DNA of 61,443 bases from a virus. Lineage: Duplodnaviria > Caudoviricetes. The stretch is taken from positions 1 through 61,443 of the IMG/VR virus record IMGVR_UViG_3300042905_004017. One strand, given 5' to 3'. Below are positions 1-61,443 of the stretch, one piece after another; within the stretch, counting starts at the first letter, position 1, and each line of letters starts with the position of its first letter. Made by a program: the position numbers and the translations under genes. The notes below the pieces were generated by a model. That model saw only the letters and a list, made by a program, of their open reading frames with translations. It made no database searches and had not been told where the DNA came from.

Positions 1-1134
1 TGATGCTGTGTTTGTCAACTCAACATAACCGTAACGAGTCATAAAGCCAACGACTGGTTCGAATGTGCTTGGATCTAGAACAACGCCCGAGCTCATTAGA
101 GGAATATATGGGCAGTAGAACGCGGCTGCATCAGCCTCGCTTGAACCCTTATAACCAACTAGAACTGCTTGGGTATCGCTAGCATAGCTGTCAACATAGA
201 TACGCATTGCGCCGTTTAGTGTACCAACAAACTTGGTGTTGGTAGGAGCTTCAAAGGTACCTTCAGTTGTACGAGCAAATGCTGAAGTTGTTGCGCTTTG
301 TAGTACAGTTAGAGCTGCTGGACTTACAACTGCCCAGTTACCAGCACCACGACGTGTACGTGAAGCGATTAGGTTTGCTGTACGGTTGATTAGAACAGCT
401 AGTGCAGCGTGTTCGTCACCAACGAAAGTAGCAGTACCACTTACAGTTGCTTGGTCAAATGTAAACTCAGTTGCTGCCAAGCTACGTAGTGAACCTAGGA
501 TTTCTTGGTCAATTTCAACTGTGATTTCTTGTGCAAGAGCTGCCATGATTTCTGCTTCGATGTCCAGGCCGTGCATGGCTTGTGCATCTTGTGCAGCTTC
601 AAAAGTCCAGCGAGCTGACAACTTACGAGTCTTGGCTTCAACAACTTGCTTCAAGATTTGTACGTTGATTCTGTTACCAGGTACACCTTCTAGTGTACTA
701 GTAGTAGCTGCCTTACCAGTTGTAGCTGTGCCACCTGGAGTTAAACCAGAGTAAGCAACAGCAATCTTGAATGGGCTCAGTGCTTCATCACCAGCTGTGG
801 TACCAGTAGCGTATGGGCTAGCAGTATCAGTGGTGTTGTCTGCATAACGAACACGTAGAGTGTGGATCTGTGCAACAGGTCCAGTCATTGGCTGAACACC
901 AACGATTTCGTTTGCAATAACTGTTGGCATAACACGACGAATCACTGGTAGAATGACTCGGTTCAGTGTTGCAACGTTTGAAGCAGCAGTCGCGCCAGCG
1001 GTTGCAGCTTCCATCAAGTGCTTGCGAGTGTTTTCTAGAACTACACCCATTGTGGTTCTCTTGGAACCGTTTAAGCCTTCTAACAGAGCGTCTTTAGTTT
1101 CGCCCCAACGGCTTTCTAGTAATGCTTGTGTCAT
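1..1134 (-). CDS. gp23: Major capsid protein, T4 gp23-like (3' end runs off the window; absent from the ORF track)
   Basis: Hand translation from ATG at 1134 gives MTQALLESRWGETKDALLEGL...LNRVILPVIRRVMPTVIANEIVGVQPMTGPVAQIHTLRVRY, matching the gp23 GVQPMTGP hallmark. AGGAG/AAGGA RBS upstream; follows the scaffold and protease genes. Confidence 0.95.
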   Translation of the reverse strand, partial: MTQALLESRWGETKDALLEGLNGSKRTTMGVVLENTRKHLMEAATAGATAASNVATLNRVILPVIRRVMPTVIANEIVGVQPMTGPVAQIHTLRVRYADNTTDTASPYATGTTAGDEALSPFKIAVAYSGLTPGGTATTGKAATTSTLEGVPGNRINVQILKQVVEAKTRKLSARWTFEAAQDAQAMHGLDIEAEIMAALAQEITVEIDQEILGSLRSLAATEFTFDQATVSGTATFVGDEHAALAVLINRTANLIASRTRRGAGNWAVVSPAALTVLQSATTSAFARTTEGTFEAPTNTKFVGTLNGAMRIYVDSYASDTQAVLVGYKGSSEADAAAFYCPYIPLMSSGVVLDPSTFEPVVGFMTRYGYVELTNTAS

Positions 1135-1161
1135 TTTATTTCCTTTTCTCCTATTTAGGGT

Positions 1162-2268
1162 TTACTTTAGCCCTGCCAAACGCTTGATCTCAAAAACGTT
1201 GTGTACGTTTTCTTCGATTGCAGGTGTTGTAGCAGATTTATCACCAGTTACTTCTACACGACCTTCTGCCAGCATTGTTTTTGGCTTTGCTGTCTGTGCG
1301 GCTGTGTTGTTAAGTACTGCTGGCAGATACTTTTCGTATGCACTCTGCAACTTAGCAGTTTGCACACTCTCAAGAAGTTCGCTCATTACTGTAGCTTTCT
1401 CCTTGTTTAAAGGTTTCAGCAGATTGGCCATAATTTCTCGGCGTTCTGTTGATTCTTTAATAACTTTGATCTCTTTGTCTTTTGATTCAACAATCATTGC
1501 AGCTTGTTCTGCTTGAGCTTGTGCCTCTTGCAAAGCTTGCTCTTTGGTAGCAATGACAGCTTGTAGCTTGCGAATTTCTTTGTTCTCATTTAGGTGAGTC
1601 ACTGCAAATTCACTTGCAAAAGCTTCAAAGATTTGACGACCAAACATGTTCTCACGAGCAAGTTGGATATCTTCTTTGAGTTGAGTCATTTCTGACTCTA
1701 GTTTTCTAGTAACTGATTCTTTAACTAGTTCTGCAGATCTAGCAACAAAACTCTGTTGTAGTTCGGCAAGCTTGTCTTTGGCACCAGCGATTAAGCGAAC
1801 TTTTGTCTCAACCACTGCTTGCTTGTCTTGCTCAAACTCTTGAATTTCTTCTGCTAGTGCTTTGATCACAAATGATTCTAGCTTACTTACACTATTCTCA
1901 TATTGCTTGCGATCTTCACGTAGTTCGCGGATTTCTTCGGCCAGTTTACCAACCATAAAATCGTTGAATTTGGTGCTGCTTTCCATCATGTGAACTTTGA
2001 ACTTCGCACGATCTTCTGCTAGAGCCTGTTTCTCTGCTGCGAACTCTTCGAGTTCGTTTTGTAGAGATTCAGTTACCATTTTGTCTAGAGCTTCAACCAT
2101 AACTTGCTTGTCATGTTGGTATCTTTGAGCGAATTCTTCACGAAGTTCTGCTCTAACAGTTTCACGGGCTTCGAGAAGTTTTGCTTCCCATGCTTCCGTG
2201 ATAGCCTGTTGCGTATCTTCGTTTATGATGCCGCTGTCTACCAATGGTTTGATAGCATCTAATAACAT
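1162..2268 (-). CDS. Prohead core scaffolding protein, gp22-like
   Basis: 368 aa, Glu/Lys-rich predicted coiled coil; lies between protease and capsid as T4 gp22 does; AGGAG RBS. Confidence 0.8.
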   Translation of the reverse strand: MLLDAIKPLVDSGIINEDTQQAITEAWEAKLLEARETVRAELREEFAQRYQHDKQVMVEALDKMVTESLQNELEEFAAEKQALAEDRAKFKVHMMESSTKFNDFMVGKLAEEIRELREDRKQYENSVSKLESFVIKALAEEIQEFEQDKQAVVETKVRLIAGAKDKLAELQQSFVARSAELVKESVTRKLESEMTQLKEDIQLARENMFGRQIFEAFASEFAVTHLNENKEIRKLQAVIATKEQALQEAQAQAEQAAMIVESKDKEIKVIKESTERREIMANLLKPLNKEKATVMSELLESVQTAKLQSAYEKYLPAVLNNTAAQTAKPKTMLAEGRVEVTGDKSATTPAIEENVHNVFEIKRLAGLK

Positions 2269-2278
2269 CAGGTTTCTC

Positions 2279-2923
2279 CTATTTTAACTTAAGGTCTTTG
2301 ATAAGGCGTGTAATGCCTTCTTTCAGGTACCGCTGTACTCTTTGATCTTGTGTGGCATCACGAGCCACATCTAACACTCGGTGTCCATGACGCATATTCA
2401 TCAAGCCCTCATAGATTGCTTTGGGATATGCGTTAGGGGCACTAGGTTGTGCTACAATGTCAACGGTAATAATGTCAAAACCACTTACACGACCGTTGTC
2501 AGCTACTTCTCCACTTCCACGGCTGCTTACACCCAACTTGACACCCGATGTGATCATTGCTTTCACAAGTTCGCCCATGGGTGTTGGTAGGATTTTTAGT
2601 TTGCCGTGACCGCAAGGACCGTCCATCCACATACCTGTAATCATATGTGACACACGATCCAAATTAATCTTTAGGTCATCAGGGTGATCAACTTCTCCAA
2701 GGACGCTTTTGCCTTGTTGAATGGTTTCATTGATTTGTTCTACGGCCTTTTTGATTTCTGTCATAGGGTAGACACGCTTGTTTTCATTCATGACATCGCC
2801 CTGAATGAATATGCCTTCCATGTAAAGATTCTTCTTGCCATCTGACCCAGACGCAGAATCCTCTTCGAGGACTTTGATCTGCGCCCGGTCAAATGTAAGA
2901 TGCTCTCTTAGGTACAAAGCCAT
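2279..2923 (-). CDS. gp21: Prohead core protease, T4 gp21-like
   Basis: Motifs GIFIQGD..N.N.RVYP, LGEVDHP, LGVSSRGSG and DIVAQPSAPNA are typical of gp21. Confidence 0.93.
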   Translation of the reverse strand: MALYLREHLTFDRAQIKVLEEDSASGSDGKKNLYMEGIFIQGDVMNENKRVYPMTEIKKAVEQINETIQQGKSVLGEVDHPDDLKINLDRVSHMITGMWMDGPCGHGKLKILPTPMGELVKAMITSGVKLGVSSRGSGEVADNGRVSGFDIITVDIVAQPSAPNAYPKAIYEGLMNMRHGHRVLDVARDATQDQRVQRYLKEGITRLIKDLKLK

Positions 2924-2936
2924 ATTATTGCCCTAA

Positions 2937-3878
2937 TTAATTGCCACCGCGTTCAATACTTGTCTTGTTCACAGGTACTGATCCGTCGGTAGTTTGCCCT
3001 TCACCTGCTTTTGCTTTTGCCTTGTGACTAAATGTCTTTCCGGCATTGGCGCCTGGTTTGTTTTCCCAGTTACTTGCATCTTTTACATCTTTTACAGTGC
3101 CTTTCTTAGGAGCACTTGTGCCGTCTGGTGCGCTTTCGCTGCCACCTTGAGCCAAGTTCTTGGCTGTGCCACCCATGTCGTTCTTGCCGGCTACTGTGCT
3201 TTGTGTGTTAACACTTGCGTGATCGCCACCTGCACTGGTACCTGCTGGCTGACCTTCGGTGTTGCTGGGTGAGCTGATTTTTTCTACATATTCACGCATT
3301 AGATCTACTGCGGTCTTTTGTAGTGGACGACGCTGTCTTGATTCGTAAACGGATTCTTCTTTTTCGTCTTTTTCGTCTTCTTCGTCGTCTTCTTCTTTTT
3401 CAGCTTCCATCATTGCGAAATTGTCTTCATCTTCTTCGTCTTCTTCACTGTCCATGTCATCCATGTCCATGGCATCCATGTCCATATCGTCCATGTCGCC
3501 TTCTTCGTCGCCCATTAGTTGTTCAAATTCAGCCTTCAGAGCTTCTAGCTCGCTCTCTAGATCCATAACTTTTTGCTCTAGATCGCCTTCATCGTCGCCC
3601 ATGTCGTCCATTGAATCGTCGTCGCCCATGTCGCCCATGTCGCCCATGTCCATGTCGTCATCATCGCCTTCGCCGATGCCGTCAGTTTCGTCCATGGTGA
3701 TTTCATCTATGTATTTTTCAACTTTACTACCACCCATGCCTTCTTCGGCATACTCTTCGTCCATCAGGCTTTCGTAAATGTCACGTGATTTTTCAACCAC
3801 GATTTGGTGAAACAACGCACGAGCTTTGTCTTCCTCGTCGTTGATAATGTGTTCAATTAGCTGTTCATATTTGTTCAT
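2937..3878 (-). CDS. Highly acidic head-assembly / internal core protein with Asp-Met repeats
   Basis: 313 aa with a D/E/M low-complexity centre; sits between portal and protease, where T4 has prohead core genes 67/68; TAAATA upstream. Confidence 0.6.
   Translation of the reverse strand: MNKYEQLIEHIINDEEDKARALFHQIVVEKSRDIYESLMDEEYAEEGMGGSKVEKYIDEITMDETDGIGEGDDDDMDMGDMGDMGDDDSMDDMGDDEGDLEQKVMDLESELEALKAEFEQLMGDEEGDMDDMDMDAMDMDDMDSEEDEEDEDNFAMMEAEKEEDDEEDEKDEKEESVYESRQRRPLQKTAVDLMREYVEKISSPSNTEGQPAGTSAGGDHASVNTQSTVAGKNDMGGTAKNLAQGGSESAPDGTSAPKKGTVKDVKDASNWENKPGANAGKTFSHKAKAKAGEGQTTDGSVPVNKTSIERGGN
3594..3665. repeat. Short tandem repeats (GTCGCCCAT x3 and variants) encoding DMG/DDM
   Basis: Directly visible: gtcgcccatgtcgcccatgtcgcccatgtccatgtcg. 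Confidence 0.8.
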
Positions 3879-3971
3879 TAGGAACTCCTTATAATAATAT
3901 GGCTGTATTTTATTTACTAAAATACCTAGATAATGGGGTTAAATGGTGTTTTTTTGAAGGATTTAGGCGGA

Positions 3972-4196
3972 CTACACCGGTCCAGGCATGGCTGCGGGCG
4001 GTTTGTACTGTTTGGCCACTTTTTCCAACTTGTTTTCGTGCTCGACTTTACGCACATCGTTGGCCATTCTCAAGCGACTAAGGTCGGCTAAAGTAAGTCT
4101 AGTTTTGCGTAGATCACTCAGTTTAAGAGGCGTATTGTCCTGACTAGGACTCTCGTATCCTGGCTTGGCTGGTGCAAATAATTCGGTTACAATCAT
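3972..4196 (-). CDS. Small hypothetical head-module protein
   Basis: 74-aa ORF in the operon with its own TAAATA at 4202-4207 (minus strand). Confidence 0.7.
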   Translation of the reverse strand: MIVTELFAPAKPGYESPSQDNTPLKLSDLRKTRLTLADLSRLRMANDVRKVEHENKLEKVAKQYKPPAAMPGPV

Positions 4197-4217
4197 ACTC
4201 GTATTTAACCAAACCTG

Positions 4218-5930
4218 TTAAATTGTGGCGCCAGCCGGTGCTGCCTGAGCAGGTGCGCCCACTGGACCTGCGCCTTGTGGAGCAGCAGCTCCTGGTGCTC
4301 CTGCTTCGCCCTCAGGCGGTGCTTCTGTGGGCGGTGCAACATTTTCTAGATCGCCAGCAATACCACCTGGGCTGATTCCTACACTACGTAAGTTAGGATC
4401 TTCTGCCGGAGCTATATCAACATCGCCCTGTTCTTCGGCCCACATGGTTTCGTTTTCGCTCATTTCCTGTTCGCTCATGCCCAGATAACGCTTCATCAAG
4501 AATCGTTTGCTAAAGTAAGGATAAGCTTCCAGTGAGGTAAATGTTCCAATTCTGGCTGCATCTACGTCAGCTTGGCGATACTGTGCGAAGTTTTGTGGCG
4601 GCTCAAATATCAATTCAAACAGTTGACTGTCAATGTTGACCCCGCGCCAACGCATGAACAGTTTGAACTCTTGATCTAGTGTTTCAATAACAGCGTTTTG
4701 CAAACGCTGACAGTACTGATTAAAACGCCATTCTTGTATTAGTGCTGTACCTACTCTGCCATCGTTGTAGCTCTGTGTGCTGTCTTCTACTGCCACTGGC
4801 AAGTAACTGCTGGGAATACGCAGACCACGGAACAATTTGTTAGTAAAGTAGCGCAAGTCTGTGATTTCACCTAGGTTGGCTGCACCTTGCAGTGTATCAA
4901 CACTTGATCCTCGTTGGTCAGAAGTAATTGGGAAGAAATAGTCTTCCATTTGCGCCAAGGGATTGTATGTGGCATCCATCATGTTGGCACCACCGCCTGT
5001 TTGTGTAGGAATTCTACGTTGGCTTATTTCGTTTTTGATACGTTCTACATAGGCCATGGCCATGTGACTGGGCATGTTGCCCACATCAATTTTGAACACC
5101 CTGCGTTCAGGAGCTCGCTGCACACGATAGATAATGATAGCGTCTTCCAGCAGTTCTTTCTGCTTAAAAACTTTAAAAACGTTTTCCAACACACTGGTAC
5201 CAAACGGCCAGTATACATCTAGACCTTCGGTTAAACTGAGATGTACAATGTGTTCTGCGTTGATAGCTGCTTCGTTTTGCGCTCGAGTAAATCTACCGCC
5301 GCCACCTAACGGTACGTTGGGCTGCACATAGCTACCGCTGGGACCGCCCACCTGTGGATGATTCATGTATTGGTCACTAGTGGTGACCGCTGTGACTGTC
5401 AGGTTCTCAAAGTTGGGATTAATATCTTTAAGAATATATTGCTCAGGCTTTTTGCCTTCGCTTTCGTTTACAATAACCTTGACCACTTTGCTCATTTCCA
5501 CCCAGAACAGTTTAAAGTTTTCTGGATCACGCACAAACACTTGGTCGCCGTATTTGATAGTATTTCTTACTATCTTGAATATTCTACTGTTAAATTCGTT
5601 TAATTTATTCCATTGAGCCAGTTGTTCTTTGATTATTTTGACTTCGTTGTCGGTGGGTGTGTCTTTGAATTTGATATCAAAGGGTGTGTTATTGGCTTCA
5701 TTTTTCTGTGTCATAAACTCAGAAAGAATGTCTAGAGCAGCATTGATTTCCGAATCCATATCCATTTGTTCGTATTGATTATAACGTTCAATACGGTTGG
5801 GATGCCCAATATACACATCAGGTAGATTGCTTTGATAGTTTCTATATCCCGGATCCGGCATACGACCGCTGCCAATGGGACTGATGTTGCTGGGTAGATT
5901 GCTGCTCTTAAAATACTTGCGCCAAGTCAT
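4218..5930 (-). CDS. gp20: Portal vertex protein, T4 gp20-like
   Basis: Motifs LLEDAIIIYRVQRAPERRVFKIDVGNMP, EDYFFP and LRIPSSYL; Pro/Ala/Gly-rich C-terminal tail. Confidence 0.95.
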   Translation of the reverse strand: MTWRKYFKSSNLPSNISPIGSGRMPDPGYRNYQSNLPDVYIGHPNRIERYNQYEQMDMDSEINAALDILSEFMTQKNEANNTPFDIKFKDTPTDNEVKIIKEQLAQWNKLNEFNSRIFKIVRNTIKYGDQVFVRDPENFKLFWVEMSKVVKVIVNESEGKKPEQYILKDINPNFENLTVTAVTTSDQYMNHPQVGGPSGSYVQPNVPLGGGGRFTRAQNEAAINAEHIVHLSLTEGLDVYWPFGTSVLENVFKVFKQKELLEDAIIIYRVQRAPERRVFKIDVGNMPSHMAMAYVERIKNEISQRRIPTQTGGGANMMDATYNPLAQMEDYFFPITSDQRGSSVDTLQGAANLGEITDLRYFTNKLFRGLRIPSSYLPVAVEDSTQSYNDGRVGTALIQEWRFNQYCQRLQNAVIETLDQEFKLFMRWRGVNIDSQLFELIFEPPQNFAQYRQADVDAARIGTFTSLEAYPYFSKRFLMKRYLGMSEQEMSENETMWAEEQGDVDIAPAEDPNLRSVGISPGGIAGDLENVAPPTEAPPEGEAGAPGAAAPQGAGPVGAPAQAAPAGATI

Positions 5931-5962
5931 ATGTTATCTCAATGAGTGTTGTATTTACCGCT

Positions 5963-8281
5963 TTAAGCAAGTGCATTGGTCATTTTTCTTGTGTTTTCTG
6001 CAGTGTCTTCCGTGGCACGTAACATGTCTTCCCATATAGTTTTGTCACGCATGGTGCTAATTAATTCGTCTAGTTTGCCAATTTGTGCTTGATTGCTGTT
6101 GGTTATTTGGGTGGCCAAAGTTGACAAGGTAGACGTCACAGTTTCCGACATCTTGGCAGATTCTGCAGATGTTGCTGATGCGGCAGAATCTGTGGATGTT
6201 GTAGAGGCCAAATCTTTTAATACACCAGTTTGCGCATTTTTTACCAGATCTGTAAATTGGTTGGGTGTCATTACTGCTTGGGGTCCATGCAGTTCTGCCA
6301 GTGTTCTTAGTCCAAAATCATGAAAATACTGGCCATGGACTCCCAGTGTACCTTTGTTGTATCCTTGTGGTTTACCACCTTTACCACCACCACCACCAAC
6401 AGATTGAGAAAATCTATCAACCGCACCAGAAAATTTATTGACCACGCCTAGAAAAACTTCACCTGCTTTGGCACTAAGTTCGGCCACTTTGCCTCCGGTT
6501 TGCAATTTGGGTCCTTCTGCAACCAGTCCCAGATACATTTTCATGTATTTCTCTTGCAGTTTGAATTGTTCATCCATGACTCCGGCCAAGCCTTTGGGAC
6601 CAAGTTTATCAACAAACATTGCCATTGCGCCTGTCAAATTATTGATTTGTTCAGGTAGTTTATTTCGCGTGACCTGTTCGGCCTGCACAATTGACTCTCT
6701 CAATGGATCAATCACGTTGTTGAGTTTGTCCACATTTGTACGCAATTGTTTCATTTGCTCCACAGTATTTCCAATGCCCTCAACTTCGGCTTGTCTAGCT
6801 GCTAATCCTCGAGCAGCCAGATCTTGTTGTCCTTCCGCTAATCTGGTTTGTGCGTCCATGCCTTTGTCCAAAGCAGATATTGTACCAAATCTTTCTGCCA
6901 TGCTATCACCTTCGGCTTTTAACGCTTCGGCGTTGTCTTTGACCAGTTCTTCGTAGCGTCGTGATGCTTCTTCGGCACTAATTGTGCCTGCGTTTAAGTC
7001 AGCATACACTTGATCCATGATTTTTTTACGTGTGGGACTGTTTGCCAACATGATATTGAGATTTTTATCTACTACTTGTCCGCCAGTTACCAACATCTGT
7101 TGCAAAGCCTTGGTCATGTCTGGACCCATTTTAGCAGACAGCGCCATGAATTTTTGTGTAGCTTCTCCGCCCATTCTTTCTAGTTTTACTCTTACGGCAC
7201 CTTGTTGGGCTGCTTCCTTGGCTCTGGCTTGAGCTGATTTAAGATCTTCGCCAGTAAATGCTGTCACAGCCTTCATGGTCATCAAATGTTTTGCACCTGC
7301 TTCGGCGATTTCTTTGTCTGTCATTCCGCGCAATTTGCCAGTTTTGTTCATAATGTCCATGAATTGAGCCATGCCTTCGGTTTGCTCTTCATAGCTAATT
7401 CCGGATCTCAACAACTGTTGGCGTAAGTCTTTGCCTTCTTTGTTCAGCTGATCAAATGCCAATCCGACATTTCTTAGTTTTTTAACTCCGCCTGTTGCAG
7501 AGCCTCCAAAGTCAACCAATTCTTTCCTGCTTCTTGTGACAACCTGTGAGAATTCATTTAGATTCAAGCGCAGTTCACCAGCAGTTTCCCGCATCTGAGC
7601 CATGCCACCACCAAGCAACACTCCGTTTTTGGTCATGACATCAAACGACATGGTTGTGATACTGACTTCTTTGTTTAAAGCTTGCAAACCTTTTTGCTGC
7701 TCAACACTCAAATTTTTGGCAAAACCAGCCAGTGCTCCTACACCTGCTGCAACTCCGGCAGTGAGTCTGGCTATTGGATTGGGTATCAAAGCCAGAGTGG
7801 TTGCTGCCATTTCGGCACCTGCAGTCAGTTTGTCCAACATGGAAATTTGACTTTCCAATGCTGCATTCTGCATGTTAAATGCTGTTTGAATTCCCGAGGC
7901 GCCTTCTTGGTAACTGCCAATGGCAGTGTACATTTGTTTGGTTACAAAAGATATAGCTTCTGTCAGACCACCTTTGAGTAGCGCGGCCGACATTGTTCCT
8001 GCAGAATTTTTAAAAATTTCAGCTGCTGCCTGTGCCTGTTGTGCCAGTAGGTCTTGTCCTGCTTTAGATTTTTGAACGCTTTCTGTTAGGGCTCCAAATT
8101 GTGCAATTGAACTTTGTAATGCCGCTGTTTGACTTTGCACTGTGCCTGTGCCACGTTGCATCTGGTCGCGCAGTCGGGCCATGGCCGCGCTGGCACCGGT
8201 CAATGATGCTCTGGCATTGCCGGCTGCACCGGTCAATTGTCCAAATGTCTGTAGTAACTGTTGAATTTGTGGATCAGCCAT
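5963..8281 (-). CDS. Tape-measure-like tail protein
   Basis: 772 aa, Ala/Gly/Gln/Met-rich and helical with a hydrophobic stretch; perfect TATAAATA upstream; adjacent to a chaperone-like gene pair. Confidence 0.6.
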   Translation of the reverse strand: MADPQIQQLLQTFGQLTGAAGNARASLTGASAAMARLRDQMQRGTGTVQSQTAALQSSIAQFGALTESVQKSKAGQDLLAQQAQAAAEIFKNSAGTMSAALLKGGLTEAISFVTKQMYTAIGSYQEGASGIQTAFNMQNAALESQISMLDKLTAGAEMAATTLALIPNPIARLTAGVAAGVGALAGFAKNLSVEQQKGLQALNKEVSITTMSFDVMTKNGVLLGGGMAQMRETAGELRLNLNEFSQVVTRSRKELVDFGGSATGGVKKLRNVGLAFDQLNKEGKDLRQQLLRSGISYEEQTEGMAQFMDIMNKTGKLRGMTDKEIAEAGAKHLMTMKAVTAFTGEDLKSAQARAKEAAQQGAVRVKLERMGGEATQKFMALSAKMGPDMTKALQQMLVTGGQVVDKNLNIMLANSPTRKKIMDQVYADLNAGTISAEEASRRYEELVKDNAEALKAEGDSMAERFGTISALDKGMDAQTRLAEGQQDLAARGLAARQAEVEGIGNTVEQMKQLRTNVDKLNNVIDPLRESIVQAEQVTRNKLPEQINNLTGAMAMFVDKLGPKGLAGVMDEQFKLQEKYMKMYLGLVAEGPKLQTGGKVAELSAKAGEVFLGVVNKFSGAVDRFSQSVGGGGGKGGKPQGYNKGTLGVHGQYFHDFGLRTLAELHGPQAVMTPNQFTDLVKNAQTGVLKDLASTTSTDSAASATSAESAKMSETVTSTLSTLATQITNSNQAQIGKLDELISTMRDKTIWEDMLRATEDTAENTRKMTNALA

Positions 8282-8289
8282 GTTTTCTG

Positions 8290-8322
8290 CCTATAAATAT
8301 AGTATTATCAATTATTTATAGG
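8290..8322. promoter_or_regulatory. Pair of oppositely oriented T4-type late promoters (TATAAATA on + at 8292-8299 and on - at 8313-8320)
   Basis: CCTATAAATA-13 nt-TATTTATAGG inverted repeat between divergent genes; exact T4 gp55 consensus. Confidence 0.85.
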
Positions 8323-8331
8323 AATCAAAAA

Positions 8332-9180
8332 ATGGATCAAAAACCTCTCAATCCATTGCGAGCTCATTTTAGACAACCGGCAATTTATCTCAAATTACCC
8401 AGCAACGGAGACTTTTGGCTGGCAGGGTTGGACATGCCCAAGACTCACGAGTTGCCAATATATCCAATGACTGCCAAAGACGAGATCATGTTAAAAACAC
8501 CCGATGCCCTGTTAAATGGGCAAGGTGTTGTAGATGTGATCGAAAGCTGCTGCCCGCACATCACAGATGCCTGGCAGATTCCCAGCACAGACGTGGATGC
8601 CATATTGATTGCAATTAGAATAGCATCTTATGGCGACACCATGGGCATTGATACCAAGTGCCCGCACTGCGAAACAGAAAACAGATTTGATGTTGCACTC
8701 ACCGGATATCTAGATGGTATTCAGTGTCCAGATTATAATCGCAAACTAGAACACGAAAAAATTAGAATAAAAATCAAGCCACAAACCTACGCAAGTTTAA
8801 ATGAAACCAGCAAGATCAGTTATGAACAACAACGCATGTTAGAAAACATTGTGGTTGACGGCAGCGAAGATCAAGTCAAAGTTACTGCGTATAAACACCA
8901 TATTGGCCGATTGGTTGATCTCAACGCCAAGCTGCTGGTAGACAGCACAGAATTTATTGAACTGGTTGACAGTGGCTCCATAGTCTCCGAACCAGAATAC
9001 ATCAAAGAGTTTTACTTGAACTGTGATTCAGAAATTTGTAAAAAACTACAAGAACGCATACTTGAACTTAGTCAGCAAGGTGCAATCAAACCTCAAACCG
9101 GCACTTGCGAAAATTGTTCTAAAAACTACGACGTTTCATTGACATTTGACTATGCAAGTTTTTTCGCCAACAGCTCTTGA
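8332..9180 (+). CDS. Baseplate hub / tail assembly chaperone, T4 gp26-like
   Basis: True start is probably ATG 8332 (AGGA RBS, after the late promoter), not 8101. Motifs LKLPS.G, PMTAKDE, D.DAILIAIR.ASYG, two CxxC pairs and a terminal SFF. Confidence 0.75.
   Translation: MDQKPLNPLRAHFRQPAIYLKLPSNGDFWLAGLDMPKTHELPIYPMTAKDEIMLKTPDALLNGQGVVDVIESCCPHITDAWQIPSTDVDAILIAIRIASYGDTMGIDTKCPHCETENRFDVALTGYLDGIQCPDYNRKLEHEKIRIKIKPQTYASLNETSKISYEQQRMLENIVVDGSEDQVKVTAYKHHIGRLVDLNAKLLVDSTEFIELVDSGSIVSEPEYIKEFYLNCDSEICKKLQERILELSQQGAIKPQTGTCENCSKNYDVSLTFDYASFFANSS
9159..9165 (+). other. Predicted -1 ribosomal frameshift slippery site T TTT TTC
   Basis: In-frame X XXY YYZ heptamer shortly before the stop; the -1 frame stays open into ORF 9177..9395. 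Confidence 0.6.
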
Positions 9181-9395
9181 CACTTGACGCCGAAGGTATT
9201 TTAGGTTTAGTTAAGAGCTACGAAAAACAAGTCAAAGACATCAAAGAAGACCTACTAAGAATGTGCTGGTACATGCGCGGCGGATTGAATTACAACGATG
9301 CCATGATGTTGGGCAGCGAAGATCGACGTATCATAAACGAAATTATCAAAGACAATTTAGAAACTGCCAAGAAATCAGGAATGCCATTCTGGTAA
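9177..9395 (+). CDS. Small baseplate/tail assembly protein (gp51-like), probably the frameshifted C-terminal extension of the upstream gene
   Basis: 72 aa (CWYMRGG..Y..AM.L...DR.II); TTG start with no clear RBS; in the -1 frame of the upstream gene. Confidence 0.65.
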   Translation: MTLDAEGILGLVKSYEKQVKDIKEDLLRMCWYMRGGLNYNDAMMLGSEDRRIINEIIKDNLETAKKSGMPFW

Positions 9396-9807
9396 GACTA
9401 ACTGCGTTAGTCTATTGATTTCGCTTGCGCTCATCAATGTTTTTTTAGGTTTCATCCAGATTAATTGGTCACTCTTTGCCCAGGGCGGGCAAAAATTATA
9501 TGCTTCATCCGAGTCGCATAGTCACTAGTATTAGAGCATTACAGAGGCGGTTGTCCGGTACCTCGAGCTCCGTTCTTATCACAACGGCGATTTGTACACA
9601 ACATACTAGCGTGGTATACAAACGTGTGCAATCGCTTGCACGTCTTTTTAGCCTTATCAATCCTATTCAAACAACTAAATCGCGGCGTTTGCGATCTTCA
9701 TCCCGAAGGGTAGTAGTTGAGTGCTCGTTGCGGCGACGAGGCTTCCGTCCCTGTGTATATTTCAACCAGGTCTAGGGCACACGATATTGACCTGTGCTAG
9801 TCTTTAC
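9392..9807 (-). ncRNA. Candidate large structured ncRNA (~410 nt), family not recognised
   Basis: About ten hairpins; on the minus strand cc-UUCG-gg, GCGA and GCAA tetraloops; potential long-range pairings; no credible ORF. Confidence 0.6.
9395..9446 (+). terminator. Double hairpin plus T-tract; probable intrinsic terminator of the + operon
   Basis: AGACTAAC-tgc-GTTAGTCT (9395-9413), then ATTGAT...ATCAAT (9414-9438), then T7, immediately after the stop codon. Confidence 0.6.
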
Positions 9808-10594
9808 TGCTCAAAATTCTTAATTTATTTGATAGAAATTTGCCATAAGATTCATGAGATAAAGGGCCAGGGTGTGAATTATCATTGCCAAGGTCTATTA
9901 ACATACTAACCATAGGTTGATACAAATTGAGCCATAATTGTTCTTGTATACCGCCAACGGACTGATAATCATTGTGTATTTTATCGTATAATAAATTTAT
10001 TTGATCGTCGTTTCTGTTATAAGAATTTAAAATAGTGTTTGTATATTTTGTAAGTGAGTTTGATTTGATTGGTTTTGATTTTTTTTTAAAAAAGTTTTTA
10101 TCCCAATGACAATAATTGTTTAAAAAGTAAATTTTTGTTTTTTTGGACTTGGCCAAGGTTGAGAGAATATTAACATATCTGACAATATCCAATATATCGT
10201 AATGTGCATTACTGATCAAACATAAATCATCTCGCAGTTTATGTAAAAATTTATCACTAAATGATAAATCATTACCATGAAACGGCAATAGATCGTGACC
10301 AGCTTTAAATACCCTAGTGCAATCGTATGGCTCTAGGCCTAACCAAGTGTAGTGTCTTGGATAGCTTGTCCAGCCAACAAAAACAAAATCATAAGCAGAT
10401 TTTGTTAATTCCACACATGTATCTAAAAATATACGCAAGTTTGAATATCCACCTACACCTATATTGGTTACAAGAACATCATCACCAAACATTTCTGCAG
10501 CTAACACATTTGCATAATGCATTGAATTCTGATTTTCTAAATCTAATCCAATACCTTGAACAATGGAGCATCCAGAAAATAATAATCTAATCAT
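9797..10594 (-). CDS. SGNH/GDSL-like hydrolase or acyltransferase, AT-rich
   Basis: N-terminal FSGCS.VQG, G.GG.SN block and C-terminal HPG motif. Confidence 0.65.
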   Translation of the reverse strand: MIRLLFSGCSIVQGIGLDLENQNSMHYANVLAAEMFGDDVLVTNIGVGGYSNLRIFLDTCVELTKSAYDFVFVGWTSYPRHYTWLGLEPYDCTRVFKAGHDLLPFHGNDLSFSDKFLHKLRDDLCLISNAHYDILDIVRYVNILSTLAKSKKTKIYFLNNYCHWDKNFFKKKSKPIKSNSLTKYTNTILNSYNRNDDQINLLYDKIHNDYQSVGGIQEQLWLNLYQPMVSMLIDLGNDNSHPGPLSHESYGKFLSNKLRILSSKD

Positions 10595-10605
10595 TACTCA
10601 ATTTG

Positions 10606-11034
10606 TTAAAGTTTGTTTTTTATATGAGAGCCATGGACACGGACCTGTATATGCCCGTTGTAATAATCATCTGATTCTAAGACTTGGTGTCGGAATTGTT
10701 CTCTTGCTTCAATATATGAACATTCTGCTTTTGATTTACAGTAATACAGTATTTGTCTAGTGAATTTGTCTGCGCCTAGAGTTTGTATGTCTTTTTTGAG
10801 TTCGTCATTTGAGCCATAATATTCTTGCCAATCGCTATCTATTTTGCTTCTGATCTTCTTTTTCTTTTTGTTACCGTTTTTAAGTTTTACTGTTCGTACT
10901 GTAGTTTTTGAAAATTTAGCTAACTTCTTTCCTATGTATTTGCGCCCAGATACAGTATTCGTTATCAAATACACAAATCCTACACAATCTTCAGGAAGTG
11001 ATTCCACAAGAGTGGATTCGAATAGCCATGACAT
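10606..11034 (-). CDS. GIY-YIG family endonuclease (single domain, Seg-like)
   Basis: GFVYLITN..SGRKYIGKK, YYGS, conserved Glu and a terminal YYN; basic KKKKK loop. Confidence 0.85.
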   Translation of the reverse strand: MSWLFESTLVESLPEDCVGFVYLITNTVSGRKYIGKKLAKFSKTTVRTVKLKNGNKKKKKIRSKIDSDWQEYYGSNDELKKDIQTLGADKFTRQILYYCKSKAECSYIEAREQFRHQVLESDDYYNGHIQVRVHGSHIKNKL

Positions 11035-11045
11035 ACAGCATATAA

Positions 11046-11630
11046 TTATGCCTTATAGTCTAGATTACAATAAAATGTTATTTCCTCTATACATGTGTTT
11101 GGATCCAAAGTTTGAGCATATTTTATAAAATTAGATACTGCTTCTAGATCAATTCCATTTCCTGTCCATGTAGGTCTACTACGACTAAGTTCAGTATCTA
11201 ATCGATCCAGTGTAATTAATGTAGTTTTAAATGATACTGTATTTGCTTTAAATGCTGCTGTGCCCTGTTGGCTAGCATGCTCTAAGGCTGCTTTTGCTAC
11301 ACGATAAGTTTCAAATCTTGGTTCTGGAGCTACAACGATTTTATTACCCACACTGCCAATATTGACGATCCATCCTGTTTTATTAGCTGCCCGCCATGCA
11401 TCATAAACAGCAAAATACACCTGTGACTGAGCAAAGTTAGCCCATGCTTCTTGCGGAGGACCATCAAATGCGTTATTGACAAACACATCGTAGTCCAAGC
11501 TCATTGCAGCAATCGCATCTGTATTGCGGGTAATATCAATGCCGTCTGCACGACTGACACTTGTACCTGCAAATTGTTCAACTAGGTGTTTACCTAGCCC
11601 TCTATTGCCGCCTGTTACCAACATCTTCAT
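11046..11630 (-). CDS. Short-chain dehydrogenase/reductase (SDR)
   Basis: TGGNRGLG Rossmann motif, NNA, NIGS and catalytic YRVAK (YxxxK). Confidence 0.85.
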   Translation of the reverse strand: MKMLVTGGNRGLGKHLVEQFAGTSVSRADGIDITRNTDAIAAMSLDYDVFVNNAFDGPPQEAWANFAQSQVYFAVYDAWRAANKTGWIVNIGSVGNKIVVAPEPRFETYRVAKAALEHASQQGTAAFKANTVSFKTTLITLDRLDTELSRSRPTWTGNGIDLEAVSNFIKYAQTLDPNTCIEEITFYCNLDYKA

Positions 11631-12748
11631 CTAATAGATCCTCCTTGATCCCAAACTTTTGTAAATTTTTCTCCGCACGTCATGGCGCATTCCATAATTT
11701 TGTTTGATCCAGACCAGCGATCAACAAGCTCAGTCCAAAAATTTGATTGAAAAATATCTTCTAAACTTTTGTTATTGATGTCTAATTCGTTTTTATATTG
11801 TTCAACAAACGCTTTTACTTGAATTCTTCCTGGGCCAGTAAAACTTGATTCATGCGCCCCTGGCATGGCACTGTCACGGAATCTGGCATCGTACATGTTA
11901 TGCTCAAAGAAATTACACGGCAATACTAATCCTTCAGCAGTTATAACAACTTTGTTGCCTAGCAGCGCATCGCATTGAACATCAGTTAGTTCAAGATACT
12001 TTCTAAAGCTACCGTGCATCTTTTTTATTACTTCAATTTTTTGTACACTGGGATTACGCAATTCCTCTAGTGTGGGTTCTTCTAAGCAATATTCAATGTT
12101 TTTGTTTTTATCTAGTACAGGCCAATTTTTATAAGCAGTTTCGTTTTTATGATCGTAAAATCTTCCAGTTTTTCTAGCCAAGAAATTAAAAAAGCCATAT
12201 TCTTGACTTAACGCTCTTGCCTGTTCAACTTGGTGCTCGTTGTGTTTAAAAACAATATAGTTCCATTGTGCTCTACCACCAGCACGAATAAACGCCAGGG
12301 CATTACGCATAGCTGTTGCATATTTTACATTACGTCTGTACAGATGTAAAGTATCCTCTAATCCATCAAATCCAAAATCAATCTGACCGTACCCGTTCAT
12401 TATACGGGCTATTTCTCCCCAGTAGTTTTCGTCATGAACTCCGCCGTTGGTATGAAAGTATAACCAAAGTGTTGGATTCTTCCGCCTAAAGTCCTGTAGT
12501 ATATCCAGAAAGTCGGGATGCATGATAGGATCGCCGTAACTGCCGCAAAAAAATATTTGTCGTAAACTTTTACAATGTTCGACGCTAAACGCAGCATCAA
12601 TAGCACACCTGTCTAAATGCACTAGAGGCATATAGGGATTTACGGGACCACCTTGTATGTTTCTAGGACATTGGGGACAGGCAGCATTACAATAGGTTGT
12701 AATTTCCAGTTGATATTCTGTTATTTGAGAAAAAATAAAATTTTTCAT
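11627..12748 (-). CDS. Radical SAM enzyme with C-terminal SPASM/twitch domain
   Basis: CNAACPQC, GSYGDP, HTNG; C-terminal C...G.VLPC...CAMTC. Confidence 0.9.
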   Translation of the reverse strand: MKNFIFSQITEYQLEITTYCNAACPQCPRNIQGGPVNPYMPLVHLDRCAIDAAFSVEHCKSLRQIFFCGSYGDPIMHPDFLDILQDFRRKNPTLWLYFHTNGGVHDENYWGEIARIMNGYGQIDFGFDGLEDTLHLYRRNVKYATAMRNALAFIRAGGRAQWNYIVFKHNEHQVEQARALSQEYGFFNFLARKTGRFYDHKNETAYKNWPVLDKNKNIEYCLEEPTLEELRNPSVQKIEVIKKMHGSFRKYLELTDVQCDALLGNKVVITAEGLVLPCNFFEHNMYDARFRDSAMPGAHESSFTGPGRIQVKAFVEQYKNELDINNKSLEDIFQSNFWTELVDRWSGSNKIMECAMTCGEKFTKVWDQGGSIR

Positions 12749-13512
12749 TGCAAAATTTTAAAACTGCTGCCTGATAACACAAGCAGGCAATAGCGTTCTT
12801 CAATAGTTAAATCTGGATTGGTATAATCGTAATCTTGTTTAGAAACCATTGTCAAATATGTATTTGTTGGTAAAAATTTTTTGTTTTGATCTATCCAATT
12901 GGTGTAATATTCTTTGCAATTATCTGACACATATAAACCAACTTGACGAACAGAATAGACAAAATAATCCCACCCTCTAAGAAAATCATTCAAAGAAATT
13001 TGTTTATTTGATAGTGTTCTAGGCTGTATACGATCTTTGATAAAATTGTAACAATCAAATTTGTACAAAATTTCAGGATTTTTTATTTTGACACAAAGCT
13101 GATGGTAATTTGGTAATAATTTTTTTTCTCTACTATTTTTTTCTAAACTGGCTTTAATCACAAACGGAAGAGTATCTACTGTAATTGTAATGTCAATTAG
13201 ATCTAAAAAACAATCAAACTTGTTATTATAAATGTGTGTTTTTAGAATCCAGCTTTTTTGTGTATCTAACTGATAGAGTTCCTGTAATTGAACATTTAGT
13301 CTCTCTTGATCAACATCAATTTCTGTTAATGACATCTTAGTTATTTCTGTAAAAGGAAAATTACTTACAAATTCATTATCAATTACAGTTTTACTATCAT
13401 TTAATCCAACGTAACGAACTTGACTATTCAAGGTTGGATTAGAATCCAATATCAATTTTAAAATTGTATCTCCTGCATAGCCTGACTTCCATCGCAAAAT
13501 AGTTATTGGCAT
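12745..13512 (-). CDS. Hypothetical protein, possible sulfotransferase-like fold, AT-rich
   Basis: 255-aa ORF coupled to its neighbours; W.SGYAGD.I and ILKTH resemble phage sulfotransferase-like proteins only weakly. Confidence 0.5.
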   Translation of the reverse strand: MPITILRWKSGYAGDTILKLILDSNPTLNSQVRYVGLNDSKTVIDNEFVSNFPFTEITKMSLTEIDVDQERLNVQLQELYQLDTQKSWILKTHIYNNKFDCFLDLIDITITVDTLPFVIKASLEKNSREKKLLPNYHQLCVKIKNPEILYKFDCYNFIKDRIQPRTLSNKQISLNDFLRGWDYFVYSVRQVGLYVSDNCKEYYTNWIDQNKKFLPTNTYLTMVSKQDYDYTNPDLTIEERYCLLVLSGSSFKILQ

Positions 13513-14009
13513 ATTATTATAGTATCATCAATGACAACACCACCTAATTCATCTGCAATTTTTTCATAAGAATATTTTAATCTATTAAAATTAAATCTGT
13601 TTAGCGGTAAAGTTACTAGTATATTTTTTGTCAATTTTCTACATTTTTTTATGTTATCTAAAATAGTTTGCCAGTCTTGATATTGTATCCACAAAGTGCT
13701 GTTAATTATACATAATACGTCAGAATTTATTTTCTTTATACAGTATTCGATCAGTTGTAAATTCGCAGGATCAATAAACAGGGTGTTTGGTTTCCAGTCA
13801 ATTTTGGCTTTAGAAAACATAGATGGTTCTATAAAAGTTCCATCAATATTCAATCGACATCCACCGCTAAACAAAATTGTGGTTGTCTTATTTTTTGTAT
13901 AATCTTTTATAAATTCGTCTACTGGTGCAGATATTGGATAAAATGTTGCCTGATATCTAGCTAACAAATATTTTTCATTATGATCAGGAATTTTTTTTAA
14001 TATCTTCAT
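13503..14009 (-). CDS. Hypothetical protein, AT-rich
   Basis: 168-aa ORF overlapping its neighbours in the operon. Confidence 0.6.
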   Translation of the reverse strand: MKILKKIPDHNEKYLLARYQATFYPISAPVDEFIKDYTKNKTTTILFSGGCRLNIDGTFIEPSMFSKAKIDWKPNTLFIDPANLQLIEYCIKKINSDVLCIINSTLWIQYQDWQTILDNIKKCRKLTKNILVTLPLNRFNFNRLKYSYEKIADELGGVVIDDTIIICQ

Positions 14010-14463
14010 TGCGAAAATAAAACCTGGTTAAAGGATGTACCCAATTAAATTGTGTGCCGTTATCATTTTTTCCACTAATGTAGTTGTATAATTTGTGCCT
14101 TACCTGTGAACTGATATAAGAAAAAATGGCGTCGTCATACGAATCAGGAACAGATGTTTGTGGTTCTGGAATGGCATTAAATTTGTTAATCGACAAATAC
14201 AACCAAGTGCCTAGGCCAAAATTATCTAAAGTTTCATTACAAATGTTTACTATCGTGCTAAATTTGAAAATCTGATTGACTATGTAAATACACATCTGGG
14301 GCTGTTGGTTACATTCTTTGCCAACAATAGATTTTACATGATTGCAATCACCCGAATAATATATTCTGGATATTTTATTATTTTCTACGAACTGTTTTAA
14401 AAGATAATCCTGTTCAAAAAGATCAGCGTGATACCAAAGTAATTGATTATCTAAAACATTCAT
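13984..14463 (-). CDS. Hypothetical protein, AT-rich
   Basis: 159-aa ORF with an ATGA overlap with gp46. Confidence 0.6.
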   Translation of the reverse strand: MNVLDNQLLWYHADLFEQDYLLKQFVENNKISRIYYSGDCNHVKSIVGKECNQQPQMCIYIVNQIFKFSTIVNICNETLDNFGLGTWLYLSINKFNAIPEPQTSVPDSYDDAIFSYISSQVRHKLYNYISGKNDNGTQFNWVHPLTRFYFRNEDIKKNS

Positions 14464-16229
14464 TTTATTTCAACATCAGTATTATAGCTGGTAAATCCGT
14501 TTTCTTTTACTACACTCAAAACGTTGTTTACACGACCAGCCAGCTCATCTTTGTGCGATACTAGCCAAACAGATCTATTACCTTCGCGGCTCATTTTCTT
14601 GAGAATGGCCAGACTGTTTTCTACACCCGAGCTGTCCATACCAGTATCAATGACTTCGTCAATGAACAAGAGATTAATTGGCTGATACAAGCTTTCCCAA
14701 ACATCACGAAATGCCCAACTCAAACTCAATATCAATCTGTTACGTTCGCCTCGGCTCAAGTTATCAAAGTCCAATTCTCTACCCAGTTCTTCGATGCTGA
14801 CAGATAGATCATTTTGGAACTTGACAGTGTGAGGCAATCCAATCCTATCCAAGTACTGACTTAACCTAGCGTTTAGATAACTTAGATTTTGATCAATGAT
14901 TCTTTTGCGAATGAAACTGTCTTTGTTGGTCAATAGTTTAAGCAAGAACTCTTGATGTTCTCTAACATTGGCCAATTCATTGATCATGTCATAGTTAATT
15001 TCTTCCAGCGCCTGTGTTTCCATCTCTCGGATTTGCTCTTCGTATGGGTCCGTATCGTTTTGTTTAGTTTCTAACTGTTGTTTTAAGTTAGCGACAGTAT
15101 TCTTGTGATTGATAGCATCTTCTTTCCGATCGTAAAACACTGTAGGAACAGGACCCGGCTCACCTAGTAGTTCTAAGGCACCAATGTGTGCATGTAATTG
15201 TTCGTCATTGGTAAGATACTGTAGTGCGGTTTCTTTCAAGGCGTTGCGTTTTTCTTCTAACACTTGCTCATGTTTGTGATCGTGAATTGCCTGACCGCAG
15301 GCATAACACTCATGCTTTTCTAGTTTTTCAATTTCTAATTTTAACTTGTCTAACTGTTTTAATAGTTTGACTTGTTCAGTTTCGCAAGCAATTTTCCAGC
15401 GATTAATTTCTGCGGCTTTTTTGGTTTTTTCATTATATGCATCTAGTGCATCGTGATTGGCAAGCTCTTGATCAATGGCCAAATCTCCTACAACCTCTAA
15501 AGCCTTTTCCAGTTCTACAATTTCATTGGCTCGTTTGGTAGTCCATATTGTTTGCCTACGCCTCGTGGCTTCGATTTGTTCTTGAATACGTGCATTGGCA
15601 TCTGTGACTGCCTTGATACGATATTCTTCTTGAGTGATAGCATCTCGAGTGGCCTTCAGTTGTTCTTTAAGCGCATCTGCTTTTTCACTCAACATAGTAA
15701 TACCAAGCAACTGCTCAATGATGGCTCGTTGATCGTTGGCTTTGAGTGCAAGGAATGGTTCTGTGTATGTGTTAAGTGCAACAATGTGTTTGAACATGTC
15801 GTGGCTCATACCCAGCATGCGTTCAATTTCTGCTTGTGTCTCTCTTGAGTCGCCTTGACTTTCGTCAGTGATTTGTTGTTCTTGGCCACCAACATAAAAT
15901 GCCATTGTGTTGGGCTTACGACCACGTTCGATCTTGAAGTCAATACCGTCCTTTTCAAACTCAATGGTAACCAACATGTTCTTACCATTTGTTTTGTTGA
16001 TAAGATTGTCTTTTTTGATGTTGGTTAAGGCAGCGCCGTAGAGCGCATAACTCAGTGCATTGATAATGGTTGTTTTGCCAGTTCCATTTCTGGCTCCTGT
16101 GTCGTCTCCACCCAGGTCCAAGTTTTGTCCCAGTACTAGAGTCAAATCTTTGCGGTCAAACTGAACGGCCTGGGTAGCATTACCCACGCTCATGAAATTT
16201 TTCACGGCCAGTGTTTTTATTTTAAACAT
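14460..16229 (-). CDS. gp46: Recombination nuclease ATPase subunit (gp46/SbcC/Rad50)
   Basis: Walker A GARNGTGKT, coiled coil with CYAC zinc hook, LSRGE signature, Walker B LLFIDE, VSH. Confidence 0.95.
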   Translation of the reverse strand: MFKIKTLAVKNFMSVGNATQAVQFDRKDLTLVLGQNLDLGGDDTGARNGTGKTTIINALSYALYGAALTNIKKDNLINKTNGKNMLVTIEFEKDGIDFKIERGRKPNTMAFYVGGQEQQITDESQGDSRETQAEIERMLGMSHDMFKHIVALNTYTEPFLALKANDQRAIIEQLLGITMLSEKADALKEQLKATRDAITQEEYRIKAVTDANARIQEQIEATRRRQTIWTTKRANEIVELEKALEVVGDLAIDQELANHDALDAYNEKTKKAAEINRWKIACETEQVKLLKQLDKLKLEIEKLEKHECYACGQAIHDHKHEQVLEEKRNALKETALQYLTNDEQLHAHIGALELLGEPGPVPTVFYDRKEDAINHKNTVANLKQQLETKQNDTDPYEEQIREMETQALEEINYDMINELANVREHQEFLLKLLTNKDSFIRKRIIDQNLSYLNARLSQYLDRIGLPHTVKFQNDLSVSIEELGRELDFDNLSRGERNRLILSLSWAFRDVWESLYQPINLLFIDEVIDTGMDSSGVENSLAILKKMSREGNRSVWLVSHKDELAGRVNNVLSVVKENGFTSYNTDVEIK

Positions 16230-17248
16230 TAGAGATTTCTGTAAATGTCAAGCAATAACGTTTTATTATACTGCTCGCTTTCGATATTTGTGAGTTGATT
16301 GGTAACAATGGTATCCACACTTTCAAACATGATGTTTCCGGTAATATCGTAATTGATGTCTTCGCTCACAACCTTTTGCGGAATGAGAGTAATTTCTCTT
16401 AAATTATATGTATTAACAAATGTTTCTTTGATAAAAGTTGCTTCTTCGTAACTGATATCTACGTCAAGATTAACACGCACATGCATGCCAGGATTGAGCA
16501 ATCTATCAGTGTTTTGTAACACATCACTGAGTTGGTACACACGGTATCTGGGTTGATCAGGCCAAGCATGATACTCTGGTTCCTGACCCCACTCTAGAAT
16601 CATCATACCACGCTCGTCGTCATGGTTGTCTGCGTAGTTGTGTGGAAAGCAATTACCAATGTATGTAATGTTCTTTTGTGTTTGTCGTTTGTGAAAATGT
16701 CCGGTGAATACATGTTCAACGCCATGGAAGTCTTCTCTTTTAACATCACCGTGATCGGGCATTTGAACCATGGCATTCATGTAAAACGTAGGCAGTTCAA
16801 AATGTCCAAACATGTATTTGGCCGTCAGCTTAGGGATTCGCTTATAATCGTCACCAACCAACCAAGGAGCAATAACCACGTCGCCACTGATATACCAATC
16901 ATTACAAATATGAATGTTAGGTAAGTTCCGTGCCCACGCCACACTTTGGACATCACGTTTGTCGCGATAATAAAGATCGTGATTGCCAGGAATAAAATAA
17001 ACAGCTTCAAAATTGTCATTCAAATGCTCCAGGGCCTTGAGGCTATAGTTTAGAGTGACAATGTTGATCGATGCTCGATTATTATGCCAGTCCCCAAGAA
17101 AGAACGCAGTTTCACATCCTTCTTCTTTGGCCTTTTGAGTAAACCATTTGATAAAGTTCAAGCAATCGTCGTTGTGTGTTTGACTGTTGCTTTTTAAACC
17201 AAAATGTATATCTGTGCAGACTGCTGCTCGTTTGAATAAGTTAGACAT
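16229..17248 (-). CDS. gp47: Recombination nuclease subunit (gp47/SbcD/Mre11)
   Basis: Metallophosphoesterase motifs DIHFG, LGDW, GNHD and GHFH; TAATG coupling to gp46. Confidence 0.95.
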   Translation of the reverse strand: MSNLFKRAAVCTDIHFGLKSNSQTHNDDCLNFIKWFTQKAKEEGCETAFFLGDWHNNRASINIVTLNYSLKALEHLNDNFEAVYFIPGNHDLYYRDKRDVQSVAWARNLPNIHICNDWYISGDVVIAPWLVGDDYKRIPKLTAKYMFGHFELPTFYMNAMVQMPDHGDVKREDFHGVEHVFTGHFHKRQTQKNITYIGNCFPHNYADNHDDERGMMILEWGQEPEYHAWPDQPRYRVYQLSDVLQNTDRLLNPGMHVRVNLDVDISYEEATFIKETFVNTYNLREITLIPQKVVSEDINYDITGNIMFESVDTIVTNQLTNIESEQYNKTLLLDIYRNL

Positions 17249-17280
17249 ACTAGTATTTTAACAAATTATCATGTGACAAA

Positions 17281-18588
17281 TCAAGTTTTAATTTGTTCCA
17301 GCCATGGGAATGTTTGCCGCCAATTGGTCTTTCTTCTTTTATCTAATTCAGTTAGATAATTTTTTAGCCGTTGAATTTGGTCCAAATTTGATGAACATTT
17401 TTTACTTCTATTAGCGATCCCGGCCATCATTTGTTTTTGTCCTTGTTGAACATCAGTTTCATCTGGCATTAAGTTTAAGATTCTGTCAAAATCTTGTTGA
17501 AAAATTTCGCCACCAAACATGTAAATATCATCAATATGGTTATCGCCGGTGGTGTTACAATTATGCAATATTTTGTTTGATGTGGTTCTCCATCCATCTG
17601 ATACATCTTCTTGGTGTTGGTTCCACTGGTTAATCTTTTCAAGCAAATCTGGAAAAACTTTTATTGTTAAAGATGACATGGTACTGTTAATTGAGGGTAA
17701 AATCCACGGCGTGTTAAGAATATATTTAAAATTTTGTTCCCATAAACTCAAAGATAAACCGTAACGTGTATATTCTTGTTGCTCGCCCCACCCATCTAAG
17801 CTGGCTGTTAACTGTAATCGCCACATTTTTTTATGCTTTGCTAAAAGCTCAAATTTTCTTATGTATTGTTTAAATATTTTATGCGGTATATTTAGATTTG
17901 ATACAATTGATATTTGTAAATCTGGGTGACCGTGTTTGGCCCATATACTAATGGCTTTGTCTAATTCTCCCATTAAAAATGGTTCACCACCTAATACGTG
18001 GAAACGTGTAATTTTAGCCGCATTATCATGTGATTCTAAATATTTCCAAAAATCTGACACCATTTTTTCATAATTAGGATTGTTCTGTTTAAAAAATGGA
18101 CTAAATTGGTATATGTTACTTTCATTCATAAAAAAGTTGCCATGTTTTCTATTTTCATCTTCCCATCTGCTACTAAAATGGGGGCCACAATAAATACAGG
18201 CCATGTTACAAGTATTACGAAACCATACCTCCAATATGGTAGGAGTAACAGAAACTGCGCCATTATCAACATGTAGTTCTGCTGGTATCAGATTCGTGTC
18301 ATTGAGCTGTGCAAGTTGAAATTTCCTATCACTTTCCCCACCAGTTTCTTCAATATTTTTACAATATTCACAACCAGCACCGGGCCATTCGCCAGACAAC
18401 ATTTTATTTCTTGCTTGTATTTTTTCTGGTAAATTATGAAAGTTAGAAAAATTGTCTGGGTCTATTGAATACTTTTGTGTGCGATGACACGAGGCAGATG
18501 TTCCGCTTTGGAAAAATATTGTACTCCAAGACCATTTAAGCAGACATGCAGTTGATGATTTGATCGGAAATACTACTTTAGTCGTCAT
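17281..18588 (-). CDS. Radical SAM enzyme with N-terminal twitch/SPASM-like domain, AT-rich
   Basis: CNMACIYC, LGGEP; N-terminal C..KW...G...SCH...CEYC; likely start ATG 18588. Confidence 0.88.
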   Translation of the reverse strand: MTTKVVFPIKSSTACLLKWSWSTIFFQSGTSASCHRTQKYSIDPDNFSNFHNLPEKIQARNKMLSGEWPGAGCEYCKNIEETGGESDRKFQLAQLNDTNLIPAELHVDNGAVSVTPTILEVWFRNTCNMACIYCGPHFSSRWEDENRKHGNFFMNESNIYQFSPFFKQNNPNYEKMVSDFWKYLESHDNAAKITRFHVLGGEPFLMGELDKAISIWAKHGHPDLQISIVSNLNIPHKIFKQYIRKFELLAKHKKMWRLQLTASLDGWGEQQEYTRYGLSLSLWEQNFKYILNTPWILPSINSTMSSLTIKVFPDLLEKINQWNQHQEDVSDGWRTTSNKILHNCNTTGDNHIDDIYMFGGEIFQQDFDRILNLMPDETDVQQGQKQMMAGIANRSKKCSSNLDQIQRLKNYLTELDKRRKTNWRQTFPWLEQIKT

Positions 18589-19459
18589 TATAGTCACCAG
18601 AAAGAGAACCGCCACCCCACGAGCCCATGCCTTGTCTGGTATAACTAGGAGTCAGTCCATTCATCTCAAGGATATCGTCCCGGAGATTTTGATTACGCTT
18701 TTCAATATTGAGTACTCGAGTAAAGCTATTAGTGATAGCAGCAGTATAGTAAGCAAAAGGATTTTGACTCTTGCTTTCATCAAATTGTAGTCCTATCTGT
18801 GATAGTTGCAGCAGTGCTTGGCTGCGCATTTCGTCGTTGTAAGTATAACCACGCCAGTTTGATCTTGTAGCATAACGTTCGCACAGTTTCATAAACATGT
18901 GTGCCAGTGTTCTTGTCATAGTACCGTGATCTCTATTAAACTTGCCTTTGATCAAATCACCTTGCCAATGACTTTTGCCCACACAGTAGGGAACGCCGTC
19001 TTCGTCAATTTTATAGTGCTGGAACGGGGGAAAGTTGACCTTGACAAATTTGCTAGGCAACACTGCCGCAGCATCGTCGTATTCGGTTAATGGGTCTGTG
19101 TCATCGTCCTCTACCGGCGCTTTGACTTTTTTTGATTTGGCCGCGTCGGTGGGAATGTGTTCCCAGGTCATCACTCTAAACACTATGTCTGTGGTGGGAA
19201 TTTTGCTTGGTTTGACAGCAAAATCATCCAGCTTTAACTTGACTGTGCTGGTTGATTGCGCTAGATCATAAGCAGCACGAGTCAATCTTTCTGCTCGCAA
19301 CTTGCGTCCCTCGGCTGTGTTTTTCTTGTTGATTTTGTCTACAGATGGCAAAATGATATCATAATAGGCATCTTGTGCGGTTGCAAAGCTGCAATAGGTA
19401 ATCTTGCTTTTGTGTATTTCTTTTAAAATATCTCTGTTGTTTAGGTAATTGTGTTTCAT
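18578..19459 (-). CDS. gp55: Late-transcription sigma factor, T4 gp55-like
   Basis: N-terminal YLNN.D.L, NWRGYTY.DEM and FDESKSQNPFAYYT; lies upstream of gp47/gp46 as in T4-like phages; TAAATA promoters present in the window. Confidence 0.85.
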   Translation of the reverse strand: MKHNYLNNRDILKEIHKSKITYCSFATAQDAYYDIILPSVDKINKKNTAEGRKLRAERLTRAAYDLAQSTSTVKLKLDDFAVKPSKIPTTDIVFRVMTWEHIPTDAAKSKKVKAPVEDDDTDPLTEYDDAAAVLPSKFVKVNFPPFQHYKIDEDGVPYCVGKSHWQGDLIKGKFNRDHGTMTRTLAHMFMKLCERYATRSNWRGYTYNDEMRSQALLQLSQIGLQFDESKSQNPFAYYTAAITNSFTRVLNIEKRNQNLRDDILEMNGLTPSYTRQGMGSWGGGSLSGDYNDD

Positions 19460-19522
19460 CCTGTTCCTTAAAATACTCAGTTAATTTAGCAAATAAATAA
19501 TAAAAAAGCAAGAAGAATTTAT

Positions 19523-20521
19523 ATGCCAAAAGTCACTCAAATCTTAACCAATCTTGGCGGCGCAGCTAGATCGCTCACCAACACAGTAGCTAGCCGAGTA
19601 GCGGGTGCGCCACAAAATTTTATTCCCAGTAATGGAAACTTCACGTCGCAAGCGGGTGGCTTTTTGCCAGCAAACATACGTAGATCATTGGCCGGTTTAC
19701 TGCCAGGTGGGCGTGCTGTACCCAAAGCATTTACCCAAGGTCCCGTGATACAATTTGGGCCTCCTGAGGACAGCGACAATGATTGGCGTGTACGTGTCAG
19801 CATCAACCCCAGCAGTAAAATTTTGTATTGGGATTCCAGTGCAACCGGACTTTTATCCCCTTTGAGAGCCACTGATGGATTCATATTTCCTTATGTACCT
19901 TCGGTAACTGTAACTCACAATGCAAGTTATAGCTCCGTTTCGCCCACACATTCCAATTATCAACAGTTCTTTTATGAATCTAGTTCTGTGTCTTCGATCA
20001 GTATTTCCGGCGATTTCACTGTGCAAAATGTTGACGAAGGTAGATATTTTTTAGCAGCACTATACTTTTTCAGAGCTTGTACAAAAATGTTTTATGGTGC
20101 AACTGGTGAATATCAAGGCAGTCCTCCGCCAATTGTGTACTTAAATGGATATGGGCAACACTATTTACCAAATGTGCCCTGCGTGGTTACCAATTTCAGT
20201 CATACTATGCCACAAGATGTTGATTATCTAGAAGTACGTACACCGCAATCAACCACAACCAAGACAACTAGCACCACGTTGACCGGAGCGTTTGGCTCTA
20301 TCACACTGCCGCAGGTGTCTGGCGCTAACATGACAGACAAAAGCATAAGCACACAAACTACCAACACTGCATTCAATCGTGTGCCCACAATCAGCACATT
20401 TAATCTCACATTACAACCTGTGATCAGTAGATCACAAGCCATTGACTTTGATTACAAAGAGTTCGGCCGCGGTGGTTTGATAGTTGGTAAAAACAATCCG
20501 TACCCAGGAGGTTATCTATAA
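19523..20521 (+). CDS. Baseplate tail-tube initiator/cap (gp48/gp54-like)
   Basis: FPY.P.V...H.A.Y, PPPIV.L.GYG and VPCVV..F motifs of tube-like contractile proteins; first gene of the baseplate operon; TAAATA at 19494. Confidence 0.65.
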   Translation: MPKVTQILTNLGGAARSLTNTVASRVAGAPQNFIPSNGNFTSQAGGFLPANIRRSLAGLLPGGRAVPKAFTQGPVIQFGPPEDSDNDWRVRVSINPSSKILYWDSSATGLLSPLRATDGFIFPYVPSVTVTHNASYSSVSPTHSNYQQFFYESSSVSSISISGDFTVQNVDEGRYFLAALYFFRACTKMFYGATGEYQGSPPPIVYLNGYGQHYLPNVPCVVTNFSHTMPQDVDYLEVRTPQSTTTKTTSTTLTGAFGSITLPQVSGANMTDKSISTQTTNTAFNRVPTISTFNLTLQPVISRSQAIDFDYKEFGRGGLIVGKNNPYPGGYL

Positions 20522-20826
20522 TGGCTGAAGTCAATTACTTGCCATCAAGTCCGTATTATCAAACAAACACATTTGGTAAATTTTTAGATGTTATGACCAA
20601 TCGTCCGGTGTCCAAACTGCCTGACGATGTGTTATACGAAATAGACAGTGTGTACCAATTTAGACCAGACCTGCTAGCCGCTGACCTTTACGGCACCAGC
20701 TCGTTATGGTGGGTGTTTGCACAACGCAATCCCAACACACTGGTTGATCCGTTGCGCGACTTTGTGGCAGGTGCTAGAATTTATATACCCAAGATAGAAA
20801 CACTCAAACAAGATCTAGGGGTATAA
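20521..20826 (+). CDS. Baseplate wedge protein, gp53/LysM-like
   Basis: RPDLLA.DLYG...LWWVFA..N...IYIP pattern. Confidence 0.75.
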   Translation: MAEVNYLPSSPYYQTNTFGKFLDVMTNRPVSKLPDDVLYEIDSVYQFRPDLLAADLYGTSSLWWVFAQRNPNTLVDPLRDFVAGARIYIPKIETLKQDLGV

Positions 20827-20829
20827 GCA

Positions 20830-23253
20830 ATGGCTTCAGAAGCTAATTTCAGTGGTGATGTTGCCAACACCAACAGAAACAATTCAGTGGTGGGTGCTGG
20901 ATCCTCAGGTAACACATCATCGTTCCAGGCCACTACCCCAGCAAAAACACCTTTTAACAAACTGCACGCCTATACCAGTTACACCTATAGAATAACTTTG
21001 TTTTTCTTGACCAGCAAAGATTATAATAATCTGTGTGATAATCCCAGTAAATTTACTCCCAAGTATGCATTAATCAGCAGCGCCGGTGGATATGCCAAGG
21101 CCACTGGAACCAGCGATACAGACACAATAAGACATCCTGATTTTCGCACAGATTTTTTTATTGACAATTTGTCAATAGAAACTGTTGTGGGACTGAATGC
21201 AAAAAACAAGGCATCCAATGCCATAGATATCAGTTTTACAATCACAGAACCTTATGGGCTCAGTTTGCTAGATCGACTGCTAAGTGTGTGCGAAACTTCT
21301 GAAGACAAAAACCCCAACTATGCCACACAACCTTATCTGTTGCAAATTGACCTGTTGGCCAGTCCCACTGACGACATGCTGAGTAGATACAACAGAACAG
21401 ACAATTTGATTGACAGAAAAAGAATTGCAATAAAATTTCTTGAAATGAAAATCAAGCCCAGTGCCAGTGGTAGTACCTACGCATGCAGTGCCATTCCGTT
21501 CAACCACAGCGCATTTGATCAAACCACAGCACCAACTCCTGTGCCCTTTGCAGTAGAGGCCAAAACTGTGGGAGATTTTTTTTCCAACAACGATGATCAA
21601 GCACAACTGTTTACTGGCCAGTTAAAGGCCAATGAAGAGCGATTGGAAGCAGAAATAGAAAAATGGATAAAAAGTAATAGCACCAGGAGAGACGACACCT
21701 ACTACGGATTTAGAACACCTACTGCGGCCGAAATAGCTGAACAAAAGCGAGCCATTGCAAAGTCCATAATTTTTAATACCGGAAGTTATACTGCTGCATA
21801 CAATAGATACATGGAAAATGTGGCAGGTGCCACAGCAAATGAAACAGGCAAAGATAAAAAAAGAATTACACAATTTCCTCCTACCAAAATCAGTTTTGTC
21901 ATGCCTAAAGAAATTGCAGAAAGCAGAATTGTTGATCCGCAAAGAGCTCAAAGTACCAATACCAAGTATAGCGATAGAACCAAAGGTACAAATCAAACTG
22001 CAGATCCAGAATACAAAAACGTGGAAGTTTTTAATATCAAGGCCGGCGAAAGCGTGATAGAAGTAATTGATCAGGTGTTAGGCAAAAGTGATTATGTAAA
22101 AAATCAAATCAATTCACAAAACAAACTGAGAGACGAAGAAGAAGCCAACAAAGAATACACCAGTGGCGGCGAAAGAACCGACAACAAAGCCAGTGCAAAA
22201 AATATCAAATGGTATAAATTGGTACCCACCGTCAAACTAGAAAATTTTGACATAATAAGAAACAACTGGAGCAAAACAGTTACATACAGTATTTTGCCAT
22301 ACAATGCAGCCAACAATTATCATCCCAACTTTCCCAAAACCACAGGCAAAGATGTGGAAAGTCAAGTGGTAAGAGAATACAACTATCTTTACACAGGAAA
22401 AAATCAAGACATAACACGATTAGATATTGATTTTGACACTGCCTATTACACGCAAATCAGTACCTATCGAGAACAGGTGGCCAGAGGCGGCACTAGCAAA
22501 TCCAGTGATCCCAATGACCCTACCAATCCAGAAAATTTGCAACAGCCTCAACTCAAAGCAACAGGAACAATTATTCCGCAGACAACTGAAGTTAACGGAT
22601 ACAATATCAATGCCAGTGGCATGAACACTGCCACCAATCCTGAAGAAAAAATTGTAAGCGATCTCAAAAACAGTATCTATACACGATCACGCGGTGATAA
22701 TCTCAATATAAAATTACAAATATTTGGTGATCCAGATTTTATCAAACAAGACGACATCTATTACAATCCCGCCAGTGCCGAATATGATCAAATTGTGGCC
22801 AATAGATCCAAAACTCCTATCGTAAAAGATGGACCAGTTGCTGGTCAGATTATATTTGACAGCGAAGAAGTCTATGTAAGAGTGAATTTTAAAAATTCTG
22901 TTGACATTGACGACAGCATTGGTATTCAAAACAAACAAGAGACCTTGACCAATGGAAGAAAAACTGATGGTTCATTCAGCGGCATTTACAAAGTGCTAAC
23001 CGTACAAAGCGAATTCAGTAGAGGACAGTTCTCTCAAACACTGGACCTGGTACGAATGCCCGATGAGCTGCCAAAAGCTACACCAGCCAAGAAGCAATCT
23101 GTAAATAATCAGAGTAGTGATTATTCTGGTAGACAGCAAACAAGCACGGCTGTAGAAACTGCACCTTCATCAAACGCTGGAACACTACGACAAAATATTA
23201 ATCAAGCTGGTTCGCAGGTTGGAACATTTGCAGGAACTGGTGGGGGAACATAA
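20830..23253 (+). CDS. Baseplate hub protein (gp27-like)
   Basis: 807 aa; F.I.EPYG, I.GDP and GIYKV..V.S.F..G.F.Q.L motifs; positioned before the spike gene. Confidence 0.6.
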   Translation: MASEANFSGDVANTNRNNSVVGAGSSGNTSSFQATTPAKTPFNKLHAYTSYTYRITLFFLTSKDYNNLCDNPSKFTPKYALISSAGGYAKATGTSDTDTIRHPDFRTDFFIDNLSIETVVGLNAKNKASNAIDISFTITEPYGLSLLDRLLSVCETSEDKNPNYATQPYLLQIDLLASPTDDMLSRYNRTDNLIDRKRIAIKFLEMKIKPSASGSTYACSAIPFNHSAFDQTTAPTPVPFAVEAKTVGDFFSNNDDQAQLFTGQLKANEERLEAEIEKWIKSNSTRRDDTYYGFRTPTAAEIAEQKRAIAKSIIFNTGSYTAAYNRYMENVAGATANETGKDKKRITQFPPTKISFVMPKEIAESRIVDPQRAQSTNTKYSDRTKGTNQTADPEYKNVEVFNIKAGESVIEVIDQVLGKSDYVKNQINSQNKLRDEEEANKEYTSGGERTDNKASAKNIKWYKLVPTVKLENFDIIRNNWSKTVTYSILPYNAANNYHPNFPKTTGKDVESQVVREYNYLYTGKNQDITRLDIDFDTAYYTQISTYREQVARGGTSKSSDPNDPTNPENLQQPQLKATGTIIPQTTEVNGYNINASGMNTATNPEEKIVSDLKNSIYTRSRGDNLNIKLQIFGDPDFIKQDDIYYNPASAEYDQIVANRSKTPIVKDGPVAGQIIFDSEEVYVRVNFKNSVDIDDSIGIQNKQETLTNGRKTDGSFSGIYKVLTVQSEFSRGQFSQTLDLVRMPDELPKATPAKKQSVNNQSSDYSGRQQTSTAVETAPSSNAGTLRQNINQAGSQVGTFAGTGGGT

Positions 23254-24740
23254 TGCCAACAAATAAACCACTTGGAATAAAAACTCCAGACTGGGCCGGC
23301 GGAGGCCTACAAAATGCCGCTTCTGGCAAGCTGGATCCTGGACCATTTTTAGCCATTATAAAGAACAATGCAGACCCTGCAAGATTGGGTCGCCTGGCTG
23401 TGTTTGTGCCCGATATCGGCGGCGACGAAGATGACTCCAGCAAGTGGTACATTGTGAGATATGCCAGTCCGTTCATGGGCAGTACACTAGGATTTCCTGG
23501 ATCGGCCGACAACGCCAATTTTGCTTTTGCTCAACAAACCTACGGCTTCTGGGCAGTGCCTCCGGATGTGGGCAACTTTGTGTTGATCACGTTTGTGATG
23601 GGCGATCCCTCACGAGGCTATTGGTTTGCCTGTGTACCCAACATGCAGACAGCACACATGGTACCTGGCCTGGCAAGACCGTTTGGAAATACCATAGCAG
23701 GAAAAATAAATGAGGACCCTGAGTTTGGCAAAGGCAGAGTTTCCAGTACCAGTTATTTGCCCACTGCTGAACTGGTGTCTGAAACCAGTAGTGTAGACAA
23801 CAATCCAGAATTTTACAACTTGCCCAAGGTGGTACACGTCTGGCAGGCCAACATTGTGATAGAACAGGGACTAGATAAAGATCCGGTTAGAGGCACCATT
23901 ACCAGCAGCAGTCAAAGAGAAACTCCCAGTCAAGTGATAGGATTAAGCAGTCCTGGTCGTACCAGTCCGGATACTACAGACTTCCCTAATCTTGAGGAAC
24001 TGCTTAAAAATCAAAATCTCAATATATCCACTGTACAAACTTTTCCCAACAGAAAAGGTGGACATTCCTTGGTCATGGACGACGGTGACATCTACGGTCA
24101 AAACAGACTGATGCGATTGAGAAGCAGTTCAGGGCATCAAATACTCATGCACGACACCGAAGACTTGATCTATATCAGCAACAGTCGAGGCACTGCCTGG
24201 GTAGAGTTGACACCTGACGGCAGTGTAAATGTGTTCAGTAATAGCAATGTCAGCATTAGAGCACAACAGGATTTGAATTTACACGCAGACAACAACATAA
24301 ACATTACCAGTGGCAACACCTTGAAAATTAGCTCGGCCAAATATTTTTTAAACGAAACACAACACTATCAACTGACTGCTACAAAAAATTATGCTCTCAA
24401 TGCAGGCAATGTGGGAATAAAGAGTGGAACTACACTGTTGATGCAAGCAGTGACCGGTGGTTGGAAAACCAGTGCAGATATAGTGTTAAAAGGTAGAAAA
24501 ATATTTTTAAACACCAGTACCCCCGCTTCACCGTTGACCAATAGGCCGTTGGAGTTTTATCAACAGGCCAATGTAGAATACGACAACAACACAAAACTCT
24601 GGAAAACATCCAGCACATTGTTCGAAAGCCTATCACCGTTTGCACCCACTCACGAACCATGGACCAGACAAACTGGCAAACTCAAAAAGAACACAGGCAA
24701 AATTGTTCCGCCTAAAGCACAAACACCAGGAAAAACATAA
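23253..24740 (+). CDS. Baseplate central spike, gp5/VgrG-like
   Basis: N-terminal OB-fold DP.RLGRL.V..P and W..PPD.G; beta-helix repeats GHSLVMDD and SGHQILMHD; no internal lysozyme domain seen. Confidence 0.8.
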   Translation: MPTNKPLGIKTPDWAGGGLQNAASGKLDPGPFLAIIKNNADPARLGRLAVFVPDIGGDEDDSSKWYIVRYASPFMGSTLGFPGSADNANFAFAQQTYGFWAVPPDVGNFVLITFVMGDPSRGYWFACVPNMQTAHMVPGLARPFGNTIAGKINEDPEFGKGRVSSTSYLPTAELVSETSSVDNNPEFYNLPKVVHVWQANIVIEQGLDKDPVRGTITSSSQRETPSQVIGLSSPGRTSPDTTDFPNLEELLKNQNLNISTVQTFPNRKGGHSLVMDDGDIYGQNRLMRLRSSSGHQILMHDTEDLIYISNSRGTAWVELTPDGSVNVFSNSNVSIRAQQDLNLHADNNINITSGNTLKISSAKYFLNETQHYQLTATKNYALNAGNVGIKSGTTLLMQAVTGGWKTSADIVLKGRKIFLNTSTPASPLTNRPLEFYQQANVEYDNNTKLWKTSSTLFESLSPFAPTHEPWTRQTGKLKKNTGKIVPPKAQTPGKT

Positions 24741-25849
24741 TGTCCAACGCCGGTATAACAAGTGCAAACAATTTTACAGTCACAAGTCCTGCCAACAGAG
24801 AAGTGCTAGGAAATATTGGTTCGCCACGCGGTGTTGGGCTAGACAAAATCAGACCCAACATTGAAACCCTTACAAAATTTGAAACAAAATGTATTCAAGT
24901 GCAATTAAGCAGCTTAGAAAGCAACATCAATGCCAACCTGGTCAATCTTGGCGTACCGCAACTGGGACCTTTTGTGGCCAACATCAATGCCAACACTGTG
25001 GTTTCGCATGCAAACACATATTTTAGCAATGTGGCCACGCTGATTATTACCAACAGTGATCACAGTGACATAAGATTGGGCATGGTAGCCAACATACGCA
25101 GCCCCAGTGTTGGTGCATTTGGCAGCAACACCATGGTAATCAAAAAGTCCCAAGGCGGCAATATCGGCTCGGGCAACTTTGTGCCGGGATTTACGTACAG
25201 GATTACCAGTATAGGAACCACAGATTTTACATTGTTTGGACTAGAAGGCAATGTGGCCAATGTGGTAATTGGCAACATATTTGTAGCCAATGCAGCCGGA
25301 AACGGCACAGGCACAGCATTTTTGACCAACAATCAAATCATGCTGGGCAGCAATCACACCGTCAGCGGCGATGTTACATTTGCAATATCACCATTGAAGC
25401 TGGGCAAGTACCAAAATTCCGAGTGGCTGTTGACCAGATACGGATACAAAAATCCTGACGGCACCTGGACTGCTCGGGATGGGGTAGACACCAATGAAGT
25501 GTTTGTGGCGGCCACAGAAGTGCAAGACGCCATAATGAATGATTTCATACAAGAACAGTACAGCGAGTTGATCAAGGCCGGCGCCATTAGAGATGGTGAC
25601 AGCAAAGAAGTCATAGCCGGCATGCTGGCACTGGCCTATCAATATCAAGATTTAGGGTATCCACCTTTGAATCAAAATCCACGCAACTCTGATGGCACTA
25701 TCAATTTGGTCAATTATTCTATAGCCACAAAAGCCAATGTGTGGCGTAACACCGGGCAAACCGTTGACAGTCAAGGACGCCCCGGTCACATTTACTTCAA
25801 CGGTGGTCGTTACGCGATTCGCACATTAGGTGCAGATACACCAGAATAA
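24740..25849 (+). CDS. Baseplate-associated protein, possibly a lysozyme-like domain interrupted by an insertion
   Basis: LES...(insertion)...LGKYQ...W...G...F....Q..IM pattern resembles lysozyme-superfamily tail proteins; lies between spike and gp25. Confidence 0.45.
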   Translation: MSNAGITSANNFTVTSPANREVLGNIGSPRGVGLDKIRPNIETLTKFETKCIQVQLSSLESNINANLVNLGVPQLGPFVANINANTVVSHANTYFSNVATLIITNSDHSDIRLGMVANIRSPSVGAFGSNTMVIKKSQGGNIGSGNFVPGFTYRITSIGTTDFTLFGLEGNVANVVIGNIFVANAAGNGTGTAFLTNNQIMLGSNHTVSGDVTFAISPLKLGKYQNSEWLLTRYGYKNPDGTWTARDGVDTNEVFVAATEVQDAIMNDFIQEQYSELIKAGAIRDGDSKEVIAGMLALAYQYQDLGYPPLNQNPRNSDGTINLVNYSIATKANVWRNTGQTVDSQGRPGHIYFNGGRYAIRTLGADTPE

Positions 25850-25857
25850 ATACAAAC

Positions 25858-26238
25858 ATGGCTATAACTAGATACCGCGGCTTCAGCACTATAGATCAGT
25901 TTAAAAAATTTAGATTGACCGATCTTGAGTTGATCAAACGCGACCTACTGAATCACTTTGCTATAAGAAAAGGCGAAAAACTCATGAATCCAGAGTTTGG
26001 CAGTATCATCTGGAACATTTTGTTTGAGCCGTTGAGTGCAGATGTCAAAGCGTTGGTTGTTGAAGATATACAACGAGTGGTCAGTTATGATCCTAGGGTG
26101 CGAGTGGATGACGTTTTGATTGACCAGTTTGAATACGGTCTACAGGTACAAATTGAAATGACATTTTTGCCTGACGATCTAAGCGATGTACTGATACTGC
26201 AATTCAATAAAGAGTTGAACACTGTAGTAGCTGCTTAA
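25858..26238 (+). CDS. gp25: Baseplate wedge subunit, gp25-like
   Basis: DL.LIK.DLLNHF..RKGEK.M.PEFG..I...LFEP and DPRV; TAAATA at 25847. Confidence 0.9.
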   Translation: MAITRYRGFSTIDQFKKFRLTDLELIKRDLLNHFAIRKGEKLMNPEFGSIIWNILFEPLSADVKALVVEDIQRVVSYDPRVRVDDVLIDQFEYGLQVQIEMTFLPDDLSDVLILQFNKELNTVVAA

Positions 26239-26285
26239 AAGTACCACTTTATTATTTCCATAAATACAAAACACGGGTATTGAGT

Positions 26286-29200
26286 ATGGCTATTACAACA
26301 AGACAAACAAGTTTACTGGTCCAACAAGATTGGACAAAGATATATCAAACTTTCAGAGAAGCTGATTTCCAAAGTTTTGACTACGAAACTTTGCGTAAAT
26401 CCATGATCGAGTACTTGCGTACTTACTATCCTGAAGATTTCAACGATTTTACCGACAGTTCAGAATACATCGCGCTGATTGACCTAATAGCTTTTTTAGG
26501 GCAAAGCTTGGCATTCAGAGCCGATCTAAATGCTAGAGAAAACTTTTTAGATACCGCGGAACGTAGAGACAGCATACTTAAACTGGCAAGATTGATCAGT
26601 TACAATCCCAAAAGAAGCACGCCTGCTTCGGGATTTTTAAAATTTGACAGTGTGAGCACCACAGAAACACTGTTTGACAGCACCGGTATCAATCTAAGCA
26701 ATGTTATTATCAGCTGGAACGATAGCACAAATGAAAATTGGCTAGAACAGTTTACAGCAATAATCAACGCAGCCCTGGTATCCAATCAAGCAGTTGGCAA
26801 GCCAGGTGCCACAAAAAATCTAAACGGTATCAGGACAGATGAATACGCGGTGGACATAATTGGTGGAATCACACCCACATACCCATTCAGCACCAGCATT
26901 GCCGGTGTAACATATCCATTTGAGGCAGTCAGCGCAACGTCATTGGATCAAGAATACATTTACGAAGCAGCTCCCAGCACATCGGCTGCATTTAATATAC
27001 TTTACAGAAACGACAATCAAGGCAACTCCAGCAACAACACTGGGTATTTTTTCTACTTCAAACAAGGCACCTTGAATTCATTGGATTTTAACATCACGGA
27101 AAGTTTGAACAATAGAATAGTGAATGTTAATTTTGACAACATCAACAACACCGACGTATGGTTGTACAGTTTGACCAGCAGTGACAACTTGGACACACTG
27201 TGGACTCAGGTGCCTGCAGTAAACGGCATCAACGTGATTTATAACAATACCGACGAAAGAAACTTGTACAGTGTTGCCTCTAGAGCCAACGACCAAATTG
27301 ACTTGGTTTTTGGTGACGGTTCTTTTACCAATATACCTGTGGGCAATTTCAGAGTGTTTTACCGAACAGGCAACAATCTCACCTACAAGATCACGCCAGA
27401 CGAAATGTCAGGTATCACTATTGTGCTGCCTTATAGAGGTCGAACAGGTCGCGCAGAAACACTCACAGTGAGAGCCAGCCTACAGTACACAGTGACAAAT
27501 GCAATATCAAGAGAAAGTCTTGATGAAATCAGAACAAAAGCACCACAACAGTACTATACACAAAATCGTATGGTCACTGGCGAAGATTACAATGTGTTGC
27601 CTTACACTTCGTTCAACAATATTTTAAAGTTAAAGGCAGTAAATCGCACCAGTTCAGGAGTCAGTAGATACCTTGATGTGATTGATGCCACTGGAAAATA
27701 CAGCAGCACAAACATATTTGCCGAAGACGGTATCATATACAAAGAAAACTATGACGAAACTGAAGTGTTCCAGTTTACCAGCAGCACCGAAGTCAATGCC
27801 ATTGTTAGAAACACTTTAAAACCTTTAATATCAAGTATCACAACCAGACACCTGTATTATGACACTGCCACACGCTACAGTCCCTTGGGATCGCCTATTG
27901 TGGCCACCAGCATGGCGGCAGGCACCACTTACAAAATCATAAGCTTGGGCACAACAACATTTACCAGCTTTGGTGCATCTGAAAACACTGTGGGCACAAT
28001 ATTCACAGCTACCGCAGTGGGTACCGGTACTGGCACAGTGGCCACAGTGGGAGTATGGACTCAGTCTGGATCCAGTTCGGGTCGCAGCACCGGCACTTTT
28101 ACCAGTCCCAACTACACATTTCTAGTACAAGGCAGTTTAGTAAAATTCATTGCACCAGCTGGAAAATATTTTGATGCACAAAATCAGCTACAGACAGGTA
28201 CGCCAGAAACAGAATATCAACGTACCAGTCTATGGGCCAGCATAATAAACTATGACAGCCCCGGCCTCACATCAGTGGCTACATTAAGTGTGATTGTACC
28301 CACTGGAGCCATTGTTAGCGAAATCATTCCAGTATTTGCCAACGATTGGTCAGAATCGTTAATCAACAGTATTATCTTGCAAATCCTAAGCTTCAAGACC
28401 TTTGGACTAAGATACGACATACCCACCATGAGCTGGAAGATTATTGAAAGTCAAAATCTTGGCAGTGGTAATTTTAGTTTGGCCAATGCAGGCAGCACTG
28501 CTGGCACAGGTGCAGACAACAGTTGGTTTGTTAGCCTGTCTTTTGCCAATGGTGAATACAGTGCAGTCAGCCGCGGTATAGATTATTATTTCCAAAGTGA
28601 AAGAGAAACAAGATTTTACTTTGACCCTGATGTAAGAGTGTATGACAGTAGAACAGCAACTACCTTGGTTGATTTTATCAAGGTACTAAGAATCAACACA
28701 GAACCAGATTCAAGCAATGCGTTGTTTTATAGTCAATCTTATAGAATTTGGGACCGTGCCATTGGTGCTGACGGAATAGACGACAACAGAAAAATCAAAA
28801 TAACTTTTCCCGATGACAACTTGGACGAAGTGCCCGATGATCCAGACTTGTTTTTAGAATTGGTTGATCCTGCTGTCAATCCCGAAAACAAAAATGTTTA
28901 TTTTGTCGAGTCAATTGATCAGTATAATTTTTTACGCTACGATCCAGTTGACCCAACTACAATTGTAAGTGCATACCAGACCAAATCTAGTATATTAGAC
29001 AATATCACGTTGTATGCGGACGGCACTATTTTTTACGCTGTGCTTGGCGATGCATCGGTGCCAGCCGAAAACGGACCCACATTTTATCAGTCTGAAGGAG
29101 TAAAATTAAACGTACTAACCAACTATATTGCAAGAGTGGGTAGACAAAGTTTGAAATTCCAATACAAACACAATGCTCCTAACAACAGAAGAATTGATCC

Positions 29201-29768
29201 AAGTCCCAACAACCTAATTGACTTTTACATATTGACCAAGTCATATTCCAATGATTATTTTGCTTACCTAACTGATACCAGCAACAAAGTGGCAGAACCT
29301 GTAGCACCCACTATTGCAGACTTAAAAACAGAGTTTGGATCAATTGAGGCATTGAAAACAATCAGTGACAGTATCATTTACAATCCGGCTGTGTTCAAAC
29401 CGCTGTTCGGCAGCAAGGCAGCGGCAGCTTTACGAGCCACTTTTAAAGTGATCAAAAATCCAAATTTGACAATCAGTGACAACGAAGTAAAAAGCCAAGT
29501 TATTGCAGCAGTTAATGCCTACTTTGATATCAACAACTGGGATTTTGGTGAAACATTTTACTTCAGCGAACTGAGTGCATATTTGCACACTTCACTGGTC
29601 CCTTATGTGAGCAGTATTGTGATAGTACCTTCAAACACTGACAGTAGATTTGGAACTTTATATCAAATAAACGCAGACCCAGACGAGATACTGGTCAGCG
29701 CAGCCACAGTAGATAATGTACAGATTATACCTGCAATCACAGCAGCTCAATTGAATATGATTGGTTAA
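26286..29768 (+). CDS. gp6: Baseplate wedge subunit, gp6-like
   Basis: DF....S....LID.IA....L.F..D...RE.FLDTA.RRDS...LA....YNPKR, FGDG, and ES..EI...AP..Y..QNRMVT.EDY; TAAATA at 26261. Confidence 0.85.
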   Translation: MAITTRQTSLLVQQDWTKIYQTFREADFQSFDYETLRKSMIEYLRTYYPEDFNDFTDSSEYIALIDLIAFLGQSLAFRADLNARENFLDTAERRDSILKLARLISYNPKRSTPASGFLKFDSVSTTETLFDSTGINLSNVIISWNDSTNENWLEQFTAIINAALVSNQAVGKPGATKNLNGIRTDEYAVDIIGGITPTYPFSTSIAGVTYPFEAVSATSLDQEYIYEAAPSTSAAFNILYRNDNQGNSSNNTGYFFYFKQGTLNSLDFNITESLNNRIVNVNFDNINNTDVWLYSLTSSDNLDTLWTQVPAVNGINVIYNNTDERNLYSVASRANDQIDLVFGDGSFTNIPVGNFRVFYRTGNNLTYKITPDEMSGITIVLPYRGRTGRAETLTVRASLQYTVTNAISRESLDEIRTKAPQQYYTQNRMVTGEDYNVLPYTSFNNILKLKAVNRTSSGVSRYLDVIDATGKYSSTNIFAEDGIIYKENYDETEVFQFTSSTEVNAIVRNTLKPLISSITTRHLYYDTATRYSPLGSPIVATSMAAGTTYKIISLGTTTFTSFGASENTVGTIFTATAVGTGTGTVATVGVWTQSGSSSGRSTGTFTSPNYTFLVQGSLVKFIAPAGKYFDAQNQLQTGTPETEYQRTSLWASIINYDSPGLTSVATLSVIVPTGAIVSEIIPVFANDWSESLINSIILQILSFKTFGLRYDIPTMSWKIIESQNLGSGNFSLANAGSTAGTGADNSWFVSLSFANGEYSAVSRGIDYYFQSERETRFYFDPDVRVYDSRTATTLVDFIKVLRINTEPDSSNALFYSQSYRIWDRAIGADGIDDNRKIKITFPDDNLDEVPDDPDLFLELVDPAVNPENKNVYFVESIDQYNFLRYDPVDPTTIVSAYQTKSSILDNITLYADGTIFYAVLGDASVPAENGPTFYQSEGVKLNVLTNYIARVGRQSLKFQYKHNAPNNRRIDPSPNNLIDFYILTKSYSNDYFAYLTDTSNKVAEPVAPTIADLKTEFGSIEALKTISDSIIYNPAVFKPLFGSKAAAALRATFKVIKNPNLTISDNEVKSQVIAAVNAYFDINNWDFGETFYFSELSAYLHTSLVPYVSSIVIVPSNTDSRFGTLYQINADPDEILVSAATVDNVQIIPAITAAQLNMIG

Positions 29769-29779
29769 TAGGAAAAATA

Positions 29780-32700
29780 ATGGCAGTTTTTAAAACATTA
29801 CAATTTTTACCTGAAATTTTTAGAACCGACACGAATAGAAAGTTCTTGCACGCCACTACTGACCAATTGGTCAGTGAACCAGATTTTACTAGGATAAACG
29901 GATACATAGGAAGAAAACTGGCACCTTCCTACAAAACCACAGACAGTTATCTAATTGAACCAACCAAACAAAGACAAGATTATCAGCTTGAGCCTAGCAT
30001 TGTTGTAAAAAATAGTGTGAGTGGTGACATTGAATTTGCCACTACCTATACAGACCTACTAAACAAAATAAATTTTTATGGTGGATACAGCGACAATCAT
30101 TCTCGTTTGTTTGACAACGAATATTATTCATATGATCCACAGGTTGATCTAGACAAGTTAGTTAATTTTGCACAATATTATTGGTTAGAAAATGGTCCTG
30201 CGGCTGTAAATGTTACTGCCAGCACAGTGCCGTTACAGCAGACATTCAACGTAACTTTTGATAGTGTAACAAATACCTATAAGTTTAGTGGGTTTAATGA
30301 TTCGCCTAATCCTATTCTGACACTGGCCAGAGGTGGACGTTATGTGTTTCAAATAAACGAACCTGGCAACAAGTTTTTTATTCAGTCTGGACCCAGCTCG
30401 TTGGGCGTAGACATCAATGCACCCAATCTGAGTACAAGATCAGTATTTGGCGTAAACAACAACGGTCAAGATGTTGGCAGTGTGATATTTCAAGTTCCCT
30501 TAATAGATTCACAAGACAACTGGACAAACATGACCGTGGTAGACACAGCAGACTATGCTACCAGTCACAGTTATCAATCTTTACAAGGCTGTTTGTTAAG
30601 TGACCTTAATGACGCATTAGGAGGCATCGATGGACCAACCTATTCATTGGACGGAGCCAGTGTTATTTTTATAAACACTGCATTCATTGATGATGTTTTT
30701 TGGCACAATACCGCTAGGATTACAAATGATGTAATCTACCTAGATCAAGATGTGCTAATACCGTTTAATCAAAGAAACGATGTTTATCAAATTACAATTT
30801 ACAATGATGAAGACGATAATGCAAGAATTTATCTCACTAGAAAAACCACAGTATCCAATGAACAAAAAGTTAGAATCGTATCTGGTGCGGTCAATGCAGG
30901 TAGAGAATTTTACAGTAGATTAGATATATTCTTTGAAGTGCCCCAAATTACTGCACCTTTGAGTTTGCTTTACTATCAAAGTGATCAAACTGATCAGGCA
31001 GTGGGTGGCATTCAATTGATTGATCCAGAATTGGCAATAATCGATCCTGATCTAGACATCATTGGGCAACAAAATTATGTGAGTCCTAATGGAGTAGTCT
31101 TTACAAACGGATTAAAAATTACGTTTGATTCGACGGCGACTGAGGCGTATGCAAGCAAAACATATTATGTAGAAGGTGTAGGCCAGTCAATTAAATTGGT
31201 TTTAGCAGCCGATCTTATAGTTCCAGAATTGGACAATCTGGCCACTCCAGATTATATCACTGTAAACAGAAGCAGTTTAGATCTCAATGCTTGGTCAAGA
31301 AGCAACAGATGGTTTCATGTTGACGTCATTGAAAAAACAGCCGAGTACAACAGTGTTGACCTGGTTTTAAATCAAAGTTTTAGAGCACAAAGACCAATCC
31401 TAGAATTTCGTCCTGATCTTCAGTTGTACAATTTTGGCACGGCCGCCAAAGCACCTGTTGATCTATTGGATGATTTAATTACCAATGCTTACACACAGGT
31501 TCAAGGTATAATGGTTCTTGAACCTGGCGATCCTCCCACTGAGTTGACTATCAGTCTAGTAAGAGATTCTTCTGATCTTATTGTAGGAAGAACATATGAT
31601 ATTACCACACTGGGCACCAGTGTATGGTCTAACGCTGGTGCCACATTGGTGTCAGCTGCAGGGTTAGAAGCAGGCACCGAATACATAATTGCCACAGTAG
31701 GTAACACAACTTGGACCACTGTAGGTGCAGCATCGGGTATTGCTGGTACAGTTTTTACAGCCACCGGGCCAGACGCAGGAACAACAGGCACTGCCTACAA
31801 AGTGAGATTCACAGCCACAGGTGTTACTGCCGGTACCGGATCTGCCACAGATATTGAAACTGTTACCATCAACGACGGTGATAGAATTATCTTCAGTGCT
31901 GATGATAATCTTGATGTAAGAAATAAAATATTCAATTTTTCAATTGTTGAGGCATCAACTCCCAGTGCCTTAACATCAATTTATAGAGCTTATATTGAAG
32001 AAGCCGACGACGCCGTTGTAGAAGAAGCACACACAATAGTTGTGCTTTCAGGAAAAAATGGAGAAAAACAATGGCACTACAATGGAACCACATGGGTACA
32101 AAGTCAACAAAAAACTGCTAGAAATCAAGCTCCTTTGTTTGATGTTATCAACAGCGATGGCGCCAGTTTTGCTGACTTTTCAGTGTATGCTGGATCACAA
32201 TTTCCTGGCACTAAAATATTTTCATACAAACAAGGCACAGGCACCAACGACCCAGTGTTGGGTTTTCCTCTCAGCTATAAAAATCTATTAACACAAGGTG
32301 ATATTGAATTTGAAAACAACCTTAACTTGGACACATTTTCATATCTACTGCCAGGCGGAATCGCGCAAACTGTAAATGTAAATACTGGTTTTTTACAAAA
32401 GAATCTTTCAAGAGACACCAGTACAAGACTGAACAATTGGGTAATAAACAACAACTTTAGCAAGCAGTATCAAATTTTCAGTTTCACATACGATGGAACT
32501 ACAAACTTGTTTCCTGTGGACATCATACCTGATATCAGCGTTGAAATTCCCAATATCAAAGTTGTGATCAATAACAAGTCAGTTGCTGTTGGAAGATTTG
32601 CCATTACCAAGACCGTGGACAAATTGGCTATCTTGGTAGATCCTGCTTTGTTATCAGTTGATGATGTGGTTTTTGTATCTATCTATAGCAAAAGTTCTGT

Positions 32701-35700
32701 ATCACAAACAGGATTTTATCAGGTACCTGTCAATCTTGATATTAACAGTCTCAACATTGACATAGACTTTTTGACTCTAGGTCAAATTAGAAATCACTTG
32801 ATTGAATACAAAAACAACAGTTTAGATATTGTAGGCGAAGTGCCAGGCGACAGTAATCTTAGAGACATAAGCTATCTTGATCGTGGCGGTAGTATCCTAC
32901 AACACAGTGCTCCTATAATTTATTCTGCTTTATTTTTAAATCATCCCATACTCAATTTAATTGATTCATTGAGATTGGCATCACGTGAATACAATCAATT
33001 TAAAATTAAGTTTTTAGAACTAGCTGCCAATCTAGATCTAGATCGAACCAATATAGCAGAATCTGTTGATGCCATCATGGCAGTGATTAATTCTGTTAAG
33101 AATGAAAATTTTCCATGGTACTACAGTGACATGGTTCCACACGGCGATGACGAAAAAACAACTATACCCAGTTATACAGTATTTGACACTGACATCAGAG
33201 CATATGAAATAACAAACATTTTTCAAGACAGTGTGATCAGTAACAAGGCTGTGTTTGTGTATCTTACACGCACATTGGAAAATGTAACAACTACCACCTT
33301 GCTGATTAAAGGACAAGACTATTATTTTGATCAAACTAGGCCAGCAGTGGTAATTCAAGACACTTTTAATCTGCTGTATAATGATATTTTAACCATTGTA
33401 GAATATAACAACACAGACGGAAGTTATGTGCCCGAAACACCAACAAAATTGGGTCTGTATCCAAAATTTGTTCCAGAAATTTATCTAGACAATACGTATC
33501 AAACACCAATCGAGGTAATTCAAGGACACGATGGTAGCATAACTCCGGCATTTGGTGACTACAGAGATCAATTGTTGTTGGAACTGGAAAGAAGAATTTA
33601 CAACAATATCAAAGTGGAATACGACGTTACCTTGTTCAATATCAATGATTATGTGCCAGGTAAATTTAGACTGTTAGATTACACTCTACGGGAATACAAT
33701 GAAATATTGGGTCAAAGTTTTTTGAGATGGGTGGGTACCAATCGAGTTGATTATTCCACAAACACAGTATTCACAGCGTCAGATGCATTTACCTGGAATT
33801 ATAAAAAATTCAAGGATGTAATTAACGCCGAAAACTTGCCAGGCACTTGGCGTAGCATATTCCGTTATTTCTTTGACACTGACCGGCCGCATACACATCC
33901 TTGGGAAATGTTGGGCTTCAGCGAAAAACCAGACTACTGGAACGACAGATATGGTCCTGCACCCTACACCGGCGGTAACTTTGTGCTATGGAGTGATTTG
34001 GAATCAGGATATATTCATGCTGGTGCTCGCGCAGGTATAGATTTAAGATACAGCCGACCTGGGCTGACTTCAATTATTCCAGTAGACGACAGCGGAAATC
34101 TACGTCCACCGTCGGAGTTCTTGGTCACAGATTTTTCCAGCGACAAAGCCAATACCAGTTATGCTGTGGGTGACATTGGTCCCACGGAATTGGCCTGGAG
34201 ACGCAGCAGCGATTATGCCTACGCTGTACAATATGCTTTGGCCGTTGCCAAGCCTGCCAGGTATTTTTCGTTACTGGCAGATGTCAAACGCTACTATAGA
34301 AATAGTGTGTTAGGACAGTTTTTAGATGTAGAAACAAACAAACATCTACAACCCAGCACAATCAGAGTTAACGGATACACAGACAGTGCCGGTAATGTCA
34401 GCAGAAGTGCCGGATACATCAACTGGATAAGAGATTATGTAAAAAATACCGGTGTCATGGATGCCAGTGACACAGTGAAAAATGTACTGGACAATATTTC
34501 TGTGCAGTTGACTTACAAAATGGCCGGTTATTCTGACAAAAAGTTCGTTGAATTACTGGCCGAACAGGTCAGCCCAAGCAGTATCAATGACAGTGTGATT
34601 ATACCTGACGAAAATTATGTTATTGAACTGTACAAAAGTGCTCCGTTGGCAAAAATTGTTTATTCTGCAGTTATCGTTGAAAAAACAGCCAACGGATATA
34701 CTGTGAGTGGTTACAATGTCAACGATCCATTTTTTAACATTATACCCAGTCTTGAAAATAACAATGCTTACAAAATAAATGCCAGTGGTCAATCTGCCAC
34801 TATTTTCAGAGACGCAAGAAGAACTGTTCAAACTGTACCTTACGGTTTTGAATTCGCAAAAACACAGCAAGTGGTTGACTTTTTGGTCAGTTATCAAAGA
34901 CACTTGATCTCGCAAGGTTTTACATTTGATGACAGAGAAAATTTACTCAACGAAGTAAAAGATTGGGTTTTGAGTGCCAAGGAATTTTTACATTGGACCA
35001 GCCAGGGCTGGAAGACCGGCAATATTATTGTGCTGAGTCCGATATCCAATCTTTTAAAAATAAAAAATACTAGTGCAGTGGTTGACGAAATAACCAACAC
35101 TCCTACCGGCAGCAGAGTCTTGGATGTAAATTACAAACCAATTGTCAAAAACGATTTCACAATTGTAAGGGACGATCAAGAATTTGTGTTCCGTGCAATT
35201 GCTGATCAGACCATTGGGTTGGCAGAATTCAACATGGTACAATACGAGCATCTCCTAGTACTAGACAATCAAACAGTGTTTAGAGATGTAATTTATCTTC
35301 CAGAGACTGGAAACAGACAATACAGAATTAAAATAATTGGAGCTAAAACCAATCTATGGAATGGAAGTTTAGAATTGCCCGGATTTGTATTCAGCAGTGA
35401 AAGAATAATTGAATGGTCGCCGGGAGTAGATTATCTCAAAGGCACAATTGTTGATTACAAACAAAGATTTTACACAGCTCAAGAAAATATTAGTGCAGCA
35501 GACAGTTTCCAAATTAAAAGTTGGAAGTTGTTAGATGCCAACGAAGTCAAAACTGGAGTTTTAAACAATTTGGCAACAAACGCCAGTGAGTCATTGAGAT
35601 ATTATGATATCAACGATCAACCTATAAATGAAGAAATACAGTTGTTCAGCAATGGATTGATTGGTTTTAGACCTCGGCAATATTTTACAAACTTGGGCAT

Positions 35701-38700
35701 TGATATAACCACACAATCAAAATTCTATCAAGGCCTGATCAAACAAGGCGGAACTTTGAACGCAATCAATGCTCTCAAAGGTGCTACCTTTAACAATTTA
35801 GATACTCAACCACTAAATCTTTTTGAAAACTGGGCCATTAGAGTAGGCGAATACGGAACCACAGATCTAAATCAATTCATTGAATTTATTCTGTCTGACG
35901 CTGAGTTTGATAACAATCCTGCGGTGTTCCAGGTAGTTGACATTGCTGCCAATGTACAAGTTGACGTCAAATCTTTTACGCAGGCAGATGTCTACAAAAG
36001 CAGCAGTGATTTTACCGCTGATTTTTTACGTGTTGAAAATCAAAATGAACCGCATGTTTTGAAACCGCTACCAGTAGCAGGATTTGTCAATCTCGATGAC
36101 GTAGATGCCACAGTGTTTGATATACAAGACACCAGCGAAAGCACATTTGTTCCAGATATTGGTACCGGCTACACCATATGGACTGCCAAGGACCTAAACA
36201 ACAATTGGAACGTGTTCAGAGCAACCAATGTGCCTGGAGTACCATTTTTGTTGAGATACAATGTGGGCGATCAGGCTGAGTTAGGTATGAACGTGCCACA
36301 CGGGCTGGCTGTAAATGACCTGGTAGCATTGACAAAATTTGACGAAAGATATGACGGCATTTACAAGGTAGATGCCGTGGTCGACAGTGACAGAATTATA
36401 ATCACAATCACAAACAATTTGCAAGAATTGATTGACAGTGAAGCAGTAATCGGAAATGGAATTTTATACAAACTAAAAAGCAGTCTATTAGAAACACCCA
36501 TTGACCTGGTCAACAACATACCCTATGATGGCTGGATCACCAACGACACTGTGTGGGTTGAAAATTTAGACAATCAAGGCAACTGGGGAGTGTACAGAAA
36601 AACTGACCCTTGGTCTTATGCAAGTAAAATACAACTGGGAGCCAGTCAATATGTAGGCAATGATCACTTTGGAAGATCAGTGGCCTTTGACAATAATGCA
36701 TTGTTCCTGTATGGTGGCGCTCCCGACAGCAATCGAGGACGAGTTAGTGTGTTTGCAAGGAATATATCTAACACCTGGGATGCGTATGGATTTTTGTCTG
36801 GAAACAATGCAAATTTAGATAGTTTTGGTAAAACTATCGCCACAGCCACAGTCGATGGCGTCAGCTATGTTGCTGTTGGAGCACCAGATTCATCAACTGG
36901 TGGTGTAGTTTACATATTTGAAAATCAAATTTTAATACAAATTTTAGCCAACGACACACCTGCTGCAGGAGATCAATTCGGCGCCAGCCTGGCAATGTCG
37001 GATGATGCAAAGTATCTGTATGTTGGTTCGCCGGGAGCAGACAAGTTTTTTTGCTACGTCTTGGACTATCCAAGACCAACCTCGGTACAAATTTTAACCA
37101 CATCTGGTGCAACCACTTACACCTTGGCAGAGTCTGCCTCCTACGCTGTAGACTTTGTTGTCAACGTGCCCACACTGATTTCACAATATTTTCCGTTTGT
37201 TGATTATACATTGGGCACTGCCACTAACGGTATTACATCATTTACAGCCACAGGAACTGCAACTGGTAGTGCTGCCACTTATTATGGTCTAGCAGCCACA
37301 GGCGGGGCAGGATCAGGCGCCAAGTTCTTTGTAGAAAAGTTATTCGATGATTCACCATCGCCTACACTGGTTTATCAAGTCACACTAGAAAATGCCGGTA
37401 CTGGATATGCTGCCACAAACACACTGACAATACCAGGAACCAGCCTGGGCGGTGCTTCGCCGGCCAACAATATCACAATTACCGTTGGCGCAGTAGGCGA
37501 AGTTTATAACATAACTTTTGGATCTGCACCAGCAGCTGGGCTGGAATTGTCAATCATAAGAAGACCCAACAAATACATCCGCTTTGGCAATATCACTGGT
37601 GAATCTGGGTCCAGCTACGGTACAGCAGTTGCATGTAATGCCACAGGTCAAGTGTTTGCCGTTGGTGCCAGCACTAGAACTGTCAATGACTCGACCAATG
37701 CTGGCACTGTTGATACCTGGCACGTGGAAGTGGCAGAAATTGTAACCAACGGAATAACAAACACTTTTACCTTTCCGTATAATTTTGGAGCAGCATACAG
37801 AGTATATCTCAATGATCAACTGATTTATGATTTTATAAATGCACCGGTTGGCGTATCACCGCTGTACACCGTTATTAGTTCCAACACAATACAGTACGGC
37901 GATCCAGGCACGCCAGTATTACCTGCAGGAAACAGATTCAAGGTAGAATTCAATAACATCATATACGATCAAACAATCAATCCCAACTTGATGGGTTTAG
38001 AAGGCAGCAGGTTTGGTTCTTTGTTGGCCATGTGCAATAATGGTTGCAACATATATGTGAGCAGTCCCAACTACAAAGAAGCAAATTATACCACCGGACT
38101 TGTCACACGCTATCTCAACATAGGTAGAATTTATGGTGAAATCATAGGAACGGTCACTAATCCGGTTGTAAACATCGGAGACAGCCTAAGCATTAACAAT
38201 GTGATAGTGACTTTCACAGGCACCACACTGGCATCTGTTGTCAATAATATCAATGGTGCAAACATACCTGGTGTGACAGCTTCGGCTGTTGACAACAAGT
38301 TAAAGATTACAAGCGACGTGGTAGTAGCAGCGGAAAAATTAAATATCTTGAACGGAAACTTTGGTGGCTCTGCACTGTTTTTATTGGGCATACAGCAATA
38401 CAAGTTTGTGCAGAATATCAAGCATCCTGAAGGCAGTGGCGAAACTTTTGGCACCGCACTCACAGTAGATCAAACAATTGATACCCTGGCAGTGGGAAGC
38501 AATGGTGCAGACATGGCTATTTCTACCACGTTTGATGCTGACGAAGGCACTGCTACCACATTTGATGGAACTGGTACTAAGTTTGTGCAGTTGATCGCAG
38601 ACAGCGGTGCAGTTTACATTTACAACCTAATGGCCAATCCGTTTGAGGATGTCAACAATCCGGCCTTGTATGCATATTCACAAAAACTTTCTGGTCCAGA

Positions 38701-41700
38701 CCTGGAAACCGGCTTTAATTTTGGAGCAGCAATAGCCTTGAGAGGCGAATATTTGACCATCGGTGTGTCAAATGACTATGACATTGTGACCGAAGGTGGC
38801 AGTGTGTATTTTTTCCGCAATCCAGACAGCAGGTCAGGATGGACCTTGATCAGAAACAAAGAACCAAGAGTGGATATTGGCGCAGTCTCTAGTGCATTTA
38901 TCTATAACCAAACCAATGAGAACATAATTGATTTCTTTGATTACATAGATCCAGTCAAAGGCAAGCTGCTGGGAGTGGTGGATCAAGAATTAGATTTCAA
39001 AGAAGAATATGATCCTGCCAGCTACAACACCTCAACACGAGCCGACACTATCAACAACACCAATTTTTATTGGTCGGACAAACAGGTTGCCAAGACGTGG
39101 TTGGATCTTGGCACAATGAGTTTTATTGACTATGAACAAGATACCATACAGTATAGAGCCAAGAACTGGGGCAGCTTGTTCCCGGGCAGCGTGGTCACAG
39201 TTTACGAATGGGTAGAGAGTGATTTTCTGCCCAGCTTGTACGCCACAGCAGTAGGCACCGGTGTGGCAAAATATCCAGATGATTCAGCCTATTCATCAGT
39301 GACCACTGTGGATCCTGTGACAGGTATCATCAGCCAAAAGTATTATTACTGGGTGTCTGGTTTGACCACTGTGGATGTAAATCGTGCAGTCAGAACCTTG
39401 AGCGCAAAGTCGTTGGAATCATACATTACCAATCCCAAGGATCAAGACATACCATACCTGGCCTTGTTAAATTCAAATGCAGTGGCAGTTTACAACATCA
39501 ACGACACTCTAAGCGGCAATGACATTGTGCTACACCTGGACACAAGCACGGCCAGAAATACCAATTTGATACACAACGAATGGCAGCTGGTACAACAGGG
39601 AGCAGGTGCCGATTCTATTCCATCGCGAGCAATCCTCAAACTCAAAGACAGCTTAGTTGGGTTCGACATAAATGATTTTAGTGTACCAGATCCGTTGTTG
39701 GCTGTACAAAACCGGTTGGGAATTCTAAGCAACCCAAGACAATCCATGCTGTTAAACAGATTGGTAGCGTTGGAAAACTATGTAGTAACCTTGAATTCCG
39801 TGTTGCTCAAGAATCCAATTCTGTTGACAAGAAACCCATCTTTGTTGTACGTGAACGATCCTGTGCCCACAACCGGTTTTGATACTCAAACCAATAACGT
39901 GGCCGATCTAGGTTATCTTGACACCAACGCCTATTATGACGGATACAAGGTGTTGATAACCAGCGACTCTACCTATCAAGGAAGATGGAGCATCTACAGT
40001 TTTAACTCGGCCACGGACAGTTTTGAAGTGTCAAGATTGCAGAGTTTCAGAACTACATTGTACTGGACAGCCACTGATTGGTATAGTGAGTCATACCAAT
40101 TTGGCAAAGATATCAATTTTACTGTAGACATCTACAGTGATACGCAGGCACTTGTTCTGACGCCAGGAAACTATGTCAAAGTGCTTGACAGTGGACAGGG
40201 ATCCTGGTTGATCTACGAAGTGTTAGCAGATCTCTCATTTGAGTTGATTGCAGCACAAAACGGGACTGTTCAAATTAGTTCAACAGTGTACGATGTGTCA
40301 GTGGGTGCAGGCTACGACAGCATTGTGTATGATACCAATGAATATGATTCACAACCAGTCAAAGAGTTACAAAATATCTATGACAGTGTGTATCGAGAAA
40401 TTTTAATTGATGATTTGAGCAACGAGTTCAACAACTTGTTTTTGACCATTATCAATTATATTTTTGCAGAACAAAAAAGTCCAGACTGGATTTTTAAAAC
40501 CAGTTTTGTGGACGTTTATCACAATCTAAGAGCACTACAAGAATTTCCTAACTATGTTAGAGACAATCAAAGTTTTTACGATGACTACATCAACGAAGTT
40601 AAACCTTACAGAACCATAGTTAGAGAATATGTTCCTTTGTACAATAGACAGGACGATGCCTACGGTGACTGGACAGATTTTGATTTGCCTAGTGCTTATG
40701 ACAGCAACACCAATGTTTACAAAAGTCCCAATGTGAACAATCCTGGCGATGCCGAACTGTTTACTTCAGACCTATACAGTGATTGGTACAGCAATTACAA
40801 ATTTAAAATAACCGATTACATAATTGGTAATGTTGGTTTGAACTATATCTTGCCTCCCAATGTGGAAATTACTGGTGGCGGTGGATCTGGGGCCAGTGCA
40901 ATTACAACAATCTTTGGCAATGGAAAAATTAGCGGTATCACTGTGATCAGTGCTGGGTCTGGTTACACATCTACACCCAATGTGTTTATAAATGGCGACG
41001 GAGTAGGCGCAACAGCATATCCTTTACTTAAAAATGAATACTATGCCTCGCAGGCCAATCTAAGTTATAATCTGGTGAGAAGTGTAGATACCATACTTAA
41101 ATTTGATAGATTGGATTACTCCAGCAATCTGATTGTATGGCAACCCAATACTGCCTATGCCAACACTGTGGTTGTGTCGGGTAATACTGCGGTGGATAGT
41201 GGCAACATTTATGTAAGTTCCGGCAATATCATTGTGTACAACAATCAGGCCTTTTTGGCCACCAATGCCAACGTGACCTCACAAGCTATATTTGATTTTA
41301 CAAGATACAGCAGAATTGACAGTGGCAACGTATTGTTAAACGCAATAGATAGAATCGTTGCCTATTACGAACCTGAAGTGGGCATGACTGGAAAAAATAT
41401 CAACCAGCTGGTGTATGGGACCGGTTACCCAGGCAGTTATCTACAAGGACCTGGATTTAGAGCAAATGCGTTTGAAGTGTCCAGCAACATTATTTCATTT
41501 GATTACGAAGGATTGACAATTGACAGTGCCAATATTGCAGCATTTGATTTTGTAAATTTGGGATTTGAAATTGATCAAAGTATCAGAATTGAAGCAAACG
41601 TGCCGTTTGATTTCCAGAACAATGGTTATTTTACAATTGTTAATGTAAATAGAGATAGCATGACTCTTACTGGACAACCAGTTGAGACAACTTGGAACTT

Positions 41701-43072
41701 GTTGCTGGACAATCCTGTAACAGCCAATGTAGGCGACTGGATTACACAGGCAAACAACACGGCCAATGCCTATATTCTTGAGTCTGTGGTCAATTCGCAG
41801 TATCTGTCAGTGATATACACAACACCAGCATTCACAGTGTCAGCGGGCAATGTGATTACCATCAATGGCGTTACAGCAACATCAAACATTGCAGAAATTA
41901 ATTCTGGTGGCAATGTTGATGTAAAAATAAGTTACCTAGATCTCAAAGATGTACTAGATTCAAATGTTTACAGCACGTATCTAGACAGCAATCTAGGCAT
42001 TAGACCGCAAGACATAAACATAGTTGGTGGTGCCTACGTAGACACATATTCCAGTCATGCACCCGAAGAGCTTGTGCCTGGCAGAATGTATGACGCCATG
42101 GAAATGCGTGTGTTCAGTAACACCGCAGGTAATACAGCCACTCTTGGTTACAGACTGTTCCAACCAATGAGTGCCAACATTGTTTACACAAGAATAAGTG
42201 CCAATGCCACCACCACGCTGTCAGCCAACTTGCTGCTGGCCGATGACGAAATTCTAGTCAACAATGCCAGTGTGTTGCCCACTCCTAGTGCTGTACTAGG
42301 CAATCCGGGTGTAGTGTTTATCAATGGCGAAAGAATACACTACTATCAGAAATATGATACAGCCAAGATGTCCACTGCGGTAGCCTGGACAGCAAATACC
42401 AACATACCTGTGAACACCTTGATAGCACTTGACAGCAATGTCTATCTAACTCAAGGAAACGTATACGCCAATGCCAACATCTATGTAAACACTGCCAATA
42501 TTCAATTGATCAGATTGAATTCATTGAGACAACTGCGTAGAGGTGTAGATGGTACTGGCGCGGCAAACATTGTGCTGGCAGGAAACACAGTGTCAGACAG
42601 CAGCTTGGCTCAATTGATACCCAACGCACAAATCTTTAGTCCTGTCACAGTCACAGGCAATGTTACGGTAACAGCCAATGTGACCTTCAAACTTGTTTTG
42701 AGTTCAAACATAACAGCCAACATTGGTGATTATATAACACAGTTCATAGGCAACACAGCCAACGCCAGAGTGTTAGGAAATGTGATTTCAAGCAATGTGG
42801 TTGCGGTTGGTAACGTGACCGGCGTATTTGTTACTGCTGCCAATACAGGTACCAGAGTCAACATAGCAAGCATGACCTCAGGTGTTTCCACTACCACTGC
42901 CAACGTGTTAACTATCTCAACACTGGGCTCGGTATTTGCCAACGGTAATGTGGTTCTATCCAGCACACCTTTGTTACGTAGTAACATTTGGGAACAATTT
43001 GGTACTACACTACAAAACAGCAACACCGTAGGTGCGCAGTTTATAAGAGCGGAGCCTAGTTACATACCATGA
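29780..43072 (+). CDS. Giant (4430 aa) multidomain baseplate wedge/fibre protein (gp7-like position)
   Basis: Uninterrupted ORF after gp6; FG-GAP-like repeats (FG.S.A...VGAP), GSGY beta modules, W.P...Y..G..V.Y modules, YI.EVKPY motif and an Asn-rich C-terminus. Confidence 0.8.
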   Translation: MAVFKTLQFLPEIFRTDTNRKFLHATTDQLVSEPDFTRINGYIGRKLAPSYKTTDSYLIEPTKQRQDYQLEPSIVVKNSVSGDIEFATTYTDLLNKINFYGGYSDNHSRLFDNEYYSYDPQVDLDKLVNFAQYYWLENGPAAVNVTASTVPLQQTFNVTFDSVTNTYKFSGFNDSPNPILTLARGGRYVFQINEPGNKFFIQSGPSSLGVDINAPNLSTRSVFGVNNNGQDVGSVIFQVPLIDSQDNWTNMTVVDTADYATSHSYQSLQGCLLSDLNDALGGIDGPTYSLDGASVIFINTAFIDDVFWHNTARITNDVIYLDQDVLIPFNQRNDVYQITIYNDEDDNARIYLTRKTTVSNEQKVRIVSGAVNAGREFYSRLDIFFEVPQITAPLSLLYYQSDQTDQAVGGIQLIDPELAIIDPDLDIIGQQNYVSPNGVVFTNGLKITFDSTATEAYASKTYYVEGVGQSIKLVLAADLIVPELDNLATPDYITVNRSSLDLNAWSRSNRWFHVDVIEKTAEYNSVDLVLNQSFRAQRPILEFRPDLQLYNFGTAAKAPVDLLDDLITNAYTQVQGIMVLEPGDPPTELTISLVRDSSDLIVGRTYDITTLGTSVWSNAGATLVSAAGLEAGTEYIIATVGNTTWTTVGAASGIAGTVFTATGPDAGTTGTAYKVRFTATGVTAGTGSATDIETVTINDGDRIIFSADDNLDVRNKIFNFSIVEASTPSALTSIYRAYIEEADDAVVEEAHTIVVLSGKNGEKQWHYNGTTWVQSQQKTARNQAPLFDVINSDGASFADFSVYAGSQFPGTKIFSYKQGTGTNDPVLGFPLSYKNLLTQGDIEFENNLNLDTFSYLLPGGIAQTVNVNTGFLQKNLSRDTSTRLNNWVINNNFSKQYQIFSFTYDGTTNLFPVDIIPDISVEIPNIKVVINNKSVAVGRFAITKTVDKLAILVDPALLSVDDVVFVSIYSKSSVSQTGFYQVPVNLDINSLNIDIDFLTLGQIRNHLIEYKNNSLDIVGEVPGDSNLRDISYLDRGGSILQHSAPIIYSALFLNHPILNLIDSLRLASREYNQFKIKFLELAANLDLDRTNIAESVDAIMAVINSVKNENFPWYYSDMVPHGDDEKTTIPSYTVFDTDIRAYEITNIFQDSVISNKAVFVYLTRTLENVTTTTLLIKGQDYYFDQTRPAVVIQDTFNLLYNDILTIVEYNNTDGSYVPETPTKLGLYPKFVPEIYLDNTYQTPIEVIQGHDGSITPAFGDYRDQLLLELERRIYNNIKVEYDVTLFNINDYVPGKFRLLDYTLREYNEILGQSFLRWVGTNRVDYSTNTVFTASDAFTWNYKKFKDVINAENLPGTWRSIFRYFFDTDRPHTHPWEMLGFSEKPDYWNDRYGPAPYTGGNFVLWSDLESGYIHAGARAGIDLRYSRPGLTSIIPVDDSGNLRPPSEFLVTDFSSDKANTSYAVGDIGPTELAWRRSSDYAYAVQYALAVAKPARYFSLLADVKRYYRNSVLGQFLDVETNKHLQPSTIRVNGYTDSAGNVSRSAGYINWIRDYVKNTGVMDASDTVKNVLDNISVQLTYKMAGYSDKKFVELLAEQVSPSSINDSVIIPDENYVIELYKSAPLAKIVYSAVIVEKTANGYTVSGYNVNDPFFNIIPSLENNNAYKINASGQSATIFRDARRTVQTVPYGFEFAKTQQVVDFLVSYQRHLISQGFTFDDRENLLNEVKDWVLSAKEFLHWTSQGWKTGNIIVLSPISNLLKIKNTSAVVDEITNTPTGSRVLDVNYKPIVKNDFTIVRDDQEFVFRAIADQTIGLAEFNMVQYEHLLVLDNQTVFRDVIYLPETGNRQYRIKIIGAKTNLWNGSLELPGFVFSSERIIEWSPGVDYLKGTIVDYKQRFYTAQENISAADSFQIKSWKLLDANEVKTGVLNNLATNASESLRYYDINDQPINEEIQLFSNGLIGFRPRQYFTNLGIDITTQSKFYQGLIKQGGTLNAINALKGATFNNLDTQPLNLFENWAIRVGEYGTTDLNQFIEFILSDAEFDNNPAVFQVVDIAANVQVDVKSFTQADVYKSSSDFTADFLRVENQNEPHVLKPLPVAGFVNLDDVDATVFDIQDTSESTFVPDIGTGYTIWTAKDLNNNWNVFRATNVPGVPFLLRYNVGDQAELGMNVPHGLAVNDLVALTKFDERYDGIYKVDAVVDSDRIIITITNNLQELIDSEAVIGNGILYKLKSSLLETPIDLVNNIPYDGWITNDTVWVENLDNQGNWGVYRKTDPWSYASKIQLGASQYVGNDHFGRSVAFDNNALFLYGGAPDSNRGRVSVFARNISNTWDAYGFLSGNNANLDSFGKTIATATVDGVSYVAVGAPDSSTGGVVYIFENQILIQILANDTPAAGDQFGASLAMSDDAKYLYVGSPGADKFFCYVLDYPRPTSVQILTTSGATTYTLAESASYAVDFVVNVPTLISQYFPFVDYTLGTATNGITSFTATGTATGSAATYYGLAATGGAGSGAKFFVEKLFDDSPSPTLVYQVTLENAGTGYAATNTLTIPGTSLGGASPANNITITVGAVGEVYNITFGSAPAAGLELSIIRRPNKYIRFGNITGESGSSYGTAVACNATGQVFAVGASTRTVNDSTNAGTVDTWHVEVAEIVTNGITNTFTFPYNFGAAYRVYLNDQLIYDFINAPVGVSPLYTVISSNTIQYGDPGTPVLPAGNRFKVEFNNIIYDQTINPNLMGLEGSRFGSLLAMCNNGCNIYVSSPNYKEANYTTGLVTRYLNIGRIYGEIIGTVTNPVVNIGDSLSINNVIVTFTGTTLASVVNNINGANIPGVTASAVDNKLKITSDVVVAAEKLNILNGNFGGSALFLLGIQQYKFVQNIKHPEGSGETFGTALTVDQTIDTLAVGSNGADMAISTTFDADEGTATTFDGTGTKFVQLIADSGAVYIYNLMANPFEDVNNPALYAYSQKLSGPDLETGFNFGAAIALRGEYLTIGVSNDYDIVTEGGSVYFFRNPDSRSGWTLIRNKEPRVDIGAVSSAFIYNQTNENIIDFFDYIDPVKGKLLGVVDQELDFKEEYDPASYNTSTRADTINNTNFYWSDKQVAKTWLDLGTMSFIDYEQDTIQYRAKNWGSLFPGSVVTVYEWVESDFLPSLYATAVGTGVAKYPDDSAYSSVTTVDPVTGIISQKYYYWVSGLTTVDVNRAVRTLSAKSLESYITNPKDQDIPYLALLNSNAVAVYNINDTLSGNDIVLHLDTSTARNTNLIHNEWQLVQQGAGADSIPSRAILKLKDSLVGFDINDFSVPDPLLAVQNRLGILSNPRQSMLLNRLVALENYVVTLNSVLLKNPILLTRNPSLLYVNDPVPTTGFDTQTNNVADLGYLDTNAYYDGYKVLITSDSTYQGRWSIYSFNSATDSFEVSRLQSFRTTLYWTATDWYSESYQFGKDINFTVDIYSDTQALVLTPGNYVKVLDSGQGSWLIYEVLADLSFELIAAQNGTVQISSTVYDVSVGAGYDSIVYDTNEYDSQPVKELQNIYDSVYREILIDDLSNEFNNLFLTIINYIFAEQKSPDWIFKTSFVDVYHNLRALQEFPNYVRDNQSFYDDYINEVKPYRTIVREYVPLYNRQDDAYGDWTDFDLPSAYDSNTNVYKSPNVNNPGDAELFTSDLYSDWYSNYKFKITDYIIGNVGLNYILPPNVEITGGGGSGASAITTIFGNGKISGITVISAGSGYTSTPNVFINGDGVGATAYPLLKNEYYASQANLSYNLVRSVDTILKFDRLDYSSNLIVWQPNTAYANTVVVSGNTAVDSGNIYVSSGNIIVYNNQAFLATNANVTSQAIFDFTRYSRIDSGNVLLNAIDRIVAYYEPEVGMTGKNINQLVYGTGYPGSYLQGPGFRANAFEVSSNIISFDYEGLTIDSANIAAFDFVNLGFEIDQSIRIEANVPFDFQNNGYFTIVNVNRDSMTLTGQPVETTWNLLLDNPVTANVGDWITQANNTANAYILESVVNSQYLSVIYTTPAFTVSAGNVITINGVTATSNIAEINSGGNVDVKISYLDLKDVLDSNVYSTYLDSNLGIRPQDINIVGGAYVDTYSSHAPEELVPGRMYDAMEMRVFSNTAGNTATLGYRLFQPMSANIVYTRISANATTTLSANLLLADDEILVNNASVLPTPSAVLGNPGVVFINGERIHYYQKYDTAKMSTAVAWTANTNIPVNTLIALDSNVYLTQGNVYANANIYVNTANIQLIRLNSLRQLRRGVDGTGAANIVLAGNTVSDSSLAQLIPNAQIFSPVTVTGNVTVTANVTFKLVLSSNITANIGDYITQFIGNTANARVLGNVISSNVVAVGNVTGVFVTAANTGTRVNIASMTSGVSTTTANVLTISTLGSVFANGNVVLSSTPLLRSNIWEQFGTTLQNSNTVGAQFIRAEPSYIP

Positions 43073-43095
43073 ATCACGAGCAACTAAATAGTAAT

Positions 43096-43773
43096 ATGGA
43101 TAAAAATATGGAAGATTTAAACGAAAATTCTACAAACACCACTGCCGGGCCCAACGAAGTGGGCGGCATACATGTTCAGGGTCATATCAAAATTTTTGAT
43201 CCAGAATCTGGGGAAGTTTACATAGACAAACGCAATGCTATTCACTATGAAAACATCAGTGAAGCCATAGCATACACTTTGGCCAACAAAGGGCAAAACT
43301 ACATTTATGAAATGCACTTTGGCAACGGTGGAACCAGCGTGGATCCAACAGGAATTATCAATTATCTGCCACCCAATGTGAACACCAGCAACAGCAATTT
43401 GTATAACCCCACATTTGCAAAAATTGTAGACAATACCAGTGCATTGAATGCTGATCCAACGAGAAACAAGATGGAAATTAGACACGTTCCGGGTCGTGTT
43501 TACACAGACATAGTGATCAGCTGTCTGCTAGATTATGGCGAGCCCGCCGGGCAGAGTGCGTTTGACAACAGCACCAACTTGGAAGACACCTATACCTTTG
43601 ATGAGTTGGGATTGAAAGCACGCAGCACAGACGGCTCATCAGGCTTGACCACAACAGGAAAATTGTTGACGCATGTGATTTTCCATCCGGTACAAAAAAG
43701 CCTAAACAGATTGATTCAAATTGATTACACGGTAAGAATTCAAACACTTACAAATTTAAGTAGCGTAGGATAA
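43096..43773 (+). CDS. Conserved virion/baseplate structural protein
   Basis: GHIKIFD, M.FGNGG, FDELGL and LTHVIFHPVQKS; TAAATA at 43085-43090 implies a start at 43096 or 43108. Confidence 0.7.
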   Translation: MDKNMEDLNENSTNTTAGPNEVGGIHVQGHIKIFDPESGEVYIDKRNAIHYENISEAIAYTLANKGQNYIYEMHFGNGGTSVDPTGIINYLPPNVNTSNSNLYNPTFAKIVDNTSALNADPTRNKMEIRHVPGRVYTDIVISCLLDYGEPAGQSAFDNSTNLEDTYTFDELGLKARSTDGSSGLTTTGKLLTHVIFHPVQKSLNRLIQIDYTVRIQTLTNLSSVG

Positions 43774-43777
43774 AACC

Positions 43778-44893
43778 ATGAGTTATTTTGTAAACAAAAC
43801 CGATGGATCAGTTATAGTGGTGCTAGATGGTACCAAGGACACTACTAGCACCAGCCTGACACTGTTTGGGCGCTTGGTAGCCAATTACGGTGATCAAACC
43901 AATGAAAATTTTGTACACCTATTGGAAAATTTTGCGTTTGGCAGTGCACCAGCCAATCCAATTCATGGACAACTGTGGTACGATACCAGCGTCAACAATT
44001 TAAAAAATTATACCACTGCTAATACCTGGGTAATTGTGGGCAGCGACATTCAAGGCAATCTTGATGTTGCAGGTAACATACACTTTGGGCCTTACAATTT
44101 TGCATTTAAAGATCTAGACGGCAACGTACAAATAACTAATTCGGCCAACGTGGGCAATGTGAGTTTTTTCACCAATGTAAACGGTGTAAGCAGCAGAGTG
44201 TTCCATGTCAACAGTAACAACGGATTAATTGACGTTTACGGCAATGCTACTACCAACTTTGGTATTCCTACAAAAATTTATGTGGACAGTGAGTTACAGG
44301 CACTACAATCTCGAGCCACAACCAACTTACAAAGCAATGTCAACATAATCAATGCAAATTTGACAGTTAGAATCAGCGAAGAAAATCAGCTGAGAGCTAA
44401 TCTTACTGCGGCCAATGCGCAGATAGCTTTGAGAGACACAATTGCTCGTGTAAACAGTATCAACACAGCCATTGAAACAGCATTAACTGCCAACGTAGCG
44501 ATTATCAATGCCAATCTGGTAGTCAGGCGCGATCAAACTATTGCAGTTGACACCGCACTAGTAGCCAATGTAAACGCAATCAATGCCAGCCTTAACGCGG
44601 CCAATGCAGAAATCATATCAGTCAACAACAGATTAAATTCAGTCAACACAGCAAGAAATATTGCCTTGACAGCTAACCTGGCACTCAAAGCTGACCTGGC
44701 CAGTCCTGCATTTTCAGGTGTGCCCACTGCACCCACTGCTGCATTTGGTGCAAACACATTACAACTTGCAACTACCAATTATGTCATGATCAGATCAGAA
44801 TTCTGGGATGGCAGCAGAAAATTCGTAAGCACAGCTGACCCCGACAACGCTATCGGAAGCAACGGGGATTTATGGTTCAAGTATACTCCATGA
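43778..44893 (+). CDS. Fibre/whisker-like virion protein with a coiled-coil AN-repeat shaft
   Basis: N-terminal TSLTL.G....YG...NENF..LLENFA...P..P..GQLW.D module shared with 46697..48331; SP.FSG.PTAPT and ATT.YV fibre motifs. Confidence 0.75.
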   Translation: MSYFVNKTDGSVIVVLDGTKDTTSTSLTLFGRLVANYGDQTNENFVHLLENFAFGSAPANPIHGQLWYDTSVNNLKNYTTANTWVIVGSDIQGNLDVAGNIHFGPYNFAFKDLDGNVQITNSANVGNVSFFTNVNGVSSRVFHVNSNNGLIDVYGNATTNFGIPTKIYVDSELQALQSRATTNLQSNVNIINANLTVRISEENQLRANLTAANAQIALRDTIARVNSINTAIETALTANVAIINANLVVRRDQTIAVDTALVANVNAINASLNAANAEIISVNNRLNSVNTARNIALTANLALKADLASPAFSGVPTAPTAAFGANTLQLATTNYVMIRSEFWDGSRKFVSTADPDNAIGSNGDLWFKYTP

Positions 44894-44894
44894 C

Positions 44895-46628
44895 ATGACT
44901 ACTAAACAAATAAAACTAGAATTTGTTAGGCAGCCCGGTAACACCACACTTACACCTAGAACCGATGACCGCTGGGGCTCATTTCAAAACACATATGCAG
45001 CTTGGACTAGTAGTCGGTCTGTGGCTGAGACAATAACAATCACACGCAAGATTGAACTTCAACAAGGTTATTATTTTGTAACAGGCACAGTAGACAATTC
45101 TGGATCGGTGACAGTGAACGGAACGGTAATTAATCTGTTTACATTCAACACTAATATATCTAGAACTGATTTGGGAACAAGTACTAGAATCTACCACAGC
45201 GGTGGATTAATGGATATAGTTATTGACGCACGCAATCAGGGTGATGTAGCCGGAGTTGCTGTGACCATATCGGAACAGGGTCTGAATGTTGTTTCTGCTG
45301 GTGGCCGGAATATTATCAATAGTACGTATGTGGGCAATTTAGTTTGGAGCACTAGAACACCAGGCGTAACTACCATTGGTAGATATGTATTCACAATGCC
45401 TTACGCAGCATCAATCACGGCACATACATGGGGAGCCGGTGGTAGCGGTGCTGCTGGTTACGGCACAGGCGGTAATTGGTTTGGTGGAATCAGTTTTTAT
45501 GCAGCTCCTGGTGGCAGCGGATCACCTGGCCTGTACAATACGCACACTTTTGAAGTTGCAGCCGGCGATGTGGTAGAAGTGTTTGTGGGCTCAGCTGGCC
45601 TACCAGGTACAGTATTAAAAGGTACTCCATATGATGGAGGTAACACACCCGGAGGCAATGGAGGTGCCAGTAGAACATTAGTAGGCGGTGTTGCGGCTCA
45701 AAGCTACAACGGTGGTCGAGGTGGACAAGGTGGTAGATTGGCAATGTACCAAAGCGGCGGCTACGGCAGCAACTATTATCGCAAAGCTGGCGGCGGCACT
45801 GGCGGAGGCGGGGGCGGCGGCGCATCAGGGGTGTTGGTCAACAATTTGCCAGCAATTGTGGCTGGCGGTGGTGGAGGCGGTGGTGGAAGTGGCGCAGCCC
45901 CAGATTTTGCTGTAAACGGTACACAAGGCACTGGTGATTCAAATGCGGCCATTACAAAAAATGCCACAGGAGAAACACCTGGTGACAACAGAGGAGAAAA
46001 TGGTAGAGATGTAGGAATTTACAACTTTGGTGGTGGAGGCGGTGGTGGCGGCGGCGGATACCCCGGTGGTCAAGGCGGTATGAGTAGAGCTGACAGTGAT
46101 AGTTTGGGTTTTCATTACGGATACAATCCTCAAGGCGGAACAGGATTTCACGGCAAGTGCGGCGGAAATTATCCTGCATATCCTGCTTCAACAGGAGCAG
46201 GCACGCTGTATTACGACGCAACATACGGTCGAGGGGGTGCAGGTGGTTTAGGAACAGCAATACTTGGTTTCACTGGTGGTCTAGGAACGGCAGTTTCCAC
46301 TCCCACTCCAATTACTCCAACTGTCGGAGCACCATTTCGCGGCTACGGTGGTCCAGTCTATGGTGATCCACAGCCGGGACAATCAGGAACAGATGGTCGT
46401 GTAGTGTTGATCATGGAACCAATTGGTTTAAGTTCTGTCAAAGTTGGTGGACAGTGGCGTCAGATTACCGAAGCCTTTTATAAAGTAGGCGGAGTATACA
46501 AAGATATTAGCGATATTTTTATAAAAATCAATGATGAATGGAAACCAATTGAAGGTGGTGGTGGCGCTACACCAAACATAAGCAAAGACTCCGGAGATTA
46601 TGGACTCAACAACAGAAATTACTCCTGA
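44895..46628 (+). CDS. Glycine-rich fibre tip / receptor-binding-like protein
   Basis: WGAGG.G and GGGGGG runs; C-terminal KVGG.W/KVGG.Y/KIND.W hairpin repeats. Confidence 0.7.
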   Translation: MTTKQIKLEFVRQPGNTTLTPRTDDRWGSFQNTYAAWTSSRSVAETITITRKIELQQGYYFVTGTVDNSGSVTVNGTVINLFTFNTNISRTDLGTSTRIYHSGGLMDIVIDARNQGDVAGVAVTISEQGLNVVSAGGRNIINSTYVGNLVWSTRTPGVTTIGRYVFTMPYAASITAHTWGAGGSGAAGYGTGGNWFGGISFYAAPGGSGSPGLYNTHTFEVAAGDVVEVFVGSAGLPGTVLKGTPYDGGNTPGGNGGASRTLVGGVAAQSYNGGRGGQGGRLAMYQSGGYGSNYYRKAGGGTGGGGGGGASGVLVNNLPAIVAGGGGGGGGSGAAPDFAVNGTQGTGDSNAAITKNATGETPGDNRGENGRDVGIYNFGGGGGGGGGGYPGGQGGMSRADSDSLGFHYGYNPQGGTGFHGKCGGNYPAYPASTGAGTLYYDATYGRGGAGGLGTAILGFTGGLGTAVSTPTPITPTVGAPFRGYGGPVYGDPQPGQSGTDGRVVLIMEPIGLSSVKVGGQWRQITEAFYKVGGVYKDISDIFIKINDEWKPIEGGGGATPNISKDSGDYGLNNRNYS

Positions 46629-46696
46629 TCGCACAAACAAGCTTTATTCTGTTGATTAAACACGCATAAATAACAAAAGTCGGAGAATTTAACAAG

Positions 46697-48331
46697 ATGG
46701 CATACAATATTACCCTAACCAATGGTACTGCTTTAATCAGTGGCGGACTACCAGATGGAACAATTGACACAATTAACAGCAGCTTGACTTTGGTTGGTAA
46801 AAATTATCCCGGATACGGTATTTTCCTAAACCAAAACATGGTAAAATTGATGGAAAATTTTGCCAATGGCTCTGCTCCCACAGCACCACTGCCAGGACAA
46901 TTATGGTGGAATTCGACCACAAAATACCTTAACATAAACACTGCTAGCACCAAGGGCACTGCAAATGCTGTGTGGAAAACCATTGCCACAATGACCTATG
47001 CATCCAGTTTTACTACAACTCCAGTTCCGGGCGAGCAGTGGTATGACACAATCAATGGACAGCTTAAAGTGTGGAACGGATCAGCCTGGGTCACGATTGG
47101 TCCCGCAGCCACAACCGCAACTGGTAACTCAGGGGCTATCCCAGACACAATTGCCGCAGTAAGTCCGGCAGCGACCTACGTGGTTCTTAAATTTTTTATC
47201 AACGACACCCTGGTTGGTATCTGGAGCAAAGAAGCAGCCTTTACAACAGCCATAAGTGGATTTGCACAGGTCAATCGCGGTCTAAACCTCAGCACAGATT
47301 TGAGCCAGGCCTATTACGGTAACGCCGATGTGGCATTATCACTGTCTGTGAGTGGTGTCAAAGTTCCTGGCACAAGTTTTTTAAGAAACGACACATCCGG
47401 TACAATTGCAGGAGCATTGACCTTGAGTGGAGCCGCCAGTGACGGTGGACTCACATTTGGGCAAGCTGGGGACTTTGTAGGATCAGTCAGCAGCGGCAAT
47501 GTGACCCTAAGAAATCAAACCAACAACAGAGAACTAATTTTAAGCTTAAAAACCGGAGGTGTACAAACACCATTTTTTAAAGGCAATTGGCAAACAGGAT
47601 TACCAGAAGCATTTGCTAATCCCACAGTATCTAGCCCGGCCCTTACCTTGGCTACAAAAAGTTATGTAGACAACCAACTTGGCAGTGGTACCGGAGTAAG
47701 CACATTTGCAGCCAGTTTGAATCCTGATGCAAACGTTACATACACGTTAGGAAATACAACAAACAGATGGAGTAATGTGTTCACAGAAAGTGTATTGGTT
47801 GGTAATGTGTTTGCTGCCAATGCCAATGTACACACAGTTTATGCATCTGGTACCATATTGCCAACGTCCAATACCACTGTTAATCTAGGAAGTACAGGCA
47901 TGTGGTTTAATACGTTTTATGGAGTGTCTGTACAAGCACAATACGCTGACTTGGCAGAAAGATTTGAAACAGATCAACCGTATGATCCAGGCACTGTAGT
48001 TGCACTTGGTGGCATAAAAGAAATTACCGCGGCTGCCGAAGAATTAAGCGAAGATGTGTTTGGCGTCATAAGTACTAGAGCAGCTTATTTGATGAATGGT
48101 GCTGCTGGATCAGACACAACTCATCCACCAGTGGCAGTCAACGGCCGAGTACCTGTAAGAGTGATAGGGCCAATACGCAAAGGTGATCGATTGGTAAGTG
48201 CAGGCAACGGCTTGGCCAGAGCTGGTGCAAAACATGAACTGTCACCATTTAATGTGATTGGTCGCAGTCTACAAGACAAATTAGACACCGGTGAAGGCAC
48301 AATCGAAGCCATTGTCAAACTCAATAGTTAG
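46697..48331 (+). CDS. Tail fibre protein with a C-terminal intramolecular-chaperone-like domain
   Basis: Shared N-terminal fibre module; YADLAE.F...GTVV..GG..EI...GV.S and GRVPV.V.G...KGD.LVS motifs; TAAATA at 46667. Confidence 0.75.
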   Translation: MAYNITLTNGTALISGGLPDGTIDTINSSLTLVGKNYPGYGIFLNQNMVKLMENFANGSAPTAPLPGQLWWNSTTKYLNINTASTKGTANAVWKTIATMTYASSFTTTPVPGEQWYDTINGQLKVWNGSAWVTIGPAATTATGNSGAIPDTIAAVSPAATYVVLKFFINDTLVGIWSKEAAFTTAISGFAQVNRGLNLSTDLSQAYYGNADVALSLSVSGVKVPGTSFLRNDTSGTIAGALTLSGAASDGGLTFGQAGDFVGSVSSGNVTLRNQTNNRELILSLKTGGVQTPFFKGNWQTGLPEAFANPTVSSPALTLATKSYVDNQLGSGTGVSTFAASLNPDANVTYTLGNTTNRWSNVFTESVLVGNVFAANANVHTVYASGTILPTSNTTVNLGSTGMWFNTFYGVSVQAQYADLAERFETDQPYDPGTVVALGGIKEITAAAEELSEDVFGVISTRAAYLMNGAAGSDTTHPPVAVNGRVPVRVIGPIRKGDRLVSAGNGLARAGAKHELSPFNVIGRSLQDKLDTGEGTIEAIVKLNS

Positions 48332-48341
48332 GAAATAAAGT

Positions 48342-49295
48342 ATGTCTTACGCACAAGGTAGTTTAATTGAAGCACAAGATTATAATCAAATACTAGGCGC
48401 TAATACTAGTACAGACACCAGTACGATTCATGCTGTGTGGGCTTGGGGCAACGGTAGTAGAGGATATGGACAAACTCCTATTAGTCAGGTATCGGTGGCC
48501 AGTCTTGTTACAGCCACTCAATGGGCCACATTGGTTAACACAGTTAATAGTGCCAACTTACACATTCGCAATACCAGTTCTGGTTTAACTGCCAACACAG
48601 CAGGTCAGGTAATTGGGCATTCTGGCGGCTTACCTACCGCCATTACATTACTAAATCAAGACAGATTGTTGTTTGCAACCAATTCGGCTGTTGTGGCCAA
48701 CCAAAGCTCATTGACTGCATACCCGGCCTGGATAGTAGCCGATACTTCTGCCACAGTAACAAGAAGTTTTGGTGCCAATGTAGCATTTGCCAGTCCAGAT
48801 GCAGCAAGATTTTTCTTCAATGCCGGAGGCAGATTAAAATTCAATTGCAGTGCTGTGAACAATGTGGGCGCTGGTTCGAGATCTGCTGCTGTTGTAGACT
48901 TGTTTAATTTTGCAGGTGGAATAGCCACATTTGGCGCCAATACCAATGGCGGCAGGACCGGCACAGGCGGTACTTTGAACAGCAATGATACTGCAAAAGG
49001 TTATTATGAAGCCACAATTGCAAACATACAGTTAGTGTCAATCACATCAACCACAAGTTTATACACTTCAGATACTGTTACAATAACTTACAGAACTAAC
49101 GGCACTCAAGGACAACACAACGATAATGGCACTATTCTAAGTTTTTGGATAAACATTTCGTCGGCACAAGGAAGTGGTTCTCCTAGTGTCAACGACAACA
49201 TCAACATTACACCCACTGTGACAGTAGACGTTTCGGCTCCTGAAACAACCAATTTGACCAATACCTGGGGCACTGTCACAGTTACTCGTCAATAA
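48342..49295 (+). CDS. Virion structural protein (fibre-associated)
   Basis: Thr/Asn/Ser-rich; Y..G.LI.A.DYN, GYGQ and AR.FFNAGG motifs; last gene of the structural block. Confidence 0.65.
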   Translation: MSYAQGSLIEAQDYNQILGANTSTDTSTIHAVWAWGNGSRGYGQTPISQVSVASLVTATQWATLVNTVNSANLHIRNTSSGLTANTAGQVIGHSGGLPTAITLLNQDRLLFATNSAVVANQSSLTAYPAWIVADTSATVTRSFGANVAFASPDAARFFFNAGGRLKFNCSAVNNVGAGSRSAAVVDLFNFAGGIATFGANTNGGRTGTGGTLNSNDTAKGYYEATIANIQLVSITSTTSLYTSDTVTITYRTNGTQGQHNDNGTILSFWINISSAQGSGSPSVNDNINITPTVTVDVSAPETTNLTNTWGTVTVTRQ

Positions 49296-49325
49296 GTTAT
49301 CTAAAAAAAGTCTTTACCTTTATAC

Positions 49326-49356
49326 AAGGTTAGCGTAAAATACTGCTAACCTTTCT
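49326..49356 (+). terminator. Hairpin at the junction of the structural and modification modules (terminator and/or promoter-overlapping operator)
   Basis: AAGGTTAGC-10 nt-GCTAACCTT with a short T-run; the loop contains TAAAAT. Confidence 0.45.
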
Positions 49357-49368
49357 ACAATCTTTAAC

Positions 49369-49683
49369 ATGGATACCATAAACGATATTGTAGGCCAGAT
49401 AAAATTGGCCACAGATTTTCAAATCAACAAAAAAATTTTACGAGAAAAAATTTGCTCAGACCTACACATGACTCACAACGGAGGCATGTTTAAAATTTCA
49501 CCAGAATTGTTAGCATTTGTACAAACCTGGCCCATCGATGAATTGTGTTTGGAAGATGCGTACGAAAATCCTGTACAAATTGATCGACAGACATTTTTAA
49601 TCACTGCACAACAACACTATCAAACCGTTATGAATCGTTGGCATCAGCAATATGAAGATCTCAAAAAAATCAGAAAAATCTAG
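49369..49683 (+). CDS. Hypothetical protein (possible fibre assembly chaperone)
   Basis: 104-aa ORF; NGG.F.I..EL..F and D...NPV.I. Confidence 0.6.
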   Translation: MDTINDIVGQIKLATDFQINKKILREKICSDLHMTHNGGMFKISPELLAFVQTWPIDELCLEDAYENPVQIDRQTFLITAQQHYQTVMNRWHQQYEDLKKIRKI

Positions 49684-50440
49684 AGGAATTTTGGCTTTTG
49701 CTTACAATGTTGAAACTATTGATTATGTATCAATAGCCAAACAAACTTTGCAGTTGGCCGGTAAAAAATTAGATTTACCATACACGTTGATAACAGATAA
49801 AGAATTTCACAATCAATCTCAAAATTCAAGATATGACATTGACTCCGGAAAGTTTATTACATGGAGAAATACAGGTAGGCATTGTGCATATGATTTGACA
49901 CCCTATGACGAAACATTAGTTATTGATGTAGATTATGTTGTGTTAAACAGCAATCTAAATAAAATATTTGATTGTGAATGGGATTATCTGTTGCAAAGAA
50001 ACACCTTTGCGTTGACCACACAGTACCCGCTACTGATGGGAGAAACCAGTTTACCGTTTGTCTGGGCCACGGTATTTGCATTTAGAAAAACTGCCAAATC
50101 TCGAATGTATTTTGATCTAGTAGGAAGAATACAAAGAAACTATAATTATTATCGATCACTTTACAATATTCAAGAAAGAATTTTTAGAAACGATTTTGCA
50201 TTTGCAATAGCGGACGTGATTTTAAATGGCTACAGCATAATAACAAATTCTATACCAGAGAATATGTTGACTGTAGATCAGGTGATAGATAGTATTCAAA
50301 CGCTTGATGATAATTTAGTTATAAAAGATTCCAACCGAGCCTATGTTGTGCCAAGAAACAATCTGCATGTAATGAGCAAAGCATACTTACAAAGTAAAGA
50401 TTTTAGTAAATTGATCAAGGGATTACTTGATGAATCATAA
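49652..50440 (+). CDS. GT-A fold glycosyltransferase-like protein
   Basis: G...FA.N...DY...A, LITD and TPYDETLVIDVD (DxD). Confidence 0.65.
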   Translation: MKISKKSEKSRGILAFAYNVETIDYVSIAKQTLQLAGKKLDLPYTLITDKEFHNQSQNSRYDIDSGKFITWRNTGRHCAYDLTPYDETLVIDVDYVVLNSNLNKIFDCEWDYLLQRNTFALTTQYPLLMGETSLPFVWATVFAFRKTAKSRMYFDLVGRIQRNYNYYRSLYNIQERIFRNDFAFAIADVILNGYSIITNSIPENMLTVDQVIDSIQTLDDNLVIKDSNRAYVVPRNNLHVMSKAYLQSKDFSKLIKGLLDES

Positions 50441-51254
50441 AGAACAATTTGGTTATTTGACAGTGGCATGTAATAACAATCAAGTTGATTATTTGCGATT
50501 GGCCTATGCACAAGCTTTGTGCGTGAAAAAAACACAAAAGAACAATCGGTTTGCAGTAATTGTAGATGCCAACACTGAAAAATTCTTAAATGAAAAACAT
50601 CAACAGGTGTTTGATTATGTGATACAAGTGCCCGAACACAATCTTGGTCCATATGGTGCAGAAGCCTTCGTATTTGACTTAACTCCGTTTAAAGAAACAA
50701 TCAAACTAGAGAGTGACATACTTTTGACACGCAGCATAGATCATTGGATTAATACGTTTAGGTTGAGAGACATGGTGTTGAGTGTGGGATGTAAAAATTA
50801 TCGCCAAGAGCCGTCATTGTCTAGAGCATATAGAAAAACATTTGACGATAACCATTTACCGGATGTGTATAATGGATTAATGTATTTTAGATTTACACAG
50901 ACTGCAAAGAATTTTTTTGATACAGCTAAAAATATTTTTTCCAATTGGGACACAATAAAAAATCAAATAAAAAATTGCAGGGAAGACATACCTAGTACAG
51001 ATTTGGTTTTTGCACTGTCAGCTCAAATAATAGGGCCGGAGTTGTGTACCCTACCCACTGCTGATTTTATTAATTTTGTACACATGAAATCTGCAATAAA
51101 TGAATTTGATCGTGATTTAAATTTTAATCAAGTTTTTGTCACTGAATTTGATACGGGCATGATTAGAATCAATAATGTAAATCAATATCATCCTTTGCAC
51201 TATTATGATAAAAACTTTTTAACCGACGAAATGATAGATTATTATGAGCAATGA
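50427..51254 (+). CDS. GT-A fold glycosyltransferase-like protein, paralog of the upstream gene
   Basis: GY...A.N...DY..LA and TPFKETIKLESD (degenerate DxD), F.HMK. Confidence 0.6.
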   Translation: MMNHKEQFGYLTVACNNNQVDYLRLAYAQALCVKKTQKNNRFAVIVDANTEKFLNEKHQQVFDYVIQVPEHNLGPYGAEAFVFDLTPFKETIKLESDILLTRSIDHWINTFRLRDMVLSVGCKNYRQEPSLSRAYRKTFDDNHLPDVYNGLMYFRFTQTAKNFFDTAKNIFSNWDTIKNQIKNCREDIPSTDLVFALSAQIIGPELCTLPTADFINFVHMKSAINEFDRDLNFNQVFVTEFDTGMIRINNVNQYHPLHYYDKNFLTDEMIDYYEQ

Positions 51255-51618
51255 TTTCTGGCAAGAAGTTTTTAGATTGGTTGACGAATATGATGCTGCT
51301 CGTCCTCAAATAACGATCGAACCTAGATTGTACTACAACACGCAAGATGGCACTGTTACAGGCTATTGCGAAACTGCTCATCCTGACAATGAAAATTATA
51401 TAGTTTTAGAAAATCCTGATGTTTACTTTAGAAACAACACAAATTTATTAAGAGTAAAAGATGGCAAATTGATTGTTATTGATCCCAAGCAACCAAGCAA
51501 GGCAAGACTAAAAAAATCCACGGCTGGGTATAAAACAGTAAAAGAGCACGCCTCGTTGCTGTTGGAATCAACAGAAGATTATCATGATATCGAATACTAT
51601 GACCACACAAACGATTGA
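51244..51618 (+). CDS. Hypothetical protein
   Basis: 124-aa ORF overlapping its neighbours. Confidence 0.65.
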   Translation: MSNDFWQEVFRLVDEYDAARPQITIEPRLYYNTQDGTVTGYCETAHPDNENYIVLENPDVYFRNNTNLLRVKDGKLIVIDPKQPSKARLKKSTAGYKTVKEHASLLLESTEDYHDIEYYDHTND

Positions 51619-52528
51619 TATAGCAGATTTAGATTGTATTTTTTTAACTTATGACGAACCTAAAAAAGAAGAATTCTGGATACGTATTCAAAACATGGTG
51701 CCGTGGGCAAAACGAGTTGACGGTGTCAAAGGGTCAGATGCTGCACACAAAGCTGCCGCCGCTGCAAGCGACACAGAACGATTTGTTCTAGTTGATGGAG
51801 ACAACATACCCGATCCAGAGTTTTTTAACTTACAGTTACGGATAGACGAAAGAAATCATGACCACGTTTTTAGATGGAAAGCACGTAATGTGGTAAATGG
51901 TTTGCGTTATGGTAATGGCGGTGTAAGTTGCTGGACTCGAGAGTTTGTTTTCAACATGCGTACCCACGAAGCCAGTTTAGGTGACGAAGAAACTGCCGTG
52001 GAATTTTGTTTTAATCCCAAATACACAGCCATGCACAATTGTTACAGTACAACCTATCCTAATGGTAGTGCCAAACAAGCATGGCGTGCTGGATTTAGAG
52101 AAGGTGTAAAAATGTGTCTTGACCGGGGGCACAAACCTTCATTACAGGAATTTGAAGAAGGCGTGAATAAAAGAAATTATGATAATCTTTGTATATGGCA
52201 CAGCGTAGGTGCTGATGTAGAAAACGGTTACTGGGCCATGTACGGAGCAAGACTAGGCACATACATGATCATGCTAGAAGGATGGGATTACCATCAGGTA
52301 CAAGATTTTGACATGTTAGAAAAGTTATGGTCAAGCTTTGGTAAAGAAGACCCCCAAGAAGGATGTGAACGCATTGAAGATGCATTACGCAATAGACTGG
52401 GACTACCTATTGTTATGTTCACGCCTGATCAAAGTCGATTCTTCAAGCATCATTATTCAACTGGTCAAAGAAACAGTGAAATTATGATGACAGAAATTGA
52501 TGTAATACGAAGGATTGAAGGATGGTAA
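51599..52528 (+). CDS. Glycosyltransferase-like (nucleotide-sugar transferase fold) protein
   Basis: FLTYDEP, GVKGSDAAH, VDGDN (DxD) and AWRAGFREGVK. Confidence 0.55.
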   Translation: MTTQTIDIADLDCIFLTYDEPKKEEFWIRIQNMVPWAKRVDGVKGSDAAHKAAAAASDTERFVLVDGDNIPDPEFFNLQLRIDERNHDHVFRWKARNVVNGLRYGNGGVSCWTREFVFNMRTHEASLGDEETAVEFCFNPKYTAMHNCYSTTYPNGSAKQAWRAGFREGVKMCLDRGHKPSLQEFEEGVNKRNYDNLCIWHSVGADVENGYWAMYGARLGTYMIMLEGWDYHQVQDFDMLEKLWSSFGKEDPQEGCERIEDALRNRLGLPIVMFTPDQSRFFKHHYSTGQRNSEIMMTEIDVIRRIEGW

Positions 52529-53904
52529 GTGATTTTATGTCAGCTGCTGAACAGGCTAAAGAAAAATTAGGTCCTAGCCTCTGTTTGGCCAAATGGCAGC
52601 AGGTAAGCCTGCACCTTCCTACTGGATTGACCAATAGTTGCTATCATCCGCCACTACATGAAATAGATTCAAGTTTGTTAAGAGATAATCCCAGTGCATT
52701 GCATAACACACCTTACAAAAAAACTCAGCGTCAAATTATGTTACGCAACGAAAGGCCGGAGGAATGTAGTTATTGTTGGACACAAGAGGACATAGGGAAT
52801 TTAAGCGATAGGCATTACAGATCTGGTGAACCATGGGCTGCGGAGCACTTTGACGCTATCGTCAATTCCACTGGCGACGAGGACGCTATTCCTTCCTATG
52901 TGGAAGTCAATTTCAACCATGCTTGCAACCTCAAGTGTAGCTATTGCAGTCCGCAGTTTAGTAGCAGCTGGGGTGAGGAAATTGGAAGATTTGGAGGATA
53001 TCCCACTAGTACTATTCATAATGATGTTTCCCATTTTACAGGTCGCAGAAAACCTATCCCCGCTCGTGAGGAAAATCCTTACGTAGATGCATTCTGGGAA
53101 TGGTGGCCAAGTCTATATCCAAAACTAAAACATTTTAGAATGACCGGCGGCGAGCCCTTGATGGATCGCAATACATATCGTGTGTTTGACTATGTGTTAG
53201 CATTTCCTAAATCTGATTTGCACATTGATGTCACTAGCAATTTTAGTGTGGAACAAAAGTTATACGATCAGTATCATGATTATGTAAAAAGATTGTGCGA
53301 TACTAACATAGAACACTTTATGCAATATGTTAGTTTAGACTCAGGAGTACGTGGCCATGCCGAATATATACGTCACGGCTTGGACTTTAATAGAGTACAT
53401 GAAAATGTTCATAGATATTTGGATAAGATTCCCAATAGAAACAGTTTAAGTTTTATTGTCACAATGAGTAATTTAAATGTGCTTGGACTACAAACTTTGC
53501 TACAGTGGATTTTATCATTACGACTTTTATATAGTAAAACATATCAAAGAGTTTGGTTTGACACGCCCATACTGAGACAACCCACTTGGCAAAGTTTGCA
53601 GATACTTCCGCCTGTGTATACCAAACGATTGCAGGATGTGGTAGATTGGATGCGAGCAAATTTAGAAACCACTGAACGACCATTTCAAGGATTTAAAGAC
53701 TACGAAGTGCAAAGATTACAACGAGTCGTAGATTGGATGCGAGAAGGTAGCAAATTAGATCAAGAATATGTTAAACTACAACGTGCTGATTTTTTTAGAT
53801 TCTTTAATGAGCACGATAAACGGAGAAATACTTGGTTTTTGAATGCCTTTCCAGAAATGCAAGAGTTCTGGAATGAATGTAAATATCATGCCCAAAATTC
53901 ATAA
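52522..53904 (+). CDS. Radical SAM enzyme with N-terminal twitch-like domain
   Basis: CNLKCSYC, TGGEP; N-terminal CLAKW...SCYH...CSYC. Confidence 0.9.
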   Translation: MVSDFMSAAEQAKEKLGPSLCLAKWQQVSLHLPTGLTNSCYHPPLHEIDSSLLRDNPSALHNTPYKKTQRQIMLRNERPEECSYCWTQEDIGNLSDRHYRSGEPWAAEHFDAIVNSTGDEDAIPSYVEVNFNHACNLKCSYCSPQFSSSWGEEIGRFGGYPTSTIHNDVSHFTGRRKPIPAREENPYVDAFWEWWPSLYPKLKHFRMTGGEPLMDRNTYRVFDYVLAFPKSDLHIDVTSNFSVEQKLYDQYHDYVKRLCDTNIEHFMQYVSLDSGVRGHAEYIRHGLDFNRVHENVHRYLDKIPNRNSLSFIVTMSNLNVLGLQTLLQWILSLRLLYSKTYQRVWFDTPILRQPTWQSLQILPPVYTKRLQDVVDWMRANLETTERPFQGFKDYEVQRLQRVVDWMREGSKLDQEYVKLQRADFFRFFNEHDKRRNTWFLNAFPEMQEFWNECKYHAQNS

Positions 53905-55240
53905 CGAAACAGATTTAGAATACAAGCGTAGAGTGATTGACATTAAGTCCGAATCATTCTGCGGAGCAAAATGGTATAACGCAACTATATGGTTAGGCAG
54001 TGGCATGACTACCAGTTGCCATCATCCGCTCCCGCATAAAGTCAGCGTTCTAGAAGTGCAAGCAAATCCTCGAGTATTACATAACACAACCAAAAAGAAA
54101 GAGGAACGTCGTCAAATGCAAGCAGGCCAAAGACCAGCTGGTTGCGAATATTGTTGGAAGATCGAAGACATCGGTCGCGACAACGTTAGTGATCGTGTTT
54201 ACAAAACGGTAATATATTCAGATGAGGATTTGGAACATGCATACAACACTAGCTTCGACAAAGATATCAATCTTCGCACTCTTGAAATCAGTTTTGACCG
54301 TACTTGTCAGTTTGCTTGCTCTTATTGCAATCCTGCATTCAGTAGTACTTGGGTCAAAGACATTAATACCAATGGGCCTTATGTGGAACTTGAGTCTGAC
54401 GGTAGGAACCATTTTACTCATAGTCATGATAGTGCTCAGTTGTTTAAATTTGGTCAAGATAATCCATACGTCACAGCATTCTTCCAGTGGTGGGAATCAG
54501 ATCTCCACCGAACCTTAGATGAATTGCGTATAACCGGCGGCGAACCACTAATGTCAGGTTATACCTGGCAATTGCTTGATTGGTTCAAAACAAATCGAGG
54601 CCGAAGCAAAACACGATTGGCAATCAATTCTAACCTAGGAGCTCAAGTTGATCTCGATCGCTTATTTGAAAGTGTGGACTCACCCATTGACTTATACACT
54701 AGTAATGAAAGTATCGGAGCTCATGCAGAGTATATTAGAGACGGACTGGTTTGGGACGATTGGGCTAATAATATAGAATTAACATTAGATCATCAAGTAG
54801 GCAATAAATTACGTGGCTTACACATTATGTGCACCATTAATGCTTTGTGTTTAGAAAGTCTTACAGAATTTTTAGATCTCATAATAGAATGGAAACAAAA
54901 CTACGGACGCGATTTCCCTAGCTTTACGTTAAACATATTACGATTTCCTAGTTTTCAAAGTCCACTTGTGTTGTCGGACGAAACAAGAACACGACATAAA
55001 AATAATTTAGAGGCCTGGTTGGCGGCAAATAATAATGAATACCTGCATCAACATGAAGTAAATCATGTGCAACGCCTAATTGATTATTTAGATATTGTAA
55101 AAACTCCACACGCAGGAGCAGCAGAACAAAAAATATTACAACGAGATTTTAAAAAATTTTATCAACAGTATGACAAACGACGAGAAAAAAAATTTATAGA
55201 AACGTTTCCTAACTTGGTAGATTGGTACAATAAATTATGA
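53888..55240 (+). CDS. Radical SAM enzyme with N-terminal twitch-like domain
   Basis: CQFACSYC, TGGEP; N-terminal CGAKW...SCHH...CEYC; likely start ATG 53888. Confidence 0.9.
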   Translation: MPKIHNETDLEYKRRVIDIKSESFCGAKWYNATIWLGSGMTTSCHHPLPHKVSVLEVQANPRVLHNTTKKKEERRQMQAGQRPAGCEYCWKIEDIGRDNVSDRVYKTVIYSDEDLEHAYNTSFDKDINLRTLEISFDRTCQFACSYCNPAFSSTWVKDINTNGPYVELESDGRNHFTHSHDSAQLFKFGQDNPYVTAFFQWWESDLHRTLDELRITGGEPLMSGYTWQLLDWFKTNRGRSKTRLAINSNLGAQVDLDRLFESVDSPIDLYTSNESIGAHAEYIRDGLVWDDWANNIELTLDHQVGNKLRGLHIMCTINALCLESLTEFLDLIIEWKQNYGRDFPSFTLNILRFPSFQSPLVLSDETRTRHKNNLEAWLAANNNEYLHQHEVNHVQRLIDYLDIVKTPHAGAAEQKILQRDFKKFYQQYDKRREKKFIETFPNLVDWYNKL

Positions 55241-56700
55241 GTGTTAAAGGATTTTATAATAAAGGATATGTGTATAATGAGAGAGCTCCGTATTTTATTG
55301 AACGTGAGCAACTTACAGATAGACAATGGCAATTGCTTACTGAAAGCAAAACATTTTGCATGATGCCGTGGGTACACATGCATGCTTTTCCAGATGGTCG
55401 CGCATATCCGTGTTGCCTTGCAGATTACTGGTATCCAGTTGGAGACTTACGTAAGAACACAATGAAGGAAATATGGAATCAAGAATCTTACAAAACCATG
55501 CGAAAGAATATGCTGGAAGATAAGCCTTGTAAAGAATGCAACAAATGTTATGAACAAGAATCAAACGGTTTTTTTAGTTTAAGACATGACGGAAACCGCA
55601 ATTACGGACATCATATAAAAGAAGTTGATCAAACTGCCAACGATGGCTACCATCCAGAATTTAAAATAAGATATTGGGATGTGAGGTTTAGCAATCTTTG
55701 TAATTTCAGTTGTCGTAGTTGCGGTCCGATCTTTAGTAGTAATTGGTATAATGATCATGTCAAGTTGTACAATCGCAAACCTGATGTGCTTGGCAGAGAA
55801 ATGGCCAGGGTTGAATATACAGCAGGTGACGAAGATACTATGATAGAGCAAATGCTTCCGCATATTCCGTATCTTGAACAAGTTTATTTTGCCGGCGGCG
55901 AACCTCTAATCATGAAAGAACATTACTTCATGTTAGAAAAATTGATCGAACATGGTAAAACAGATGTGCGTATTCAATACAACACAAACTTCAGTGAACT
56001 TGCTTATAAAGATAAACATGTTTTTGATTACTGGCGACATTTTAAAAACGTCAGCGTTGGTGCTAGTTTAGACGCATCTGGAGCTAGAGCCGAACTTATG
56101 CGTCGAGGCACAGATTGGAAACAAACTGTAGAAAATCGACAAAGAATGATAGCAGAAGTTCCGCATGTTGATTTTTATGTTAGTGCTACAGTTAGTGCTA
56201 TGAATGTATTACACGTATTAGACTTTCACCGTGAATGGACAGAGTTGGGTCTGATTCAAGCAAAGGATTTTAATATCAATTTATGCCAATCGCCAGACTG
56301 GTATCGACCAAATATTTTTCCTAAAGAATTTAAAGAAAGAGTTATTGTTCCAAAATATCAAGAACACATAGAATGGTTGAAAAACAAAGACTCTTTAAAA
56401 CGTGCTACTAATGGATTTGAATCATTGTTAAAGTTTATTTTGTCAAATAATAAAGAAGAAATTCAAGTTCATGAATTTGAGTATGAAACATTTAAAGGGG
56501 AAAGTTGGCCAAGCTGGAATGATTTTTGTAACGGAGTTAAGTCAAAAAATAGTTTGATAAATGAAGAAATTGATCAATTTGTTCAATCAATTAAACAAAC
56601 GAGAGGACTTCAAGAGTTTAAAAATCAAATTAAAAAATTAGATGAAATTAGAAATGAAAATTTTTGGAAAGTATTCCCCGAATTAAATGAATTTGCCTAA
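55237..56700 (+). CDS. Radical SAM enzyme with N-terminal twitch/SPASM domain
   Basis: CNFSCRSC, AGGEP, YNTN; N-terminal CMMPW...DG..YPCC...CNKC. Confidence 0.9.
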   Translation: MSVKGFYNKGYVYNERAPYFIEREQLTDRQWQLLTESKTFCMMPWVHMHAFPDGRAYPCCLADYWYPVGDLRKNTMKEIWNQESYKTMRKNMLEDKPCKECNKCYEQESNGFFSLRHDGNRNYGHHIKEVDQTANDGYHPEFKIRYWDVRFSNLCNFSCRSCGPIFSSNWYNDHVKLYNRKPDVLGREMARVEYTAGDEDTMIEQMLPHIPYLEQVYFAGGEPLIMKEHYFMLEKLIEHGKTDVRIQYNTNFSELAYKDKHVFDYWRHFKNVSVGASLDASGARAELMRRGTDWKQTVENRQRMIAEVPHVDFYVSATVSAMNVLHVLDFHREWTELGLIQAKDFNINLCQSPDWYRPNIFPKEFKERVIVPKYQEHIEWLKNKDSLKRATNGFESLLKFILSNNKEEIQVHEFEYETFKGESWPSWNDFCNGVKSKNSLINEEIDQFVQSIKQTRGLQEFKNQIKKLDEIRNENFWKVFPELNEFA

Positions 56701-57895
56701 GACAATTTGCATGCTGCCGTGGATAAGCATAGAAACAAGTCCAATTGGTACGGCCAGACCTTGTTGTTTGGCTATTGATGAAATCACAGATGATACAGGT
56801 AGAAAATATGATCTAAATAAAACAGACTTACAGACCATATATAACAGCACGTACATGCAAAAATTACGACAGCAATTTCGTGCAGGAGAAAAACCTGAAA
56901 CGTGTAATCGTTGCTGGCAAGAAGAAGATGCTGGTCGTGCAAGTAAAAGAATTTATAGCAAGATAAGGTTAAAAGAGTTTGTTGATAAAGTTGACTATGC
57001 AAACGATACCCCTGATCAGCTTTGGTTTGTTGATTTAAAACTAGGCAACATTTGTAATCTCAAATGTAGAATATGTGGTTCTTGGTCTAGTAGTAGATGG
57101 GCACAAGAAGAAATAGATTACATACCGGAATTAAAAAACAAAAAAGACCATCTTGCCTATAAATTTTTACAACAAGGCGCATGGCCGCGTAAGACACAAA
57201 CATTTTGGAACAATCTTCGAGAACTATTGCCTAATATTAAATATTTTGAATTTACCGGCGGCGAGCCTTTTATGATTCAAGAGCACTTTGATTTATTACA
57301 GTATGCAGTTGATCAAGGCCATGCTCAAAATATTGATATACATTACAATACTAACGGAACTCAATGGCCAGATGCACATGAATTATGGAAACACTTTAAA
57401 CGTGTAGATATTGCATTTAGTATTGATAATGTAGAACAAAGATTTGAATATGAACGCTACGGAGCAAAATGGAATGAAGTTACAGAAAATATAAAAAATT
57501 TTCATGATTTACGTGATCAATATCGAGGTAAAATTACAACACAGGCATGCATGACAATCAATATTCAAAATGTGTATTACCTAGAAGATCTATGTGCCTG
57601 GATTAATACACAAACGTTTGATGATCATTATTTTAATATGTTACATGATCCTAAACACATGTGTGTTGATAACCTAACCGAGGCAGCAAAACAAATTGTC
57701 GTAGAAAAATTAAAAGCAGGCACTTTTACACCTAGACATCGAGCAGAAATTTTGCGTATTATCAAATTTATAGAAAATGGCGCAGGATCTGATGGTGAAG
57801 AATTTGTTTTTAAAATGAAAAAAACAGACCAATATCGAAAACAAAGTTTTGAAGATACTCATCCAGAAATAGCCAGAGCAATGGGGTATGACTAA
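56687..57895 (+). CDS. Radical SAM enzyme with N-terminal twitch/SPASM domain
   Basis: CNLKCRIC, TGGEP, YNTNG; N-terminal CMLPW...PCC...CNRC. Confidence 0.9.
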   Translation: MNLPKTICMLPWISIETSPIGTARPCCLAIDEITDDTGRKYDLNKTDLQTIYNSTYMQKLRQQFRAGEKPETCNRCWQEEDAGRASKRIYSKIRLKEFVDKVDYANDTPDQLWFVDLKLGNICNLKCRICGSWSSSRWAQEEIDYIPELKNKKDHLAYKFLQQGAWPRKTQTFWNNLRELLPNIKYFEFTGGEPFMIQEHFDLLQYAVDQGHAQNIDIHYNTNGTQWPDAHELWKHFKRVDIAFSIDNVEQRFEYERYGAKWNEVTENIKNFHDLRDQYRGKITTQACMTINIQNVYYLEDLCAWINTQTFDDHYFNMLHDPKHMCVDNLTEAAKQIVVEKLKAGTFTPRHRAEILRIIKFIENGAGSDGEEFVFKMKKTDQYRKQSFEDTHPEIARAMGYD

Positions 57896-58784
57896 ACTAC
57901 AATTGGTTTTATCGCAAAATTGTTATACTTCTTTTCACCAACCTTGGTTAGTAGACCTTGTATCAGATTATTTTGATATAGTTTATATTGAGCACAATCT
58001 CACACTTGATAAAAGAGCTATTTTTGTTACAAATGTACTCAGTAATGATAATAAATGGATAGATAAAGAAAGAAAATTAATAGTAGATAATCTTTGGGAA
58101 ATATATCAACCTAGTCATGATCATAATCGTAGATTAGTTCTTGTAAATAAAAATTGGTTTTGGTATAATGAATCACTATGGTATAGATACCTAGGATATC
58201 ATAATCATATTCCTAATCTTAAAATTTCTAAAAATGGTTTATTGTTGATGCATCTAAAAAAATTGCATAGAACAGAACTTTTTGAAAAATTGAATCTTGA
58301 TAATTTATTGTTTAGTTATGTTGCGGCTGGTTATACTATATCTAATGATATGGATTATAATGATGGTGAATGGCAACGATACTTCAATCCAGACTGGTAT
58401 AATTCTACCGCATTTAGTATAGTAGCAGAAACTATGGTAATGCCTAAAGATCCTTTGTTTGTTACAGAAAAAACCTTTAAGCCAATTGCCTTTCAACATC
58501 CTTTTATAATATTAGGACAACCAGGTATTTTAAGATATTTACGATCGCTAGGCTTTGAAACATTTGAAAATATATTTGACGAATCGTATGATAACGAAAA
58601 TGCAATTGATAAAAGATTAACAAGCGTTGTGAATCAAATCAATAATTACTCACATAAAAATTATGATTTGTACACTCTCAAAAAACTTACACATAATAAA
58701 GAATTGTTTTTCAACGAACAACTAGTAAAAGAAAAAATTAAAAAAGAAATTATAGAACCTATTTTAGAATATGCAGAAACCTGA
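57888..58784 (+). CDS. GT10 (fucosyltransferase)-like glycosyltransferase, AT-rich
   Basis: FSIVAET...FVTEKTFKPI...PFI..G resembles the TEK motif of GT10. Confidence 0.5.
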   Translation: MTKLQLVLSQNCYTSFHQPWLVDLVSDYFDIVYIEHNLTLDKRAIFVTNVLSNDNKWIDKERKLIVDNLWEIYQPSHDHNRRLVLVNKNWFWYNESLWYRYLGYHNHIPNLKISKNGLLLMHLKKLHRTELFEKLNLDNLLFSYVAAGYTISNDMDYNDGEWQRYFNPDWYNSTAFSIVAETMVMPKDPLFVTEKTFKPIAFQHPFIILGQPGILRYLRSLGFETFENIFDESYDNENAIDKRLTSVVNQINNYSHKNYDLYTLKKLTHNKELFFNEQLVKEKIKKEIIEPILEYAET

Positions 58785-60069
58785 TAAACTATGTATGGCA
58801 CCATGGACGCATACATATCTCAGTCCTCAAACTGAAAGGCGTCTATGTTGTGCTAGTAGAGAACCTGCACAAAATTTTGCACAATACATAGATGTTAGTT
58901 CTGGTACAGGTCAATACATTCCAATCTCATTAGAACAGCATTGGAATGGTAATCATATGCGTAGTGTACGCCAACGAATGTTAGCAGGAGAAACACTACC
59001 TGAGTGCGAAGTATGTAACGAAAAATTACTAAACACAGACGTTTACCGCAGTTATTTTAATAATTTGTTTGCACATAAGTATCAACAAGTGTTAGAAAGT
59101 ACCGACGAAACAGGATATACAACTATGCAACCTGTTAGTTGGGATTACAGATTTAGTAATCTCTGTAACTTCAAATGCCGTATGTGCGGCGACATGTTGT
59201 CTAGTAGTTGGGAAAGTGAGCAAAGACAACACAATATGATCAATTGGCAGGATCCAAAAAATAATTGGATGCGGCCTGAAATCAAACACGAAATTGAACA
59301 GTTCCAGACAACTCAGATTGAAGCCGAGTTTGCAGCAGCAGTAGAGGACCACCGTATAGAGGAAGTGTATTGGGTGGGCGGAGAACCGTTAATGTATGAA
59401 CAGCATTGGCGGTATATGCAGCGCATTATAGAACTGGGAGATGGACCTAAAGTTTATGCTAGATACAATACTAATCTTAGTCGTGTTAATTACAGAGGCT
59501 GTAATCTTTATAGCGATATACTTACTAAACTGCGCGATTGGCAAATATGTGCCAGCATCGATGGCACAGGCCAAATTGGAGAATATATCCGAACAGGCCT
59601 TGATTATGAGGCATGGCTTGCTAACTTTAAGGAAGGAATTAGAATCTCTACGCACCGAAGGCAAATGAGATTAGACTTTACGCTTACCCTTCCGGGCATG
59701 TTTGAAGTAACGAATATACAGCAGTTAGCCGACAAGTTGGGTGTTGACATTCTGGCCAAGGTTGTGTTTAGTTTTACGCCGGACATAGTTATGTCACCTT
59801 TAGCCCTACCTAGATCCTTATTAGATCCTTGGGTAGACGAAACAATAATGGAACTTGGCACAGATGGCCCGTTAAAGGATATCTTGATTCAGCTTAAAAC
59901 ACGCCCTACCTTCCAAGAGCAATATGGTGAAACGGTATACCGTCAAGGTATTGCTCGAGGACGAGCTCGTGTGTTACAATTAGAATCTATTCGTAGTCAA
60001 AATATAACTATGGATGAAATACTATCAAAAAGAACGGATGTATATGAGTGGTGGACGGCCATCAGTTAA
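58771..60069 (+). CDS. Radical SAM enzyme with N-terminal twitch/SPASM domain
   Basis: CNFKCRMC, VGGEP, YNTN; N-terminal CMAPW...LCC...CEVC. Confidence 0.9.
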   Translation: MQKPDKLCMAPWTHTYLSPQTERRLCCASREPAQNFAQYIDVSSGTGQYIPISLEQHWNGNHMRSVRQRMLAGETLPECEVCNEKLLNTDVYRSYFNNLFAHKYQQVLESTDETGYTTMQPVSWDYRFSNLCNFKCRMCGDMLSSSWESEQRQHNMINWQDPKNNWMRPEIKHEIEQFQTTQIEAEFAAAVEDHRIEEVYWVGGEPLMYEQHWRYMQRIIELGDGPKVYARYNTNLSRVNYRGCNLYSDILTKLRDWQICASIDGTGQIGEYIRTGLDYEAWLANFKEGIRISTHRRQMRLDFTLTLPGMFEVTNIQQLADKLGVDILAKVVFSFTPDIVMSPLALPRSLLDPWVDETIMELGTDGPLKDILIQLKTRPTFQEQYGETVYRQGIARGRARVLQLESIRSQNITMDEILSKRTDVYEWWTAIS

Positions 60070-61228
60070 AGTTGTATTAAGAAATCCTTTAAACTATAGT
60101 GATCAAATTGACTACACTATAATTCCACATGACAATATTCTAGCACGAGATTGGACAGTAGCACTAAAATTGTTACTAGAATCAAATAGTTTGTTAGAGA
60201 AAAATTTTTGTTTTATAGGTTTTCCAAATAATTCAAGAAATATAGAATATCTTTGTAACGAAATCAATCGAGCAATATTTCAAATTAATACATTTAATGC
60301 CAGCTTGCAATGGCAAAAACAAGGATTACAATCATACATAATTGAAGATTTTTTTACTCCTGATGTTGTAAGATTCGGAGAAGAATATGAAACCGGACAC
60401 CAGGGTAATAAAGTGCATCATGACGATACTTATTATGCACAACATTTAGGTTTGCAAACTAAACAAAGTGCGTTAAACAGACTGCATAATCATTTTGAGA
60501 AGCTACAAGGTACTGTAGATAATTTGAGTTCTTATTACTTAGTAGCCGATTATGAAACAAAATATGCTATAAGACAATTAAATAATTTGTGTCATGAGTT
60601 AGAAAATTTACTTTTAAGTCAACACAAGCAGAAATATTTAAAAGAATGGATAAGACCAAGCCAAATAACCACGTGGTTACATGCAACCAGATATCACTTA
60701 ACAAATGAACACAAGCAACTCTTTTTAGTAAATAAATTTGATAGAAAATTTGGACATGTTTACATGCACTGGAGTCAGATTGGAAAAACTTACTATGAAG
60801 TATTCAGAGACGAGAACGCTCCTGATCTAATAGATACGGTATGTGATGCAATAACACAACTGGAATATTACAGCGGAGAGTTTGATGTTGAATGGGGCCA
60901 AGATACAGTTTATGGTAACCCAAACACAACTTGGGTAACTAAAGATTTAGATTTGTTTTATAATTGGTTAATCAAAAACAACAAAGATCCTGATGATCCT
61001 AATTTGTGTAATGGGTACATTCCAATTGGAGAAATAGATTTACAAAAATCGTTTGGATCAAAAAACAAGTTTGATATATGGGAAATTTTAAGCAGTCATC
61101 TTGACATTTACAGTATTGAAGTTGACGGAATAAAAAAAACGTATGAATATTGTTGGACGGATGCTAGTTATAAACAAATGCAAATAGACATAATGAAACC
61201 AGGATATGATTTTAGTAGCAGGCGGTGA
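60044..61228 (+). CDS. Hypothetical protein of the modification cluster
   Basis: Long ORF; LN.LH..FE, LN.LCHE.E and VYMHW.Q.GK suggest His-based metal binding; likely start 60044. Confidence 0.65.
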   Translation: MSGGRPSVKVVLRNPLNYSDQIDYTIIPHDNILARDWTVALKLLLESNSLLEKNFCFIGFPNNSRNIEYLCNEINRAIFQINTFNASLQWQKQGLQSYIIEDFFTPDVVRFGEEYETGHQGNKVHHDDTYYAQHLGLQTKQSALNRLHNHFEKLQGTVDNLSSYYLVADYETKYAIRQLNNLCHELENLLLSQHKQKYLKEWIRPSQITTWLHATRYHLTNEHKQLFLVNKFDRKFGHVYMHWSQIGKTYYEVFRDENAPDLIDTVCDAITQLEYYSGEFDVEWGQDTVYGNPNTTWVTKDLDLFYNWLIKNNKDPDDPNLCNGYIPIGEIDLQKSFGSKNKFDIWEILSSHLDIYSIEVDGIKKTYEYCWTDASYKQMQIDIMKPGYDFSSRR

Positions 61229-61443
61229 TAGTTTTGTATACGGCAGTGAACTAAAAGATTGTAACGTCAATATTAATCGTGCCGACTCAATAAAAAATGT
61301 TTACAATCATAGTTCTCTTACTTTTCCGGCATTATTAGCTGATAATTTAAAATATATCTGTACCGCCTGGCCAGGGTACAGCAATGAAAGTATTGCTAGA
61401 ACAGTAATAGCGGAATGTTCACAATTTGATAATTGTGGTGTGC
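61206..61443 (+). CDS. SGNH/GDSL-like hydrolase, partial (runs off the window)
   Basis: Hand translation MILVAGGDSFVYGSEL...AWPGYSNESIAR shows the GDS block and G.SN. Confidence 0.7.
   Translation, partial: MILVAGGDSFVYGSELKDCNVNINRADSIKNVYNHSSLTFPALLADNLKYICTAWPGYSNESIARTVIAECSQFDNCGV

Follow-up and report, generated by a model that had tools for sequence, protein, structure and literature searches.

The RNA gene and its neighbors

The window, meaning the whole stretch of phage DNA that we analyzed, is 61,443 nt long. On its minus strand, genes for gp47, gp46, and a small GIY-YIG nuclease (all named by the original prediction, and confirmed by Pfam) lead towards a gap at 9396-9796, which is ORF-poor. 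As predicted, it is the longest gap in the window, at least among gaps between ORFs of 100 or more amino acids, and it is richer in GC than its neighbor: the GC content is 0.445-0.475 in the gap vs. 0.245-0.315 in the adjacent ORF of 265 amino acids. The main features of the locus are:

9395..9807, minus strand: the whole RNA element; the 5' end is near 9807, and the 3' end is the foot of the last hairpin (9395)
9797..10594, minus strand: AT-rich ORF of 265 amino acids, inserted between the GIY-YIG gene and the RNA in the window
10606..11034, minus strand: GIY-YIG protein of 142 amino acids, catalytic domain only (PF19835, E = 1e-33, covering residues 3-129 of 142; phrog_447, E = 1e-37); this ORF begins 11 nt past the preceding ORF

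The gap holds a single RNA gene (about 9395-9807, minus strand), which is conserved, structured, and non-coding. Across 82 unique relatives, conservation spans from about 9807 to about 9400 and falls off beyond. The expectation of a structured RNA on the minus strand was borne out: compared to shuffled sequence, folding is better for the minus strand (z = -2.51) but not for the plus strand (z = -0.74), and the proposed helices covary in 62 relatives (see below).

There is next to no chance that the gap encodes a protein instead, either on the plus strand or as a small ORF on the minus strand. The window does have a 99-codon open frame on the plus strand (9476-9775), and conservation of that frame as a protein had been named as evidence that would count against the RNA. 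However, just 3 of 62 relatives keep 95 or more codons of this frame open, and the entropy of the alignment is flat by codon phase (0.746, 0.809, and 0.769), so there is no codon periodicity. Most of the deletions relative to the window sequence (369/393) are not multiples of 3, and the longest open frames in the relatives differ in strand, frame, and place. The non-coding reading stands.

The 265-amino-acid ORF is outside the usual context of this RNA family. It has no homolog in the other 119 loci, no match in Pfam (even at E = 10), and no match in PHROG; a search of a protein atlas gave a lead to phage DUF6071-like proteins. Its UAG stop codon (9799-9797) falls within the conserved 5' motif of the RNA. 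Downstream of the RNA, the neighbors vary widely: the next gene is convergent in the window and in many relatives, and it is on the same strand in some. More generally, the genes that flank the RNA differ among the loci. ARAGORN found neither tRNAs nor tmRNA in the window, and we found no tRNA genes across 56 loci.

The first third of the RNA belongs to a known family

When we ran cmscan, 9669-9802 on the minus strand was a full-length match to the Polynucleobacter-1 RNA (Rfam RF01718), with model positions 1-141 of 141 aligned and a score of 112.5 bits (E = 1.3e-23; the gathering threshold is 37 bits). All of the helices of the Rfam model are present in the window and are maintained by compensatory changes. 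The original prediction described the element as unrecognized, and it listed a strong Rfam hit among the results that would speak against it. Because the 5' third has such a hit, the element is not wholly unrecognized; the remainder of about 270 nt matched no Rfam family. Overall, it is almost certain that this is a real structured RNA and a member of the Polynucleobacter-1 family.

Relatives retain 72-89% identity over the 273 nt that the Rfam match does not cover, and in more than 100 phage contigs, this part is conserved as well as the 5' third or better. We found no description of it, or of the full architecture, in the literature that we searched. Also, the 3' core lies behind a different 5' domain in 14 of the 17 loci we tested, so the 5' domain is a module. 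The 3' core is thus the more widely conserved part of the RNA: it is absent from Rfam, and it sits behind at least two unrelated 5' domains.

The motif is present in more than 119 phage contigs, and its usual neighbor is encoded in more than 587 contigs. The carriers are uncultured T4-like phages, probably from lakes: a blastn search with the RNA against 50,697 phage records from GenBank gave no match. Among 185,579 species genomes, there were 7 hits, and all of these were contigs of metagenome-assembled genomes (MAGs). Some of the MAG contigs are labeled as Polynucleobacter or Limnohabitans, and they are probably mis-binned phage contigs.

A fold with three pseudoknots

To describe the fold, we used 62 diverse relatives and 97 proposed pairs. 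The features, in order along the RNA, are:

9669..9802, minus strand: 5' domain (the RF01718 match); pairing in helices 1-8 is 97-100%, with changes on both sides at 22 of 36 pairs
5' domain helices, minus strand: 9797-9793 with 9781-9777; 9776-9775 with 9746-9745 plus 9770-9764 with 9757-9750; 9742-9736 with 9728-9723
5' domain helices (continued), minus strand: 9719-9714 with 9677-9672; 9713 with 9699 plus 9709-9708 with 9703-9702 (UUCG loop); 9696-9691 with 9683-9678
9651..9686, minus strand: pseudoknot 1, in which the loop of the last 5'-domain hairpin (GCC, 9686-9684) pairs with GGC (9653-9651)
9626..9641, minus strand: hairpin GUGCAA-GCGA-UUGCAC; 3 aligned pairs, all covary
9590..9623, minus strand: hairpin GUUUGUA...UACAAAU with an inner stem (9613-9611 with 9602-9600); 7/7 pairs covary
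9525..9609, minus strand: pseudoknot 2, in which loop CUAGUAU (9609-9603) pairs with AUACUAG (9531-9525)
9533..9585, minus strand: core of the 3' domain, with the GAGC stem (9571-9567 with 9537-9533) around a hairpin (AGGU, 9563-9560, with GCCU, 9548-9545)
9581-9585 and 9550-9554, minus strand: pseudoknot 3, in which ACAAC (9554-9550), from the loop of the AGGU/GCCU hairpin, pairs with upstream GUUGU (9585-9581)
9504..9510, minus strand: first copy of the word GGAUGAA, in the loop of a hairpin (UAUGC, 9520-9516, with GCAUA, 9503-9499)
9474..9494, minus strand: hairpin UUUUGCCC-GCCCU-GGGCAAAG, between the two copies of the word; 94.2% paired, 4/8 pairs covary
9451..9457, minus strand: second copy of GGAUGAA, identical to the first
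9414..9438, minus strand: hairpin AUUG..CAAU with a GA/GAA internal loop and a GCAA loop; 7/7 pairs covary
9395..9413, minus strand: 3'-terminal hairpin AGACUAAC-GCA-GUUAGUCU; 8/8 pairs covary

Across the 62 relatives, 96.5% of the cells for these 97 pairs were paired, as compared to 81.6% for shuffles and 35-40% when the partners were slid. A lack of covariation had been given in advance as a reason to doubt the RNA; instead, 70 of the 97 pairs have compensatory changes. The covariation score was 0.427, vs. 0.166 for shuffles and 0.05-0.065 for slid partners.

All three pseudoknots covary in the same relatives. Pseudoknot 1, which ties the 5' domain to the 3' domain, changed on both sides at 3/3 pairs and is paired in 90.7% of cells. 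Pseudoknot 2, the one pseudoknot that had been predicted, changed on both sides at 7/7 pairs and is paired in 97.9% of cells. (Its 5' strand is in the loop of the hairpin at 9590..9623.) For pseudoknot 3, 3 of 5 pairs covary, and 97.1% of cells are paired. The core at 9533..9585 is the most conserved bin of the RNA (identity of 0.89), and it holds the near-invariant GGUACCGG..ACCGCC. We also found an alternative 6-bp helix, 9495-9490 with 9578-9573, which covaries at 2 positions and competes with pairing in the lower part of the central hairpin.

Most of the stems in the original prediction are maintained by covariation in these relatives: GCACA/UGUGC, CUCG/CGAG, CAACUA/UAGUUG, GAUCGC/GCGAUU, GUGCAA/UUGCAC, UUUGUA/UACAAA, GAGC/GCUC, GAGG/CCUC, and UUUGCCC/GGGCAAA. 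The UUCG, GCGA, and GCAA loops do read on the minus strand. Other proposals failed. A helix that would close the two ends of the element is paired in just 39% of cells. The CGG/CCG stem overlaps a covarying pseudoknot, and its pairs either never vary or are broken (18 A.G). The CCGUU/AACGG stem, which competes with that same pseudoknot, is 86% paired and has no double changes.

The 3'-terminal hairpin is terminator-like, and it also scores as such on the plus strand, for a convergent ORF of 72 amino acids. A late-type promoter box, TATAAATA, was not found within 150 nt upstream of the RNA in any of 82 loci, and it lies directly after the 3' hairpin in 19 of the 82. We found no hypervariable, guide-like segment in the RNA, even when we considered the end segments.

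A repeated word that changes in step

The word GGAUGAA occurs twice, with the copies 53 nt apart and flanking the GC-rich hairpin. We found 9 variants of this word, and the two copies are nearly always identical to each other: this was true for 100 of 101 loci and for 46 of 46 further unique loci, which are an independent set that was found via the protein (146/147 in all). At three pairs of columns, the same letter is present in both copies in 61, 62, and 62 of 62 sequences. Given a tree that was built without the word's columns, each word changed at least 23 times. In independent pairs, the two copies always changed the same way (7 pairs, P = 0.016; 6 pairs, P = 0.031). That the two words changed together at least 23 times is a clear and unusual sign of something that reads them both.

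The first copy appears to sit in a hairpin loop. The pairing of its flanks averages 4.35, vs. 3.73 on permutation, which is above all 200 permutations. For the second copy, this is not clear (3.87 vs. 3.61, and the highest permutation reached 3.9). In each case, 31 of 79 loci fit the pattern. No pairing was seen between the spacers of the two repeat units (2.94 vs. 3.01 on permutation).

What reads the word? No segment inside the RNA stands out as complementary to it, so the reader appears to be external. (The sole recurrent complement, at alignment columns 162-170, was found in 30 of 62 sequences; it is G/U-rich and near-invariant, and its pairing would be mostly wobble, without covariation.) We also searched 712 kb of flanking sequence, or about 9 kb per locus. 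The locus's own word was not enriched on the sense strand relative to the words of other classes (0.94 vs. 0.92 per locus), and its complement was not enriched on the antisense strand (0.62 vs. 0.57 per locus). An apparent cluster of matches about 600 nt downstream traces to GGATGAT within the coding sequence of a convergent gene; this site is conserved and does not change with the word. We considered whether the word could resemble a codon, a stop codon, an anticodon, a CsrA site, or a DnaA box, and dropped these readings because no single one fits all 9 variants.

A platform with two sites?

We suspect that this RNA is a two-site platform, with one shared partner that reads both words. This is our preferred reading, but it is tentative, and we give it a probability of roughly 40%. 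The locus would be an autonomous gene for a structured, trans-acting RNA of about 410 nt, which would be the full-length form of the Polynucleobacter-1 family. The RNA is read on the minus strand, probably as the last part of the gp47-gp46-...-nuclease transcript, and transcription would stop at the 3' hairpin (9413-9395). An exchangeable 5' domain, which is the Rfam motif here and an unrelated fold in other phages, is docked by pseudoknot 1 to the more widely conserved 3' core, which pseudoknots 2 and 3 hold together. The core displays two copies of the 7-nt word, separated by 53 nt and with the GC-rich hairpin between them. By analogy to protein-sponge or scaffold RNAs, which display repeated loops, the partner would most likely be a protein of the phage or the host that binds either as a dimer or in two copies. 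Were the partner a factor from the host, or a replication or recombination protein of the phage, the RNA would represent a new class of regulatory RNA in phages; were it the neighboring nuclease, that enzyme would be a new kind of RNA-dependent nuclease. Either way, the pair of words is a direct handle for finding the partner.

The nuclease is one candidate, and the original prediction had suggested it. The RNA could be a subunit of the adjacent GIY-YIG enzyme, or of the PD-(D/E)xK enzyme that sometimes replaces it, and would then either guide or target the enzyme or inhibit it; with its two identical words, it might recognize a target that is present in two copies. GIY-YIG is the nearest upstream ORF on the same strand in 99 of 120 loci, with a median gap to the RNA of 4.5 nt; in another 8 loci, as in the window, it is located farther upstream. 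The tight position counts against a platform that has nothing to do with the nuclease. The protein is nearly all catalytic domain, and in 3 loci, a PD-(D/E)xK endonuclease of 172 amino acids (PF24608) takes its place. Starting from the nuclease protein instead, 59 of 66 loci have at least the 3' domain of the RNA downstream. Against this, 7 of these 66 close relatives lack an RNA that follows the gene in its own orientation. (In one of them, L192, the 3' domain is upstream of the nuclease gene on the opposite strand; another, L166, has an unmatched gap of 400 nt.) Homologs of the nuclease are found in 499 phage records from GenBank, and the RNA was absent from all 7 of the cultured phages that we sampled; conversely, the RNA is sometimes found without any nuclease within 2 kb. 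No residue of the nuclease tracks the word tightly (the best normalized mutual information was 0.62, or 0.45 for the most variable position). The word is just 7 nt with 9 variants, neither it nor its complement is enriched nearby, and there is no hypervariable segment to serve as a guide. These results, along with the PD-(D/E)xK enzyme that three relatives carry instead, argue against an obligate pairing of the nuclease and the RNA, and we consider a partnership of any kind to be unlikely. It is less plausible still that the heptamers are base-pairing guides and that the RNA is a targeting subunit that gives domain-only nucleases (GIY-YIG, or the PD-(D/E)xK replacement) their specificity for DNA; one way would be to recognize an inverted repeat whose two arms carry the same word. 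If this were true, it would be an RNA-directed nuclease, for homing or against host DNA, of an undescribed kind.

As for the nuclease itself, its position after nrdA/nrdB in cyanophages hints at a possible orthology to T4 endonuclease II. A search of PDB sequences gave a best E value of 0.24, and Foldseek with a predicted model (mean pLDDT of 81) found nothing at E ≤ 0.001. The likeliest Foldseek matches were the catalytic domain of I-TevI (probability 0.95, TM-score by target of 0.60) and a GIY-YIG restriction enzyme (probability 0.80).

Other roles for the element can be weighed against the same data. It might mark an origin of replication, with a persistent RNA-DNA hybrid to prime the leading strand, as at oriF and oriG of phage T4, and with the words as iteron-like sites for an initiator. 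Identical direct repeats that change together would be typical of the sites for one DNA-binding protein, and the element adjoins the recombination and replication genes gp46 and gp47. Apart from a platform, the identity of the words could reflect a reader that acts on the DNA, as with iterons, or could arise by gene conversion between the two short repeats. However, the GC skew does not peak or bottom out at the site (its minimum is near 30 kb), there are just two repeats, and 70 compensatory pairs and three pseudoknots imply selection on the fold across 410 nt, which a simple primer does not need. We judge an origin to be about as unlikely as a partnership with the nuclease. A ribozyme, which might cut itself from the nuclease mRNA or perform some other catalysis, is slightly harder to support. 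The size of the RNA, its three pseudoknots, its GNRA-type loops, and its near-invariant unpaired stretches (GGUACCGG..ACCGCC, CCCUAGACCUGG, and CACAGGGAUGGAA) do recall large catalytic RNAs. Also, with no TATAAATA box in the 150 nt upstream, the RNA may need to be released from a longer transcript. But no ribozyme family in Rfam matched, even at E = 10, and this includes RNase P RNA. The AGCCU/AGGCU pairing that had been likened to the P4 helix of RNase P is paired in 33-56% of cells in each register that we tried, without compensation. A group I intron with a GIY-YIG homing endonuclease does not fit either: there was no Rfam match, there are no flanking exons and no 5' half of an intron, the ORF starts just 11 nt after the previous one, and the flanking genes are not constant.

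Finally, the RNA might act in cis, as the 5' leader of the downstream gene or as a 3' UTR that stabilizes or controls the nuclease mRNA. The entry for this motif in Table 1 of Weinberg et al. 2010 marks it as probably cis-regulatory (PMC2864571). In some relatives, the next gene is on the same strand, and the competing helix, with its 2 covarying positions, could be a switch. On the other hand, a position upstream of a gene, as expected for a leader, was not seen in the window or in many relatives, where the next gene is convergent; the downstream neighbors are highly variable; and in the 19 of 82 loci with a TATAAATA box after the RNA, a following gene on the same strand appears to have its own promoter. 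A cis-regulatory role seems improbable, more so than catalysis.

Comparison to known RNAs

If the RNA is a platform, its closest parallels in display are sponge RNAs such as CsrB and RsmZ, which carry several copies of a short word for one protein. As in those RNAs, a short word is repeated, perhaps for one protein, and the first copy is apparently in a hairpin loop. It is not a member of that group: the GGA that is essential for CsrA binding is lost in the classes AGAUGAA, AGAUAAU, GCAUAAU, and AGAUGAU (34 of 100 loci with identical copies), and there are just two copies, within a large knotted fold. The RNAs of type III toxin-antitoxin systems are tandem short repeats upstream of the gene for an endoribonuclease toxin. 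Here there is no tandem array, and the two words, 53 nt apart, are part of a larger fold that is downstream of the GIY-YIG gene. As with HEARO and the omega RNAs of IscB and TnpB, a large structured RNA abuts the 3' end of a small nuclease gene. However, the nuclease here is GIY-YIG or PD-(D/E)xK rather than RuvC/HNH, the nuclease and the RNA each occur alone, the word has 9 variants, and we found neither a variable guide nor transposon ends.

GOLLD and ROOL, whose function is unknown, are large RNAs of phages with multiple pseudoknots and high conservation; they are known mainly from metagenomes and are often near tRNA genes. Our RNA is likewise a large, knotted, and conserved phage RNA that is known mainly from metagenomes, but it is smaller (about 410 nt) and is not beside tRNA genes, either in the window or across the 56 loci, and neither family matched in Rfam, even at E = 10. 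To our knowledge, a repeated word whose copies covary is not a described feature of GOLLD or ROOL. The origins of phage T4 and RNA II of ColE1 resemble our locus in having a structured transcript by genes for replication or recombination, and short direct repeats. T4 has R-loop RNAs at oriF and oriG and iterons at oriE (PMC3016281). Unlike at those origins, there is no shift in skew at our locus, transcription is convergent instead of divergent, and the fold is far more conserved than in the T4 origins as they have been described (PMC3016281).

The strongest likeness is to the Polynucleobacter-1 motif itself, since the window matches all 141 positions of the model, with covarying helices. Weinberg et al. 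2010 list the motif from Burkholderiales and from fresh water or estuaries (PMC2864571), and the labels of some of our MAG contigs may fit this listed habitat. The cis-regulatory role in their table entry does not suit the locus in the window. The catalogued motif is also just part of the real unit, which is about 270 nt longer and adds two pseudoknots and the repeated word, and whose 3' core is found as well after a non-homologous 5' domain, which RF01718 misses. In other words, the orphan motif of 2010 makes up only the first third of a triply pseudoknotted RNA of about 410 nt.

A phage RNA that extends a catalogued motif

The original prediction placed a new, large, structured non-coding RNA on the minus strand at 9392-9807. 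There is such an RNA at these coordinates and on this strand, and it is real and well bounded, but its family was already catalogued in part. The features around it are:

8101-9180, plus strand: gp26-like baseplate hub gene (PF12322, phrog_150)
9177-9395, plus strand: 72-aa ORF that ends at 9395; no family match
9395-9807 (approximate), minus strand: the RNA, with its 5′ end near 9807
9797-10594, minus strand: 265-aa ORF, AT-rich (GC 0.25-0.31), between the GIY-YIG gene and the RNA
10606-11034, minus strand: GIY-YIG protein, 142 aa (PF19835 SegE-type GIY-YIG domain, E = 1e-33; phrog_447)

As had been noticed, no gene-free stretch in the window is longer than the gap between the convergent flanking genes (9396-9796), when ORFs of 100 aa or more are placed greedily, and this gap is more GC-rich than the adjacent 265-aa ORF (0.445-0.475 vs. 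0.245-0.315). ARAGORN found no tRNA or tmRNA in the window, which also agrees with the prediction. The description of the element as unrecognised fails for one third of it: the single cmscan match (Rfam 15) in the entire window is a strong match to a known family, RF01718 (the Polynucleobacter-1 RNA motif), at 9669-9802 on the minus strand (112.5 bits vs. a gathering score of 37; 141 of 141 model positions). For the rest, the description stands, as a permissive scan of 9300-9900 (E up to 10) found nothing beyond RF01718. The remaining 273 nt (9396-9668) fold better than shuffled sequences on the minus strand (z = -2.51, with 3 of 200 shuffles equally good), whereas plus-strand folding does not stand out (z = -0.74, 52 of 200). 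The accessible portion of Weinberg et al. 2010 (PMC2864571) describes the motif as a probable RNA, probably cis-regulatory, from Burkholderiales and from fresh water or estuary, and we found nothing on the motif beyond that catalogue in searchable papers. The element belongs to a family that had been catalogued but not studied.

In at least 119 viral contigs we found a pattern made of the best-conserved letters of the Rfam match, and in many of these, the 273 nt on the 3′ side of that match are 72-89% identical. Among the matches listed, 101 of 119 loci had sufficient flanking sequence, and 82 of these were unique. Across the 82, identity to the window in 20-nt bins is 0.45-0.89 from 9807 to 9407, with its peak (0.89) at 9567-9548, outside the Rfam part; past both ends of the RNA, identity drops to 0.10-0.50.

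We considered a bacterial origin, but genomes of 185,579 species yielded only 7 matches, all in MAG contigs; this is a phage RNA. These seven contigs are short or isolated and are probably phage contigs that were binned with bacteria. Their labels (Polynucleobacter, Limnohabitans, Haliscomenobacter, Bordetella parapertussis, and Bacteroidetes) are at best a weak hint of the hosts.

The gap is non-coding. Among the 82 unique relatives, the longest frame without a stop varies from 42 to 140 codons and differs in strand, frame, and place. The window's 99-aa plus-strand ORF, whose conservation as a protein would have counted against an RNA, is open for at least 95 codons in just 3 of 62 aligned sequences. 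Entropy is similar across codon phases (0.746, 0.809, and 0.769), and most deletions relative to the window (369 of 393) have lengths not divisible by three.

Secondary structure and pseudoknots

For structural analysis, we thinned the relatives to 62 sequences with under 93% identity (pairwise mean 68%, minimum 48%). RNAalifold predicted 71 pairs, and compensatory changes occur in 45 of these. From a scan for covarying helices and from mutual information, we wrote by hand a structure of 97 pairs in 23 helices, including three pseudoknots. The structure and the counts share the same sequences, so the control with slid partners is generous to the structure; despite this, the margin over the controls is very large.

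Support for the 97-pair structure in the 62-sequence alignment
Cells paired: observed 96.5%; 500 shuffles 81.6% (0 of 500 reach the observed value); partners slid 1-3 columns 35.5-39.9%
Pairs changed on both sides: observed 70 of 97; shuffles 49.2; slid 28-39
Covariation score: observed 0.427; shuffles 0.166; slid 0.046-0.065

Pseudoknots (minus strand)
Pseudoknot 1: GCC 9686-9684, from the loop of the final Rfam hairpin, with GGC 9653-9651; all 3 pairs covary
Pseudoknot 2: loop 9609-9603 with 9531-9525; 7 of 7 pairs covary, 97.9% paired
Pseudoknot 3: GUUGU 9585-9581 with ACAAC 9554-9550, which lies in the GAGG/CCUC hairpin loop; covariation at 3 of 5 pairs

The original prediction had included pseudoknot 2. 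Four of its other pairings failed or lacked support: a helix closing the two ends is paired in 39% of cells, an RNase P-like AGCCU/AGGCU helix in 33-56%, and a CGG/CCG stem is invariant with 18 breaks. A CCGUU/AACGG stem, which would compete with pseudoknot 3, is 86% paired but never changed on both sides. A 6-bp helix between a single-stranded stretch (9578-9573) and 9495-9490 covaries at two positions. As 9495-9490 is the 5′ strand of the lower stem of the central GC-rich hairpin, the two pairings compete, and the alternative may be a second conformation (a conformational switch) or base triples.

A word repeated at two sites

By eye, we spotted two motifs in the alignment that change in the same way, rather than as complements: GGAUGAA at 9510-9504 (copy 1, between CUC and G) and at 9457-9451 (copy 2, between UCU and A). 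Mutual information picks out three pairs of word columns whose letters agree in 61, 62, and 62 of the 62 sequences. A pattern search found both copies in 101 of 120 loci (among the matches listed), and they were identical in 100.

Word classes in the 100 loci with identical copies
GGAUAAU 29; GGAUGAU 28; AGAUGAA 20; GGAUGAA (the window's class) 9; AGAUAAU 9; GCAUAAU 4; AGAUGAU 1

In an independent second sample, found through the neighboring protein, the copies were identical in 46 of 46 new unique loci, with two additional words; the pattern found no copies in 7 other loci. On a maximum-likelihood tree built with the word columns removed, both copies undergo at least 23 changes of state each. 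In phylogenetically independent pairs, the change was always in the same direction, at position 1 (7 pairs, P = 0.016), at position 5 (6 pairs, P = 0.031), and at position 7, which had only 3 pairs (P = 0.25).

The flanks of copy 1 are more complementary than permuted flanks (4.35 vs. 3.73, exceeding 200 of 200 permutations), and this copy appears to lie in a hairpin loop. For copy 2 a loop position is less clear, at 3.87 vs. 3.61, and the highest permutation reached 3.9 (both for the 31 of 79 loci that fitted the test). Within the RNA, no complementary segment covaries with the word, and 712 kb of flanking sequence is not enriched in each locus' own word or its complement. Our leading guess, to which we give a probability of about 40%, is that the RNA would act as a two-site platform for one shared reader.

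Gene neighborhood and modular 5′ domain

We clustered the ORFs within 4 kb on each side of the 120 loci (among the matches listed). In 99 of them, the nearest upstream ORF on the same strand is from the GIY-YIG family, with a median gap to the RNA of 4.5 nt. One or two ORFs intervene in 8 more listed loci and in the window, and in 3 loci a 172-aa PD-(D/E)xK endonuclease (PF24608) replaces the GIY-YIG gene. The genes downstream differ between loci. In none of the 82 unique loci do the 150 nt upstream of the RNA hold the box TATAAATA, the T4 late promoter consensus; in 19 of them it lies directly after the 3′ hairpin. The gene context and the distribution of this box suggest that the RNA is co-transcribed with the upstream genes and has a defined 3′ end. 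Read on the plus strand, the 3′ hairpin (9395-9413) also has a terminator-like score for the 72-aa ORF, which is kept in 46 loci, in every case beside the baseplate hub gene.

The window's 265-aa ORF appears to have been inserted recently. None of the other 119 listed loci carries a homologue, Pfam and PHROG give no match, and the ORF's UAG stop lies within GGCUAGC, a conserved 5′ motif of the RNA. A protein-atlas search offers DUF6071-like phage proteins as no more than a lead. In the stretch from gp46 to the GIY-YIG gene, where inserts differ between relatives, the window has genes at 11046-12748 (minus strand) for two proteins, one of the radical SAM type (373 aa) and one that resembles short-chain dehydrogenases (194 aa, under Pfam cut-offs).

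Relatives of the GIY-YIG protein occur in at least 587 viral contigs. We took the best 78 new loci, of which 66 had at least 450 nt downstream. Both RNA domains follow the gene in 40 of the 66, the 3′ domain alone in 19, and neither, on the same strand, in 7. In 4 of these 7, an ORF of ~380 aa comes directly after the GIY-YIG gene; another (L166) has a 400-nt gap holding a different RNA-like sequence; and in L193, other ORFs come next. In L192, the 3′ domain (2434-2704) is found upstream of the gene in the reverse orientation, a sign of local rearrangement.

We scanned 17 of the 19 loci with the 3′ domain alone (two apparent duplicates were left out), and only 3 reached the RF01718 threshold. 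When 10 of the other 14 were aligned (L137, L139, L140, L143, L158, L168, L169, L185, L189, and L191), they proved to share a conserved 5′ domain of another kind, ~140-190 nt after the GIY-YIG gene and ahead of the same 3′ core. It is unrelated in sequence to RF01718 and absent from Rfam, and in this subfamily, the words are identical in 13 of 13 unique loci where both copies were found. The 3′ core is thus what stays constant in the family, which has at least two alternative front ends, the Rfam motif being one.

Alternative explanations

The original prediction suggested that the RNA may be a partner of the GIY-YIG nuclease. The close association in 99 of 120 listed loci favors this. The protein retains the GIY-YIG motifs, with a predicted fold (mean pLDDT 81) that is weakly closest to the I-TevI catalytic domain. 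However, the association is obligate in neither direction: besides the 7 of 66 loci above, L017 and its duplicate L108 have the RNA in a different context with no nuclease within 2 kb. Relatives of the protein (under 60% identity) are in 499 GenBank phage records, mostly T4-like cyanophages, while the RNA has no blastn match among GenBank phages, and nhmmer (E up to 10) found neither domain in 7 of 7 sampled records that encode the protein (Melnitz-3, phiN3, Bellamy, ACP17, Variovorax V45v66, S-SCSM1, and ACG-2014f). Also, no residue of the protein tracks the word. We consider a functional nuclease-RNA pair to be quite unlikely.

In many GenBank phage records, phrog_447 proteins are labelled "NAD synthetase", a label that seems to be an error copied from record to record. 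In Bellamy and S-SCSM1, both cyanophages, the GIY-YIG gene follows nrdA/nrdB, with tRNA genes 0.25-0.9 kb downstream; in ACG-2014f, it is ~1.7 kb past an nrdB-type gene, and ferrochelatase is directly next.

The element could instead be a replication origin. T4 origins, as described in the accessible part of PMC3016281, involve R-loop primers, iterons at oriE, and sites of divergent transcription with compositional shifts. In contrast, transcription at the RNA locus is convergent, and the cumulative GC skew does not turn there.

The window's RNA reveals the full length of the Polynucleobacter-1 family, its pseudoknots, its modular build, and its co-varying pair of words. Other large phage RNAs often lie near tRNA genes; the window and 56 loci of the Polynucleobacter-1 RNA have no tRNA genes.

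Follow-up and report, generated by a model that had tools for sequence, protein, structure and literature searches.

Most characterised SPASM/twitch radical SAM enzymes act on peptides; others, such as BtrN, tailor sugars. Another family has been catalogued as NCBIfam NF033640 (N_Twi_rSAM, twitch domain-containing radical SAM protein; curated cut-off 170 bits, whole protein), and a literature search for NF033640 found no paper assigning a reaction to it. In viruses, 12 radical SAM genes have been described in the marine environmental genome of a T4-like phage (Nishimura et al. 2017, PMC5332604), and virion glycosylation has been described for mycobacteriophages (Freeman et al. 2023, as cited in PMC12619734).

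I analysed a window of 61,443 nucleotides, which is the whole stretch of virus record IMGVR_UViG_3300042905_004017 given above. The source is a giant (jumbo) T4-like phage from lake water. From position 49369 to the window end, there are 13 ORFs, all on the plus strand, and all 12 junctions between them overlap by 4-62 nt, which bears out the sequence-only reading of about 12 kb of overlapping, co-oriented genes after the last structural gene. This island encodes five N-terminal-twitch (N-twitch) radical SAM enzymes, two GT8-like GT-A paralogs, one GT2-like GT-A protein, a weakly GT10-like protein, an SGNH-like ORF cut at the window end, and three unknowns. The genes, with the preceding one, are as follows.

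48342..49295, plus strand: last structural-type gene before the island, 317 aa; in 15 related loci a homologue immediately precedes the island
49369..49683, plus strand: A104, small protein, first gene of the operon; BLAST homologues in 8 loci
49652..50440, plus strand: B262, GT8-like GT-A fold (model pLDDT 88.6; Foldseek)
50427..51254, plus strand: C275, assigned to GT-A through its paralogy with B262 (hhalign probability 97.9%, E 4.3e-13)
51244..51618, plus strand: D124, small protein; homologues in 3 loci, close relatives only
51584..52528, plus strand: E314, divergent GT2-like GT-A domain (residues 9-165) and a helical C-terminal domain (model pLDDT 81.5)
52522..53904, plus strand: NTwi1, N-twitch radical SAM (NF033640, 313.8 bits), in its own orthologous clade
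53843..55240, plus strand: NTwi2, N-twitch radical SAM (285.4 bits), the most conserved of the five
55237..56700, plus strand: NTwi3, N-twitch radical SAM (389.2 bits; Pfam SPASM 41-104, then Radical_SAM 150-314)
56687..57895, plus strand: NTwi4, N-twitch radical SAM (355.8 bits; Pfam SPASM 8-77, then Radical_SAM 119-275)
57888..58784, plus strand: F298, soluble, possibly GT10-like (nearest named Atlas clusters Glyco_transf_10, cosine 0.82 and 0.81)
58771..60069, plus strand: NTwi5, N-twitch radical SAM (282.9 bits), in its own orthologous clade
60014..61228, plus strand: G404, strongly conserved (mean column identity 68% over 10 orthologues)
61206..61443, plus strand: SGNH-like ORF, 3'-open at the window end; its 79 visible residues share 46-48% identity with full-length orthologues

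The order E314, NTwi1, NTwi2, NTwi3 is identical in 25 of 30 related viral loci, and thus the arrangement is not due to chance. The order and content of the island are conserved in aquatic jumbo T4-like phages, and near-identical DNA was found in 24 lake-water metagenome runs. The cultured Ralstonia phage RsoM2USA also has the core (A104-, B-, C-, E314-, and NTwi1-like genes); its gp354, gp349, and gp202 are 32%, 36%, and 50% identical to A104, NTwi1, and NTwi2, respectively. One island enzyme has more than 6,000 relatives in a protein collection at E<=1e-10. The island is real, widespread, and unstudied, and RsoM2USA, as a cultured carrier of the core, opens it to experiment. No 19-residue window in any of 12 island proteins reached a hydropathy of 1.6, and thus these proteins are soluble, without membrane segments. 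The start of A104 has no Shine-Dalgarno sequence. Pfam, NCBIfam, and PHROG models gave no family for A104 or D124; for G404, no usable match came from Pfam, a PDB profile search, or the Atlas; and family searches including PHROG matched nothing to the 317-residue upstream gene.

The sequence-only reading had counted five radical SAM enzymes in the island and seven in the window. It was found that all five island proteins pass the NF033640 cut-off over nearly the full model, as does a copy at 17281-18615, and a classic radical SAM gene at 11627-12748 makes the seventh. The genes outside the island, the first four of which form a second accessory block, are as follows.

9797..10594, minus strand: SGNH-like ORF
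10606..11034, minus strand: segE-like GIY-YIG ORF
11046..11630, minus strand: SDR-like ORF, sub-threshold
11627..12748, minus strand: classic radical SAM
17281..18615, minus strand: NTwi0, the sixth N-twitch radical SAM, flanked by gp47-like and gp55-like genes (NF033640, 214 bits)

Pfam places SPASM N-terminal to Radical_SAM in three of the five island proteins. The CxxxCxxC motif, the GGE motif, and four N-terminal cysteines are kept in all five, and in an alignment of 19 family members C8, C76, C123, C127, and C130 do not vary and C73 hardly does. Each of the five falls into its own orthologous clade with an SH-aLRT of at least 99, and NTwi0 clusters with NTwi1 and NTwi2; the five island enzymes are old, non-redundant paralogs in one operon. 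The mean column identity of NTwi2 is 75% (25 orthologues). One relative has 14 NF033640 matches, 13 of them above the cut-off. A search of PDB sequences at E<=0.01 returned no relative of the island radical SAM enzymes.

The B262 model has 95 Foldseek matches in PDB at E<=1e-3; among those listed, most are GT-A glycosyltransferases (TM 0.31-0.44), including UGGT, GlyE, mimivirus R699, PBCV-1 A64R, LgtC, and glycogenin. In its DxD motif D92 and D94 are invariant, and C275 has invariant E95 and D97 at this position. Pfam, including Glyco_transf_8, gave no family at E<=0.05 for B262, C275, or 12 orthologues. Residues 9-165 of E314 match GT-A/nucleotidyltransferase folds in VIA (Z 9.4-7.3), a fold common to nucleotidyltransferases too, and D71-G72-D73 is nearly invariant. 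E314 itself has no Pfam match, while the E314-type repeat 2 of its homologue P0128 scored 25.3 bits against PF00535 (Pfam GT2; cut-off 23.3). None of B262, C275, and E314 matched a Pfam, NCBIfam, or PHROG model. The three GT-A-like proteins proposed from the sequence were thus recovered by other routes: B262 by Foldseek, C275 as a B262 paralog, and E314 by its VIA fold match. The GT10-like protein proposed with them fared less well, since the Atlas places F298 near Glyco_transf_10 but Pfam had no match and the PDB profile search gave nothing; the GT10-like identity is a lead only. F298 homologues were found in 5 loci.

The SGNH assignments made from the sequence are likewise tentative. In the SGNH-like family (10 sequences), S9, G40, N43, and H243 are invariant, but PDB profile matches to GDSL/SGNH esterases are weak (best, a GDSL protein, E 0.032), and Pfam DUF6071 is matched only by paralogs. 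For the SDR and SGNH proteins proposed at 9.8-18.6 kb, an SDR-like and an SGNH-like ORF are present, and the SDR-like match did not reach the threshold.

I consider, with a probability of about 0.6, that the island forms one self-contained operon whose soluble cytoplasmic enzymes first put together a short carbohydrate and then alter it by radical chemistry. I infer each chemical step as follows. The B262/C275 pair, E314, and perhaps F298 would transfer sugars from nucleotide-sugar donors to an acceptor. Each of the five N-twitch enzymes would take a hydrogen atom off an unactivated sugar carbon with the help of SAM and a reduced 4Fe-4S cluster, which may lead to oxidation, epimerisation, dehydration, or C-C bond formation. 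The SGNH-like esterases would take off acyl groups, and a carbamoyltransferase encoded just past the window end, beside a 33-residue peptide, would add a carbamoyl group.

Three lines of evidence support sugar chemistry: the glycosyltransferase folds, the sugar genes that follow the island in relatives, and the glycosyltransferases or exporters that adjoin bacterial homologues; it is these neighbours that point to a sugar as the putative substrate of the N-twitch enzymes. In relatives, the downstream genes encode the carbamoyltransferase, DegT aminotransferases, NAD epimerase/dehydratases, a PIG-L deacetylase, and a GFO/IDH/MocA oxidoreductase. In the genome G001, a UDP-glucose dehydrogenase gene adjoins another N-twitch copy, and in the examined stretch of Vibrio phage K566, four N-twitch genes are interleaved with two Pfam GT8 genes. 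In three of seven Bdellovibrionota loci examined, N-twitch genes lie beside glycosyltransferases or an exporter, with GT4, GT2, and GT1 among the neighbours, and in one of the three an ABC-2 exporter pair, a DegT aminotransferase, and a carbamoyltransferase are encoded as well; the other four have no sugar gene nearby. Against the pathway, it leaves A104, D124, G404, and the E314 C-terminal domain unexplained, and the F298 and SGNH labels are weakly based. The peptide substrates of most characterised SPASM/twitch enzymes, and the conserved peptide that relatives encode in their islands, also count against a sugar substrate. It is rather unlikely, but conceivable, that the 5-14 non-redundant N-twitch enzymes form a cascade of radical edits on one glycoconjugate, a sugar chemistry undescribed in viruses, or that the peptide, which ends in DPFIYK, is the scaffold of a glycosylated, carbamoylated early phage molecule.

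What is the acceptor? The sequence-only reading proposed an unusual glycan on virion proteins. Its glycan part is supported by the GT-A folds, the tailoring genes of relatives, and the bacterial neighbours, while its virion part is drawn from position. Fibre or baseplate proteins may be glycosylated in the cytoplasm and the glycan then edited by the radical SAM enzymes, which I regard as a tenable but tentative view. The island directly follows the last structural gene, both here and in the 15 related loci whose upstream gene is visible, and the RsoM2USA core follows a fibre-like gene and tail/baseplate genes, although common descent alone may explain the conserved position. The solubility of all the island enzymes counts for this view, their conservation in phages of different habitats fits a phage-made acceptor, and the structural matches of B262 include the virus capsid-glycan enzymes PBCV-1 A64R and mimivirus R699. 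The signals at the island boundary argue against it.

46666..46672, plus strand: nearest upstream copy of the late motif ATAAATA, 25 nt before the fibre gene 46697-48331
49313..49341, plus strand: sigma-70-like promoter candidate TTTACC-17-TAAAAT (9/12 positions match)
49326..49353, plus strand: terminator-like 10-bp hairpin that separates the fibre genes from the island (dG -12.5 kcal/mol)

The window has seven copies of ATAAATA where 16.7 would be expected; of these, six lie just upstream of structural genes in the correct orientation, and no copy was found in 49296-61443, which holds the island. The hairpin has a z of -4.56, its stability was equalled in none of 200 shuffles, and L001, L003, L008, L005, and RsoM2USA have hairpins with different stem sequences at the same place. 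The promoter match in the window is not significant alone (9/12 is reached by 13.5% of random windows), and a second -10-like sequence, TACAAT, lies at 49356-49361, 7 nt before the ATG. In relatives, TTGnnn-17-TATAAT is kept at the same place, with 12/12 matches in L008, and a score of at least 10/12 was reached in 12 of 22 relatives versus 1.7% of random windows. With the hairpin, the promoter of its own, and the absence of ATAAATA, the glycosyltransferase genes are predicted not to be co-expressed with the late structural genes; the island is probably transcribed early by the host RNA polymerase. Moreover, the NTwi2/peptide/carbamoyltransferase half of the RsoM2USA genes lies among ligase, clamp-loader, and helicase genes, and further N-twitch copies lie among replication and recombination genes, which also speaks against the virion.

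An early-type promoter, as predicted, would suit remodelling of the host envelope, in which early enzymes alter an LPS or capsule intermediate on the cytoplasmic side, for example to block superinfection or to keep progeny from sticking to debris. GT8-type enzymes of LPS cores are soluble, and therefore the absence of membrane segments is compatible with such remodelling. Bacterial homologues lie beside the ABC-2 exporter pair and GT4, GT2, and GT1 genes, and the K566 array is near LpxC and an annotated PagP. In seroconverting phages, as mentioned in PMC12619734, receptor-modifying genes adjoin receptor-binding genes, so that the position of the island may be counted for the host envelope as well. 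On the other hand, the enzymes are highly conserved across phages of likely different hosts, which argues against a host-specific glycan, and the island is without a lipid-carrier enzyme, a flippase, or an exporter. I hold host-envelope remodelling to be possible but doubtful.

Phage DNA would be a host-independent acceptor, with glycosyltransferases and radical SAM enzymes building a glycan on a modified base. Besides the predicted early-type promoter and the N-twitch copies among replication genes, a dCMP deaminase and a P-loop kinase are encoded at the island end of L001. However, the sole thymidylate-synthase-family gene of G001 (80% complete) is a true ThyA (NF002497, 344 bits; cut-off 327), with no second hydroxymethylase-like gene and no ThyX in that genome. 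G001, G002, and G003 (records 31-80% complete) have one PF00303 gene each, and no dCMP/dUMP hydroxymethylase was found in them besides thymidylate synthase. The amino-sugar and carbamoyl genes are also typical of glycan pathways. DNA is a very improbable acceptor.

The 33-residue peptide raises another question: is the product derived from it? The peptide gene lies just past the window end in relatives; 28 of 30 viral loci carry it, and nine residues of the peptide are invariant (Y17, R18, L21, E23, L24, D28, P29, Y32, and K33). RsoM2USA has an unannotated copy, in which only the C-terminal DPFIYK is kept, between DUF6071 genes and close to its NTwi2 orthologue and the carbamoyltransferase. 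The peptide may be a precursor on which at least one N-twitch enzyme acts before a sugar or a carbamoyl group is added, in keeping with the common action of SPASM/twitch enzymes on peptides; such a product would resemble mycofactocin, a cofactor derived from a ribosomal peptide. In opposition to this, the peptide is absent from all 21 Bdellovibrionota-type loci with N-twitch arrays, Pfam and NCBIfam detected no peptide-recognition domain, and the peptide lies outside the present window. A peptide-derived or small-molecule acceptor or product is unlikely, and the precursor role of the DPFIYK peptide is a little more unlikely still; a small share of the probability goes to acceptors other than those considered here.

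Related jumbo phages spend at least 12 kb on a family of radical enzymes without a known reaction. Knowing the product would reveal whether decoration of the virion, disguise of the host, or synthesis of a new metabolite is what large phages achieve with it, and it would assign chemistry to the whole catalogued N-twitch family.

How does the carbohydrate-editing operon compare with known systems? As in mycofactocin- and PQQ-type loci, the gene for a small invariant peptide accompanies those for radical SAM/SPASM-type enzymes and a GT-A glycosyltransferase; in contrast, the peptide-recognition domain, peptidase, and flavoenzyme of those systems were not found here, and the bacterial arrays are without the peptide. 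With BtrN, the island enzymes would share a radical SAM core, one auxiliary domain with a cysteine-ligated cluster, and sugar-pathway neighbours, but the auxiliary domain is C-terminal in the BtrN type and N-terminal in the island enzymes. Like mycobacteriophages, PBCV-1 (A64R), and mimivirus (R699), the phage encodes soluble GT-A enzymes near structural genes; those viral systems are not known to have a radical SAM array, and the island has its own promoter and hairpin. The marine genome of PMC5332604 likewise belongs to an aquatic T4-like phage rich in radical SAM genes; that paper treats their products only as Fe-S cluster clients, and the passages considered give no operon, family, or function. 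NF033640 has so far been a catalogued family only, whereas here five of its paralogs are packed in one operon.

The sequence-only reading had described a cluster of co-oriented, overlapping genes behind the fibre genes, and this was borne out. From position 49369 to the window end, there are 12 complete ORFs and one ORF open at its 3′ end, all on the + strand, and 12 of the 12 junctions within this island are overlaps of 4 to 62 nt. By its position, the island favours the virion proteins as the acceptor of whatever it makes.

The island and its upstream border (window positions)
48342-49295, last structural gene
49326-49353, hairpin
49369-49683 (+), A104
49652-50440 (+), B262, GT-A-like
50427-51254 (+), C275, paralog of B262
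51244-51618 (+), D124
51584-52528 (+), E314, GT-A/nucleotidyltransferase fold
52522-53904 (+), NTwi1, N-terminal-twitch (N-twitch) radical SAM enzyme
53843-55240 (+), NTwi2, the same family
55237-56700 (+), NTwi3, the same family
56687-57895 (+), NTwi4, the same family
57888-58784 (+), F298, tentatively GT10-like
58771-60069 (+), NTwi5, the same family as NTwi1-NTwi4
60014-61228 (+), G404
61206-61443 (+), SGNH-like ORF cut by the window end

The five predicted radical SAM enzymes all matched the NCBIfam model NF033640 (N_Twi_rSAM) with 283-389 bits against a cut-off of 170. In three of the five, a SPASM-type domain precedes the radical SAM core (Pfam), and the CxxxCxxC triad, a GGE motif and N-terminal cysteines are kept across 19 aligned family members. 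NTwi4 had no match in the PDB at E<=0.01 (phmmer). NTwi3 has more than 6,000 relatives at E<=1e-10 in a large protein collection. In a quick, not careful, IQ-TREE search, NTwi1-NTwi5 each formed a clade of their own with one copy per relative (SH-aLRT of at least 99). Thus, the five paralogs are old and not redundant. In a related genome at 80% completeness, the family is matched 14 times, and 13 of these matches pass the cut-off. The two additional radical SAM enzymes, the SDR-like ORF and the SGNH-like ORF noticed earlier at 9.8-18.6 kb of the window were also found. A segE-like GIY-YIG homing endonuclease gene (10606-11034, - strand, 116.6 bits) lies within this second accessory block, adjoining SDR-like and radical SAM genes. 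The G+C content of the accessory blocks is 0.32-0.38 (10001-18000) and 0.33-0.40 (50001-60000), and that of the structural genes is 0.40-0.46.

Since the seven other complete island proteins matched no Pfam, NCBIfam or PHROG model, they were examined by structure. B262 is GT-A-like as proposed: its model (pLDDT 88.6) gave 95 Foldseek matches in the PDB at E<=1e-3, mostly GT-A enzymes among the matches shown, including UGGT, GlyE, LgtC, glycogenin, PBCV-1 A64R and mimivirus R699. C275 is its paralog (hhalign 97.9%). Residues 9-165 of E314 have a GT-A/nucleotidyltransferase fold (VIA Z 9.4-7.3), and a DGD motif is nearly invariant in the E314 family; in a longer homologue with two E314-type repeats, the second repeat exceeds the Pfam GT2 cut-off. 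No relation between E314 and B262 was detected by hhalign. The E314-type domain is also found in tandem within long homologues of 550-1,220 residues that have long helical tails (P0128 and about 170 more). For the GT10-like assignment of F298, there was a lead from Atlas only, and Atlas gave nothing for G404. The family of the SGNH-like ORF at the window end has invariant Ser, Gly, Asn and His, but its PDB profile matches are weak. PDB profile searches with E314, B262, C275, F298 and G404 returned chance-level matches only (ankyrin designs, fumarase, YoeB), and nothing usable came from Pfam for 37 orthologues or neighbours of the unannotated proteins. No membrane-type hydrophobic segment was found in any island protein. 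The best-supported reading is that these enzymes assemble a carbohydrate in the cytoplasm and then edit it by radical chemistry.

The island had no megablast match among 50,697 phage records. With NTwi4 as the query, 30 viral loci were found. The genes for E314, NTwi1, NTwi2 and NTwi3 stand in the same order as in the window in 25 of these; four others are cut or differ upstream, and L029 has a different array. Past the position of the window end, the relatives have a full SGNH-like gene, a small peptide gene, a DUF6071 protein and a carbamoyltransferase, together with lineage-dependent genes for a P-loop kinase, a dCMP deaminase, DegT aminotransferases, NAD epimerase/dehydratases, a PIG-L deacetylase and a GFO/IDH/MocA oxidoreductase. 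The island of one distant relative carries an additional gene between NTwi3 and NTwi5, for an alternative oxidase (L012:7940-8617; Pfam AOX, 264.5 bits). The peptide, basic and 33-34 residues long with a C-terminal DPFIYK, is conserved in 28 of the 30 viral loci just 3′ of the window end position.

Positions of the DPFIYK peptide
L001:15957-16058, and the equivalent place in 27 other viral loci
L031:17168-17278

This invariant peptide keeps alive a further reading, that the product is peptide-derived. Complex prediction for NTwi2 and the 33-residue peptide, together with two 4Fe-4S clusters and SAM, gave a score of 0.00 and no verdict, which speaks neither for nor against.

A scan of species-representative genomes with an NTwi2 alignment gave 29 cellular loci. 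Six (L033 and L035-L039), assigned to MAGs of Haliscomenobacter, Legionellales, Betaproteobacteria, Verrucomicrobia and Rickettsiales, hold the entire island together with fibre genes; these are probably phage contigs that were binned with bacterial sequences. Two were too short to judge. The remaining 21 are N-twitch arrays in Bdellovibrionota-type MAGs, and the DPFIYK peptide is absent from all 21. Seven of the 21 were run through Pfam; glycan-type neighbours of the N-twitch genes were found at three loci and none at the other four.

Glycan-type neighbours at Bdellovibrionota-type loci
L051, ABC-2 permease and ATPase, DegT aminotransferase, carbamoyltransferase, GT4
L057, GT1 and GT2 genes, a YdjC-like gene, two methyltransferases
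L060, three GT2 genes

These neighbours favour another acceptor, a glycan of the host envelope.

The window record has an estimated completeness of 17% (IMG/VR) for 61,443 bases, implying a genome of about 350 kb. Its T4-type proteins are the major capsid protein gp23, portal gp20, prohead protease, gp25, a gp5-like hub, gp46/gp47-like nuclease subunits and a gp55-like late sigma factor. One ORF between the baseplate and fibre genes (29780-43072, + strand) encodes 4,430 residues and has a single weak match, to an FG-GAP repeat; Ralstonia phage RsoM2USA has a 2,541-residue virion protein in the matching position. Near-identical DNA was found in 24 lake-water metagenome runs, with no RNA run among the runs listed.

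Is the island transcribed with the fibre genes? Of the T4 late motif TATAAATA, the window has just two exact copies, at 8292 (+) and 8313 (-), which face each other in the intergenic stretch of two divergent structural genes (8282-8442); the shorter ATAAATA is the informative form. It is depleted in the window (7 copies vs 16.7 expected), and six of the seven copies lie just upstream of structural genes in the correct orientation, which is the pattern expected of T4-type late promoters. There is no copy in 49296-61443, the nearest being at 46666 before a fibre gene. A 10-bp hairpin (dG -12.5 kcal/mol, z -4.56) separates the last structural gene from A104, and equivalent hairpins with differing stem sequences occur in L001, L003, L005, L008 and RsoM2USA. 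The sigma-70-like site at 49313-49341 matches at 9 of 12 positions, which is not significant alone (13.5% of random windows reach 9/12). It is the relatives that carry the argument: of 22, 17 have TTGnnn-17/18-TAnAAT as their best site, with a constant spacing to the start codon; of the other five, three were anchored wrongly, on a TTG start further upstream, and in two the -10 element is degenerate. Twelve relatives score at least 10/12 vs 1.7% of random windows, and L008 scores 12/12. In the distant clade, the ATG comes 6 nt after the end of the -10 element, a spacing suggestive of a leaderless island transcript. The absence of ATAAATA, the hairpin and the site conserved in relatives together predict an independent transcription unit, probably an early one. 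A mere 3′ end of a late fibre operon was rejected because of the hairpin and the predicted promoter, and this promoter also favours the host envelope glycan.

DNA is the least likely acceptor. In the related phage genome G001, the sole thymidylate-synthase-family gene is a true ThyA and no ThyX was found in this 80% complete record, which counts against DNA glycosylation via the hydroxymethyl-pyrimidine route. Other N-twitch copies of G001 lie among RecA/UvsX-like, DnaB-like and UvdE genes; their neighbourhood also includes an SDR, a methyltransferase and a UDP-glucose dehydrogenase. Another G001 gene (L069:6-2021) joins a CHASE2 sensor domain to an adenylate/guanylate cyclase domain, and a fatty acid desaturase is encoded elsewhere in this genome (L067:6553-7296).

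For the N-twitch family, for DUF6071 and for jumbo-phage arrays of radical SAM genes, the literature searches turned up no paper. Nishimura et al. 2017 (PMC5332604) reported 12 radical SAM genes in a marine T4-like genome, with no operon or function given in the available part of that paper. Among cultured relatives, RsoM2USA keeps the gene order of the island core, which there comes right behind a fibre-like gene and the tail and baseplate genes.

Island core of RsoM2USA
gp354, A104-like
gp353, B262-like
gp352, C275-like
gp350, E314-like, 40% identity
gp349, NTwi1-like, 36%

RsoM2USA has a second set about 90 kb from this core, surrounded by genes for ligase, clamp loader and helicase: an NTwi2 orthologue at 50% identity, three DUF6071 genes, a carbamoyltransferase and an unannotated DPFIYK peptide in which only the C-terminal motif is kept. 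No discussion of either set was found in the part of the RsoM2USA paper available. In the examined stretch of Vibrio phage K566, another cultured relative, four N-twitch genes are interleaved with two Pfam GT8 genes, and the array lies near LpxC and an annotated PagP. Thus, the earlier proposal of an unusual glycan on the phage's own virion proteins is supported in part: a carbohydrate that is built and edited agrees with it, while for the acceptor the position speaks for virion proteins and the predicted promoter, the neighbours at bacterial loci and the K566 gene context speak for a host envelope glycan.
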